From Epithemia pelagica (Eukaryota > Protista > Bacillariophyta), in NCBI GenBank assembly GCA_946965045.2, contig OX337237.1, positions 744,001 through 808,000 on the forward strand: 64,000 nt of DNA, written 5' to 3'. Positions 1 to 64,000 of the stretch are shown here, piece by piece. The translations under genes were made by a program, and so were the position numbers. Every line of letters begins with the position of its first letter. The first letter of the stretch is position 1. The notes under the pieces were generated by a model that was not told the origin of the DNA, did no database searches, and was given only the letters and a program-made list of their open reading frames with translations.

Positions 1-511
1 GATGGGCTTTGGTATTGGCTGGATTGTCAAATTGTCGCAACAAGTAGCCGGTGCCCTTACAATCGGCCACGACTTGTTCGGCCTTGGCCAGGGCTTCGAC
101 CATGCCAGCCTTTTTGGGCAGAAGGACAACATTGGCACCCAGTGCCAAGAGCATGAGGCGACGTTCCATGGTCACTGATTCCGGCATGACAATGGTACAT
201 TTATAGTCACGTTCGCGTGCCAACATGGCAATGGAGATGCCCGTATTACCCGACGTGGCTTCCACCAAAGTCGTTTCACCTCGTATAATCAATCCCTTGG
301 CTTCGGCATCGTCCAACATGGTACGAGCAATCCGATCCTTGACCGAATTACAGGCATTGAAGGCCTCCAATTTGCCCTAGAATTTGCACCCATCGGCGAG
401 TTTTTCGTCGGAAAAGACGCGATTGCCCAAATCCAACAAGGGCGTTTTGCCAATCAAGTCGGAGGGACAAGAGGCCACATTCAAGGATGTACCGGATTCT
501 CCATTCATCAT
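1..511 (-). pseudogene. cysK: Cysteine synthase (O-acetylserine thiol-lyase) paralog CysK2, copy a; 5' half only in window; premature TAG at 377-379
   Basis: Nearly identical to 29448-29958, which encodes CNSVKDR...TSGNT. Here TTC TAT GGC (F-Y-G) reads TTC TAG GGC, an in-frame stop before the PLP lysine. Confidence 0.85.
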
Positions 512-579
512 TTTAATAGCTGCTGTGTCGGTGGTCGTAGATTTGGTTTCGAATTTCTGATCGGATCAGATTATGAGAG

Positions 580-597
580 GAGCACCCCTAGCATAAA
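580..597 (+). repeat. Partial TIR-like motif matching the right end of element B
   Basis: GAGCACCCCTAGCATAAA matches the reverse complement of 13089-13106 (GAGCACCCCTAGTATATA) at 16/18. The terminal CAATAC is absent. Confidence 0.5.
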
Positions 598-952
598 AAA
601 TTCTGCCTAAAAGTGTCTCAATACCAACACCCCTGGCCTCAAAATTTCTTCCATATCGCCAGCCCGCACACCAAAAGACTGGCCGACTACTAATTTGCTC
701 GCCCGGCGTCCTTAAATAGAACATTTTTGGTTCCCACTACCACAACTCATTTCATTAGTAAAATGTCGTACCGGTATCATCATTTTCTCATGCGGTTATC
801 GTATCATCTTACGTATCATTGAGCTCCATCCAAGATGGCTCGGCATCGCATTGCAATCAACAATCAACAACAAGACACCCCATGTTCATTCCATCCCAGC
901 ACCATCGTTGTCTCACAACTAGGAACAAAGCAGTCTCTCCTTCTCCTACATC

Positions 953-2554
953 ATGTCGTCGGATTATGAGAATTCCGTTTCAGTGAATCAAATTCCTTTC
1001 TTTGATTGGACGTCACAAGATACCCTACGAATGGGCTCGTTTATTGCGATCCAATTGAAAAACCAGGATCCAAAGACGGTGACCATCGCTCGACTCGAAC
1101 AGCGACAACGCGAAGAAGATTCTCTCGATCCGGATGAACCTGTTGTCACCCACATCCGTCTACGCCTCTTCCCTCCGCTGTTTCCCACCAAGCCTATCGA
1201 TTGTCACCCGCGTATTCCATCTCATTCTATTCCCAAGATCCTCCATGGCTGCGGTTCCCAAAACGTCGAGCTTTACGAATCAAGGGAATGTGTTTGGATC
1301 AATGGCGAGATCCCCGATGACGAAGTCAAAATTCTCTTCCCCGCTTTTGTGTTTTCATTTGAGGAACTTGAGAAATCCGAAAACGGATGGGCCCACGGCA
1401 TCCATAATGTTTACTTTGCCCATTTCTGGCACAACAAGATCTACTCCTACACGGTGCGCGCAGAGAATCGTCTTGACCCTATCCCCAAAGGCACTGTTCT
1501 TGGGTTCATGAACAAGCACCCACTGTACAAACAGCCATCCAACCTAATCATTGCCCGCCGTTGTCAACACCATGCCATATGGGTTGGACTGTTTAGTATC
1601 CAGAAAGCAATCATCAAGATGTTGAATAAACGTGGCATGTCCAGTTCGAGCCGAGAAATTATTTCTCTTAATGTTGGATGCATCCCCTTGGAATGCATCC
1701 AATACATTTACTCCCTATCGAAGTTTGTGTCTCCCATCGACTGCCACCCAGTGACCCTTCGCGACTCCTTTCTTCATGTTGACTCGTCTCTCACTCGTCG
1801 CAAGCTTTCCATGTCCTTTGATGCCGGTGTTCTCCGTTTCAAGTCTATTTCAGACCTCAAGTTACTCCGGTCCATATTTGGACCAAGCTCGACGTATGGC
1901 TCTTCAGAGAAACGTCCTAATCTTTCGGACGGTAGCACTGGGACGACTCTTAAGCGAGGACATCATCTGTCTGTGATCTCCGGCCATGTCAACGACGATG
2001 CCAAAGACGAAAAGTTCAAGCGACGCTCGAAGGAACAGCGCGTGGACTTCTGTTTCTCGCCATTCAATGTACGTGTCACCGTTGGATACGAGAGATACGT
2101 ATACTCGCTCCGTGCATGTGGTTCTCTTCGACGCCCCTCACATTGCCCAACACTCAATACCATTCTCCGTGGCCAATCTACACAGACCTGTTCGGACACT
2201 CTCCAACCGATCAAACCAAGCTCTCCCACAACAGACCCATCTTCCGAAACGGGTACAGATTCCCATGACAACCTCGACGAATCAGAAGAAGCTGAAGAAT
2301 CTCCGTCAGATGAGTGCAACCCTCCTGTTCTACATCCTCCTGCTCTACAGAACATACAACTTGGTGATCAGTTTCTTGATGGTCAAACTGTTTACGAAGT
2401 AGTGACTGTCAACAAGACAGCTTCGAATCCTGTTTGTACTTGCCGTACTGTTGCCGGAAAGCACTACGATAAGCATCGTCCTGCTGAAGAACAGGACACT
2501 ATGGAACGAAAGGACATTGTCCAGTTGTTGATCGATATCCATGACTTTGCCTAA
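953..2554 (+). CDS. Transposon A partner protein, 533 aa, unknown function (N-terminal BAH-like segment suspected)
   Basis: Long ORF inside the TIRs, ending 50 bp from the transposase stop. Its C-terminus (MERKDIVQLLIDIHDFA) is homologous to the remnant in element B (LERDDMADLLHDIHEFA). Confidence 0.8.
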   Translation: MSSDYENSVSVNQIPFFDWTSQDTLRMGSFIAIQLKNQDPKTVTIARLEQRQREEDSLDPDEPVVTHIRLRLFPPLFPTKPIDCHPRIPSHSIPKILHGCGSQNVELYESRECVWINGEIPDDEVKILFPAFVFSFEELEKSENGWAHGIHNVYFAHFWHNKIYSYTVRAENRLDPIPKGTVLGFMNKHPLYKQPSNLIIARRCQHHAIWVGLFSIQKAIIKMLNKRGMSSSSREIISLNVGCIPLECIQYIYSLSKFVSPIDCHPVTLRDSFLHVDSSLTRRKLSMSFDAGVLRFKSISDLKLLRSIFGPSSTYGSSEKRPNLSDGSTGTTLKRGHHLSVISGHVNDDAKDEKFKRRSKEQRVDFCFSPFNVRVTVGYERYVYSLRACGSLRRPSHCPTLNTILRGQSTQTCSDTLQPIKPSSPTTDPSSETGTDSHDNLDESEEAEESPSDECNPPVLHPPALQNIQLGDQFLDGQTVYEVVTVNKTASNPVCTCRTVAGKHYDKHRPAEEQDTMERKDIVQLLIDIHDFA

Positions 2555-2603
2555 CCTTACATAATATAATCGCGTACCATACATATTAGTAAGACTTCTC
2601 TAA

Positions 2604-5600
2604 TTATGCTTTCTTAGTGTTAAAGTTCTTCTCCCATCCTGGAACAGGACCGTGAACAATCTCGACGTCATAGTTGTAGTCGTAGTCATCCCCAGCATAC
2701 TTGTCCCAAAGATGGTCGTCATCGAAGACCCATTTCTTTAACTCTTCTAGGTCTTTTGTATCTTCTTCCGTCCATCCTTTGGATTCCCTGGCCCTTCTTT
2801 CCGCTTCGGCATTGACAAATCGCCCAAACTGTACATCGCCCCCGTTATTTTCTACCCAGTTGTTCCATGTATCCATTTCATTGTCCGAAACTTTGGCAAT
2901 AGACTCAAGCATGTCATCGTATCCCCATCCCACCATAAAGATCATCCTGCGTTGGAGCCAGCGTGCCATTGGCTCCAACCTACTGCGACGCCCCTTACCA
3001 CCATGTGTAGCCCCTCCCCGTTGTGTACGATTGAAGTAAAATTGTTTAAAGACACTGTTAAAAGCTTCGTCACGAGACCATCAGGAAAGTTAGTAAACAA
3101 GCAAGACAATCCACTCCGATGCATCCATGTCTGATGATTACTCACCTTCCCAGCCTTGTTGGGCGTGGGCACTAAGATTCTTCCAATGACCAAGGTATTC
3201 CATGATGTGGCCACTACCAATGAGATGACAGTAGTTCGTAATGCCTCGTTCTCCATGTAGTTCTACTCATCTCCAAAAGAAAGCATCCGCCTCTCTTTGG
3301 TAGTCGTTGATCTCTTGGTCTGACAAGTTGGTTTTCTTGTTCACCAGTTGCATTGACTTCCTATAGTGACCCACGCTTTCCTTCCACAGACTCAGTCGTT
3401 CTTCGTCTACCTCGCACAAGTCAATGATCCTCTCCAGCCCCCCAATAACTTTCCGAATACGGACATTGTCCATACAGATAGTTATGAGCTGGTTTGTCTC
3501 CGTATCGAAAGGTACTCTCCACTGTCCTGGAAGATACTCTGTCCCAATCAAGTGCCTGTTTACCGCCTTGTTGATTGATGCGATGAAGTCTATGCATCTC
3601 GTCGATTCACATTCTGCTGTTAGCCACTCTAACTTCTCGTTCTTGGTATTTTCCAACCCGTCCTTGAGTATCATCGTAAGCAATTTTAGGCCCATACGGT
3701 TTTCCATGTGAAGCAAACATGGGACCGTATCCATCATCTGGACCAATGCTGTGGCCTTCTTTGAATCTCGGAATAGGCGAACCACCCTTGTTGCTTGATG
3801 GTAAGTCCATTCTTTCACATGACTTGCTTTCAGTCGTTCTTGACGTTCCTCTAAGGTCCCTCTGATTTCCAAATCTCGTGCCAACAAATCGTTGGTTAGT
3901 AGCTTGGCGTATTCTGTCCGCTTGGCTCGTGTTGCGACGGAAAGATCAAAATGAATACTCAACAGTTCCGACTTTTGTTTCTCCGAAGGAACATGCCTAG
4001 GATCTTCTTCGATCACCATCTTTGACTCTTTCCATATATCCTTCAGCTTTTCCGAAATCCCTGGCATCTCCTTTTCTAGAACCTTGACACTCCCTTCAAG
4101 TTCCGACAAATGAGAATCTGTGCAGATCTTGTGGTGTCGGCAAACCCAACCAGGTTGATTGTGATACCCGAGCTCATGACATATGGTGCATTCAGACACT
4201 GGTTGAGTTGGTAGGTGAAGTTCTCCACTCTTCGCAGCACACTTGGTGCAGGGATACGTCGCTTGGCCAGCCGCACCTCCGCGCCCGAGTAACTTCCATT
4301 TACAAGACATATCGCAATTCGTAGAGATCGTGATCTCTAGAATTCCGAATTTCGTGGGAAGTACTATCTTAGCCCCTTGTTCAATTTCGACCATCATCAT
4401 CCGGAACAGGGAACGCACGAGAGCCTCCGATTCGTGCTGACACACGCAAAGGATCGGAAATACACTATTCCGTGACTGTTTCAGAATGTTACAAACGTCA
4501 TTGAACTTGAGACCGCCTAACACATGGCCAAGATTTTTGGTGAACAACGCACCGTCCAAACTTTGTGACAGGTGAATCGATCGGGTCTTGGCATCACCGT
4601 GGATTAAATGGCCCGCCATCAATATAGCCGCCATCACATCCGCGGCTCGAAAAGTAAATCCTTCTGCTCCCGTTTCGGAATTTCGGAGGATTCTATACGG
4701 TGCAACTATTCGACCAAACCTCTCAACAACAGATGCACAGTCTTGCATGCAAGCACTACTGGGTAAGAGTGTCTGGGCGTAAGCAACACCTTCGGTCTCG
4801 ACATTTCGGAGTAACTCTATCCCCTGAAAATTGAGTGGACCGCCCGCAAGGTCCATGGCACGAAGAATCTTGAATGGATGAAAGACATTCTCCCGCACGT
4901 ATTTGCGGAAGACATTATAGGTGGCACGAAACAACAACCCACCGTGAATCCCTTTGTCGAGTAGCATTCGTCCGATCTCGATAAAAAAGGTCCCCGCGTG
5001 CTTGCTCTCCTTATCCATGCGCTTTACTTTCGATTCAATGAGCTCTCGAATGTAAGTCACAATCTTCTTCCTAGCCGTAGGAGTGTAACAAGATTTCGGA
5101 AGAGCTTCTTTATCTTTGAACTCTTTCAATTTCTTCTTGAGGTGAGAAATCTGAGACGACTTGCGTTTCGATTCCTTTCTTACTCGCTTCAGTTCTTCTT
5201 GTAATTGTCTGATTTTAATTCCTAATTCATTGTTCAGGTCGCATTCCTCAAATTCGGGAAATGGGGGGTCCTCGTCGTCGTCACAACAGGAGGAATCATC
5301 ATCTGGTTCATCTGGTTCATCTTCGAGGTCATCCTTGGCTAGCTCCTCATTTGTGTCGGGAACACGTTCGTTGGCACCGGATGGAACTTGAGGATCACAT
5401 CCATCACCTATTGCAGTAGATCCTGGGGCAGATGCAGCCGTATTGGTATTGTCTCTTGTCGTCGAGCTTGGTGAAGAAGCTTCGTTTGCATTTGGGCTTG
5501 GCGGTGTATCTTGAGTCGAGGGGATGGTAGAAGACTCATTGATGGTTTCTACAGAATTATCTACGTCAAATGAATCTACAGGTAAACGGGAGTCGACACC

Positions 5601-6311
5601 ATCTGGGTCGATATCGTCGTCAGGTTCCTCTCCTTCGGTGCATCTTGCGGAAAAAAGCATGTCTTCAATTGAGTTTTTCAATTTGTTGATTGCCATCTTC
5701 ACTTTCTTGAAACGACCTTTCTTCTTTTTCCTTCGGGGGGCAGCGGTTGGGAGACAAAAGAGCTCTGCATCTGGGGCTTCGGGGACATATCGAGATCTGG
5801 GATCTCGAAATGTCGGCCGAGAAAAGTTCGTATGTTGGGCCCGACATACATAGCGGCCGTTAATGGCTGCGTGGCGATTGATAAATTGCCCGGGACGGTG
5901 ACCTTCTTCCGTGTCTGCCGCATGGCATTGCGAGCAGAAGAAGAAACCAGGATGTTCTTCTTCCCTTGCGCGGCCGTAGACAGAGCAAGGTACGTGTTTC
6001 TTGCCCGATTCAAGAAAGTCCTTCAGGATTTTCGCGATACGCTTACGTTCGACAGTATTGTCTTCACATGTGACTTTGCTTTCTGACCTACGGGCACGGG
6101 TCTTCTTGTTTGGTGACGGTACCAGTTTGATATCCTCGTCAACCTTCTTGTTCATCTCTTCACGAGCGGTTGCCGATGGACCGGTGATTTTTTCTTGTTC
6201 TTCTTCTTTAGATTGCAAGCGCCGTGACTTGCGAATGGCAGGTTGGTCAGCCGTTGCTTTGTTTGTCGCAAGGTCATCTTGGAGGCGTCTCTTGTTGTTT
6301 GATTCTTCCAT
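2604..6311 (-). pseudogene. RAG1/Transib-like DDE transposase A; exons 6311-3146 and 3064-2604; TGA at 3267-3269 in place of Trp
   Basis: Motifs LSQSLDGA, PILCVCQHES, TNCDMS, YPCTKC, PCLLHME. Beyond the TGA the frame continues VELHGERGITNYCHLIGSGH...AQQGWE. Then an 81-bp GT-AG intron (3065-3145, TACTAAC branch point) and exon 2 AFNSVFKQFYFNRTQRGG. Paralog B has TGG at the stop position. Confidence 0.85.
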
Positions 6312-6832
6312 TGCGTCTTCGGAGGTACCTCCCTCAACAACATCGAAAGAGGTGCCTCTTGGATGGAGGAGATAGATGACGATGTTAAGGGAGATTAAAG
6401 ATTGATTAAGATGCGACTAGTCTGTGTTATATATTAATCAGGAATGGTTATTTTTTATGTTCAGAGGTGGGAGCGGCTCGTCCATTGGCAGCACAGAGCA
6501 CAAAATGGGATGAAAATTCCAATGAGAGATGTGGCGGTCATACGGAAATCGCTGTAACTCATTGAATTCTGGGTAGATTTGTTAACGGAAAAAAGGGTCT
6601 AATACTTGAAAAAACAAAGTATCTTGCGTAACAAACCGATAACAAATGTAGCCAGAAATGCGTTCATGGGAAGTGGGTAAAGATGGGCTTTGCGTTGGAA
6701 CCGAAATTTTGGGTCTTATATTTAACAAGATTGATCCCACTAAAATGCCTATAGTGACAGACAGGTTTCTGGTGTGACAGAGGGGAAAAATTGAGGTCGT
6801 CCGGCGCGCACTTATTCCAGGGGTGTTGGTAT

Positions 6833-8225
6833 TGTCATTCGGGTCGCTACGGATTGGGTACGTCATCATGACGTGTAAGGGACTAATGACCAAAGGGAAT
6901 GGAACGGTCATTATCGGTTACCTACTTACTGGTTTTATGCGTTGGATGTTATGGTTAATCCTACTTAGTCTTTCTTTGGAACGGATTCTATCAAGTAGAA
7001 TAAGACAGTTTATCAGACCCACCGTCTGGTAAAGGAGAACGAAGAATGGCTACATCGACACGATTGAATACGAAAACTGCAACTGCAAGTGGAAGGAGCG
7101 GAAGCGGAAGCGGAAGCGGAAGTGGAGGCGGAAGCGGAAATGGGAACCCCGGGGCCACGGGGAATGGGGAAGGAGATCGTACTTCACGCCATGGCGCGAG
7201 TATGGGAACGGGAGCGGGAGGGAGTGACCCGCCAGGAGGTGTACCTGGAACGAGAGGAGGAACCGCAGCAGGGACAGCTGCAGGAGCGGCCCCGGGAGTG
7301 GCTGGCGCAGGAAGCGCCGGAACGGGAGGTGCCGGCGGTGGCGCCGGTGCAGGAGGTGGTGCGCCGGGAGCAGGAGGAGGCGGACATGGTGGCGGTGCCG
7401 CAGGAGGCGGAGGCGGCGGCGGTGCTGCAGGAGGAGGTGCAGGAGGAGGTGCAGGCAGCGGCGCTGGAGGCGGAGGAGGAGGAGCAGGCGGTGGTGGCGC
7501 TGGAGGAGGAGGAGGAGGTGGAATACCTCCAGGCGTTCCAGCACCACCACCACCCCTCTCTGCTGTGGGAATGGCACTTAGTGTATGTGGCGCGAATCCT
7601 TTCGAAATATACGCCCTAGAACATACGGAACGCTTTAACACCCTAGAGTCATATGGAAGAATGACATCGGATGACGTGACCCAACTGGTGTCGAGGCTGG
7701 AAAAGCGCCCGTACCCGCACAACGTGGCAATTCCTTCAAGCGTCGTAAAGAACATTCAAGGAATGTGCTTCTGGTCAGCCAGAGCGCGTCGTCAAGGCCG
7801 TCCGCTTAACTACGGAGACTTCACAACCGCTGTCCTAGCTGAATCCCTGGACGCGATGGAGATCCAGTCGGAGAAATCCTCTGCACCTGATATTAAGCCC
7901 TCTGCCCTCAAGGAAGAAGAATGGGAGGACTGGAGTCAAGAGTTCCCAACGTACCTGTCGCAAATCTATGGAAAACAGAAGGCACCATTGGACTACGTGA
8001 TTCGTCCCGATTTAGCGCCTACCCATGTCTTTGCAAGCACTAGGGAACAAGAGCTCTATAGCTACCCTCTAGGTGGGCCGTACTTCAAAGAGGACAACAA
8101 GGAAGTATTTCGGCTATTGAGTGACCTTGTCAAGGATCAGCCTGCAACGTGGATTCAGCCTTTCCAGGCTTCACAAGATGGTCGACGCGCATGGATGGCA
8201 TTGGTCGATCATTTTGATTGGGGGG
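6833..8225 (+). mobile_element. Truncated copia (CoDi-like) LTR retrotransposon: ~175-bp LTR 6833-7007, putative PBS from 7008, 5' gag
   Basis: TGTC...GACA-bounded segment, then GTTTATCAGACCCACCG, then an ORF with WEDWSQEFPTYLSQIYG..PLDYVIR and DGRRAWMALVDHFD, typical of diatom copia gag. No pol and no 3' LTR. Confidence 0.7.
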
Positions 8226-8353
8226 GAGGACAGAGTGTTTGTCGAGTCATTGGTGGCAAACTGTACGAACCCACAGTCGACAAAGAGAACCAGGAAATCT
8301 TGGAACGTGATGACATGGCGGATCTACTCCATGACATCCACGAATTCGCCTAA
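7046..8353 (+). CDS. Chimeric ORF: Gly-rich copia gag N-terminal part fused in frame to the last ~41 codons of the element-B partner gene
   Basis: Gag motifs stop at a G-run (~8220-8228). The downstream QSVCRVIGGKLYEP...DIHEFA aligns with the C-terminus of 953-2554. Confidence 0.7.
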   Translation: MATSTRLNTKTATASGRSGSGSGSGSGGGSGNGNPGATGNGEGDRTSRHGASMGTGAGGSDPPGGVPGTRGGTAAGTAAGAAPGVAGAGSAGTGGAGGGAGAGGGAPGAGGGGHGGGAAGGGGGGGAAGGGAGGGAGSGAGGGGGGAGGGGAGGGGGGGIPPGVPAPPPPLSAVGMALSVCGANPFEIYALEHTERFNTLESYGRMTSDDVTQLVSRLEKRPYPHNVAIPSSVVKNIQGMCFWSARARRQGRPLNYGDFTTAVLAESLDAMEIQSEKSSAPDIKPSALKEEEWEDWSQEFPTYLSQIYGKQKAPLDYVIRPDLAPTHVFASTREQELYSYPLGGPYFKEDNKEVFRLLSDLVKDQPATWIQPFQASQDGRRAWMALVDHFDWGGGQSVCRVIGGKLYEPTVDKENQEILERDDMADLLHDIHEFA

Positions 8354-8438
8354 GCATCCATGAATTTGCCATAGCATCCATGAATTTGCCAAAGAACTAC
8401 ATACGAGAACAAGAAATCACAAAGCACCACATTCCATA

Positions 8439-11400
8439 TTAGTAATCTTTCAATTTGCCACTACTCTTGACTCCGTCAGTACTACTGCTTTGTTCCTGTA
8501 GAATTCCCCCCTCTGTCGGTGCATCCAAGACAATAGGCTGTCCTTTCGCATCAGTGACCGGACCATGTACGATATCACATTCTTCTTCCTCCTCCTCATA
8601 CCATTGACGAGGTTCCAAGAATTCCCACTTATCCAATTCCTCTAAATCACGGGTGTCTTGTTCCGACCAACCTGGTCGTTTCATGGCCAGTTGTTTGGCT
8701 TCCTCGGTTAGAAACTTACAATACTAAACACTCCCACCTGAATCTCGTACCCAGTTTGTCCATTCCACTAGTTCGTCATCTTCCACAGTATTCAAGTCGT
8801 TCATGATCTCGTCGTATTTGTATCCACACATAAACACCATCCTTCTCTGAAGCCAGCGAGCCATTGGCTCGAGACGACTCCTTTTCCCCTGCCCTTGATT
8901 AGTAGCACCGCCGCGTTGGGTTCTGGAAAAGTAAAAGCGCTTGAATAAGCTATTGAAAGCTACCGTCATTGTAAATGGTTAGACACCAAAGAGACATGGG
9001 CGATCACGGTCGATCCACTCACCTTCCCATCCTTGTTGGGCATGTGAACTGAGATTCCGCCAATGCAGAAGATACTCAGTCACATGCCCACTGCCTATCA
9101 TATGCGCATAGTTTGTGATTCCTCGTTCACCATGCAAGTCAACCCATCTCGAAAAAAACTCGTCCGCAACACGTTGATATTCGTAGATTTCCTCATCTGT
9201 CATTTCGTTCTTATTGTTCACGAGCTTCATAGACTTGGCATAATATTCAACACTTTCGATCCATGTCTTTCGTCTGCTCTCATCTGGGCAACACAGATCA
9301 ATCAGAATCTTGAATCCATTCACTATCCTTCGGATTCGGACATTATCCATGCAGATCGTTGTTATTGCCTTTGCTTTCTCGTCGTACGGCATTTTCCATT
9401 GCGTCGGGAATTCCTCAGATCCAAGAACAAGAGTATTAAGATTCCTGTTGACTGTATCTTGAAACTCTTGTATCCTCGCGTCCATGCCCCCCTCAGCTTC
9501 TTTATTGATCCAACTAAGCTCATCGCTCTTCGTATACTCCAGGCCTTCTCGGAGAATCATTGTTAGTAGCTTCAAGCCCATTTGGTTCTCCATATGAAGG
9601 ATGCAAGGGATTGCATCCATCATATAAACCAAGGCCGTTGTCTTTTTTGAGACTTTGAATTGATCCTTGACTCTCTGTGCTTGATGATACCACCACTCCT
9701 TGACGTGTGATGATTTTAGCCCTTTCTGTCGATCCTCCAAAGAACCCGAGATATCGAGGCCTCTAGCAGTCAAGTCATTCGTCAAAATCTTTGCGTATTC
9801 TCTCCGTTGCTCTAAAGAGGCCACACTCAAGTCGAAATGAACACTTTGCAAACTCCCTTTCTCCATTCCCGACGCGACACATCTAGGATCTTGCTGTATA
9901 ATGACTTGCGATTTAGCCCAGATCGATTTCATCGTCTTCGCTATGATAGGCATCTCCTTGATGAATTCAGTTATATCCTCCTCAACTTGTTGGATGTGTT
10001 CTTTAGAACAGATCTTGTGGTGTCGACAGATCCAGTTCTTTCTCTCGTCGTTGCCTAGCTTAACACAGATCTTGCATTCGGAAGCCGGTTGTGTCTCAGC
10101 ATGTAACTCACCACTTCGAACGACACATTTAGAACAAGGGTAGGTAACTTGTTGAGCTGCCCCACCTCGGCCGAACAGTTTCCATTCACAGCTCATGTCG
10201 CAGTTTGTGGAAATCGTGAGTTGTAAAATCCCAAATTTCGTGGGAAGTACAATCTTCGCCCCTTCCTTGATCTCTACCATCATCATCCGGAACAGAGACC
10301 TGACCAATGACTCGGACTCTTTCTGACACACGCATAAGATCGGGAACACGCTGTGCCGTGATTGGCCCAGTAGATTGCAGATGTCGTTGAATTTCAGTCC
10401 ACCCAGAACATGTCCGAGGTTCTTTGTAAACAAAGCCCCGTCCAAGCTCTGTGATAGGTAGATTGATCGTTCCTTGGCTTCTCCGCCCATCAAATTACCT
10501 GCCACCAGGATTGCTGCCATCACATCCGCCGCACGAAACGTGAAGCCTTCTGCTCCTGTTTCTTTGTTCCGTAGCATTCTGTAAGGGCATAGTAGGGCCC
10601 CGAATCTGTTCACTTCTGCCGCACAGTTTTGCATGCAAGAGGTGCTTGGCAGTAGAGTCTGTTGATACAGCACTCCGTCAGTTTCTACGGATCGTAGATA
10701 CTCCAACCCGCGGAAGTTTAGTGGTCCTCCCGCCAAGTCCATTGCGCGTAGGATCTTGTACGGCGTTAAAACATTTTCTCTAACGTACTTGCGGAACACA
10801 TTGTAGGTGGCTTTGAACAATTGCCCGCCGTGTATTGTCTTGTCGAGTAGCAAAGACCCGATGTCCGTAAAAAAAGATACTGCTTGATGACTTGTTGTGT
10901 CCATCTTTGATACCTTGGAAGTGATGAACTTGCGTAGGTAAGTCAGCAGAGTCGTCTTATCTTCTGGGTCGTAACATGACTTTGGTAGTTTGTCCGTTTC
11001 ATTCTTCTCCTGTTGTGCTAGCTTTGCTTCGCGGAGCTCCTCTCGAGTTTCCTTGACGATCTTTTCCCAATACCGAAGCCTCTCACTTTTCTTCTTGGAC
11101 TGCAGACGACAGTCCTTCAGCTTCGAAAGCATCGAGGTGAGTTTTTCTTTGAGGTGAACAACTTGTTTAATTAACTTCTCACGCTCTCTATCCTCTATTG
11201 TGTTGTCCTCGTGTGGACAATCTTCCTCTTGCAGGTTCATTTCAGTTGCCCTCAGCCATTCGTCAAGGTCGGTTTCGTCATCGTCCTCTTCTTCGTCATC
11301 TACCACTGTCTCTACGATTGGGCTACTGTGAACGGATTCTCTTGATTCCGGTGTCATTCCAATGCCTGTATTGGGTTCGGCATTGGGTTCTGTCCTTGAA

Positions 11401-12614
11401 GACTTGGTGTCGTTCTTCTTCGTGTCGTCGGAGGCAACCGTCGTTTCGTCCATGTTGACTGGATTACTTGGCGGATTTGTTGACTTAGGAGGATCATCCT
11501 CTACTGTGGTGTTGGTGGATGAAGGGAAGGGGGGTACTAGATCGACTGAAGCTGGTTCTGGAGCTTGTTCAGCAATCTCGGGAAGAGTTTTGTCCTTGTC
11601 CAAGTCTCTGACATTTTCAGTTGGGGCAGGTAATTGCTTGTCACGCTTGGCTCGTCGGATTTTGGTCCTTTTGATAGGCTCGGGTTCTTCAATAGGCTGG
11701 CAAAATAATTCAGCCGGAGGCGGTTCGGGTGCGTATTGAGAATTCTTGTGTCGGAAGGTTGGGCTCCACATGTTGGTGTGTTCTGCTGTGCATTTATAGC
11801 GGCCGCCGACGATGGTCCGATTAATATAATGGCCAGGCCGTGAACCCTGTTCTTGATCAGCCTTGTCGCAGTTGTTACAAAAGAAGTAACCCCTGTGTGC
11901 CTGTTCTCGGTCGCGACCGTAAACCAAGCACGGTACAAATTCTGATTTAAGGAACGTCTTACAGATTTCTGCAATTCTTTTTCGCTCTACAGAGTTGGAT
12001 TCGCATGGAACTTCAGATGCACGTCTTTGTGCTCGAGTTTGCATGTTCGGCGACGCTTGAAGTTTTAAATCTCTCTCGATCTGTTGGATTTCTTCGGGAG
12101 ATGGTTGGCGACAACCGTCGGGTTCGTCACTGGTTGAAGTGGAGCTGGTAGTCTGGCAAAGCTGACAGGGTGCTTCGTCAGTCAACTGTTTTGCAGGACT
12201 GGTTACTGGATGATGGTCTTCATTATTGGGCGACTCTTGGAGATCGACAACGCCATCAATCTGCGAATTTTCTTCTTGAGATGATGGACGAAGTCCATTT
12301 GGTTCAACACTTGTTGGGGCCAATCCGGCAATTCGGCAAGATTTGCGAGATGGTTCTGCAATCGGAGGGTTAAGCGATGCTTTGGGAACAATGTCTCTCC
12401 CAATCTGCTGACGGTTTTCTTGAGGTAATGGGCAAGGTCCATCGAATTCGACACTTGTTGCTGCCAGTCCGGCAATCCGGCGAGATTTTCGAGATGGTTC
12501 TGCAACCGGAGGGACTTCTGAAGTGTGATGGGCCTGGTTTGGGCGCTTCTTCGATGCACGGGTAGGCAAAGTGTATGTAAGATGAGATAAAGCCGCTGTT
12601 ATTGTGAAATACAA
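8439..12614 (-). CDS. RAG1/Transib-like DDE transposase B; exons 12614-9023 and 8959-8724 (TAG); homologous acidic tail continues to 8439
   Basis: D in SLDGA (10440-10442), D in NCDMS (10197-10199), YPCSKC, PCILHME, ITNYAHMIGSGH, E in QQGWE (9024-9026). 63-bp GT-AG intron (8960-9022) at the same position and phase as in A. The TAG at 8724-8726 aligns with Gln in A and lies after the catalytic core. Confidence 0.85.
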
Positions 12615-12949
12615 GTCGTTATCTCATGGGCATACCTCCAGGGTCCATGTTGGAGGGAGGTTGGTCGGCAGGTGGTAGATGAGATCAAAGCACGATTAAT
12701 AGGCGACTACTATGTTATATATCATACAACGCTGGATATATTTTATACTCAAGACTGGGGTGGCGCGCATTGGGCTAGGGGAGGGGCCTGGAAAACCAAT
12801 GAATGAACAAGGCCGCTGTATTGTCGTCCGTATAACTTTACGAATATTTGCTACTTTTGTCAAGTAAGTATACCGTTGGATTCTTGAGACAAAAAGGAAT
12901 CAGATGCAAGTGTTATCTGACAATTGTAGCCATTAATGGGTGAGTGGTA

Positions 12950-13112
12950 GTGCGTTGAAAATGGGTCAGTCTTTTGAGGCCAAAAATTGGGTCTTATATT
13001 TAACAAAAATTCATCCATACAATACTCCAGAGTGACAGAAGCGTTTCTGGTCTGTCTGTTGTACGTAGTTTCGTCATCCCGCGCGCACTATATACTAGGG
13101 GTGCTCGTATTG
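12950..13112 (-). mobile_element. Right end of transposon B (TIR 13095-13112 plus subterminal region)
   Basis: Reverse complement reads CAATACGAGCACCCCTAG. The subterminal blocks (GGGTCTTATATTTAACAA, AGTGACAGA..GTTTCTGG, GCGCGCACT) are shared with the right end of A (6700-6834), and the similarity ends just after GTATTG. Confidence 0.75.
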
Positions 13113-13156
13113 TATTGAATCTCTGTCTGTGAATGTTGGTGTCAACGTCCAGTGAT

Positions 13157-13394
13157 GAATAAATAATCACGGGCGCCCCCTTTGTAACCTACGAAGGGCC
13201 TCGCCATGCCTCGCTACGTACCGCCTGGCATCGCCCGGCCCCTAGTTATGTGTTCGCTAGTGGGTACCGTGGTCGCTATTTGGCCCCTACGTGAGCGATT
13301 TGCCCCCAAAGGGCACCCCTAGTTTAGTCATCATAATTTCTGATAGTTTGATTGTTGCAAGCCGTATATTGCGTCTGGCCGTCAGTTTTTATTC
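13157..13394. mobile_element. 238-bp MITE-like insertion with 6-bp TSD (AGTGAT)
   Basis: AGTGAT at 13151-13156 and 13395-13400. Imperfect TIR GAATAAATAATCACGG / GAATAAAAACTGACGG. The paralogous site near 42620 is empty, with a single AGTGAT. Confidence 0.85.
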
Positions 13395-14037
13395 AGTGAT
13401 CTTCCGTGTAGTTGAGGGAAGGAGCCATTTTTCATTTTTCAGAGCTACCTAAACTACCTAAACTTCAAAACCTAAGTTTCACCTAAACTTCTTTAGAAAC
13501 TACGCTAAAAATCTGAGTACCTAAGTTTGATAGCCCTATTTGAGACGCCAATACGCGAACCAGGGTTGTGTAGTAATGACATAATGAATTTTCTATGACT
13601 AATTGACTATTAATCACGATCTTAGCATCTAGTTACTTTACTAGATACTATCATGTACCCCACACTTCACCTCACTGACGTACTGAATTACTCTTAGTCA
13701 TTTCACCAACTGATAACTACTTTACTTATTGACTATAGTCCTCCTCCATATTAGCGGTTACTTTACTACAGAACTAAAGTCATACATCTCTTAGTAAGTG
13801 TATTTACTACCATTGACTAATCACCGTCATGTCATCCTATGACTATACTTTATGACTATAGTACCTCGTCTCACTGAGTAATGATTTACTAAATTTCTCT
13901 CCATAGTCATGACTATTGATGACTAAGTCACCACTATAGAGTCTTACGACATACTACATACCACACAGAGAAAATGGACAGCGACCTCTTCCCCCCTTGC
14001 CTTACCATTTCACAGCAGCGACCCACAGCACCAAATC

Positions 14038-15884
14038 ATGAACTTTCTTGAATGTAAATCCGAATGCAACATCAAGTACATCCTTCATTGTAATGCATCG
14101 TATTACAAAGCAATTCAAGAGTACCTTGTCAGTCCCCACGAAGGCATCTCCCGCTTGGAACTGCTTACTTGGGTTAAACGGCATACCATTGCATGGCTCA
14201 TTCGACACCAAGGGCACATTGTATTTGAAGACGACAATACACAAAGCTCTACAACACACGCTTGCGTACTGTCTGATTTAAAATTCACACACCGTCTGGA
14301 ACTGTGCTGTTGCATTGTTGTTCAGTGTATCTACGACCATCCGACCACAATTTCTCCATCAGACTTCCAAGAACACATTCTATCTCCCTCCGTGTCGAAT
14401 GATTCGAGTCTTCTTTTCCTTGTGGTTCGATGCACTCCAAAGATAACAATTAACCGGTCTCCCCTTTTCCAGCAATGTTTAGATTACACTCGACAATGCA
14501 AAGAGGAGTTCCCGACTGCCAGTGTTCAAGCCATTCTTCTTTCATGGTTGAATCGCACCTCGGTTGTTTTTCACTGCAAACAATCGGCACAAAACTTCAC
14601 CAACGAATACGTTATTCGGCAATGCTGTGAAGAAGACTCGTACGATGAAGAATGTATTCCAATCTGCATATCCCCATATCTACAAGAAATGGAAATTCAA
14701 TACAACCATTCTAACTCTCCACCCAAAGCTTCTGTATCCACAGAATCGCATGAATGTCACTGTACTTCCCCAAGTACGCTTCTCCGTAAAAAAGACTCAC
14801 CAAATGATTCTCCTGGCCCGGCCCCAAACGACTCTCCTAATGCAAATCACGAATTGGTTACTTCCCGATCCAAAAAAAGGAAAACAAGTTACCCGACAAG
14901 AAAAAGGATAACAAACGAATCATCAATCCGAAATCACATTCATTCTCCTGTACATTCCTATGCTACACGATCAAGGAACAATCAAATCACCAAGATTATA
15001 ATGCTGGCCTCCAGATCAAAAACAAAAATAGAATATCCTGCAAGAAATCACCAGCCAGGCACTCCTCCAAAACTCAAAGACATCAGTCCGTCGTCATTGG
15101 AAGTTCATGTTCCCCCCATTCCAACAACAATCAAAGAAAGACGAATCGAGGAAATCAACCAGATGATCAAATTTCACCAACAGTTGAAATTATCTGGTTT
15201 GGTGGCGCAACGGGACAACTGGGAATCCTGGATTGACAATCATGTTAACCAGCCATTTGCCGACCGACCATTCATGGTACTAATGACAATCTGCATGAGT
15301 TCAAGCACTTCCGATTTGCAATTGAGCACAATCATGCCACGGATTTTTGCTTGTGGCATGATTTCTGCAACGAGTGTGATTGACATTGCTCAACAATTCG
15401 GCATGAACACAATGTGTTCCCTTCTTTCCGAATCTGGTAGGTTCTATGCGAACACGGAACGCATTGTTAATGCTGCGGATTACTTCATCCAAAGGCATAA
15501 TGGAGTAATCCCAAGAGACATAACAATCCACGAACTGACGAGGCTACATGGCATTGGCTACAAGACGGCATGCATTATTTTAGAGGCTGCCTTTGGACGC
15601 GTTGATGGAATCCCCGCGGATATTCATGTAATCAAATGGTCTGCTTTTCTCGGCTGGACCTTCCCGAAACATACTGGACTTACGGTCTCCAAGTATCTTG
15701 AGGCCTGGGTCCCTCACAATCAATGGTCACTCGTGAATCCTCTTTTGGTGCGCTTGGACAACATTCAAACACAATTGTTGGCCGTGGTATTCTATTGACA
15801 AGACTTGGAGAAACCCTTCACTTGGATGCCGATATGTTCCAAAAGGTCAAGACTATGATTAATACGTATCGTCCGTTAAAATAA
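14038..15884 (+). CDS. Endonuclease III-like HhH-GPD DNA glycosylase with long unknown N-terminal extension; probable frameshift at T-run 15743-15746
   Basis: HhH motif LTRLHGIGYKTACIILEAAFGRVDGIPADIHV keeps the catalytic Lys and Asp. The annotated ORF ends at 15798, but a shifted frame gives the Nth-like WSLVNPLFGALGQ and ends at 15884. No 4Fe-4S Cys cluster. Confidence 0.8.
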
Positions 15885-15929
15885 TTAAATAGTTGCTTGC
15901 ATATCACATGTATTCTTTCTTGACATTTA

Positions 15930-18900
15930 CTACGCTGACGAGTCTCCATCGTCGTCAGTATTTTCAAATGCGGATTCACCATTGTCTTCTCCTTCCTCAG
16001 TTCCATCCCTGCTCTCGTTCTCTCCTTCGCTTCCTTCATTCCTGTCTTGTACTTGTCCGTCTTTCTCCCCTGTGTTGGCTGTTTCCAAACTCGCAGCCAA
16101 GGATCGACTGGTTTTCTTCCCCGAATGCCCTTGGCTATCCATGGATTTTGAGGTCTTCGCTTTTTTCTGTCGTGGCGATTGTCTAATTCCCTTTCGGGGA
16201 ACTATCTTTGATTGCTTCCTTTTCTTCGTACTGGGCTCTGCATTCTTGTTCTTCACAGACTTTTTCGTCCTTTCACTTTCTTTGGGCCTTCCACTTTCTT
16301 TGGGCGGATTGGGCCTTCCACTTTCTTTGGGCGGAGTCTCTATAACGACAATTTCTTCTTCATCTCCTTCTTCGACAGCCACAACAGTATTGTCGTCTTT
16401 GTCTCTGTCCAGGTCGTCGTCGTACTCATCCTCTACTTCCTTTCGGTCCATGTCAACCTGTGGATTGTCGATCCCTTTCTTCATGAGACGTTGCAACATC
16501 TCGTCACTGTCTTCCTCGGGTTCTGACTGATCATCCGACTCATCTTCCGAGTCTTCTTCATGACGTGCTTTAATGCGCACATGTACGATACGGTTTGCAA
16601 CAAATTCTCTCGGTTTCGTGGGACGGGCTGCTTTTTTCTTACCGTCGGACAGTCCTTGGACGGCCTCTGTTGCATCTTTGTCATTTACTGTGTCCACACC
16701 CTTGCTGGGTGGGTTTCCTACCGGAGGATCACCGGCATTGTCATCATCTTCTTCTCCATCTTCTTCTCCTTTGAGAATAACTCTACCAGACTCGTCCCGT
16801 TCTGTCCCGGCGAGAACCTTTCCTGAGCTGTCCCGTTCAGGAAAGGTTTCCAGAAACGACATTGTCACGGCGGGATCTTCCATCAAGTGGGTTTCATGGT
16901 CAAACGATAGTTCGTAGGATGCCAACCCATTGGCATTCTTTCTAACAGCCGACAGTTGAACTTGTTTTTGCTGAGTAGCTGCTTCCAAGCCAGGACTATC
17001 CTTGGCTTTCGGAGGCTGAACATAAGAGTTACTAACCGACACTCCATTCGCAATGTCAATCTCAGTCTTCTTGATTTCTTCCAACAAGGGCCGGTTGACA
17101 CATTCCATTGTGCGCATCTCGTTGGTTTTCTTGTGGGCCCTTCTCATTGACTTGTTCTGGTGCATCCATGTACCAATTGAGAAGATGCGTTCTTGGAAAG
17201 CATTGGTGGCCGGCTTCGCTAGCCATATGATGGCACTTGGGTACAAGTAGGGGAACATCATGGAATGGGCCCTCCACCAACCAAGGAGATCGAAGTACTT
17301 GCCAATCTCCAGATAGTTCCTATTGACACAATTCTCTTTGAACTCTTCAGTTTCATCATCGTCCCACTTCTTCGAAACTTTCTCAAACTCCTCCGTACTA
17401 TATTGTCGAATTATACTTTCCCAATGATTGTCAATATGATTTTCGCAGTTCTTCCGAAAATCGTCATAGCAGGCAGTGCATGTCTTCTTAAGGGCTCGCA
17501 TTTTCTCCTGATCAGAGGCGGCGTCCGAAGCTCTTCCACTCAAGTGCAGGAGCACCTGTTGCTGCAAGTCATGGGACTTGCGCATGCTGGCGAAAACATT
17601 CTTGGTCTTGCGCTTAGTTGTTTTGTTATTCGTCTGTGAGTCGTCTTCAGCAGTCAAATTGAAAGACCGTGTCGCAGGTTTGTTGGCAGGTTTGTTTGCT
17701 GTGTTGGATTGGGCGGCCATTGCTGCACCGATCGTAGAGACCCGCGTGTTGCTGAACTTGTCCACCATGTCCTGAATAATTATTCTTCGACCTTCCTTGA
17801 CAGTGTCCATGTTGTAAATACCGAAATTGACAAACATGTTTTCGTAGATGTTTGCCAATAGAGGATTGCAACAAACAGCCTTTAGTCCATCGTGATCACG
17901 GTGGACAAGGTAGTGCTTATATTCAGATATAATGCGACGGACCAGTAGTCGGGGTCCTGGCAAAAGGTCATCAAATTCAACTGTGTCTCGAAAGGTGTCT
18001 AGATCATCTATCGAAAGCCGAGCATCCCATTGATCCGGACTGCCTTTTGCTAGTTTGATGCAAGAAACTCCACTATTTTCTCCATTTGGAGGAAGGCTCA
18101 TGGTTGTGGCTTGAAAGTATGAACAGAAAATCTCGAGTAAAGCGGCCGAGCTTGCACCAGGAGCATCTGATTGAAGTGTCATCGCCACTTGTTTCAGTGG
18201 CGATAGAATACCCTCGTACTGTGACAATAATTGCCAATCCTCTTCGCTGGGATATAGTTTGGCAAATTTGGGATCACTCCCAGCGGCAAGAAGTGCGTAT
18301 TGATCCATTGCCCACTTCAGCCGAGCAAGGGTGTCCAACGAGAGAACAATACCACCAACCCTTGTATCGTTTGGTAGGGGAATCTTGATCACTTGGCATC
18401 CATAGGATTCACAGTTTTCTCGGAAATTTTGAAACCGACGAGGTGCTTTGCTACTCATCAACCATGCTGAAAACTTCTTGAATATAGACCAGAATTCAAT
18501 AAAGGAGGGATTAGAATCCATCAGAATCCGGTTTTGGTAGCGTTGCACGAGACCGGTAGCATGCTTCAGCACTAACTCTGCCTTGTGCATATCACATTTG
18601 CCAGCACGGTCGGTCCCGACGATGTACTTTCCGGCAAGTACAGCAGCCGTTGTGTTGTCGTTCACTGAGGCACAGAGATCCTTTTTTGTGAGTGTCACAC
18701 TTAGAAGCAGGGTCTCGGTGAGATTTGCCACATTGGTTGCTGCATGGCCCTCGCAATCCGCCAGCCCAATGGGAATGCGATATATTTTGCAGTTCCTTGG
18801 ATCGATGAACATTACTGTAACGCCTAAGACATCATGGTCTTTGGCCTGCCAGATGTCATGGCAGACCGTGACAAATGGAATGTCTTGTAGGCAAAGACGG

Positions 18901-19907
18901 TTGTATTCCGCACGCACCCGCGTAATGAGACCAGAGACAACCTCAAAGAAATCTTGATAGGAGTCCAAGCGAATTTTTGTTATCTGCCATCTGCTCATAA
19001 TTTCTGCTGAAGAATCTTTCAGCGCGGGAGCGTTTTTAATAGCGAAACGGATAAGGTTGCGGAACTGAGGTTTCTCCACTGTGATCGCTGGTAGGCAGCA
19101 ATCATTGACGAACTGGTAGATCAGCTTCTGTAGTTGCTGAGATGATTGTGATTTCGTAGTGGTCTTTACTCGGAAAGAAGACAGAGTTGATTGGTTGCTT
19201 GGTGCTGTCTCATCCTCAAATACAACGTCCTTGTGATGGTTTTTTCGATGAGTCATGATATTGGACGTCCTCCCAGTTTTATTGCCACACCGCAATGCAG
19301 ATTGATCCAAAGACTTTTCGTTGGAATAAAAGCATAACGGGCAAAGAACAATCCACCGGCTGACTTTCTGATACTTCTCCACAAAGGCGGCATTCTTGCT
19401 TTTTGTTGATGTGGCGTTTTCGATCTTGTCATTTGGACCAAGAAGTGTAGTAGAAGCAAAATCCTGTATCAGTTTAATGAAGCCGGAATATTGGGGGATA
19501 TTGCCTTCGTTCTCGAAAATATACTTCTCGAGTTTCATCCAGTCGATGTGTAGGACCCACTTCCAGTATGGAGAGCAGTTGGACTCAAATATCAGGGGAT
19601 GGGGACGTTCCAGAAGAGGTACAAGCTGCTTCTCTTGCTGATATTGCTCGTCCCTGGCTTGCTTGGCTGGAGCCCTTTCCTTCTCAACAATCTCTTTCCG
19701 GGCTTCAAGTGCTGATGGCTTCATCTTGATCGTTGTGGGAGTGGTCTTTTTGGAAGAGGAAGAGGAAGGCTTCTTGGATGAAGACGATGACTTCTTCTTT
19801 GAACCTTTGGTCTTTGATGGAGGAGTCTTCTTGTTGGATGTCTTGTCAGTGGCCTGGGTGGGAAGAGAATCCATCTTGTCCGAGGGATCTCCCATAGGTG
19901 CAGACAT
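15930..19907 (-). CDS. hAT transposase, 1325 aa, with BED-like zinc finger
   Basis: CPLC...HRKNHH BED-like finger; CHDIW (D), VNDN (D), CDMH, NDTRV, and the dimerization domain WWRAH..FPYL...PATNAFQERIFS (E). Confidence 0.92.
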   Translation of the reverse strand: MSAPMGDPSDKMDSLPTQATDKTSNKKTPPSKTKGSKKKSSSSSKKPSSSSSKKTTPTTIKMKPSALEARKEIVEKERAPAKQARDEQYQQEKQLVPLLERPHPLIFESNCSPYWKWVLHIDWMKLEKYIFENEGNIPQYSGFIKLIQDFASTTLLGPNDKIENATSTKSKNAAFVEKYQKVSRWIVLCPLCFYSNEKSLDQSALRCGNKTGRTSNIMTHRKNHHKDVVFEDETAPSNQSTLSSFRVKTTTKSQSSQQLQKLIYQFVNDCCLPAITVEKPQFRNLIRFAIKNAPALKDSSAEIMSRWQITKIRLDSYQDFFEVVSGLITRVRAEYNRLCLQDIPFVTVCHDIWQAKDHDVLGVTVMFIDPRNCKIYRIPIGLADCEGHAATNVANLTETLLLSVTLTKKDLCASVNDNTTAAVLAGKYIVGTDRAGKCDMHKAELVLKHATGLVQRYQNRILMDSNPSFIEFWSIFKKFSAWLMSSKAPRRFQNFRENCESYGCQVIKIPLPNDTRVGGIVLSLDTLARLKWAMDQYALLAAGSDPKFAKLYPSEEDWQLLSQYEGILSPLKQVAMTLQSDAPGASSAALLEIFCSYFQATTMSLPPNGENSGVSCIKLAKGSPDQWDARLSIDDLDTFRDTVEFDDLLPGPRLLVRRIISEYKHYLVHRDHDGLKAVCCNPLLANIYENMFVNFGIYNMDTVKEGRRIIIQDMVDKFSNTRVSTIGAAMAAQSNTANKPANKPATRSFNLTAEDDSQTNNKTTKRKTKNVFASMRKSHDLQQQVLLHLSGRASDAASDQEKMRALKKTCTACYDDFRKNCENHIDNHWESIIRQYSTEEFEKVSKKWDDDETEEFKENCVNRNYLEIGKYFDLLGWWRAHSMMFPYLYPSAIIWLAKPATNAFQERIFSIGTWMHQNKSMRRAHKKTNEMRTMECVNRPLLEEIKKTEIDIANGVSVSNSYVQPPKAKDSPGLEAATQQKQVQLSAVRKNANGLASYELSFDHETHLMEDPAVTMSFLETFPERDSSGKVLAGTERDESGRVILKGEEDGEEDDDNAGDPPVGNPPSKGVDTVNDKDATEAVQGLSDGKKKAARPTKPREFVANRIVHVRIKARHEEDSEDESDDQSEPEEDSDEMLQRLMKKGIDNPQVDMDRKEVEDEYDDDLDRDKDDNTVVAVEEGDEEEIVVIETPPKESGRPNPPKESGRPKESERTKKSVKNKNAEPSTKKRKQSKIVPRKGIRQSPRQKKAKTSKSMDSQGHSGKKTSRSLAASLETANTGEKDGQVQDRNEGSEGENESRDGTEEGEDNGESAFENTDDDGDSSA

Positions 19908-20832
19908 CTCCCATCGAATACACTGTGCTGAGGAGGAAGATTGCTGTTGGATTGTTGAAGGATGAGACTCAAAAGATCTGTCATTATACAGAGAAGCAGA
20001 GGTGCATAGGTACGATGAGGATCATCCTCATCTGTTTTGTTTGGAATTTTGGTGAATTGTGTGACAGAATGCGATTGTAGTCGTACTTTGTCGATTGGAT
20101 GAGGAGTGACTTTGTACTACAGAGTCGATATTACCCATGTCAGGGTATTGACTTGGAGACTAATAGTAAGGAGATCCGTAAGTGAGTTACTTACTAAGAG
20201 ACTAATAGTACGTCTGAAGAATGAGGGGTGACTGACTGTGATGACTGTAGTCGGTGGGGTGAGAAGGCAGTGATTGATTGGCAGACTGAAAGTAACTGGG
20301 GAACATACTTACTGATTTTACTACATGACTTCATAGTTAGTCATAGTAAATCACATAGTCATGTATTTTGGCAAATGTGTGATTATTGTACTACACAACC
20401 CTGACGCGAACAGGGGTCATTTCCATTCGTTCCATTCCATTCCTTGGCACCAAACGTGTGAAGGCATCACTGTAGATCAATCAGTACGATTGGGTGGCGA
20501 TGGTGCGTTCTGATTCGTTACCATGTGTGTTTCACTGTTCGCGCGCCATCCGGTCGCCACTGGGCCATGTTTTTGCGTTATTTGTTATGACGATGCCAAA
20601 CCCACATTGGCCGGACGACGCCACCATGTTGCTCTGCTTGTTTCGTTCTCTTCTTTCCCACACCATCACAACACACAACAATAACGCATAGCACACTACA
20701 AAAGCAACGCTTAGAATACTCGTAGCAATTTGAGTGAGTCAAGCTTGACTCATCGTTCTGAAACGTTTGCTGCATGCAAAAGTAGGCACTAAAACTATCT
20801 TTCCCAAACACACTGGCCGGCCATGTCTCTAC

Positions 20833-21336
20833 CTACAAACACGGAGCGATGGATCCTACCAGTTCCATTCTAGTCACGACAATGGCATTCACCTCACCCA
20901 TCAGGCAAGGAATCGAGTAAGTGTCCCAGGTCGTTTCCAATGCTTGTTCCGCCCAGCACTGTATTTTGGAGTGGCGGACGAGTCTATCACGTTTGGCATG
21001 ACGGTTCAACCTGTGTTCCTCTGTCATTTTGCGTCCCTCTTGCATTCTTTGTGGGGTCTTATCGACTCCTTTTTTCATGTGCATGCCTTTCCTTGACACT
21101 GCAACAGAACTCTCTCTATAGATCAAGTCCAATACACTGCAAATGTGACCATTCTTAAGGAATGCCTGTGCAACCCTTCCAATATACTCGTATTGGTGGA
21201 CATAGTACGTTTCCAAGCGTAGCTGCTGTTGGATGCTGTGCTCCTCTCTAGTAGTCATTGGACTGTATTTTTGCATGGAATGAGAATATCCAAGGATCCA
21301 TTCGTACTGCCTACTATAAAATGAAGTGAGGTTCAT
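20833..21336 (-). CDS. Hypothetical protein, 167 aa (duplicated at 43228-43731)
   Basis: ORF stays open in both duplicates; no recognisable motif; may be an exon of a larger gene. Confidence 0.3.
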   Translation of the reverse strand: MNLTSFYSRQYEWILGYSHSMQKYSPMTTREEHSIQQQLRLETYYVHQYEYIGRVAQAFLKNGHICSVLDLIYRESSVAVSRKGMHMKKGVDKTPQRMQEGRKMTEEHRLNRHAKRDRLVRHSKIQCWAEQALETTWDTYSIPCLMGEVNAIVVTRMELVGSIAPCL

Positions 21337-21643
21337 CTCCCTGTGTTTGCCGCGTCATGCGAGAGAGAGACCCTAGAGACTGTCATTGGTCGGGGAAAAG
21401 TTCATTCGGGGCAACCCCCTTCCCACTGCCAACAAAAGACTATGGTCCATCGAAACCCTCTCATTGCTTATATAGTAGTATGACACGCACACCGTATTAC
21501 TCTAAAACTAGTCGTTTGGCCCTCTTGTTTTCGTTTGATTCGTCCTCCGTTTCTTGTGGGAGTACAGTGGTAGTGTGTGTTTCTTGTTGTTGTTGTTGCG
21601 GCTGCTGTTGTTGTCGTTCTTGCTGTTGTGGTAGTTCTTATTC

Positions 21644-23109
21644 TTATCCCCGGGGCGTGGCAAAGCCATATTCGGTATTGTCAAAGGGTTCCGGCAAGGG
21701 TTGTTTGACCAAGCCTTCGGCCTGTTCCTTGATGGACGCAAACATCTGTGGTTCGCCATTCGTGACCAAACCATAAAGACAGCGACACCCAAAACACCAC
21801 ATTCCGATCCATGCACACACACACACACACACACGTGTGAGCAAACGTTTGTTCCAAAGACTCCTAGATCCAGAGCATCGATCAATTCCAACACGAGCCA
21901 GTAGACTCCAAACGCACACAAACACAAACCCCTGCTGGCACACTCTATAGTGCCACACAGACATACACACATACATACACACACAGACATAACAAGACTG
22001 ATTCGACGTACCGGATGGGTAAAGTATCGTTCTCCAAAACTGGGAATGATACAGACGGCCGTTTTCTGAGCCGATTCCGGTCGTTGACAGACTTGGAGGG
22101 CGGCCGCGACAATGGCACCGGAACTCACACCCACGGGCAAGCCCGTCATCCACAATTCATTGGTCGTGGCCATGGCCGTGTCGGACGAAATGGGGACAAC
22201 CTCATCCAACAAGTTCAAGTCCAAGACGGGCGGCACCAAGCCGGCCCCCATGCCTTGAATCTTGTGCGGACCTTGGGGACCAATCTTGTCGCCGCCCTTG
22301 GCGGCCGTAATCAACATTTGTTCTTGTGGTTCGACAGCGACGGTAACCAAGTTGGGATTGAGGGGCGGACAATTGTGTGCGGCGGAACCTTTGATGAATT
22401 GGGACACGCCCGTGACGGTGCCACCCGTCCCCACACCCGACACCAACAAGTCAATCGTCCCATCGGTATCACGCCAAATTTCGGGTCCCGTCGTTTCGCG
22501 ATGAATTTTGGGATTGGCGGGATTTTCAAATTGTTGCAACATGAATCCGTGCTTGCCGTCACGGTCCAAGTCGGCCAAAATTTCATGCGCCTTGGCCAAG
22601 GCACCGGGGACGGCCGTTTCCTTGGGCGTCAAGACCACTTGACAGCCCAACGCCAAAAGCATCATGCGTCGTTCGACCGACATGGTTTCCGGCATGGTCA
22701 AGATGCAGTCGTAGCCCCGTTCGCGGGCAATAAAGGCCAAGGCAATACCGGTATTGCCCGACGTGGGTTCCACCAAGGTTGTTTGACCGGGCGTAATCAA
22801 GCCATCGGCTTCGGCTTGATCAATCATGCTGCGACCCAACCGATCCTTGACGGAACTACAGGGACCCAAGGATTCCATCTTGCCATAGAGTTTGCATCCC
22901 TCGGCCAAGGGATGAGAAGCTTGCAACATGGTGCCCAAATCCAACAAGGGTGTATTGCCCACGAGATCTGAGGGACGCGATGCCACATGCAGCAACCGTT
23001 GGCAGCTCGTCGTGGTCGTGGCGGCGGCGGCGGCGGCGGCCAAGGATGTACCACGCCATACGGACGTTTTGGCGGAGGAGGACACTGCGGAAACCACCAA
23101 TCGGTTCAT
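21644..23109 (-). CDS. cysK: Cysteine synthase CysK1 copy a; exons 23109-22012 and 21745-21644; probable mitochondrial transit peptide
   Basis: CSSVKDR (PLP Lys), PTSGNTG, GVGTGGT, GPHKIQG, SSG, PSFGERY. GTACGT...CAG intron with CA/GT microsatellites. Arg/Ser/Ala-rich N-terminus. Confidence 0.95.
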
Positions 23110-23862
23110 TCTTGTTGTGTGCGGCAGAGAGACTTTTGCTTTTGTGAGTGTCTCCTCAAGAGAGTGGAGAGACTAGAAGCTGCTGTTTTCAAGGAAGCAA
23201 CCAAAAAAAGGATTCGAAACCCAAGATCCAATCTTTCTTACAATAACGACAGAGTGGTGTGGATCGAACTAACTGTCGTTGTCGTCGTTGTCGTCTCGTG
23301 TCAAAACAGCGTGGGCAACCTTATTTTTCTTCAAGACCCAAGATACACCCAAAAAGATACGTATGCCTGTTCATCAATTCACCGAAAGGAGGAAGACGAC
23401 GACGGGTGTGTATCATCGTCGTCAGAAAAGATATCTCGCGGGGAATCTTTTCGCATTATATGCGACCTATGAGCCACTGCGCGTCATGCGTTCTCTTCTT
23501 GTCTAGCCGTTACGGTTACGGCTCGAGGTAGCTTAGCAACCACGACACTTGACAGGATATAGCAACCGGAGGAGAAGAATCATCGCCACAGACAGTGCGA
23601 ATGAACCCCATTGGAAACACATTGATAAGACAGTTTCGGGCAGATCATCATTTCTCGTCCCATTTAAAAAATGGCACCACCAAATCCACGGAGAATGGTC
23701 AAGTCCAAACGGAAACATATAAAGAGAATCCAAAGCATAGCTAGCAGCTATATCAATGGACCATTTACCACAGTCCTAGGAGTACTCTATATTGTATGAT
23801 TTTTGTGCTGGTGGTGGTTCGTCATGGAATACACACACATATCGTCTCGCGCAGAAAGACTG

Positions 23863-24473
23863 CAACTTCCGGTAACTACACGTGAGTCGCATATTCTCTC
23901 CCAATACCCAACGGACGAAACCAAAACAAAAGATCGATATTCATACAAAGTACGTATTATGATACCGTAGAATATGATTTACCATTCTCTAGTATGGAAC
24001 AAACGGGAATGTCGAAAGGTATGTCGTTGGTATGTCGTTTGTATGTCGTTTGATGTTGTTTGATGTCGTTTGATGTCGTTTGATGTCGTTTTGGGCTCGC
24101 GCGCAAACATGGTTTGCCTCAAAATCCAGCGGTGCTCCTTCAGTTGATGGGCCTACCGTCAATCAGTGACTTGAAACCTTGTGATTTCTCGTGAAGAATC
24201 CCATTTGCTGGAGAGTACATATTCTTTTGGCGATAAAAACATCCGACATCATCCGACATCCTCCGACATCCTCCGACATCATCCGACATCATCCGACATC
24301 TACCAAATCCTCCGACATCCGTGACTCTGGATGTTTTCCTCATATTAAAATAATCTGTACCTAGTATGATCATATAAGAGGTATTACTGTGTGAAAATTA
24401 AAAATGTTATATCGTGACGATACTCTGAGTAGTAGAAGGATTACCTATGTTTTGAGTCCATTACCGGAAGTTG
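23863..24473. mobile_element. 611-bp MITE with 13-bp TIR and 3-bp TSD (CTG)
   Basis: CAACTTCCGGTAA at 23863-23875 and its reverse complement at 24461-24473, with CTG on both sides. The flanks rejoin into the cysK 3' sequence seen uninterrupted near 49210-49250. Confidence 0.85.
24009..24320. repeat. Two oppositely oriented ~10-bp tandem arrays (GATGTCGTTT x~8; ATCCGACATC x7)
   Basis: Arrays at ~24009-24090 and ~24240-24320 share the core ATGTCG on opposite strands. Confidence 0.9.
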
Positions 24474-24495
24474 CTGAATCTACTCCAAATCTTTG

Positions 24496-27140
24496 TTATT
24501 CGGATATTCTCCACCCCTGGCTGAATTCAGCCGCATGGGCTGAATTCAGTCAATCGTAGAAAGTTGCTAGAGCACGACAATCAAACTCAATGGCAATGGC
24601 ATTTTAGATACTTGTTGTTTACTTACTTGAGAGGACTAGTGCAAAAGGAGAAAGTTGTTTGATTGTTGGCTGTTGAGCATTCGATCCACATTGGTTGCTC
24701 CAAAATTTTTGGTGTGTGTATTGTGCGCCCAAACACAGAAAAATGAGACTTCGTCTCGGCAGTGGTGCAAAAGGAGCTGTCCTTGTTTCAAGGCTGCATC
24801 CAAAGGATCAAATTGCCAAGGCCTATCCTAATTCCACTAAAGATGACAGGGCAAGTGGGTTGATTGTGGTGGAAGAGGCAATGAGGAAAATCCGTAGAGA
24901 AGAGAAGAGAGTTGTTGTGTTCCAGCACCCAGCACGCGGTGATTTTGCCGAACCGTTTGAATGTTGGGCGATCCATCGCTTTGTTCATGTGACAGAAGAA
25001 GGCAATCCAGAAGGTGTTTTTGCTAATGAACAAGAAGCAGGAATACATCAAAGTGGTAGCACGGCCACCTCTTCAAGTACTGCAAACACAACCGCCACCA
25101 CAGAGCAGCAGACGAGCAACACCGGTCAATCGAATGGCGAAAGGGAAGACAATGGCCACGAAATTCCCAATGAGATTCAGGATCTCATTGATGCCTCTGG
25201 TGGAAGAAATCTTTCTGTTGATGATAAAGCTGTTGTACGGAATATGGTGCCTGATATGATTGACGACGACAATCAACCGGCACCTGAAAATGTTCCACTT
25301 CCGAACGAGAACACGGATGGCATCTTCTCAGCTTGGGAGCATTCAGGTAGCTGCTACCGCTCCATGGAGGGAGGAAGAAAGCTCCCAGCTCGACTCAATT
25401 TTCCCAGTTCTGCAACTCCAACATTATTTGTCGTGTGGGAAATGTTTTTTTTTACATCCTTCGTCAAGGAAGTCATAATTGTTGAGACCAACAAGCGTCT
25501 TGCAAATCTGGGTCAGAGGAGCATGTCGTACGGAGAGTTCTTGCGATGGATAGGTGTTTGGCTTCTCATGTCAACAATCCATGGCCCTGATCGTAACTCA
25601 TTCTGGTCATTGGGGGAGATCAATAGATTCAAGGGTGCTCCATGGCGTTTGAACGACATCATGTCCAGAAAGCGATTTGATGCAATATTGCGCGCCATCT
25701 ACTACACAAACAATGCACCACCCCCCTATAGTGACCGCTTCTGGGAGGTTCGGCAAATGCTTGAAATGTGGAATAAAAACATGGAGCAACAATTTACTCC
25801 AAGCTGGGTAAATTGTCTTGATGAATCGATGTCAGTGTGGACAAACAAGTACACATGTCCGGGATGGATGTTTGTCCCACGGAAGCCACATCCATTTGGA
25901 AATGAATATCACACAGTGTGTTGCTCTCTCTCTGGTATTCTGTGGGGATTAGAATTGGTCGAAGGGAAGGATGCACCACGACAACGGCCACAACCTCTGC
26001 ACCAAAATCTGGGCAATACCGTTGGCTTATTGTTGCGAATACTTGCTCCAATTTTTGGCTATGCCTGTGTTGTAATTCTGGACAGTGGCTTTTGTGTTCT
26101 CAAAGGGATTGTTGAGCTGAAGAAAAGGGGTGTTTTTGCATCAGCCCTTATCAAGAAGCGTCGCTACTGGCCAAAATTCATTCGTGGAGACGACATCAAG
26201 GACCATTTCAACGACAAGTCTGTTGGAGATTGTGATGCTTGGAAAGGATGCATGGATGAAGTTGATTTCCATGTGTATGCTATGAAGGAACCTGATTATG
26301 TGATGTCATTAATGTCTACATATGGCACTAATCAGCGGACAGGGAAGACAACTCGTCGAGACTGGGTTGAGAGTGGTACAAAGCAGCAAAAGTCTTTTCA
26401 GTATCCGGAAGTTGTTGGAAATCACTTCCTCTACAGACACTCAGTAGATGACCACAACAATAAGAGACACTCCCCAATCAGCATAGAAGAAACATGGGGA
26501 ACAAAGTGGTGGCCAAACCGTGTGTTTGCATTCCTTTTGGCCGTGACAGAAGTGAACGTAAACCTGGGCCTCCAGTATTTTGCCAAGTATGATAAAATTG
26601 GACAGATTGAATTCAGGAAGCAGCTTGCAGGGCAACTCATCTTCAATGATTATTTTCAAGAAGAGGAGGACATGACACCTGATTTGAAGAGGAGAAGATC
26701 ACGAGAACAAGGTCACACTCTCACCACGTTGCCGAAGGGAAAAAAATTTTCTGGGGTGAGAATTGTGAATGCAGCATCAGATTATCCACAACACAAATGC
26801 TCTGGCTGCGACAAGAGGGTGCGTACCTACTGCTCATGCACTCCAGGAGTGTATAGATGCAGTGAATGTTTTGGGTATCATCTTTCATCAAGAGAAAACA
26901 ATCTTTCAACACCGAGCTGAAATCAGCCGGAAAAATCACCCCCATCGACTACCCATTCCAGAAGCTCGTATCTTTTTTTGTTACAGGAATTTGTGAATAA
27001 CATTACTACTACTTAGAAAGCTCTTTTCGAGGTCTACACGATGGAATCAAACATTTCTCTTGATTCGTAATATTCGTGGAGTGATGAGGTTTCAAATCCA
27101 GACTGAATTCAGTCAAAAAGGGTGTATAGAGTCCGTATTA
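24496..27140 (+). mobile_element. piggyBac-like transposon with imperfect ~37-bp TIRs
   Basis: Left TTATTCGGA..CACCC..CTGAATTCAG and right (reverse complement) TAATACGGA..CACCC..CTGAATTCAG. The flanks rejoin to the cysK stop/3' region seen at 49195-49220. No TTAA TSD. Confidence 0.7.
24743..26920 (+). CDS. piggyBac-family (DDE_Tnp_1_7 / PGBD-like) transposase
   Basis: CLDESM, ILDSGF and VDDHNN triad; C-terminal Cys-rich domain C..C..RVRTYCSC...CSECF..H. First ATG at 24743. Confidence 0.9.
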   Translation: MRLRLGSGAKGAVLVSRLHPKDQIAKAYPNSTKDDRASGLIVVEEAMRKIRREEKRVVVFQHPARGDFAEPFECWAIHRFVHVTEEGNPEGVFANEQEAGIHQSGSTATSSSTANTTATTEQQTSNTGQSNGEREDNGHEIPNEIQDLIDASGGRNLSVDDKAVVRNMVPDMIDDDNQPAPENVPLPNENTDGIFSAWEHSGSCYRSMEGGRKLPARLNFPSSATPTLFVVWEMFFFTSFVKEVIIVETNKRLANLGQRSMSYGEFLRWIGVWLLMSTIHGPDRNSFWSLGEINRFKGAPWRLNDIMSRKRFDAILRAIYYTNNAPPPYSDRFWEVRQMLEMWNKNMEQQFTPSWVNCLDESMSVWTNKYTCPGWMFVPRKPHPFGNEYHTVCCSLSGILWGLELVEGKDAPRQRPQPLHQNLGNTVGLLLRILAPIFGYACVVILDSGFCVLKGIVELKKRGVFASALIKKRRYWPKFIRGDDIKDHFNDKSVGDCDAWKGCMDEVDFHVYAMKEPDYVMSLMSTYGTNQRTGKTTRRDWVESGTKQQKSFQYPEVVGNHFLYRHSVDDHNNKRHSPISIEETWGTKWWPNRVFAFLLAVTEVNVNLGLQYFAKYDKIGQIEFRKQLAGQLIFNDYFQEEEDMTPDLKRRRSREQGHTLTTLPKGKKFSGVRIVNAASDYPQHKCSGCDKRVRTYCSCTPGVYRCSECFGYHLSSRENNLSTPS

Positions 27141-29958
27141 GTACCCTCGGGCCGTATGAAATCCATACTCCCGATTGTCGTAGGGTTCCGGCAAGGGTTC
27201 CTTGCTCAGGGCCTGTGTCCAGGGAATGTGTTTTTGAGTTCTGAAATCGAGTTTCGAGTTTCGAGGTTGAGCTAATAGGTTATGGTCCTCTTGAAAACTC
27301 GAAAACACAACCTCGAATCCCCCAAATCTTGGCAATCCCCCAACGACCTTGCCAAGATTCTGAAATCGAGTTTCGAGTTTCGAGGTTTGCAAAGAGCCCC
27401 ACGCGCTCCTACAAAACCCACCTTTCAGCCGCCGGGCTCTCTGTCTCTCATTTCGATCTCTCCGACAACAACAACGAGGCAATCTCTCTTGTCCATCATA
27501 GACAATAGTACAATAGTAGCACAATGATTGATGTGATATAAGTAGGAGCTTCTCTAGAAAATGAGCAAGTATTATTAACCTGTCGCTGCCATGGAAGTAA
27601 TGGTCACAACCACTGTCAATGGTCAAAAGCAAATAGTTCTCATCTCTCCATAGATGACATGGTTACGGAACAAAGCCCGCATCCTGCTCCATGGACGGGC
27701 TCTACAAATATTCTACCTTCTCCCGTTATGCAATGTGATATTAGGAATTAGGAGTACTCAAGCGACATTTGTTTGTCGTCATTGTCAATTGCCGTTGTGC
27801 TCGTTCATGCGCCGGTAGGGGGGAAGCATGGGAGTGCACGAGTATTGAAAAATAAAACTCGAAACTCGAAACTCGAAAATACAGTTTTTACCTGGACACG
27901 TACATCCAGATCGTTGTTTCAAGGTAGGGACAGAGCCCCACCTCAAAACTCGAAACTCGATTTCAGACCTCGAAAACACATTCCCTGGACACAGGGCCTC
28001 AGGGCTCAGGGCCTGTGTCCAGGGAATGTGTTTTTGAGTTCTGAAATCGAGTCAATAGGTTATGGTCCCCTTGAAAACTCGAAAACACAACCTCGAATCC
28101 CCCAAATCTTGGCAATCCCCCAACGACCTTGCCAAGATTCTGAAATCGAGTTTCGAGTTTCGAGGTTTGCAAAGAGCCCCACGCGCTCCTACAAAACCCA
28201 CCTTTCAGCCGCCGGGCTCTCTGTCTCTCATTTCGATCTCTCCGACAACAACAACGAGGCAATCTCTCTTGTCCATCATAGACAATAGTAGCACAATGAT
28301 TGATGTGATATAAGTAGGAGCTTCTCTAGAAAATAAGCAAGTATTATTAACCTGTCGCTGCCATGGAAGTAATGGTCACAACCACTGTCAATGGTCAAAA
28401 GCAAATAATTCTCATCTCTCCATAGATGACATGGTTACGGAACAAAGCCCGCATCCTGCTCCATGGACGGGCTCTACAAATATTCTACCTTCTCCCGTTA
28501 TGCAATGTGATATTAGGAATTAGGAGTACTCAAGCGACATTTGTTTGTCGTCATTGTCAATTGCCGTTGTGCTCGTTCATGCGCCGGTAGGGGGGAAGCA
28601 TGGGAGTGCACGAGTATTGAAAAATAAAACTCGAAACTCGAAACTCGAAAATACAGTTTTTACCTGGACACGTACATCCAGATCGTTGTTTCAAGGTAGG
28701 GACAGAGCCCCACCTCAAAACTCGAAACTCGATTTCAGACCTCGAAAACACATTCCCTGGACACAGGGCCTCAATTCTTCCGCTTGTGCCTTGACATGAG
28801 AAAACATCTGGAATAGTCACAAAACACAAACACACAACAACAAAGAAAAAGAGAACGTGGCATGTGTCAGAGTGACTTTCTCGTGTGCGCTGTCCGCAAC
28901 CAACCAACCACAGCGACCACCAAGTGCACACAGATAGGCACAGGATCGTGAGGACGTACCGGATGACTAAAGTATCGTTCTCCAAAACTGGGCAAGACAC
29001 AGACGACGGTTATATTTGCCGATTCCGGTCGTTGACAGACTTGCAAGGCGGCCGCGACATTCGCACCCGAACTCACGCCCACGGGCAAGCCTTTAAGCCA
29101 GAGTTGTTTGGTCATGTTCATGGCGAGCATGGAATGAATGGGTACCACCTCATCAATCAAGTCCAAATCCAATACTTTGGGAATCACACCGGCCCCCATG
29201 CCTTGAATGAAATGAGGACCAATCTCTTGCAAGGGTTCTCCTCCCTTGGCTTGGGTAATCAACATTTGTTCCCGAGGTTCCACGGCAATGGCTTGCAACT
29301 TCGGATTCTTGGGAGGACAGTCGTGTTCGGCCGAGCCCTTAATGTATTGCGTGACACCGGTCAGTGTGCCACCCGTCCCAACGCCAGCCACAAAAATATC
29401 AATGGTTCCCGCCGTATCTCTCCAAATTTCGGGACCCGTCGACTCTCGATGGGCTTTGGTATTGGCTGGATTGTCAAATTGTCGCAACAAGTAGCCGGTG
29501 CCCTTACAATCGGCCACGACTTGTTCGGCCTTGGCCAGGGCTTCGACCATGCCAGCCTTTTTGGGCAGAAGGACGACATTGGCACCCAGTGCCAAGAGCA
29601 TGAGGCGACGTTCCATGGTCACTGATTCCGGCATGACAATGGTACATTTATAGTCACGTTCGCGTGCCAACATGGCAATGGAGATGCCCGTATTACCCGA
29701 CGTGGCTTCCACCAAAGTCGTTTCCCCTCGTATAATCAATCCCTTGGCTTCGGCATCGTCCAACATGGTACGAGCAATCCGATCCTTGACCGAATTACAG
29801 GCATTGAAGGCCTCCAATTTGCCATAGAATTTGCACCCATCGGCGAGTTTTTCGTCGGAAAAGACGTGATTGCCCAAATCCAACAAGGGCGTTTTGCCAA
29901 TCAAGTCGGAGGGACAAGAGGCCACATTCAAGGATGTACCGGATTCTCCATTCATCAT
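27138..29958 (-). CDS. cysK: Cysteine synthase CysK2 copy b; exon 1 29958-28960; last exon interrupted by two MITEs (5' part ~28805-28771, 3' part 27208-27138)
   Basis: CNSVKDR, ATSGNTG, GVGTGGT, GPHFIQG. The spliced last exon MFSHVKAQAEEL continues as SKEPLPEPYDNREYGFHTARGY only on the far side of the MITEs. Confidence 0.9.
27209..27998. mobile_element. PIF/Harbinger-like MITE, copy 1 (790 bp)
   Basis: 25-bp TIR GG(G/C)CCTGTGTCCAGGGAATGTGTTT, 3-bp TSD TCA, AAACTCG subterminal heptamer repeats. Confidence 0.85.
28009..28770. mobile_element. PIF/Harbinger-like MITE, copy 2 (762 bp)
   Basis: Near-identical to 27209-27998, separated from it by TCA-GGGC-TCA; TCA follows at 28771-28773. Confidence 0.85.
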
Positions 29959-30399
29959 TTTAATAGCTGCTGTGTCGGTGGTCGTAGATTTGGTTTCGAA
30001 TTTCTGATCGGATCAGATTATGAGAGGAGCACCCCTAGCATAAAAAATTCTGCCTAAAAGTGTCTCAATACCAACACCCCTGGCCTCAAAATTTCTGCCA
30101 TATCGCCAGCCCGCACACCAAAAGACTGGCCGACTACTAATTTGCTCGCCCGGCGTCCTTAAATAGAACATTTTTGGTTCCCACTACCACAACTCATTTC
30201 ATAAGTAAAATGTCGTACCGGTATCATCATTTTCTCATGCGGTTATCGTATCATCTTATGTATCATTGAGCTCCATCCAAGATGGCTCGGCATCGCATTG
30301 CAATCAACAATCAACAACAAGACACCCCATGTTCATTCCATCCCAGCACCATCGTTGTCTCACAACTAGGAACAAAGCAGTCTCTCCTTCTCCTACATC

Positions 30400-31995
30400 A
30401 TGTCGTCGGATTATGAGAATTCCGTTTCAGTGAATCAAATTCCTTTCTTTGATTGGACGTCACAAGATACCCTACGAATGGGTTCGTTTATTGCGATCCA
30501 ATTGAAAAACCAGGATCCAAAGACGGTGACCATCGCTCGACTCGAACAGCGACAACGCGAAGAAGATTCTCTCGATCCGGATGAACCTGTTGTCACCCAC
30601 ATCCGTCTACGCCTCTTCCCTCCGCTGTTTCCCACCAAGCCTATCGATTGTCACCCGCGTATTCCATCTCATTCTATTCCCAAGATCCTCCATGGCTGCG
30701 GTTCCCAAAACGTCGAGCTTTACGAATCAAGGGAATGTGTTTGGATCAATGGCGAGATCCCCGATGACGAAGTCAAAATTCTCTTCCCCGCTTTTGTGTT
30801 TTCATTTGAGGAACTTGAGAAATCCGAAAACGGATGGGCCCACGGCATCCATAATGTTTACTTTGCCCGTTTCTGGCACAACAAGATCTACTCCTACACG
30901 GTGCGCGCAGAGAATCGTCTTGACCCTATCCCCAAAGGCACTGTTCTTGGGTTCATGAACAAGCACCCACTGTACAAACAGCCATCCAACCTAATCATTG
31001 CCCGCCGTTGTCAACACCATGCCATATGGGTTGGACTGTTTAGTATCCAGAAAGCAATCATCAAGATGTTGAATAAACGTGGCATGTCCAGTTCGAGCCG
31101 AGAAATTATTTCTCTTAATGTTGGATGCATCCCCTTGGAATGCATCCAATACATTTACTCCCTATCGAAGTTTGTGTCTCCCATCGACTGCCACCCAGTG
31201 ACCCTTCGCGACTCCTTTCTTCATGTTGACTCGTCTCTCACTCGTCGCAAGCTTTCCATGTCCTTTGATGCCGGTGTTCTCCGTTTCAAGTCTATTTCAG
31301 ACCTCAAGTTACTCCGGTCCATATTTGGACCAAGCTCGACGTATGCTCTTCAGAGAAACGTCCTAATCTTTCGGACGGTAGCACTGGGACGACTCTTAAG
31401 CGAGGACATCATCTGTCTGTGATCTCCGGCCATGTCAACGACCGAAGACGAAAAGTTCAAGCGACGCTCGAAGGAACAGCGCGTGGACCTCTGTTTCTCG
31501 CCATTCAATGTACGTGTCACCGTTGGATACGAGAGATACGTATACTCGCTCCGTGCATGTGGTTCTCTTCGACGCCCCTCACATTGCCCAACACTCAATA
31601 CCATTCTCCGTGGCCAATCTACACAGACCTGTTCGGACACTCTCCAACCGATCAAACCAAGCTCTCCCACAACAGACCCATCTTCCGAAACGGGTACAGA
31701 TTCCCATGACAACCTCGACGAATCAGAAGAAGCTGAAGAATCTCCGTCAGATGAGTGCAACCCTCCTGTTCTACATCCTCCTGCTCTACAGAACATACAA
31801 CTTGGTGATCAGTTTCTTGATGGTCAAACTGTTTACGAAGTAGTGACTGTCAACAAGACAGCTTCGAATCCTGTTTGTACTTGCCGTACTGTTGCCGGAA
31901 AGCACTACGATAAGCATCGTCCTGCTGAAGAACAGGACACTATGGAACGAAAGGACATTGTCCAGTTGTTGATCGATATCCATGACTTTGCCTAA
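30400..31995 (+). pseudogene. Partner gene A, duplicate, frameshifted near 31345-31445
   Basis: Split into 30400-31422 and 31432-31995 by small deletions relative to 953-2554; may be assembly error. Confidence 0.75.
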
Positions 31996-32044
31996 CCTTA
32001 CATAATATAATCGCGTACCATACATATTAGTAAGACTTCTCTAA

Positions 32045-35000
32045 TTATGCTTTCTTAGTGTTAAAGTTCTTCTCCCATCCTGGAACAGGACCGTGAACAA
32101 TCTCGACGTCATAGTTGTAGTCGTAGTCATCCCCAGCATACTTGTCCCAAAGATGGTCGTCATCGAAGACCCATTTCTTTAACTCTTCTAGGTCTTTCGT
32201 ATCTTCTTCCGTCCATCCTTTGGATTCCCTGGCCCTTCTTTCCGCTTCGGCATTGACAAATCGCCCAAACTGTACATCGCCCCCGTTATTTTCTACCCAG
32301 TTGTTCCATGTATCCATTTCATTGTCCGAAACTTTGGCAATAGACTCAAGCATGTCATCGTATCCCCATCCCACCATAAAGATCATCCTGCGTTGGAGCC
32401 AGCGTGCCATTGGCTCCAACCTACTGCGACGCCCCTTACCACCATGTGTAGCCCCTCCCCGTTGTGTACGATTGAAGTAAAATTGTTTAAAGACACTGTT
32501 AAAAGCTTCGTCACGAGACCATCAGGAAAGTTAGTAAACAAGCAAGACAATCCACTCCGATGCATCCATGTCTGATGATTACTCACCTTCCCAGCCTTGT
32601 TGGGCGTGGGCACTAAGATTCTTCCAATGACCAAGGTATTCCATGATGTGGCCACTACCAATGAGATGACAGTAGTTCGTAATGCCTCGTTCTCCATGTA
32701 GTTCTACTCATCTCCAAAAGAAAGCATCCGCCTCTCTTTGGTAGTCGTTGATCTCTTGGTCTGACAAGTTGGTTTTCTTGTTCACCAGTTGCATTGACTT
32801 CCTATAGTGACTCACGCTTTCCTTCCACAGACTCAGTCGTTCTTCGTCTACCTCGCACAAGTCAATGATCCTCTCCAGCCCCCCAATAACTTTCCAAATA
32901 CGGACATTGTCCATACAGATAGTTATGAGCTGGTTTGTCTCCGTATCGAAAGGTACTCTCCACTGTCCTGGAAGATACTCTGTCCCAATCAAGTGCCTGT
33001 TTACCGCCTTGTTGATTGATGCGATGAAGTCTATGCATCTCGTCGATTCACATTCTGCTGTTAGCCACTCTAACTTCTCGTTCTTGGTATTTTCCAACCC
33101 GTCCTTGAGTATCATCGTAAGCAATTTTAGGCCCATACGGTTTCCATGTGAAGCAAACATGGGACCGTATCCATCATCTGGACCAATGCTGTGGCCTTCT
33201 TTGAATCTCGGAATTGGCGAACCACCCTTGTTGCTTGATGGTAAGTCCATTCTTTCACATGACTTGCTTTCAGTCGTTCTTGACGTTCCTCTAAGGTCCC
33301 TCTGATTTCCAAATCTCGTGCCAACAAATCGTTGGTTAGTAGCTTGGCGTATTCTGTCCGCTTGGCTCGTGTTGCGACGGAAAGATCAAAATGAATACTC
33401 AACAGTTCCGACTTTTGTTTCTCCGAAGGAACATGCCTAGGATCTTCTTCGATCACCATCTTTGACTCTTTCCATATATCCTTCAGCTTTTCCGAAATCC
33501 CTGGCATCTCCTTTTCTAGAACCTTGACACTCCCTTCAAGTTCCGACAAATGAGAATCTGTGCAGATCTTGTGGTGTCGGCAAACCTAACCAGGTTGATT
33601 GTGATACCCGAGCTCATGACATATGGTGCATTCAGACACTGGTTGAGTTGGTAGGTGAAGTTCTCCACTCTTCGCAGCACACTTGGTGCAGGGATACGTC
33701 GCTTGGCCAGCCGCACCTCCGCGCCCGAGTAACTTCCATTCACAAGACATATCGCAATTCGTAGAGATCGTGATCTCTAGAATTCCGAATTTCGTGGGAA
33801 GTACTATCTTAGCCCCTTGTTCAATTTCGACCATCATCATCCGGAACAGGGAACGCACGAGAGCCTCCGATTCGTGCTGACACACGCAAAGGATCGGAAA
33901 TACACTATTCCGTGACTGTTTCAGAATGTTACAAACGTCATTGAACTTGAGACCGCCTAACACATGGCCAAGATTTTTGGTGAACAACGCACCGTCCAAA
34001 CTTTGTGACAGGTGAATCGATCGGGTCTTGGCATCACCGTGGATTAAATGGCCCGCCATCAATATAGCCGCCATCACATCTGCGGCTCGAAAAGTAAATC
34101 CTTCTGCTCCCGTTTCGGAATTTCGGAGGATTCTATACGGTGCAACTATTCGACCAAACCTCTCAACAACAGATGCACAGTCTTGCATGCAAGCACTACT
34201 GGGTAAGAGTGTCTGGGCGTAAGCAACACCTTCGGTCTCGACATTTCGGAGTAACTCTATCCCCTGAAAATTGAGTGGACCGCCCGCAAGGTCCATGGCA
34301 CGTAGAATCTTGAATGGATGAAAGACATTCTCCCGCACGTATTTGCGGAAGACATTATAGGTGGCACGAAACAACAACCCACCGTGAATCCCTTTGTCGA
34401 GTAGCATTCGTCCGATCTCGTTAAAAAAGGTCCCCGCGTGCTTGCTCTCCTTATCCATGCGCTTTACTTTCGATTCAATGAGCTCTCGAATGTAAGTCAC
34501 AATCTTCTTCCTAGCCAAAGGAGTGTAACAAGATTTCGGAAGAGCTTCTTTATCTTTGAACTCTTTCAATTTCTTCTTGAGGTGAGAAATCTGAGACGAC
34601 TTGCGTTTCGATTCCTTTCTTACTCGCTTCAGTTCTTCTTGTAATTGTCTGATTTTAATTCCTAATTCATTGTTCAGGTCGCATTCCTCAAATTCGGGAA
34701 ATGGGGGGTCCTCGTCGTCATCACAACAGGAGGAATCATCATCTGGTTCATCTGGTTCATCTTCGAGGTCATCCTTGGCTAGCTCCTCATTTGTGTCGGG
34801 AACACGTTCGTCGGCACCGGATGGAACTTGAGGATCACATCCATCACCTATTGCAGTAGATCCTGGGGCAGATGCAGCCGTATTGGTATTGTCTCTTGTC
34901 GTCGAGCTTGGTGAAGAAGCTTCGTTTGCATTTGGGCTTGGCGGTGTATCTTGAGTCGAGGGGATGGTAGAAGACTCATTGATGGTTTCTACGGAATTAT

Positions 35001-35749
35001 CTACGTCAAATGAATCTACAGGTAAACGGGAGTCGACACCATCTGGGTCGATATCGTCGTCAGGTTCCTCTCCTTCGGTGCATCTTGCGGAAAAAAGCAT
35101 GTCTTCAATTGAGTTTTTCAATTTGTTGATTGCCATCTTCACTTTCTTGAAACGACCTTTCTTCTTTTTCCTTCGGGGGGCAGCGGTTGGGAGACAAAAG
35201 AGCTCTGCATCTGGGGCTTCGGGACATATCGAGATCTGGGATCTCGAAATGTCGGCCGAGAAAAGTTCGTATGTTGGGCCCGACATACATAGCGGCCGTT
35301 AATGGCTGCGTGGCGATTGATAAATTGCCCGGGACGTGACCTTCTTCCGTGTCTGCCGCATGGCATTGCGAGCAGAAGAAGAAACCAGGATGTTCTTCTT
35401 CCCTTGCGCGGCCGTAGACAGAGCAAGGTACGTGTTTCTTGCCCGATTCAAGAAAGTCCTTCAGGATTTTCGCGATGCGCTTACGTTCGACAGTATTCTC
35501 TTCACATGTGACTTTGCTTTCTGACCTACGGGCACGGGTCTTCTTGTTTGGTGACGGTACCAGTTTGATATCCTCGTCAACCTTCTTGTTCATCTCTTCA
35601 CGAGCGGTTGCCGATGGACCGGTGATTTTTTCTTGTTCTTCTTCTTTAGATTGCAAGCGCCGTGACTTGCGAATGGCAGGTTGGTCAGCCGTTGCTTTGT
35701 TTGTCGCAAGGTCATCTTGGAGGCGTCTCTTGTTGTTTGATTCTTCCAT
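32045..35749 (-). pseudogene. RAG1/Transib-like transposase A, duplicate, with several 1-bp frameshifts plus the shared TGA
   Basis: Fragments 35105-35749, 33586-35286, 33127-33549 and 32708-33250 are collinear with 3267-6311. Same TGA (32708-32710) and same intron. Confidence 0.85.
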
Positions 35750-36270
35750 TGCGTCTTCGGAGGTACCTCCCTCAACAACATCGAAAGAGGTGCCTCTTGG
35801 ATGGAGGAGATAGATGACGATGTTAAGGGAGATTAAAGATTGATTAAGATGCGACTAGTCTGTGTTATATATTAATCAGGAATGGTTATTTTTTATGTTC
35901 AGAGGTGGGAGCGGCTCGTCCATTGGCAGCACAGAGCACAAAATGGGATGAAAATTCCAATGAGAGATGTGGCGGTCATACGGAAATCGCTGTAACTCAT
36001 TGAATTCTGGGTAGATTTGTTAACGGAAAAAAGGGTCTAATACTTGAAAAAACAAAGTATCTTGCGTAACAAACCGATAACAAATGTAGCCAGAAATGCG
36101 TTCATGGGAAGTGGGTAAAGATGGGCTTTGCGTTGGAACCGAAATTTTGGGTCTTATATTTAACAAGATTGATCCCACTAAAATGCCTATAGTGACAGAC
36201 AGGTTTCTGGTGTGACAGAGGGGAAAAATTGAGGTCGTCCGGCGCGCACTTATTCCAGGGGTGTTGGTAT

Positions 36271-37825
36271 TGTCATTCGGGTCGCTACGGATTGGGTACG
36301 TCATCATGACGTGTAAGGGACTAATGACCAAAGGGAATGGAACGGTCATTATCGGTTACCTACTTACTGGTTTTATGCGTTGGATGTTATGGTTAATCCT
36401 ACTTAGTCTTTCTTTGGAACGGATTCTATCAAGTAGAATAAGACAGTTTATCAGACCCACCGTCTGGTAAAGGAGAACAAAGAATGGCTACATCGACACG
36501 ATTGAATACGAAAACTGCAACTGCAAGTGGAAGGAGCGGAAGCGGAAGCGGAAGCGGAAGTGGAGGCGGAAGCGGAAATGGGAACCCCGGGGCCACGGGG
36601 AATGGGGAAGGAGATCGTACTTCACGCCATGGCGCGAGTATGGGAACGGGAGCGGGAGGGAGTGACCCGCCAGGAGGTGTACCTGGAACGAGAGGAGGAA
36701 CCGCAGCAGGGACAGCTGCAGGAGCGGCCCCGGGAGTGGCGGCACCAGGTGGTGCGCCTGGGACTGGCGCAGGAAGCGCCGGAACGGGAGGTGCCGGCGG
36801 TGGCGCCGGTGCAGGAGGTGGTGCGCCGGGAGCAGGAGGAGGGGGACATGGTGGCGGTGCCGCAGGAGGCGGAGGCGGCGGCGGTGCTGCAGGAGGAGGT
36901 GCAGGAGGAGGTGCAGGCGGCGGCGCTGGAGGCGGAGGAGGAGGAGCAGGCGGTGGTGGCGCTGGAGGAGGAGGAGGAGGTGGAATACCTCTAGGCGTTC
37001 CAGCACCACCACCACCCCTCTCTGCTGTGGGAATGGCACTTAGTGTATGTGGCGCGAATCCTTTCGAAATATACGCCCTAGAACATACGGAACGCTTTAA
37101 CACCCTAGAGTCATATGGAAGAATGACATCGGATGACGTGACCCAACTGGTGTCGAGGCTGGAAAAGCGCCCGTACCCGCACAACGTGGCAATTCCTTCA
37201 AGCGTCGTAAAGAACATTCAAGGAATGTGCTTCTGGTCAGCCAGAGCGCGTCGTCAAGGCCGTCCGCTTAACTACGGAGACTTCACAACCGCTGTCCTAG
37301 CTGAATCCCTGGACGCGATGGAGATCCAGTCGGAGAAATCCTCTGCACCTGATATTAAGCCCTCTGCCCTCAAGGAAGAAGAATGGGAGGACTGGAGTCA
37401 AGAGTTCCCAACGTACCTGTCGCATATCTATGGAAAACAGAAGGCACCATTGGACTACGTGATTAGTCCCGATTTAGCGCCTACCCATGTCTTTGCAAGC
37501 ACTAGGGAACAAGAGCTCTATAGCTACCCTCTAGGTGGGCCGTACTTCAAAGAGGACAACAAGGAAGTATTTCGGCTATTGAGTGACCTTGTCAAGGATC
37601 AGCCTGCGACGTGGATTCAGCCTTTCCAGGCTTCACAAGATGGTCGACGCGCATGGATGGCATTGGTCGATCATTTTGATGGGGGGGGGGGGGGGGGGGG
37701 GACAGAGTGTTTGTCGAGTCATTGGTGGCGAACTGTACGAACCCACAGTCGACAAAGAGAACCAGGAAATCTTGGAACGTGATGACATGGCGGATCTACT
37801 CCATGACATCCACGAATTCGCCTAA
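36271..37825 (+). mobile_element. Copia LTR/gag fragment and partner-B remnant, duplicate
   Basis: Copy of 6833-8353 with 24 extra bp in the Gly-rich tract. The junction G-run is longer (~21 G) and breaks the in-frame fusion. Confidence 0.7.
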
Positions 37826-37910
37826 GCATCCATGAATTTGCCATAGCATCCATGAATTTGCCAAAGAACTACATACGAGAACAAGAAATCACAAAGCACC
37901 ACATTCCATA

Positions 37911-40900
37911 TTAGTAATCTTTCAATTTGCCACTACTCTTGACTCCGTCAGTACTACTGCTTTGTTCCTGTAGAATTCCCCCCCTCTGTCGGTGCATCCA
38001 AGACAATAGGGTGTCCTTTCGCATCAGTGACCGGACCATGTACGATATCACATTCTTCTTCCTCCTCCTCATACCATTGACGAGGTTCCAAGAATTCCCA
38101 CTTATCCAATTCCTCTAAATCACGGGTGTCTTGTTCCGACCAACCTGGTCGTTTCATGGCCAGTTGTTTGGCTTCCTCGGTTAGAAACTTACAATACTAA
38201 ACACTCCCACCTGAATCTCGTACCCAGTTTGTCCATTCCACTAGTTCGTCATCTTCCACAGTATTCAAGTCGTTCATGATCTCGTCGTATTCGTATCCAC
38301 ACATAAACACCATCCTTCTCTGAAACCAGCGAGCCATTGGCTCGAGACGACTCCTTTTCCCCTGCCCTTGATTAGTAGCACCGCCGCGTTGGGTTCTGGA
38401 AAAGTAAAAGCGCTTGAATAAGCTATTGAAAGCTACCGTCATTGTAAATGGTTAGACACCAAAGAGACATGGGCGATCACGGTCGATCCACTCACCTTCC
38501 CATCCTTGTTGGGCATGTGAACTGAGATTCCGCCAATGCAGAAGATACTCAGTCACATGCCCACTGCCTATCATATGCGCATAGTTTGTGATTCCTCGTT
38601 CACCATGCAAGTCAACCCATCTCGAAAAAAACTCGTCCGCAACACGTTGATATTCGTAGATTTCCTCATCTGTCATTTCGTTCTTATTGTTCACGAGCTT
38701 CATAGACTTGGCATAATATTCAACACTTTCGATCCATGTCTTTCGTCTGCTCTCATCTGGGCAACACAGATCAATCAGAATCTTGAATCCATTCACTATC
38801 CTTCGGATTCGGACATTATCCATGCAGATCGTTGTTATTGCCTTTGCTTTCTCGTCGTACGGCATTTTCCATTGCGTCGGGAATTCCTCAGATCCAAGAA
38901 CAAGAGTATTAAGATTCCTGTTGACTGTATCTTGAAACTCTTGTATCCTCGCGTCCATGCCCCCCTCAGCTTCTTTATTGATCCAACTAAGCTCATCGCT
39001 CTTCGTATACTCCAGGCCTTCTCGGAGAATCATTGTTAGTAGCTTCAAGCCCATTCGGTTCTCCATATGAAGGATGCAAGGGATTGCATCCATCATATAA
39101 ACCAAGGCCGTTGTCTTTTTTGAGTCCTTGAATTGATCCTTGACTCTCTGTGCTTGATGATACCACCACTCCTTGACGTGTGATGATTTTAGCCCTTTCT
39201 GTCGATCCTCCAAAGAACCCGAGATATCGAGGCCTCTAGCAGTCAAGTCATTCGTCAAAATCTTTGCGTAGTCTCTCCGTTGCTCTAAAGAGGCCACACT
39301 CAAGTCGAAATGAACACTTTGCAAACTCCCTTTCTCCATTCCCGACGGGACACATCTAGGATCTTGCTGTATAATGACTTGCGATTTAGCCCAGATCGAT
39401 TTCATCGTCTTCGCTATGATAGGCATCTCCTTGATGAATTCAGTTATATCCTCCTCAACTTGTTGGATGTGTTCTTTAGAACAGATCTTGTGGTGTCGAC
39501 AGATCCAGTTCTTTCTCTCGTCGTTGCCTAGCTTAACACAGATCTTGCATTCGGAAGCCGGTTGTGTCTCAGCATGTAACTCACCACTTCGAACGACACA
39601 TTTAGAACAAGGGTAGGTAACTTGTTGAGCTGCCCCACCTCGGCCGAACAGTTTCCATTCACAGCTCATGTCGCAGTTTGTGGAAATCGTGAGTTGTAAA
39701 ATCCCAAATTTCGTGGGAAGTACAATCTTCGCCCCTTCCTTGATCTCTACCATCATCATCCGGAACAGAGACCTGACCAATGACTCGGACTCTTTCTGAC
39801 ACACGCATAAGATCGGGAACACGCTGTGCCGTGATTGGCCCAGTAGATTGCAGATGTCGTTGAATTTCAGTCCACCCAGAACATGTCCGAGGTTCTTTGT
39901 AAACAAAGCCCCGTCCAAGCTCTGTGATAGGTAGATTGATCGTTCCTTGGCTTCTCCGCCCATCAAATTACCTGCCACCAGGATTGCTGCCATCACATCC
40001 GCCGCACGAAACGTGAAGCCTTCTGCTCCTGTTTCTTTGTTCCGTAGCATTCTGTAAGGGCATAGTAGGGCCCCGAATCTGTTCACTTCTGCCGCACAGT
40101 TTTGCATGCAAGAGGTGCTTGGCAGTAGAGTCTGTTGATACAGCACTCCGTCAGTTTCTACGGATCGTAGATACTCCAACCCGCGGAAGTTTAGTGGTCC
40201 TCCCGCCAAGTCCATCGCGCGTAGGATCTTGTACGGCGTTAAAACATTTTCTCTAACGTACTTGCGGAACACATTGTAGGTGGCTTTGAACAATTGCCCG
40301 CCGTGTATTGTCTTGTCGAGTAGCAAAGACCCGATGTCCGTAAAAAAAGATGCTGCTTGATGACTTGTTGTGTCCATCTTTGATACCTTGGAAGTGATGA
40401 ACTTGCGTAGGTAAGTCAGCAGAGTCGTCTTATCTTCTGGGTCGTAACATGACTTTGGTAGTTTGTCCGTTTCATTCTTCTCCTGTTGTGCTAGCTTTGC
40501 TTCGCAGAGCTCCTCTCGAGTTTCCTTGACGATCTTTTCCCAATACCGAAGCCTCTCACTTTTCTTCTTGGACTGCAGACGACAGTCCTTCAGCTTCGAA
40601 AGCATCGAGGTGAGTTTTTCTTTGAGGTGAATAACTTGTTTAATTAACTTCTCACGCTCTCTATCCTCTATTGTGTTGTCCTCGTGTGGACAATCTTCCT
40701 CTTGCAGGTTCATTTCAGTTGCCCTCAGCCATTCGTCAAGGTCGGTTTCGTCATCGTCCTCTTCTTCGTCATCTACCACTGTCTCTACGATTGGGCTACT
40801 GTGAACGGATTCTCTTGATTCCGGTGTCATTCCAATGCCTGTATTGGGTTCGGCATTGGGTTCTGTCCTTGAAGACTTGGTGTCGTTCTTCTTCGTGTCG

Positions 40901-42087
40901 TCGGAGGCAACCGTCGTTTCGTCCATGTTGACTGGATTACTTGGCGGATTTGTTGACTTAGGAGGATCATCCTCTACTGTGGTGTTGGTGGATGAAGGGA
41001 AGGGGGGTACTAGATCGACTGAAGCTGGTTCTGGAGCTTGTTCAGCAATCTCGGGAAGAGTTTTGTCCTTGTCCAAGTCTCTGACATTCTCAGTTGGGGC
41101 AGGTAATTGCTTGTCACGCTTGGCTCGTCGGATTTTGGTCCGTTTGATAGGCTCGGGTTCTTCAATAGGCTGGCAAAATAATTCAGCCGGAGGCGGTTCG
41201 GGTGCGTATTGAGAATTCTTGTGTCGGAAGGTTGGGCTCCACATGTTGGTGTGTTCTGCTGTGCATTTATAGCGGCCGCCGACGATGGTCCGATTAATAT
41301 AATGGCCAGGCCGTGAACCCTGTTCTCGATCAGCCTTGTCGCAGTTGTTACAAAAGAAGTAACCCCTGTGTGCCTGTTCTCGGTCGCGACCGTAAACCAA
41401 GCACGGTACAAATTCTGATTTAAGGAACGTCTTACAGATTTCTGCAATTCTTTTTCGCTCTACAGAGTTGGATTCGCATGGAACTTCAGATGCACGTCTT
41501 CGTGCTTGAGTTTGCATGTTTGGCGACGCTTGAAGTTATAAATCTCTCTCGATCTGTTGGATTTCTTCGGGAGATGGTTGGCGACAACCGTCGGGTTCGT
41601 CACTGGTTGAAGTGGAGCTGGCAGTCTGGCAAAGCTGACAGGGTGCTTCGTCAGTCAACTGTTTTGCAGGACTGGTTACTGGATGATGGTCTTCATTATT
41701 GGGCGACTCTTGGAGATCGACAACGCCATCAATCTGCGAATTTTCTTCTTGAGATGATGGACGAAGTCCATTTGGTTCAACACTTGTTGGGGCCAATCCG
41801 GCAATTCGGCAAGATTTGCGAGATGGTTCTGCAATCGGAGGGTTAAGCGATGCTTTGGGAACAATGTCTCTCCCAATCTGCTGACGGTTTTCTTGAGGTA
41901 ATGGGCAAGGTCCATCGAATTCGACACTTGTTGCTGCCAGTCCGGCAATCCGGCGAGATTTTCGAGATGGTTCTGCAACCGGAGGGACTTCTGAAGTGTG
42001 ATGGGCCTGGTTTGGGCGCTTCTTCGATGCACGGGTAGGCATAGTGTATGTAAGATGAGATAAAGCCGCTGTTATTGTGAAATACAA
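37911..42087 (-). pseudogene. RAG1/Transib-like transposase B, duplicate; TAA at 41536-41538; exons to 38496 and 38432-38197
   Basis: AAA to TAA substitution after codon 183. A downstream ATG at 41517 would still give a protein with the whole catalytic core. Right TIR at 42568-42585. Confidence 0.8.
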
Positions 42088-43227
42088 GTCGTTATCTCAT
42101 GGGCATACCTCCAGGGTCCATGTTGGAGGGAGGTTGGTCGGCAGGTGGTAGATGAGATCAAAGCACGATTAATAGGCGACTACTATGTTATATATCATAC
42201 AACGCTGGATATATTTTATACTCAAGACTGGGGTGGCGCGCATTGGGCTAGGGGAGGGGCCTGGAAAACCAATGAATGAACAAGGCCGCTGTATTGTCGT
42301 CCGTATAACTTTGCGAATATTTGCTACTTTTGTCAAGTAAGTATACCGTTGGATTCTTGAGACAAAAAGGAATCAGATGCAAGTGTTACCTGACAATTGT
42401 AGCCATTAATGGGTGAGTGGTAGTGCGTTGAAAATGGGTCAGTCTTTTGAGGCCAAAAATTGGGTCTTATATTTAACAAAAATTCATCCATACAATACTC
42501 CAGAGTGACAGAAGCGTTTCTGGTCTGTCTGTTGTACGTAGTTTCGTCATCCCGCGCGCACTATATATTAGGGGTGCTCGTATTGTATTGAATCTCTGTC
42601 TGTGAATGTTGGTGTCAACGTCCAGTGATCTTCCGTGTAGTTGAGGGAAGGAGCCATTTTTCATTTTTCAGAGCTACCTAAACTACCTAAACTTCAAAAC
42701 CTAAGTTTCACCTAAACTTCTTTAGAAACTACGCTAAAAATCTGAGTACCTAAGTTTGATAGCCCTATTTGAGACGCCAATACGCGAACAGGCCTTTCGC
42801 CGTTCGCCGGGTCATTTCCATTCGTTCCATTCCATTCCTTGGCACCAAACGTGTGAAGGCATCACTGTAGATCAATCAGTACGATTGGGTGGCGATGGTG
42901 CGTTCTGATTCGTTACCATGTGTGTTTCACTGTTCGCGCGCCATCCGGTCGCCACTGGGCCATGTTTTTGCGTTATTTGTTATGACGATGCCAAACCCAC
43001 ATTGGCCGGACGACGCCACCATGTTGCTCTGCTTGTTTCGTTCTCTTCTTTCCCACACCATCACAACACACAACAATAACGCATAGCACACTACAAAAGC
43101 AACGTTTAGAATACTCGTAGCAATTTGAGTGAGTCAAGCTTGACTCATCGTTCTGAAACGTTTGCTGCATGCAAAAGTAGGCACTAAAACTATCTTTCCC
43201 AAACACACTGGCCGGCCATGTCTCTAC

Positions 43228-43731
43228 CTACAAACACGGAGCGATGGATCCTACCAGTTCCATTCTAGTCACGACAATGGCATTCACCTCACCCATCAGG
43301 CAAGGAATCGAGTAAGTGTCCCAGGTCGTTTCCAATGCTTGTTCCGCCCAGCACTGTATTTTGGAGTGGCGGACGAGTCTATCACGTTTGGCATGACGGT
43401 TCAACCTGTGTTCCTCTGTCATTTTGCGTCCCTCTTGCATTCTTTGTGGGGTCTTATCGACTCCTTTTTTCATGTGCATGCCTTTCCTTGACACTGCAAC
43501 AGAACTCTCTCTATAGATCAAGTCCAATACACTGCAAATGTGACCATTCTTAAGGAATGCCTGTGCAACCCTTCCAATATACTCGTATTGGTGGACATAG
43601 TACGTTTCCAAGCGTAGCTGCTGTTGGATGCTGTGCTCCTCTCTAGTAGTCATTGGACTGTATTTTTGCATGGAATGAGAATATCCAAGGATCCATTCGT
43701 ACTGCCTACTATAGAATGAAGGGAGGTTCAT
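43228..43731 (-). CDS. Hypothetical protein, duplicate of 20833-21336
   Basis: ORF track plus near identity. Confidence 0.3.
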   Translation of the reverse strand: MNLPSFYSRQYEWILGYSHSMQKYSPMTTREEHSIQQQLRLETYYVHQYEYIGRVAQAFLKNGHICSVLDLIYRESSVAVSRKGMHMKKGVDKTPQRMQEGRKMTEEHRLNRHAKRDRLVRHSKIQCWAEQALETTWDTYSIPCLMGEVNAIVVTRMELVGSIAPCL

Positions 43732-44038
43732 CTCCCTGTGTTTGCCGCGTCATGCGAGAGAGAGACCCTAGAGACTGTCATTGGTCGGGGGAAAGTTCAT
43801 TCGGGGCAACCCCCTTCCCACTGCCAACAAAAGACTATGGTCCATCGAAACCCTCTCATTGCTTATATAGTAGTATGACACGCACACCGTATTACTCTAA
43901 AACTAGTCGTTTGGCCCTCTTGTTTTCGTTTGATTCGTCCTCCGTTTCTTGTGGGAGTACAGTGGTAGTGTGTGTTTCTTGTTGTTGTTGTTGCGGCTGC
44001 TGTTGTTGTCGTTCTTGCTGTTGTGGTAGTTCTTATTC

Positions 44039-45482
44039 TTATCCCCGGGGCGTGGCAAAGCCATATTCGGTATTGTCAAAGGGTTCCGGCAAGGGTTGTT
44101 TGACCAAGCCTTCGGCCTGTTCCTTGATGGACGCAAACATCTGTGGTTCGCCATTCGTGACCAAACCATAAAGACAGCGACACCCAAAACACCACATTCC
44201 GATCCATGCACACACACACACACACACGTGTGAGCAAACGTTTGTTCCAAAGACTCCTAGATCCAGAGCATCGATCAATTCCAACACGAGCCAGTAGACT
44301 CCAAACGCACACAAACACACAAACCCCTGCTGGCACACTCTATAGAGCCACACACACATACAGACACAGACAAACAAGACTGATTCGACGTACCGGATGG
44401 GTAAAGTATCGTTCTCCAAAACTGGGAATGATACAGACGGCCGTTTTCTGAGCCGATTCCGGTCGTTGACAGACTTGGAGGGCGGCCGCGACAATGGCAC
44501 CGGAACTCACACCCACGGGCAAGCCCGTCATCCACAATTCATTGGTCGTGGCCATGGCCGTGTCGGACGAAATGGGGACAACCTCATCCAACAAGTTCAA
44601 GTCCAAGACGGGCGGCACCAATCCGGCCCCCATGCCTTGAATCTTGTGCGGACCTTGGGGACCAATCTTGTCGCCGCCCTTGGCGGCCGTAATCAACATT
44701 TGTTCTTGTGGTTCGACGGCGACGGTAACCAAGTTGGGATTGAGGGGCGGACAATTGTGTTTGGTGGAACCTTTAATGTATTGGGACACGCCCGTGACGG
44801 TGCCACCGGTACCCACACCCGACACCAACACGTCAATGGTTCCATCCGTATCCCGCCAAATTTCGGGACCCGTCGTTTCGCGATGAATTTTGGGATTGGC
44901 GGGATTTTCAAATTGTTGCAACATGAATCCCTGCTTGCCGTCACGGTCCAAGTCGGCCAAAATTTCATGCGCCTTGGCCAAGGCACCGGGGACGGCCGTT
45001 TCCTTGGGCGTCAAGACCACTTGACAGCCCAACGCCAACAACATCATGCGTCGTTCGACCGACATGGTTTCCGGCATGGTCAAGATGCAATCGTAGCCCC
45101 GTTCGCGGGCAATAAAGGCCAAGGCAATGCCCGTATTGCCCGACGTGGGTTCCACCAAGGTTGTTTGACCGGGCGTAATCAAGCCATCGGCTTCGGCTTG
45201 ATCAATCATGCTGCGACCCAACCGATCCTTGACGGAACTACAGGGACCCAAGGATTCCATCTTGCCATAGAGTTTGCATCCCTCGGCCAAGGGATGAGAG
45301 GCTTGCAACATGGTTCCCAAATCCAACAAGGGAGTATTGCCCACCAAATCCGAGGGACGCGATGCCACATGCAGCAACCGTTGGCAGCTGGTCGTCGTCG
45401 TGGCGGCGGCGGCCAAGGATGTGCCACGCCATACGGACTTCTTGGCGGAGGAGGACACTGCGGAAATCACCAATCGATTCAT
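44039..45482 (-). CDS. cysK: Cysteine synthase CysK1 copy b; exons 45482-44394 and 44140-44039
   Basis: Same motifs and intron as 21644-23109, with patches of higher divergence. Confidence 0.95.
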
Positions 45483-45879
45483 TCTGTTGTGTACGGTAGA
45501 GAGACGTATGCTTTTGTGAGTGTCTGCTCAAAAGAGTGGAGAGACTAGAAGCTGCTGTTTTCAAGGAAGCAAAAAAAGGATTCGAAACCCAAGATCCAAT
45601 CTTTCTTACAGTAACGACAGAGTTGTGTGGATCGAACTTACTGTCGTTGTCGTCGTTGTCGTCTCGTGTCAAAACAGCGTGGGCAACTTTATATTTTTTT
45701 CTTCAAGACCCATAAAAGATACACCCAAAAAGATACGCATGTGCGAGTGCAGAGAATGAGCTGTCTGTCTGTGCTTCCCCTTCTATATGCGACCACAATG
45801 CGCAGAGTACATCAAATCCCATAGTACAAAAGTCATGGCCGCAGACCACACACGACCACCACTTGGTTGTGGCTGCCCA

Positions 45880-46903
45880 AAAAGCAGCCACCACACACAC
45901 ACAAGTGTTTCTCTTGAGCGGCCGCTGAGAACGAGATGGAGCACTGCGACTCTCTCGCAACATGTGAGCGCCGCCCCACTCTTTCAACGAAACGAGAGCT
46001 AGGGATCGGATGAGAGTAAGAACCTCCAACAAAATCAAGACAAGAGGAGTGTAGCAAGCAAGATAACACGAGTCTCAACGACGACGACAAGCTCCAGGAA
46101 CAAGATGAATCTCGCCAAGCAAAAGCTTTTCCAAGAGATAAAAATCTCGAGGATAAAACGCTCGAGGAAAAGGATACAACACTCGAGGAAACGAATCAGA
46201 GGTTCGAGAAGGAGCTCAATGGATTTAGGTGTAGTTTTGCACCACCCAGGCCATGGCCAAAACTTTTTCTCTACAAAAGCAAGCAACGGGACGGACCAAC
46301 ACTATTGAAGCTCTTCTTGGCCGCTCCGGCATGGTTTCTGGTAAAGAGATCCAGAATGGCCAAGAAGGGGTTCAATATCGTTGGCCCCCAAAGTTGGGTT
46401 GCATGTATGTGCTGGATATAAACTGCTGGACGATGGCCAAGTATTGGAAGTCAATTGGGAAAGGGAAATTTTTGGTGGAAACAAGAACCGTAATCATTGT
46501 TCACAAGAGGTTCGAATGGAAGCAATCTGTAAAAGTTTGTCAGGACGGACCTTTTTGGTCCAAACAGTTGAATCGAGAACGCTGCTGAGAGTTGGCCACC
46601 CGATCGAAACAGATTTTGGCGCAGGATGGAGAGCCTTCCTGGATGCTCTACTCGGTCCATTGGAGAGAGCCGGAATATAAGTTTGAGGACCTGCCGAAAA
46701 TTGCGGGTGGAGGAATTCAGTGGTGGATGCCCTCCCAAGTCCCCGTACAAAACAGGTCCGGAACGAATGTCATTGGGACAAACACGGCCGACGACCAATG
46801 GTTGAGCCTGTTCTGGAATCACTGTGGTTCTTGAAAGTTTTCGGCAAAACTACCTCAAGAGAACATTATTTTGATCTATTCTGACACAACTCTGCAAGAA
46901 TGA
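45880..46903 (+). pseudogene. Decayed paralog of the 330-aa coiled-coil gene
   Basis: Recognisable segments (AAENEMEHCDSL, HPGHGQN, YRWPP, KRFEWKQ) broken by frameshifts. Confidence 0.7.
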
Positions 46904-46949
46904 AGACTGCCCACCCCAAGACGACAAAGGATTCAGCCGTTCATACGGA

Positions 46950-47255
46950 TGGATTTTATAGCTGAAGGTGGCCGATTGGAGGGAACCGGTGACTTGTGTT
47001 GCGACATTTTGACACTCTGTTAACACATTGAGAATCGACCGGTCCTGAAATTGGGAGAGAGATACGGCTGTGAAACCATAATATTTTTGTGGCTGGCATT
47101 GATACGGGTGGAACCCTGGCCGGTGTCACACAAGAATCCGGAGTTGCAAGCCATTGCCATGGAACCTTGGGAACAACTACAAGCCAATCGGAGGAGAACT
47201 CTTGCAATAGAGATTGGTCCTCATTTCATTCAAGGCATGGGAGCCGGTGTGATTC
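46950..47255 (+). pseudogene. CysK2-type fragment
   Basis: TGPEIG, LAGIDTGGTLAGVTQ, KNPELQAIAMEP and IGPHFIQGMGAG remnants with deletions. Confidence 0.75.
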
Positions 47256-47349
47256 TTTTGGATTATATGATTACACACAAGACATTTTACAATTTCTGTG
47301 ATTGTTCTGTCGCTTTTTTTTAAGAACGTAACTTTGACGTCGCCGCCAA

Positions 47350-48895
47350 GACTCTTGCCCCGACCACGACCACTCCTTTCGCTGCCAAGCAGCAAACACC
47401 TCTTCAGCGGCCGCGAACGAGATCGAGCGCTGCGAGTCTCTTGCAAGATGTGAGCGGCTCACTCTTTTCAAGAGACTGAAGCAAGTGATGAATGAGAGGA
47501 AGAACCTCCCGGAAGAAATTTTGGAGCTCCGGCAAGACAAGAGGAGTAGCAAGCAAGATAACACGAGTCTCAACGACATTCTCAAAGGAAAGGATAGATC
47601 TCGCGAAGCTGAGAGGAAGAAGCTTTTCCAACTGATTAAGAATAGCAAGAAAAATGATAAAACTCTCGACGAATGGGCCAATAGTCTCGAGAACGAGCTC
47701 AATGGGATTAAGTGTGGTTCTGCACCTGCAACCGCCCAGGCCATGGCCGAAACTTGAATCTACAAGCAAGCGAAGGGATCATCGATACTGGAGCTCTTCC
47801 TGGCCATTCTGGAATAGAGATCGATCCAGGATGGCCAAGAAGGGTTTCAATATCGTTGGCCCCAAGCTGGGTTGCATGTGCATGTATGTGCTTGAGAAAC
47901 TGCTGGACGATGGCAGAGTATATTGAATGTCAATTGGGAAAAGGAAGTTTTTGGTGGAAAGAAGAACCATAATCATTATTCACAAGAGGTTCGAATGGAA
48001 GCTTTCTGTGAAATTTTGTCGGGACGGACCTTTTGGTCAAAACAGTCCCATCGAGCACGCTGCGGAGAGTTGGCCACCCGATCGAAACAGCTTGTGGCGC
48101 ACGATGGAGCCTTCCTTGATGTTCTACTTGGCCCATTGGAGAGGGCCAGAATAAGATGGACGACCTGCAAAAAGTTGCCGGTGTATGAATTCAGTTGTGG
48201 GTGCCCGTGAAAGTCCCCGTCCAACAGGTCCCCAAAGGATATATTATTCTGAAAAGGAGCAAACTATTCTGAAAAGAATTAAACTCTCGAGGAAAAGAAT
48301 AAGAGGTTCGAAAAAGAGCTCCATGAAATTTTGTGTGGTTTTGCACCTGCCACCACCCAGGCCATGGCCGAAACAAGCGAGGGGGCCAACGATATTGAAA
48401 CCCTTGTTGGCCATTCTGAATCTCTATTTCTGGCATGATTTCTGGGATAGAGATCCAGAATGGCCAAGAAGGGTTTCAATATATTTGGTCCCCTAAGTTG
48501 GGTTGCTTTTGTGCTTGATATAAACTGCTGAACGATGGCCCGGTATTGGAAGTCAATTGGGAAAAGAAAGTTTTTGGTGGAAAGATGAACCGTGATCATT
48601 ATTCACAAGAGGTTCGAATGGAAGCTTTCTGAGCAATTTTGTCAGGACGGACCTTTTTTGTTGTCAAAACAGTTCCATCGAGCACGCTGCGGAGAGTTGG
48701 CCACCCGATCGAAACAGATTGTGGCGCACGATGGAGCCTTCCTTGATGTTCTTCTCGGTCCATTGGAGAGAGCCAGAAAAAGATGGACGACCTGCAAAAA
48801 GTTGCCGGTGTATGAATTCAGTTGTGGGTGCCAGTGAAAGTCCCCGTCCAACAGGTCCCCAAAGGATATATTATTCTGAAAAGGAGCAAACACGG
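47350..48895 (+). pseudogene. Two further decayed paralogs of the coiled-coil gene (~47350-48260 and ~48270-48895)
   Basis: Repeated CACAAGAGGTTCGAATGGAAGC, GAGTTGGCCACCCGATCGAAACAG and AAGTCCCCGTCCAACAGGTCCCCAAAGG blocks; short frameshifted ORFs. Confidence 0.7.
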
Positions 48896-49102
48896 AGACA
48901 AATGATTTAGCATGTTCTTGGTGATTCAAGAACAACAAGGTCAACCATTTGTGACTTCGTGTTTGCTCCTTTCCAGAATCACACATCCTTTAGGGACCTG
49001 TTGGACGGGGATTTGGGAGGCACACGCGAACGGCACTCTCAGAAAGGCAATGTCTCCACATTTTTGTCTTTGTCGCGTGTTCTTGTTTTGTGACAAGTAC
49101 AG

Positions 49103-49204
49103 ATGTTTTCTCGTGTCAAGGCACAAGCGGAAGAATTGAGCAAGGAGCCCTTGCCACAACCCTACGACAATCGAGCGTATGGATTTCATATGGCCCGAGG
49201 GTAA
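49103..49204 (+). pseudogene. Orphan last exon of a CysK2-type gene with its 3' flank
   Basis: CAG acceptor, then MFSRVKAQAEELSKEPLPQPYDNRAYGFHMARG-stop; exon 1 is missing. Confidence 0.8.
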
Positions 49205-49876
49205 GAAGAAGATTTGGAGTAGGTAGATTCATTTCTTTTTGCGAGACGACGAGCGTGTGTGTGTGTGTGTGTGTGTCTGGTCTCTATGTTTTTCTGTGTA
49301 CCGGAACGCACATGTATCACCACCACCACTAATAGACTGTGCAATATAGTGGGACTGGTAAAGGGTCCATTGATCTAATCGCTTGCGATATTTTGAATTC
49401 TCTTTTTGGTTTCGTTTCGACTGGACCATTCGCCAAGCCATTGAAAAGTGGTGGTGCCATTTTTTAAACGGGACGAGATGATGATCTACCGGAGACTCTT
49501 TTCTCGATGTGTTTCGAATGGTGTTCACTTGCACCTTTGGTGCAATGGTTCTTCTCCTCCGAGTTGCCCTCCGGTAGTTGTCGTGCTTCTGCTAAGCTGC
49601 TAAACTATTGTTAGAGTGTAAGGCGTTACCCATTTACATGACCAAATAGACGGGGGCTGAAAACCTATAGTTGGGGGTGTCTGTTGAGGTTCCCTTATAG
49701 ATAGTCCCCCCCCCTCATTTTTTTCAAAGGACGACACCGAAATCGCCAATAGTTGGCACAAAGTCAGCAACATTCTCCATCACTCTCCGCCATTCCAGCA
49801 GTCCGAGACTACTCCACCACTCTCGCAGAACCATTCTCGGCGTAGAAGAATCGTATCCATCTTATATTATTCCGAA

Positions 49877-50869
49877 ATGTTCGGTCGATGGTTGGTGTTT
49901 GGGACAAATGTAGTACCTTTGGCGTCTGTTAGACGACTCATTGGTCCCCGCCGCCCACGACCACTCCGTTCGCTGCCAAGCAGGTGTTTCTCGGTTGCGG
50001 CCGAGAATGAGATTGAGCCGTGCGACTCTCTCGCCAGATGTGAGAGACCCACGCTTTCCAAGAAAGTGGAGCTACTGATGGATGAGATTCAGACCCTCAA
50101 CAAGAAGCTCGTGCAACAGGAGAAGAAGCTCGTGCAACAGGAGAAGAACCTCAACGACAAGCTCATGGAACAGGACAACAAGCTCATGGAACAGGACAAC
50201 AAGCTCAATGGAATTAGGTGTGCTTTGGCTCCTGTTACCACCCAGGCCATGGCCGAAGCTTGTATCTACAAGCAAGCAAAGGGACTCAGTTCCCGTTTTG
50301 TGTCACCTCAAAGCAAAACGTTCAAGAAAGACCAAGAAGGGCTACAATACCGTTGGTCCCAAGTTGGATTGGATGTGCTTCATAAACTTCTTGACAATAG
50401 CCAAGACTTGAACGTGAAATGGAAAAGGGCGATTTTTGGTGGAAACACAAACCAAAACTATTTTTCACAAGAGCTTCGAATGGAAGCCATCTGTGCCATT
50501 TTGTTGGGACTAACTTTTTTTGTCAAAACAGTCCCATCGAGCACGCTGCTGAGTTGGCCGCCCGATCGAAACAGATTGGCGCAGGATGGCGTCTTTCTGG
50601 ATGCTCTTCTCGGTCCATTTGAGAGCGAGAATGAGATGGACGACCTGCAGGAAATTGCTGGTGTAATCCAGTCGTGGGTGCCCTCCAAAGTCCCTGTCCA
50701 ACAGGTCCCGAAAGGATGTGATTATGGACAGGAGCAAACACGAAGGCAAGTTGTTGAGCCTGTTCTTGAATCACTGGTTCTTGAGCTTGAGGCAAAATTG
50801 CCTCAAGGTTCGATAGGTAGTTTGCAGGCAACGAAGCAGTCTGTTCTTAAAGAACTCTGCAAGAAGTAA
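49877..50869 (+). CDS. Hypothetical 330-aa protein with transit-peptide-like N-terminus and heptad-repeat coiled coil
   Basis: Only intact member of a four-copy local family. Arg/Ser-rich N-terminus; 21-bp repeats encoding KKLVQQE x2 and NKLMEQD-type units. Confidence 0.7.
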   Translation: MFGRWLVFGTNVVPLASVRRLIGPRRPRPLRSLPSRCFSVAAENEIEPCDSLARCERPTLSKKVELLMDEIQTLNKKLVQQEKKLVQQEKNLNDKLMEQDNKLMEQDNKLNGIRCALAPVTTQAMAEACIYKQAKGLSSRFVSPQSKTFKKDQEGLQYRWSQVGLDVLHKLLDNSQDLNVKWKRAIFGGNTNQNYFSQELRMEAICAILLGLTFFVKTVPSSTLLSWPPDRNRLAQDGVFLDALLGPFESENEMDDLQEIAGVIQSWVPSKVPVQQVPKGCDYGQEQTRRQVVEPVLESLVLELEAKLPQGSIGSLQATKQSVLKELCKK

Positions 50870-50959
50870 GACCACGTTGCTCCGAATGCCGCAACTTGGA
50901 GTCTACGAAACACCGACGATTCATTGGAGGAATTTGCTTCCACGGATTCAAAAAAGAAT

Positions 50960-51195
50960 TCAGTCGTGACGAATGGATTGTTTCCGACGAGCCTCCACAA
51001 CTTGGAACGAACTCTTGGGACTTATGTGGGGTCGGACTTGGATACGGCGGATGTACTGGTGGTTGATTTTGGAAGAGAACTTGTAACTGGTTGCGACAAT
51101 TGGACAATCCAGCCAATACGAAAGCCCATCGAGCCTTGAATTGGAATGGATATACCGGTGTCACACAATACAGTAAAGGCTCAGCCCAACACGAC
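50960..51195 (+). pseudogene. CysK2-type fragment with 3' flank homology to ~51560
   Basis: RQLDNPANTKAHR and TGVTQYSKGSAQHD remnants. The downstream sequence matches 49320-49700 and the reverse complement of 23580-23820. Confidence 0.65.
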
Positions 51196-52291
51196 CACTA
51201 TACTAAACCGTGTAATATAGTAGGCCTAGCAAAGGGTCCCTTGATCTACCTAATCGCTAGCTATTTGGAATTCTCTTTTTGGTTTCGTTTTGACGGGACC
51301 ATTCTCCGTGGATTGCGAAACAATTGAAAAGGCGTGGTGCCATTCGTAAATGGGACGAGCGGATGATCTACCGGAAACTCTTCTTTTCTCAATGTGGCGT
51401 TCCTGTGCACCTTTGGTGTAATGAGTCTTCTCCTCCGAGTTGCCATTCGGTGGACAGTCGACCCATTGTCGTGCTTGCGAAACTACGTACAGATGTGACG
51501 TATAAAAACACGGGGGAGGCTGAAAACCTCTATATTTGGGGGTGTCCGTTGAGGTTTCCCTCATTTTCCATTTTCGTACCCAAACCATCCACCATGATGC
51601 TAGTCTCCGTGTGGTTTGACTGCGCCTCATCTGCTCAATCTATATCCTTTTGTGGCGGTTCAACTCGGATGCCTTCGCTATTCAGTATGACAATCTGTTC
51701 TTGCCATTTCAGCGAAAGGAGAGAGGCAGACGACACAGACAGTGCTCGATGCCTCCCGCCTGAACACTGATTGGCATTCTAACCACCAGAGAGACTGAAT
51801 CCAAAGGCACACAAACCTGCGGACTCTGTTTTTTAAATTCTTCTGGAAGAAGTTGTATGAAAGGAAGCGAGGCAAGAGGCGGTAGATGATACAGCTCCTT
51901 TTGGGGGTTGTGTTTCCTTCCGCAACCGAAAAAAGGGCCACCCGATGCTAGAGAACACTCAAGAACCGCTGGATCCGGAAGTGCCAAAGCAAAAAGAACA
52001 ACAAAAAAAGCATTGGACCATACCATGAAAAAATCCCAACGACAATCGCATAGAGGACTACCAACATGGTCACCAGGTTGAAAGAGGATTCTTCTTTTCT
52101 ATGGGGAAGCAGGACGTCAGTTCCTTCGTGATGATATGGAGTATCTCTCTATCTTGGTTTTCTTTCTAATTGTTCTCATCTACATGGAACATCTTGATAC
52201 AAACCTGCAATGAGGAAACATCCTCTTATCATAAAATCCAAAATCATTCAACTTACCACCAAAAACAACAACGACAACATTCTTTGCCACC

Positions 52292-53698
52292 ATGCCGTTT
52301 GTCTTTAAGCGCCGTTTCAACAGTCCTTCCAACAACAACAACAACAGTAACAAGATTGCCAGTGTCACCAAGGAACAGCCGCGTGTCGAAGGGACTGCCA
52401 CTTTGAAGAGCAAGTCCAACGACACGAAAAACAACACTTCTTCTGCTGCAACCACCAAGACTCCTTCTCCTCCCCCAACTTTGAATGTGGCGGCTCGTCC
52501 TTCGGATTTGATTGGCAATACACCCTTGTTGGATTTGGGTCGTCTCTTGCAAGATCATAAGGCTGTGGAGGGATGCAAGCTCTATGCCAAATTGGAATCG
52601 CTCAGTGTGTGTAGTTCCGTCAAGGATCGTTTGGGACGAAGCATGTTGGACGACGCCGAAGCTCGTGGTGTAATTACCCCCGGCAAGACCACCTTGGTGG
52701 AACCCACATCGGGTAATACTGGCATTGTCTTGGCCTTTTTGGCTCGAGAACGTGGTTATCAATGCATCTTGACCATGCCCGAAACCATGTCGGTCGAACG
52801 TCGCATGATGTTACTCGCCTTGGGATGTCAAGTTGTATTGACCCCCAAGGAAACGGCCTTGCCGGGTGCCTTGGCCAAGGCGCAAGAAATTTTGGCGGAT
52901 TTGGGCGACCAGGGATTCATGTTGCAGCAGTTTGAGAATCCTGCCAATCCCCAAATTCATCGCGAAACGACGGGTCCCGAAATTTGGCGTGATACCGCTG
53001 GAACCATGGACATTTTTGTATCCGGTGTGGGAACCGGTGGCACCGTGACGGGTGTCTCGCAATACATCAAGGGAAGTGCGAAACACAATTGTCCGCCGCT
53101 CAATCCCAACTTGTATACCGTTGCCGTCGAACCGCAAGAACAAATGTTGATTACGGCGGCCAAGGGTGGCGAAAAGATTGGTCCCCAAGGTCCAAACAAA
53201 ATTCACGGCATGGGTGCCGGCATTGTTCCGGCCGTGTTGGAGTTGGACATTTTGGATGAAGTGGTTCCCATTCATTCCGATGCGGCCATGAAAATGACGC
53301 ATGAATTGTGGATGATGGGGTTGCCCGTGGGTGTGAGTTCGGGCGCCATTGTCGCGGCCGCAGTCCAAGTGTGTCAACGACCGGAATCGGTAGACAAGAC
53401 TGTGGTGTGTGTCATTCCCAGTTTTGGAGAACGATACTTTACCCATCCGGTACGTCTAGGGATTGTGATGAATCCTTTTTGTGATTGTGTGTAAGTCTTG
53501 CATGGCATGTCGTTTTGCAGTGTACGCGGCACTGAACTCACATGATTTTTGGTGGTATTGACTTTATCTTTGTTTTCTCGTGTGAAACACTTTTAGACTT
53601 TTGCGCCGATCAAAGAACAAGCCGAAGGATTGGTCACGCAACCCCTTCCGGAACCGTATGACAATACCAAGTTTGGATTCCCCACGCCTCGTGGATAA
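52292..53698 (+). CDS. cysK: Cysteine synthase CysK3; exons 52292-53449 and 53597-53698
   Basis: CSSVKDR, PTSGNTG, GVGTGGT, GPNKIHG, PSFGERY. GTACGT...TAG intron at the same position as in the other paralogs; last exon TFAPIKEQAEGLVTQPLPEPYDNTKFGFPTPRG. Confidence 0.95.
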
Positions 53699-54131
53699 AT
53701 GATTGGTTCCTACTTTTACAATGGACCATAGATAGTAGGAAGCACGCACCCGACGCCTCGAACCTATAATATATCGTATTAGAAAAAGAAAGAAGACTTG
53801 AGCAACTGTTTGTGTCTACCGTAGACCTATTCTTTTGATTCGCTTAACATCTACTCCTACTCCTACAATGTTTGGCGACTATGCATCCATGTGTCTATGG
53901 ATGCTATGGATGCCTTTGTCTATGGATGCTATGGATGCCTTTGGTACACCGCCGCCGGGCGGTCGGTTCTATAGTCAGCAGCTTTATAGTCGCCATTGGG
54001 ACGCTGACTCTTGAGACACGTGCTTCGAACCCCTCATTTTTTCGGCTCTCGGATCTTTGGTCGGATCCACCATGAAGATCGCTTGCAACGTGCTCGACCA
54101 CCAAACGCAGAAGACAAAGGGCAACGACGAC

Positions 54132-55157
54132 ATGGCTTCTCCATCATCCTCACCGTAATCCAGGGGCGAGAATGCAGTATCCGACAAAAACACTACAAAA
54201 GCATGTCCTACATACATTCCGCAAACCATTGGAACCGGGGCTGTTCCAGCCGCCATTTCCTGGAGTGGAGGCAAGGATTGTCATTTAGCCTTGTGGCATG
54301 CCTGGCAAGATCCCACGGTTCATGTTGTGGCCTTGGTCGTCTTTGGTCTATTGATAATGGAAGACAAATTTCAAGCCCATCCTGTAGCCTTTATGCGAGC
54401 TCAAGCACAGGCGATGGGTTTGCCCCTGCTCGAATTGCATTTGGATGGCGAGCATGGCTCGACGACCCCCAAAACCAGTCCTCAACATTCAGACAAGAAG
54501 AAGCATGGCGACACAGCTTCCTCTTCGTTGTATCGGAACCAATACGTGGCCTGTTTACACTATTTGCAACAGTCGAAATACCAGATTCAAGTGATTTATA
54601 CAGGAGATATGGATTATGTTGGTACCATGACGTACAATTGGATGACCGAGTGTTGCAACCAATGTGCCAAGGACAGTGGCTTGCCCTTGACGTGTCGGTT
54701 GCCCTTGTGGCAGGCCTCGCGTACAGTTTGCTTGCAAGACTTGTGGACCAATCAGTTTCATGTCATTTATTCCTGTGTCAAGTCGCCCTGGTTCAATGCG
54801 TCATGGATTGGTCGCCGTTTGGATCCACAGGCGCTCCGTGAAATGGAACTCATCAACCATCAGTTGCAAGAACAACAACAACAACAAGATTCGTCCAATG
54901 CCACTGCTACTACTACTCCTACAACAACGAAATTGTTGGATTTGGGAGGCGAAAATGGCGAATTTCATACCATGTGTTTGGATGGACCCATGTACCAACA
55001 GGCACTCGTCTTTGCCAACAATGACAGCAGCAAGAACAACAATACGCCAGTGGTGACGAGCAAAGCATTGTACCAATGTCCTGGACAAGCCGAACAGGAA
55101 TCGTGGTGGGTCTTGGACCGAGACCGTCTCGGTTTGGAACCGCGAGACAAGTACTAG
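54132..55157 (+). CDS. Diphthine-ammonia ligase-like (Dph6/MJ0570 family) PP-loop ATPase; 5' end uncertain
   Basis: SWSGGKD at 54258-54278, in frame upstream of the listed ORF; YTGD, PLW, GENGEFHT..DGP. An in-frame TAA at 54156-54158 separates it from the ATG at 54132. Confidence 0.8.
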
Positions 55158-55692
55158 TAACACACAGACAAACGCATGACAAGGCCAACGACGACGACGA
55201 AGGATTAAAAGGATTACCCAAGAGGGAGGATCGTTGGTCGCTGTATAGTGCATGCTTTATTTAGACGAATATAGAGTGACGAGTGCCACAACTTGGCAAA
55301 AGCAGAGAAACAACAACGAGCTGACGAGAAATGTGGTGTGAGCCACTCCGAGGATTTGCTGTATCGGTCCATGGGGAGAGGACTTGCAACAGCTGCTTTT
55401 TGTCCATGATCGGTTCGAAAAACCGAAAAGGAGGGTTCTACGCACAACTTTTTCTGCGCCGGATGGTGTGGTGGTAGTGGTGACATGATTGCGGCGATGC
55501 CAGCCAAAGACGACACGACACAACAGGCAGTTTTGGAGGTGAAGGATGATACAGCTGCATCATCAGAGAAATCCTACGCAATAAAGTTGCCCAAGAGACA
55601 AAACAGAGATGAAAAGGAGTTGAGAAGCGAATATATGGGGCAATTATAATATGTTGCCCCCAATTTCTGAACGTTCCATTCCGACAAAAGAT

Positions 55693-56923
55693 CTAGATGC
55701 TAAAGAGCATAAGCGACGATGCAACAACGAGCATGCCAAAGATACAGGTCCATCCCACAATGGATCCTTTGGGTTCAAACTTAAAGGCCATGGGGAGTAG
55801 CTCAAAGATGCAGATAAAGACCATCATACCACCCACAAATCCAAACAGGATACCATTCGTGTTTCCGGATAAGGAATTTTTGATAATGATCCATCCCACC
55901 AAGGCGCCCAAGGGTTCGGACAGACCAGGACTGCCAGAGGCATAGTAAATGGGCATGGTCACACACAAACCTTCCGGAATGTTGTGAATAGCAATACCAA
56001 TCGCCAAGGCCACACCCACAGCTGGATCGTCCACATAGGCCACAAAGGTGACGAGGCCTTCGGGAAAATTGTGCAAGGCAATGGCGGCCGCCGTGGCGGC
56101 GCCCATGTTGTACAACGACTCTCGGTCCACGGACAAATCACTGGCTGAATCTGTGGGACGAGTTGCAACCGAGGCATCGCCATCTTCTCCGTCGTTGTTC
56201 TCTTTCTTTTGGTTGTTGTTCGTTGACGGTGCTTGTTCCATGGTGATCTGACTGCTACTTCCTGGTTCATCCGTCGGATCCTCCTCGGCATACGGCAATA
56301 TCATGCTTCCTTCTCCTCCACCTTGCGATGGAACAACACAGTCTTGGGGTTGTGGTTCCTCATGTTGTTGTTGTTGTTGTTGTTGTTGTTGCTCGTGTTG
56401 TTTCAGCTCATCATTGCGAGCTACCATTTCTTCCATACCCTGTTCGAGGACATCAATCATGTCGCCTCTTTTGGTCAATAGACGAATGCCATGATCGACC
56501 AGCTGATTTCGGTGTTTTTCATTGTCGAGGAACAAAGTAAAACCATGGGATGAAAGATAAAAAATCCACGCCACTGTGAGGATACAATCAACAAATACAA
56601 GCAGGATATCCATGATTTCGAAGTTTTCGACGTACCTTCATTCCGAGAATACCACCAAAAAAGCACAAGGTGGTATAGATAAAGGCATCGTCTTCATTAT
56701 GGCCGGCATCTTCAAAACCCTCGCTTGATTTTCCGTAAATGTCCACCAAGCTCACGTACAACATCACCCCCGTGGCAAAGCCCAAGGATGCAGCCAAGAC
56801 TTGGGCCGTGGCCCATTGCGCCAGACGGGGGTAAAAGACAGCCGCACTGCCGACAGCCGTCGCTCCTGCCGCTGCCAATACCAATCCAAAGGCTTGTCCG
56901 GTACGATCTTGATCGAATCCCAT
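55693..56923 (-). CDS. ZIP-family (ZupT/ZIP11-like) divalent metal transporter; exons 56923-56636 and 56502-55693
   Basis: HNFPEG and HNIPEG metal-binding helices, LGFATGVMLYVSLVDI, GLSEPLGA. GTACGT...CAG intron joins GMK to LVDHG. Q/E-rich cytosolic loop. Confidence 0.92.
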
Positions 56924-58087
56924 GCTCGCGGTTATGATAGCGTCTCGCTTGTACTTGTAACGTATTCCCTTGTTTAGTTTGTTATTTATCGTTTATGGAA
57001 TGAAAGATTATATCGCGTGACAAAATCTTTTTTGACAGCTCAAACCCCAAACCATCAAATGATCGCACGGCATCCGCATGTCGTTTGGTAAAACGAGAAC
57101 ACTGGATGGTGGTGATGCAAGAGGAACATGCATCAGTGTTGGATCAGGAGCAGAACAGTTTTGTTTGTTGTCCTTCCAAACAGTGAAGTACGAATCCGTG
57201 GTGTATTGTATTCTCTTGCCAAACAGACAAACGAGAATCGGAACAGTGGTACGTACTTTGTTAGCAATGTACTGAAGAAAGCTATAGTGGTACTGAATGG
57301 CGTTACAGGAGTCCTCCCTAGCGTCTGTGGATCTTGAATCGGCGTAGTTCGCGTTCTCGTCGTTCTCAGTCTCTTCACTTTCAGACTACAGATATTCACT
57401 GTTGATGCGTCTTCTCATTCTTGTCCTCCACACTCTTTCCGTGTCGATTCGCAAAAGTACTGTCATCCTTCGTCATTCTGCATCATACCCAAATTGTGTA
57501 GTTCTTAACAACTATTCTCGTTCATCGTTCATCTGGATAGTAGTTCGGGGATTTTGAGAACAGCCTCTTTGGACGAGAACTTTTTGCCGACAGTGTGCAA
57601 AGAACAAGCTGAGTTCACATGGGTGATGATTGGCATCTCCATCGCTTTCTTCATGGGCAGTAGTAATCATGGTCGCCGATGAAGGACGACTGATTGTCTG
57701 TGACGCTACAACGACAGCCGGACCGAGGTTGATCGCTTGGGTTCCAGCAGTCGAGCATGAAACAAAGAATGCCAACATCATGGTGTTGGATTCCAGCAAG
57801 ACAGTCGTGGGCCGTCCTTGATCTGTATTATTATTAGGGAGAAATGAATTGATGGATTCTACTCATATGAAAGCATTCTCAGAGTAAATATGGATGACAA
57901 TATAACTAGGTATTCACTTTAATGAAAAGCATTCTCACAGTAAAGAGCAAGATATGCTATTATGTTGGATCCGTTTGTGGATGTGATTGTGGGTTTAGTT
58001 TGGAATATAGGGAATTGGATTTTTCATAGGGATCAGTTGCAGGTAGTATAGTATACCCACCACTAACGCGTCATGCTGCTCTAACGA

Positions 58088-58694
58088 CTAAGGTGTTCCT
58101 GGTGCTCCTGGCGCTGGTGTGGGAATCAAGTCTTCCACAAATTCATTGATAGCAGAAGCCACTTCCGATCGAGAATTGGACTCCATCAGAAAGCCGACGC
58201 CCTCGACAATAACGATACTGGCAACAAGACTGGCTTTCACAATCATCGGAGCTGCTCCTGGTTGGCGGGCAATACCTGTCGGAGCACCAGACAAGAGGAA
58301 TGTCAATGCGAAAAAGATGGGTAAGAAGAGGACAATGGATTTCCTCCCCGAAACAAGGACAACGGCAAGCTTGTAGATTCAGTCATGATTGCCTACCTTC
58401 AACACCCTGACCCCAGGTATTTCCCGCCCCAATGCCAGCGCCTTGCAATGGAAGGCCATCCGTGATGCTGGCAAAAGGGTTTCCGAACCAGTCTCCTGCG
58501 AATTGATTCTGCGCCGTCTCATCCATTGAGACAAAAGCCTCCTCCGCGGTACCGTCTTTATTTGCCTTCGTTCGGCGGAGAGAAGGCTCTTGTTCTTGTT
58601 CTTGTTGTTGCTCCGCCTCACCAATGCCGGCAAAGGACAACGCAAGGAGAATGAGCAAAAGAACAGGGAAGGAACTACGGCTCTGAACCATCAT
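58088..58694 (-). CDS. Small secreted/membrane protein (~161 aa); exons 58694-58397 and 58275-58088
   Basis: Signal-peptide-like N-terminus. A 121-bp GTAGGC...GACAG intron, conserved in all paralogs, restores the frame into a hydrophobic helix (IVKASLVASIVIVEGVGFL). Confidence 0.7.
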
Positions 58695-59639
58695 TGTCGG
58701 AATAGGATGAACAATAGTTTTTAGTTAGGTGTTGTGCAATTTTTTGAGCGGTTCTGTGGTATGACTGATACATACGGTTTTAGCGATTCGCGATTCTTCG
58801 ACTTCGACCCCATTCGCTGAACCTGCACGCGCTCGCGTACCAGTAGGTACTTGTGTACTATTATTGTAATTACACTATGACGATACTTTCTTCTAAGTAG
58901 ACTCGTGCTATTATTCTAGTAGTCGCCACTGGTCTCTAAGTAAAAATCGTCCAGTGTCATTATTCTAGTAATTTTTAGTCTTGATCACGTGTAATGGCAC
59001 TGGAAGAATTTGATCAAGGTAGATACCGGTACCGGTATATCTACTAGTAGAGGAGACTAGTAGAGAGGCATCCTTAGTGCTTAGACATGTCTAAATTCAA
59101 GAATGGACCATAAGCGCTCAACCTAGGACGGATGTACGGGTTTAGCACTCGGGGTTAAGGATCGTGTCGACTGGGTTGTGGGTTGTGGGTTGTGGGTTGT
59201 GTCACGGGTCACGGCATCTCCAGCACGGAGCAGAATTTCCGTTTCGTCGGAGTATAGAACTATTAGTAGCATGTTACAACTGTACAATAGTGATCACTCT
59301 GGAGGATTACAACTCTTGTTTGAATTGTGTCACGTGTCACGCATCACGCAGAGAATTTGATGCCAAGAAAAACTTGATGCCAAGCAAGTACTCCTCCTCC
59401 CAGAGGATAAAGGATACTATCTAGTAGATAGTAGGGATAGCGACTACTACATGTAGGGACTAATAGCACTCGTCTACTTTGGAATAAAGTATCGACACTG
59501 TGGAATTACATTTTTAACTGAGGGCAGGCTACGCTCAGGGCACTCGTGCCGTTACAGGGCAGCTGAAGCTGCACGCACTCGTGCGCCAACAGCTGTAACG
59601 GCACTCGTGCCCTAAGCAGCCTACCCTCGTTATATATTG

Positions 59640-59830
59640 TAGCAAGGTTTGGGCCATCCCCACCAAAACCCCTTCCAGCGACTGCCAGAGGGCATGGCCA
59701 CACACAAACCTTCCCCCTTACCCACAGCTGGAAGGCCACAAAGAGGTGACAAGGCCTTCGGGAAAATGGTACAAGGCAATGACGGCCGCCGTGGCGGCGC
59801 CCACCACTACGATACGTTGCATAGGATAGT
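59640..59830 (-). pseudogene. ZIP transporter fragment (TM4-TM6 region)
   Basis: AAVIALYHFPEGLVT and GSRWKGFWW remnants with frameshifts. Confidence 0.7.
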
Positions 59831-60264
59831 TCGGGGATATTGAGAACAACCTCTTTACAAAAACTTTTTGTACACGGTGCAAAGAACAAGCTGAGTTCAA
59901 ATGGGATTGAGCGGATGATTTGCGTCGTCTCCATCACTTTGAAGGGAAGTCATCATGGGCACAAATGGATGACTACTGACTGCGACGCTATCTATACAAG
60001 GACAGTGGGGGCGACGTTTTCGCTTGTTCCAGCACCATTCGAGCATGAAACAAAAATATGCCAGCATAATGGCGGCGGATTTCAGCAATTCAGTCGGTGA
60101 CCGTCTTTGTGATCTATATTTTGTGGAGAGAAATGAATCGATGGCATTCTATTTGATATGAAAGCATTCTCACAGTTAATGGCTGGATATACAATTATGT
60201 TGGATCTGTCTGTTGCTGTGATTATGCTAGTGGCTTTTGTTTTGGGTAGAGTGTTGGATTCCCC

Positions 60265-61300
60265 TTACGGGGATAAGAACTTTTTCACAAAATCCTTGAT
60301 AGCTTTAGCCAGATCCGAGCGAGACTTGGAATCCTTGAGAAAGTCGATGCCCTCGATGACAATGACACTGCCAAGAATACCGGCTGTTAAAATGTTATTC
60401 TCTTCTGCTGGTGAGCGTGCAATACCTGTCGGAACCCACCAGAGTGTGAATACGCAAAAGGCTCGTAAGAAGACAATACATTTTCTCCGTGAAACAAGGA
60501 CAATGTCATGCTTGCAGATCAATCATGGTTACCTACCTTCAACAGCCTGACCCCATGCTTCTCCCAACCCAATGTCTGCTCCTTGCAATGGGAAGTCATC
60601 ACCAAGAGTAGTGCCGCTCAAAGTGCGATGCTGCGATGTATCATCAGTGAACTGTTGTTCTTCCGCAGCTTCCATCCGGCGGCGAGAAGGCTCTACAAAA
60701 TCATTGATAACCTTAGCCATATCCGAGCGAGACTTGGAATCCTTGAGAAAGTCGATGCCCTCGATGATAATGACACTGGCAAGAATACCGGCTTTGATAA
60801 TTTTGTTCACCGCTTCTGGTCGGTTTGCAACACCTGTAGGAACCCACCAGAGTGTGAATACGAAGAAGGCTCGTAAGAAGACACTACATTTCCTCCGTGA
60901 AACAAGGACAATGTCATGCTTGCAGATCAATCATGGTTGCCTACCTCGAACACCCTGACGCCATGCTTCTCCCAACCCACTTCCAGCTCCTTGCAGTCGC
61001 AATGGAAACTCAAATGGAAAGCCATCACCAAGGAAAATATCACCAAGGAAAATGCCGCTCAAAGTGCGACGACGCCAGTCCCCAGCGAATTGATTCTGCG
61101 CCGTCTCATTAATGAACTGTTGTTCTTCCGTAGCTTCCATACGGCGGAGAGAAGGCTCCACAAAATCACTGATAGCCTTGGCCAGATCCGAGCGAGACTT
61201 GGAATCCTTGAGAAAGTCAATGCCCTCGATGATAATGACACTGGCAAGAATACCGACTTTGACTACATTCGCTTCTTCTTCTGGTATCTGGTATGCGTGA
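60265..61300 (-). repeat. Tandem ~400-bp intron-containing repeats of the small secreted-protein module (about 2.5 units)
   Basis: Repeated ILASVIIIEGIDFLKDSKSRSD and FPLQGAGIGLGEAW..GVEG segments, each unit with the same GTAGG...ACAG intron. Confidence 0.75.
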
Positions 61301-62202
61301 AATAGCTGTTGGAACCCACCGCAGTCACGTTATGAGCCGGGCGCCAGCCTCTGTCTCCGGTCTCGCATGTGGAAATCCACGCGAGCCAGCCGTGTGGCGT
61401 CCCTCGCTTCTGCATGCTTGGTGCGACCTTATGCGTCCTAACAGCGACCTAACACGACTCAAGACTGACTCATTCGGAACATTCCAAATTTGCATTCGTC
61501 GTCGTCTTCTCTGTCGTCCCCGCACTTTATTGATCCACTCTTTTGTCGTTGGCGTTGGCGGAGAGAGTGTGAGAACAGTGAGGAGGAAGTCATCAGTTGT
61601 TAGGTCTAGACTCTCGGGAACCCGAGCGAAGAGGCATCTCTGTAACGACGACGAACGCGTGACAGTGCTGCAAGAGCAGGTACTTTTGTTGGGAAACGAG
61701 TGACGAACCAAAAGTTGCTCTATTATTCGATTCGCTAGAATTGGTCGGTTGTTGTTGTGGCTGGGGCAAATTATTCAATTTCAAGAATCTACAGGACTCC
61801 AAGCAAGCAATTGGCATCTTTTCAGTCCACGGCAGTGACTGTTGCAATGACGCAAAAAATGACTGCGTTGTGGTGCACATCCAGGTCATTACTGGTTCTC
61901 TTCATCGTCCTCGTTTGGAGTGGATTGGTGGCCACCAATGTACAAGCCTTTGTGCCGCTTCCTCCTCGTCACAATCTACAAAGTATTCGGCTGTTGATCG
62001 AACAATGATGCATATTCCGCTTGTAACACCACCATAGTGTTGTCGTTTACGGGTGCTCTGTGATCCTTTGATGGTTTGGGGGTGGAGCTGTCAAAAAAGA
62101 TTTTGTCACGCGACAAAATATTTCATTCAGTAAAAGATTATGATGAAACCACTCAAGGGAATACGTTACAAGTACAAAAGAGAAGCTATCCTAACCGCCA
62201 GC

Positions 62203-62470
62203 ATGGGATTCGACCGAGATCGCACCGGATTGTTATTGGCGGCGGCAGGAGCGACGGCTTTCGCCTTTGCGGTTGTCTTTTACCCCCATCTGGCTCAATG
62301 GGCCAAGTCTTGGCTGCATCTTTGGTTTTTGCCCCGTGGGTTATTATGTTGTACATGAGCTTGGTGGACATTTACGGAAAATCAAGTGTGGATTTTGAAG
62401 ATGCTGGCCTTGTGCAGACGATGCCCTTATCTATACCACCTTGTGTTTTTTGGCTAGCATTCGCGGAATG
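62203..62470 (+). pseudogene. Inverted ZIP transporter 5' fragment with duplicated upstream region
   Basis: MGFDRDRTG...AAAGATA...FYPHLAQW with frameshifts. 62070-62200 is the reverse complement homolog of 56930-57060. Confidence 0.75.
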
Positions 62471-62684
62471 AAGAAACGTCGTTAACTGCGAAATGGACAA
62501 TACCCTCTTTTGGGGTTGTCGGACATCAAACTATTCTACAGACGACAATCAAACTATTCTTCTCACGAAATTCTTTTGGATCTGCTACTTTTGATCGATT
62601 TAGATGTGATTGTGGGTTTGGTTTGGATACAGGCTGTTGGATTCCTCTGCTTCGTACAGGGCCAACTTGTGACCATGCTTCACT

Positions 62685-63260
62685 CTAGATCTCTAACTTT
62701 GCCATGAAGGCACTGATAGCTGCGGCCCTATCCGAGCGAGACTTGGAATTTTGAAGAAAGTTGACGTCCGAGTCCTTGAGAAAGTCGACGCCCTCGATGA
62801 TTACAACACTGGCAATAAGACCGGCTTTGATAATTTGGCCCTCTACTTCTGGTTGACTCGCAATAGCTGTCGGAACCCCGCAGAGTGTGAATACGACAAA
62901 AAGATGGGTAAGAAAAGACAATGCATTTTCTCCCACAAATAAGGACAATGCCACGATCAATCATGGTTGCCTACCTGCAAGGCCCTCCTTCCAGGTTTCT
63001 CCCAACCCAATGCCTGCGCCTTGCAATGGAAAGTCATCACCGCCGCTCACAGGGCCGAACCAGTCCCCAGCGAATTGATTCTGCGCCGTCTTATCAGTGA
63101 ACTGTTGTTTTTCCACAGCCTCCGTCTGACGGAGAGAAGGTTCTTGTACTTCTGCGTCAACACCGAGGCTGGCAAAACACAAGACAAGAACAACCAGAAG
63201 GACCAGGAAAAGAGGACGGGAGGAACAAAGACTCTGGATTCGACCACTCTTGGTTTGCTC
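62685..63260 (-). pseudogene. Paralog of the small secreted protein, frameshifted in the signal-peptide region
   Basis: EPSLRQTEA...TAQNQFAGDWFG...FPLQGAGIGLGE, the same intron, then AIASQP...IIKAGLIASVVIIEGVDFLKDS. Confidence 0.65.
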
Positions 63261-64000
63261 TGACAGATATTGGATACTTGTAGTCTTTTTGTGCGCTCAA
63301 AGTTTTGGATTTCAATTTCCGGTAAGTGTCTGCTTTGGCGATCCACATATAATAGGATAGCTCGATCGCTCCGTCAGTCCTCTGTAGAGAACGAGTGGCA
63401 TGCTTCTTCTCTGCTGGGGGTGTGTTCCGATCTTTCCAAGGCCACCGGGTGCTCGGAACGATGTTGCCCTTTTTCGGCGTACATTTAGTGTTGTTGTGAT
63501 CTCGTAGTTTTGGAATTCAATTCCCGGTATGTGTCTGGTTTGTCGATGCGTCAAAACTTGGATTGCTCCATCGTTCCGGTGTTCCTTTTACGAGAGAGGG
63601 ACATGCTGTTCCTTTCTCTGCCCTCTTCTCTAATAGTAGGGCCTTTGGTCCGATCTTTCAAAGGCCAACGAGTAGTACGGCCATTACCCACACAAGGTTC
63701 TATGCCGAGGCGAGGCCGCATCCAGAAACGGTCCATGTGCGTTTGGAGCCGCGGGCTCGTTCGGAATCTCCAATTTTCAATTTTCTCAAAATGTGACCCG
63801 AAAAATTCAATGTAGATGGAATGTCCGCGGAAGCGAACATCGAGCGCATTCTCTTGCATTCCCATGGTCATTTTCTACTCCTAATAAATACTCCTACGCA
63901 AAATATAGCTATGGCCCCTATACCTCAAACCTCAACGGTTTTTTAAAGGAGCGTCCAAGGTGCGACCTCTTACGACTTGGTAAGCGACCAAGACTGACTC

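Follow-up and report, generated by a model that had tools for sequence, protein, structure and literature searches.

RAG1 is the enzyme that assembles antibody genes, and RAG1–RAG2 is the classic example of a transposase domesticated along with a partner that reads chromatin. To our knowledge, RAG2-like partners of the Kelch/PHD kind are the only ones known for RAG1-fold enzymes. The locus studied here, a 64,000-nt window of the Epithemia pelagica genome, raises the question of whether a RAG1-type transposase can travel with a partner of another origin. The original prediction saw in this window two diverged transposases of a RAG/Transib branch, each ending tail-to-tail with a homologous, non-RAG2 partner gene as in ProtoRAG.

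The window contains two decayed copies, A and B, of a two-gene transposon of ~6 kb. The presence of two diverged transposases was borne out by large minus-strand ORFs at 3267–6311 (A) and 8979–12614 (B), whose products are 51% identical over ~1000 aa. The DNA homology between A and B stops exactly at 6834–6835 and 13112–13113, and the outer limits of element A are the exact limits of homology to an independent copy, L009:4480–10573 (98.6–99% identical). The features of the locus, among them the 18-bp terminal inverted repeats anticipated around A, are as follows.

619–6834, minus strand: element A, a complete two-gene copy of 6216 bp, with a 1-bp target duplication (T at 618 and 6835)
619–636, plus strand: partner-side terminal inverted repeat of A, CAATACCAACACCCCTGG, a perfect 18-bp inverted repeat
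6817–6834, minus strand: transposase-side terminal inverted repeat of A, a perfect 18-bp inverted repeat
about 6803–6811: GC box of A, GTGCGCGCC, 24–32 nt inward of the transposase-side end
953–2554, plus strand: partner gene A, 533 aa, with full-length homologues in other copies
3146–6311, minus strand: transposase A exon 1, with an in-frame TGA at 3267–3269
3065–3145, minus strand: predicted intron of transposase A, 81 nt, GTGAGT...TACTAAC...AG, phase 1
2604–3064, minus strand: transposase A exon 2, AFNS...ARWLQRR followed by an acidic tail
9023–12614, minus strand: transposase B exon 1, true start uncertain
8960–9022, minus strand: predicted intron of transposase B, 63 nt, GTGAGT..CTAAC..AG, phase 1
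8439–8959, minus strand: transposase B exon 2, with a premature TAG at 8724–8726; the frame runs on to 8439
13091–13112, minus strand: transposase-side end of B, CAATACGAGCACCCCTAGTATA, the same sequence as the L001 end
578–613, plus strand: remnant of a B-type partner-side end, 36 bp, without the outer CAAT, 5 bp from element A
7046–8353, plus strand: chimeric ORF adjoining B, a gag-like gene fused in frame at about 8231 to a partner tail
29448–42629, no strand assigned: the entire A+B block again, 99.2% identical to 1–13156

Both copies in the window are pseudogenes. Element A is dead through a nonsense codon, the TGA at 3267–3269, where B and the intact paralogue L009 carry TGG (Trp); at position 3267, sequencing run X3 has T>C. 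Element B has a late stop, the TAG at 8724–8726 where A has CAG, and has lost its true partner gene and its partner-side end, of which the 36-bp remnant at 578–613 is the sole survivor. Intact B-type ends exist elsewhere in the genome, as loose ends at 578 and 611–613 in public-run contigs. Exon 1 of transposase B also contains a 140-nt tandem duplication at 12230–12513. The partner gene expected beside each transposase was found next to A, but in the ORF beside B the partner-family match is confined to the last ~37–58 residues (~40 codons), the remainder being a Gly-rich, copia-gag-like diatom protein. The second block has both of these stop codons as well, and its A copy (A') is broken at further points. 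Since both stops recur in a block copy of 99.2% identity, A and B are dead copies that were later carried along passively in a segmental duplication of 13 kb or more. Neither the in-frame stops nor the block duplication had figured in the original prediction.

The ends of the family read 5'-CAATAS...ATTG-3', with CAAT...ATTG in all 8 complete elements. The inverted ends are about 18–24 bp long and start with 5'-CAATA(G/C)(G/C)A(G/A)C; the window contains 6 occurrences of the degenerate terminal pattern, where chance would give 0.02. The subterminal boxes are asymmetric, with a GCGCGC box at the transposase side (kept in A, B, L001, L003, and L007) and A/T-rich boxes at the partner side, and no heptamer/nonamer or fixed spacer pair was seen at the element ends. 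The target duplication is 1 bp, the same single base standing at both flanks in 8/8 elements (p about 1.5e-5), and no DNA transposon with a 1-bp duplication was found in the literature searched. L009 is an intact A-type copy with unrelated flanks, and position 619 is abutted by several different flanks in the public-run contigs, and multiple independent insertions have taken place. The matching public sequencing runs are DNA runs. The family, whose intact elements are ~5.4–6.3 kb long, amounts to 3811 clusters at 50% identity, and its hosts are diatoms and other organisms sampled in metagenomes and public sequencing runs.

In intact elements, the transposase is predicted to have ~1000–1200 aa and to consist of an N-terminal Cys/His finger, a coiled coil, and a catalytic core of ~650 aa with the RAG1 fold and domain order. 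The RAG1-like motifs that had been listed for A and B are all present, in the order given. The conserved intron proposed for both genes, a phase-1 GTGAGT..AG intron, lies directly after QQGWE in A and B, and its predicted removal restores the QQGWE-AFNS junction read in the intronless paralogues. The candidates for D/D/E, C..C, H, and H..H also held up: in 40 sequences, D130, D211, C232, C235, H413, H577, H583, and E603 are invariant or near-invariant and follow the order of RAG1, and the D-to-C and H-to-E spacings are 21 and 20 in the family versus 19 and 20 in RAG1. In the model, D130 lies on strand beta1, D211 right after beta4, and E603 on a helix, which is the expectation for an RNase-H fold.

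The fold was examined with an AlphaFold model built from the core alignment (pLDDT 86, pTM 0.80), the modelled sequence being that of paralogue P0014, 46% identical to B, rather than a protein of the window. In a Foldseek search against the PDB, the top 49 matches were RAG1, BbRAGL, or HzTransib (E 3e-9), followed by the P element (E 0.07). The VIA wide search gave Z scores of 17.9 for RAG1, 17.2 for BbRAGL, 12.0 for HzTransib, 9.6 for the P element, 7.3 for ISCth4, and 5.6 for Hermes, so that the three structures proposed for comparison came out best, above the P element and Hermes. The RAG1 alignment spans 486 residues, pairing model residues 1–652 with RAG1 461–1024 (DDBD-PreR-RNaseH-ZnC2-ZnH2-CTD), and RAG1 was the sole match among the Swiss-Prot models (E 1e-9). 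Together, these comparisons point to a transposase of the RAG1/Transib-type fold. Membership of the hAT, P, or MULE groups is not supported by the P element and Hermes scores as against that of RAG1, and no duplication of the 8-bp class is present.

The family fits best into the CMCT clade (CACTA/EnSpm-Mirage-Chapaev-Transib/RAG1), as a new lineage within it, and it is highly probable that A and B are dead copies of a cut-and-paste family of this lineage, with a RAG1-fold transposase and a BAH/Tudor-like partner. The clade is characterized by C(2)C, H, and H..H motifs and by 5'-CA..TG-3' termini (PMC12730594), and the family has such termini too. As these motifs and ends are common to the whole of CMCT, the clade is the defensible placement. 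Meanwhile, the reported duplication range of the clade is 2–5 bp, outside which the 1 bp of the family falls, and the spacing of the His pair is 3–4 in the clade (PMC12730594) versus 5 in the family. No Pfam model of any CMCT member matches the family, and neither diatom hosts nor a BAH/Tudor partner have been described for any CMCT lineage. For ESTA, a CMCT element, the link to RAG1 also came from remote-homology tools alone, and its target duplication (TA) is short as well.

Could the family be a true sister or an inner branch of Transib/RAGL, in which the partner replaced or preceded RAG2L? Such a specific sisterhood is unproven, and we consider it rather unlikely. RAG1 and BbRAGL are the best structural matches, with the entire core covered from DDBD to CTD, and RAG1/RAG1L (ProtoRAG, BbRAGL) and Transib share fold and domain order with the family over ~490 residues, with D, D, C(2)C, H, H..H, and E in the same order and at similar spacing. 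ProtoRAG likewise has two convergent genes between inverted ends, the element ends are asymmetric, and a stramenopile RAGL is known from Aureococcus (PMC9435367). This AanRAGL is also a two-gene transposon of an alga, again with asymmetric ends and a transposase of the RAG1 fold. Its RAG1L and RAG2L are recognisable as such, however, its two genes point the same way, its ends are of the CAC type, and its target duplications measure 5 bp (PMC9435367); the diatom family shows none of these traits. More generally, RAG/Transib ends read CAC(A/T)(G/A)TG and are accompanied by a 5-bp target duplication, whereas those of the family read CAATAS with 1 bp; the family has H(5)H where RAG/Transib have H(4)H, and it carries an additional CxxC..CxH finger after the ZnC2-like motif. 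No sequence similarity to RAG1/Transib was detectable: the Pfam RAG1 domain models and the PDB RAG1/Transib sequences gave no match at E<=5–10 with single sequences, the full profile, or sub-profiles, and neither sequence nor profile searches connected the family with RAG1, with Transib, or with a transposase family of Pfam. Furthermore, Aureococcus stood alone among the stramenopiles when >680,000 genomes were screened by Tao et al. (PMC9435367). Thus, the original assignment to a RAG/Transib branch stands for the fold but is not established for the specific branch, given the absence of a sequence or profile link, the non-CAC ends, and a duplication that is not 5 bp.

It is also unlikely, and a little more so, that the family is a divergent member of CMC proper (CACTA/EnSpm, Mirage, or Chapaev), neither a lineage of its own nor a relative of Transib/RAG. 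The top rank of RAG1 would then simply reflect the lack of a solved structure for any CMC transposase. In the Atlas shape search, CACTA-type Transposase_21 clusters indeed reached TM 0.55–0.59 over 443–481 aligned residues, comparable on this scale with the RAG1 clusters (TM 0.55–0.60), and one cluster carrying DUF1280 ranked above the latter. CAATAC/CAATAG is one base off CACTAC, the short duplication resembles the 2–3 bp of CMC more than the 5 bp of Transib, each element has more than one gene and long subterminal regions, and the C(2)C and H..H motifs are common to the whole clade (PMC12730594). However, the Pfam models Transposase_21, DUF1280, and DUF1258 found no match in 40 members even at E<=5, and the rmsd was lower for the RAG1 clusters (3.9–4.3 Å) than for the Transposase_21 clusters (4.8–5.2 Å). 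The language-model features gave, as neighbours with an assigned family, RAG1 domains and not Transposase_21. CMC elements have CACTA ends and 2–3 bp duplications as opposed to CAATA and 1 bp here, and both the 1-bp duplication and a BAH partner are foreign to CMC.

The placement as a new CMCT lineage leaves the partner to be accounted for. Its length across intact elements is ~460–590 aa, and partner A is predicted to have a BAH-like domain at its N terminus and an SH3-like one (Tudor/chromobarrel-like) at its C terminus, with a conserved middle region and then an acidic/Ser-rich hinge between them. The partner model has low overall confidence (pLDDT 60). Its residues ~12–200 matched BAH domains in all of the top 19 VIA and top 50 Foldseek hits, with Z up to 10.1 and alignments of 126–139 residues at an rmsd of ~3.1–3.5 Å, in a region modelled at a pLDDT of only 60–80. 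BAH/PHD clusters of the Atlas matched the model as well, and the Pfam BAH model gave no match to the partner. The C-terminal residues 461–533 (pLDDT 82–89, three to four strands and a helix) matched the SAWADEE domain, the Tip60 chromobarrel, the UHRF1 tandem Tudor, and the SMN Tudor at a weak Z of about 5, as well as other small barrels. A Kelch propeller like that of RAG2 found no match in the model, which is mixed alpha/beta. The partner thus appears, from these models, to be a BAH domain plus a Tudor/chromobarrel-like domain unrelated to RAG2 (Kelch propeller plus PHD), in agreement with the forecast of a non-RAG2 protein.

It is very unlikely that this gene is a passenger, i.e., a host chromatin gene that was captured and plays no part in transposition. 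Gene capture is common in the DNA transposons of the clade, e.g., TET/JBP in fungi (PMC12730594), and the partner slot of copy B has been overwritten by the gag-like gene, although this one copy with a replaced partner is otherwise defective. Against a passenger, position, orientation, and homology are kept in 12/13 intact or decayed copies, with remnants in the other one (L003), including elements from other samples whose transposases are only 28–35% identical. Full-length convergent homologues are present in L001, L002, L004, L005, L006, and L009 (E 1e-68 to 1e-172), and weaker homologues in L007, L008, L010, and L011, from other samples (profile E 1e-9 to 3e-11). The ProtoRAG-style convergent layout between inverted ends recurs in every intact copy examined, and it is seen in window A, L001, L002, L004, L005, L006, L007, L008, L009, L010, and L011. 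The linkage of both genes that had been proposed extends beyond the window, as do the ends and the 1-bp duplication.

The following scheme of transposition can be proposed. A transposase dimer would cut at CAAT/ATTG by DDE chemistry, probably by nicking and subsequent formation of hairpins on the flanks, the mechanism of RAG1, Transib, and hAT, and the element would be reinserted with a 1-bp stagger. The partner would be an obligatory accessory. In one version, it would tie or license the transposase to chromatin in a particular state, its predicted chromatin-reader module being a functional parallel to the PHD finger of RAG2, which acts in this way through H3K4me3; in the other, it would recognise the asymmetric subterminal boxes. 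The transposases of PIF/Harbinger and En/Spm likewise need or co-travel with a second element-encoded non-nuclease protein; those partners are Myb/SANT-like or TnpA DNA binders, whereas the partner of this family is modelled as a histone/nucleosome reader and is transcribed convergently.

We put forward, tentatively and as somewhat short of probable, that the family is an undescribed superfamily-level lineage of RAG1-fold transposons whose nuclease relies on a chromatin reader encoded by the element itself (BAH plus Tudor-like). If so, RAG1-type cutters became paired with histone-reading proteins at least twice, with RAG2 and with the present partner, or such pairing predates RAG2, and the 1-bp duplication implies a strand-transfer geometry unseen in any solved RAG or Transib complex. 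This large, partly intact algal family pairs the RAG1 fold with an unrelated BAH/Tudor-like partner and offers a second, independent system for testing why a RAG1-type nuclease recruits a histone reader; it also widens the CMCT clade in host range, end sequence, and target duplication. As annotation based on Pfam and HMMER does not see the family despite thousands of clusters in public data, it is likely to be unannotated or mislabelled in diatom genomes.

The empty site of A was found in contigs of runs X2 and X3, which read GTGTC-T-CATTCGGG and support the 1-bp duplication; a lone empty-site contig could in principle be a repair product. That CAAT lies outside the element, which would have inserted into a CAATTG target and duplicated AT, is barely credible: a palindromic target would also give CAAT...ATTG at every end, and the B-type remnant at 578 lacks CAAT, but the empty-site contig reads ...GTGTCTCATTCGGG... 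without CAATTG, and the identity of the base beyond CAAT/ATTG on both sides in 8/8 elements is not predicted by such a model. A hAT element in the same window shows its expected 8-bp duplication and serves as a control for the duplication calls.

The window carries two diverged transposase genes, A and B, each interrupted by an intron:

3267–6311, minus strand, transposase ORF A, 1014 aa
8979–12614, minus strand, transposase ORF B, 1211 aa
3065–3145, minus strand, intron of A, 81 nt, phase 1, directly after QQGWE
8960–9022, minus strand, intron of B, 63 nt, phase 1, directly after QQGWE

The two transposases are 51% identical over ~1000 residues. Both introns have the donor GTGAGT, a branch motif (CTAAC/TACTAAC) and the acceptor AG, and their removal joins QQGWE to AFNS, a sequence that is uninterrupted in paralogous proteins such as P0014–P0016 and P0018–P0025. 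The public sequencing runs that contain the element sequence showed an even depth across the intron and zero splice joints; as they behave like DNA, they are uninformative on splicing. One in-frame stop is present in each gene, namely TGA at 3267–3269 in A versus TGG in B, and TAG at 8724–8726 in B versus CAG in A. In the family alignment A1, the N-terminal Cys/His pattern C..(F/Y)G..R......FFC..C...D...R(Y/F).C.A.H.....PT is kept (B residues ~225–290) and is followed by a coiled coil. This Cys/His region had no Pfam match; together with the coiled coil, it presumably serves in DNA binding or dimerisation. Transposase B also has a 140-nt tandem duplication (12230–12513, 74% identity) in the part of the gene that codes for its N-terminus.

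The Pfam scans of all ORFs of the window and of the 40 core sequences found zero transposase or RAG1 families. Similarly, the phmmer and hmmsearch comparisons with PDB sequences gave noise only, when using B, the full-length profile, the core profile, or the RNaseH–ZnC2 and ZnH2–E sub-profiles. For the structural comparison, an AlphaFold model (pLDDT 86, pTM 0.80) was produced from the 40-sequence core alignment A2; the modelled protein was P0014:355–1019, a paralogue with correct splicing that shares 46% identity with B. The best 49 Foldseek matches in the PDB were all RAG1, BbRAGL or HzTransib (top E 2.9e-9), followed by the P element at E 0.066. VIA-align, which is independent of Foldseek, superposed 486 residues of the model on RAG1 with Z 17.9 (model 1–652 on RAG1 461–1024), the other values being 17.2 for BbRAGL, 12.0 for HzTransib, 9.6 for the P element, 7.3 for ISCth4, and 5.6 for Hermes. 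RAG1 proteins were also the only matches among the Swiss-Prot models (E about 1e-9), and the protein language-model neighbours were clusters with the RAG1_RNase_H, pre-RNase_H, ZnC2, and ZnH2 families.

Residues D130, D211, C232, C235, H413, H577, H583, and E603 (core numbering) are invariant or near-invariant among the 40 sequences of A2. In the model, D130 lies on strand 1 of a beta-beta-beta-alpha-beta-alpha unit, D211 just past strand 4, and E603 on a helix, which is the RNase-H arrangement, and the D/D/E and Cys/His residues are predicted to cluster in space. The spacing is close to that of RAG1 as well (D-to-C 21 in the family versus 19; H-to-E 20 in both). The residue pattern agrees with a RAG1-like fold.

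While the word-indexed search found 44 close relatives, the exhaustive profile search gave 3811 clusters at E ≤ 1e-3, of which 592 remained at E ≤ 1e-30. EnSpm/CACTA, Mirage, Chapaev, Transib, Plavaka, ESTA, Lanisha, and RAG1 have the C(2)C, single-H, and H(3-4)H motifs in common and were grouped as the CMCT clade, whose members have CA..TG termini and 2–5 bp duplications (Kojima 2025, PMC12730594). In the Atlas shape search, clusters bearing Transposase_21 and DUF1280 reached TM 0.55–0.59 and RAG1 clusters 0.55–0.60, the latter with lower rmsd. The original prediction had proposed an algal branch of the RAG/Transib superfamily with a two-gene, ProtoRAG-like layout. The fold and the architecture were borne out, but not the membership of that superfamily, since the fold evidence, including the similar TM values of both groups of clusters, places the family in the CMCT clade without showing that it is specifically a Transib/RAG branch. 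As judged from the model, the family is best placed in the CMCT clade, with RAG1 as its closest solved structure.

The ends of the elements were defined from eight complete copies of 5356–6272 bp (window A and those at loci L001, L002, L003, L004, L005, L007, and L009). Their termini are 5'-CAATA(G/C)(G/C)A(G/A)C...ATTG-3', with a GCGCGC box about 25–35 nt inside the end on the transposase side and A/T-rich boxes on the partner side. A complete inverted-repeat pair was not established at L006, L008, and L010, and the partner-side end at L008 is AAAT. The intact A-type copy at L009:4480–10573 is 98.6–99% identical to window A, has both genes intact, and carries TGG where A has its stop. The flanks of these two copies are unrelated, the homology being limited exactly at CAAT and ATTG.

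A 5-bp or other multi-base duplication outside CAAT/ATTG was ruled out, as it is absent in all elements. Meanwhile, the single flanking base is the same on both sides of all eight elements (a/a, c/c, t/t, c/c, a/a, a/a, g/g, c/c), the chance probability of which is about 1.5e-5. For an empty-site test, public contigs were aligned to window 560–6500. A contig of the sequencing runs X2 and X3 matches the left flank as far as position 620 and then reads TTCGGGTCGCTACGG..., giving the empty site ...GTGTC-T-CATTCGGG.... It contains one T, which supports a 1-bp duplication, and no CAATTG, which contradicts an AT duplication at a CAATTG target. Among the loose contig ends, several different flanks abut position 619, and intact B-type ends are found elsewhere in the genome. 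In contigs of X2 and X3, position 2897 is also followed directly by 4000, so that 1102 bp with the 3' ends of the two genes are missing; this joint, the shorter side of which is only 21 nt, may represent an internally deleted, non-autonomous A-type derivative.

Copy B kept its transposase-side end (13091–13112), while its partner-side end is reduced to a 36-bp remnant at 578–613. The insertion of A into an otherwise intact B was rejected: the sequence homologous to B-type ends breaks off at 613 and is not resumed past A, indicating that B is rearranged. Locus L005 contains, 3 kb away from an unrelated family member, a second A-type copy (L005:1–1410) whose transposase-side end, at 1410, is the same as in window A; judging from this locus, the elements may cluster.

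The second gene of the element, referred to as the partner, is represented in copy A by one ORF:

953–2554, partner ORF of A, convergent with transposase A, 533 aa

Full-length homologues were found in the same position and orientation beside six paralogous transposases of the same assembly (L001, L002, L004, L005, L006, and L009; E 1e-68 to 1e-172), and partner remnants only at L003. Weaker homologues (partner profile E 1e-9 to 3e-11) stand beside distant family members in four other samples (L007, L008, L010, and L011), the transposases of which are 28–35% identical to B. The partner model was of modest quality (pLDDT 60). Its residues 12–200 matched BAH domains only: all of the top 50 Foldseek matches were BAH, the top 19 VIA matches had Z 10.1–6.0, and Atlas BAH/PHD clusters also matched the model. 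Residues 461–533 (pLDDT 82–89) form a small barrel and a helix that match SAWADEE, the Tip60 chromobarrel, the UHRF1 tandem Tudor, and the SMN Tudor weakly (Z about 5). No structure match of the partner resembled a Kelch propeller. The partner is conserved and stays linked to the transposase. A and L009 differ by 9 synonymous and 10–14 non-synonymous codons; the differences are not purely neutral.

A homologous convergent partner had been proposed for both transposases. It held for A, whereas the ORF beside B (7046–8353) was rejected as a diverged partner because it is a gag-like chimera. Up to ...HFDWGGGQ, this ORF aligns with a Gly-rich, copia-gag-like protein family of diatoms, past which only the ~40 C-terminal residues of the canonical partner follow. 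Members of the gag-like family (7046–8230; P0195–P0206) are diatom proteins that combine a Gly/Ala-rich N-terminus with a copia-gag-like domain; many of these paralogues share large contigs with the transposases, and one named homologue is from Epithemia clementina. Three tandem 20-nt units (CATCCAYGAATTYGCC...) at 8335–8394, on and right behind the stop of the chimera, repeat the DNA encoding the conserved partner C-terminus ...IHEFA.

The element would be a DDE cut-and-paste transposon. Cutting at the element boundary would follow recognition of the CAATAS ends and of the asymmetric subterminal boxes by the RAG1-fold transposase, and reinsertion would occur with a 1-bp stagger. Judging by the fold alone, the flanks may form hairpins as in RAG1, Transib, and hAT. 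The reader-like domains modelled in the partner suggest that it could link cutting, or the choice of target, to chromatin, or that it could bind the subterminal boxes.

In a screen of >680,000 genomes for RAG1L, RAG2L, and Transib, the Aureococcus RAGL was the only stramenopile case reported, and the supplement names no diatom (Tao et al., PMC9435367). The Aureococcus element differs in having RAG2L, CAC-type ends, and 5-bp duplications (PMC9435367). Our full-text literature search returned neither a paper linking Transib or RAG-like transposons with diatoms nor a description of any DNA transposon that duplicates 1 bp. We conclude that this lineage of RAG1-fold (CMCT-clade) transposons is real, mobile, and apparently undescribed, that its partner is a predicted, non-RAG2 chromatin reader, and that its 1-bp duplication is unusual.

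Both copies of the lineage in the window are degenerate. The block 1–13156 is repeated at 29448–42629 with 99.2% identity, both stops being kept and further breaks being present in A', the second copy of A. The stops and the repetition of the whole block indicate that the window copies are dead and were duplicated passively. The neighbouring features are:

13157–13394, MITE-like insertion, ~237 bp, ends GAATAAA...TTTATTC, with the 6–7 bp direct repeat (C)AGTGAT at its flanks
13561–20403, hAT element with a 1325-aa ORF (15930–19907) matching Dimer_Tnp_hAT
24695–26920, piggyBac-type transposase ORF, 741 aa, DDE_Tnp_1_7, E 8e-54
21508–23109, 28867–29958, 44340–45482, and 52292–53494, four copies of a PALP gene in direct and inverted orientation, E about 1e-58

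PALP is a pyridoxal-phosphate-dependent enzyme, and its duplicated gene cluster encloses the transposons. The hAT element has inverted ends CAGGGTTGTGTAGT and the 8-bp duplication ACGCGAAC, as expected for hAT. Present in block copy 1 and missing from copy 2, it served as a control for reading duplications in the window. At the matching site (~42792–42809), copy 2 is longer by about 20 bases, possibly the footprint of an excision. The MITE-like insertion is likewise found in block copy 1 only.
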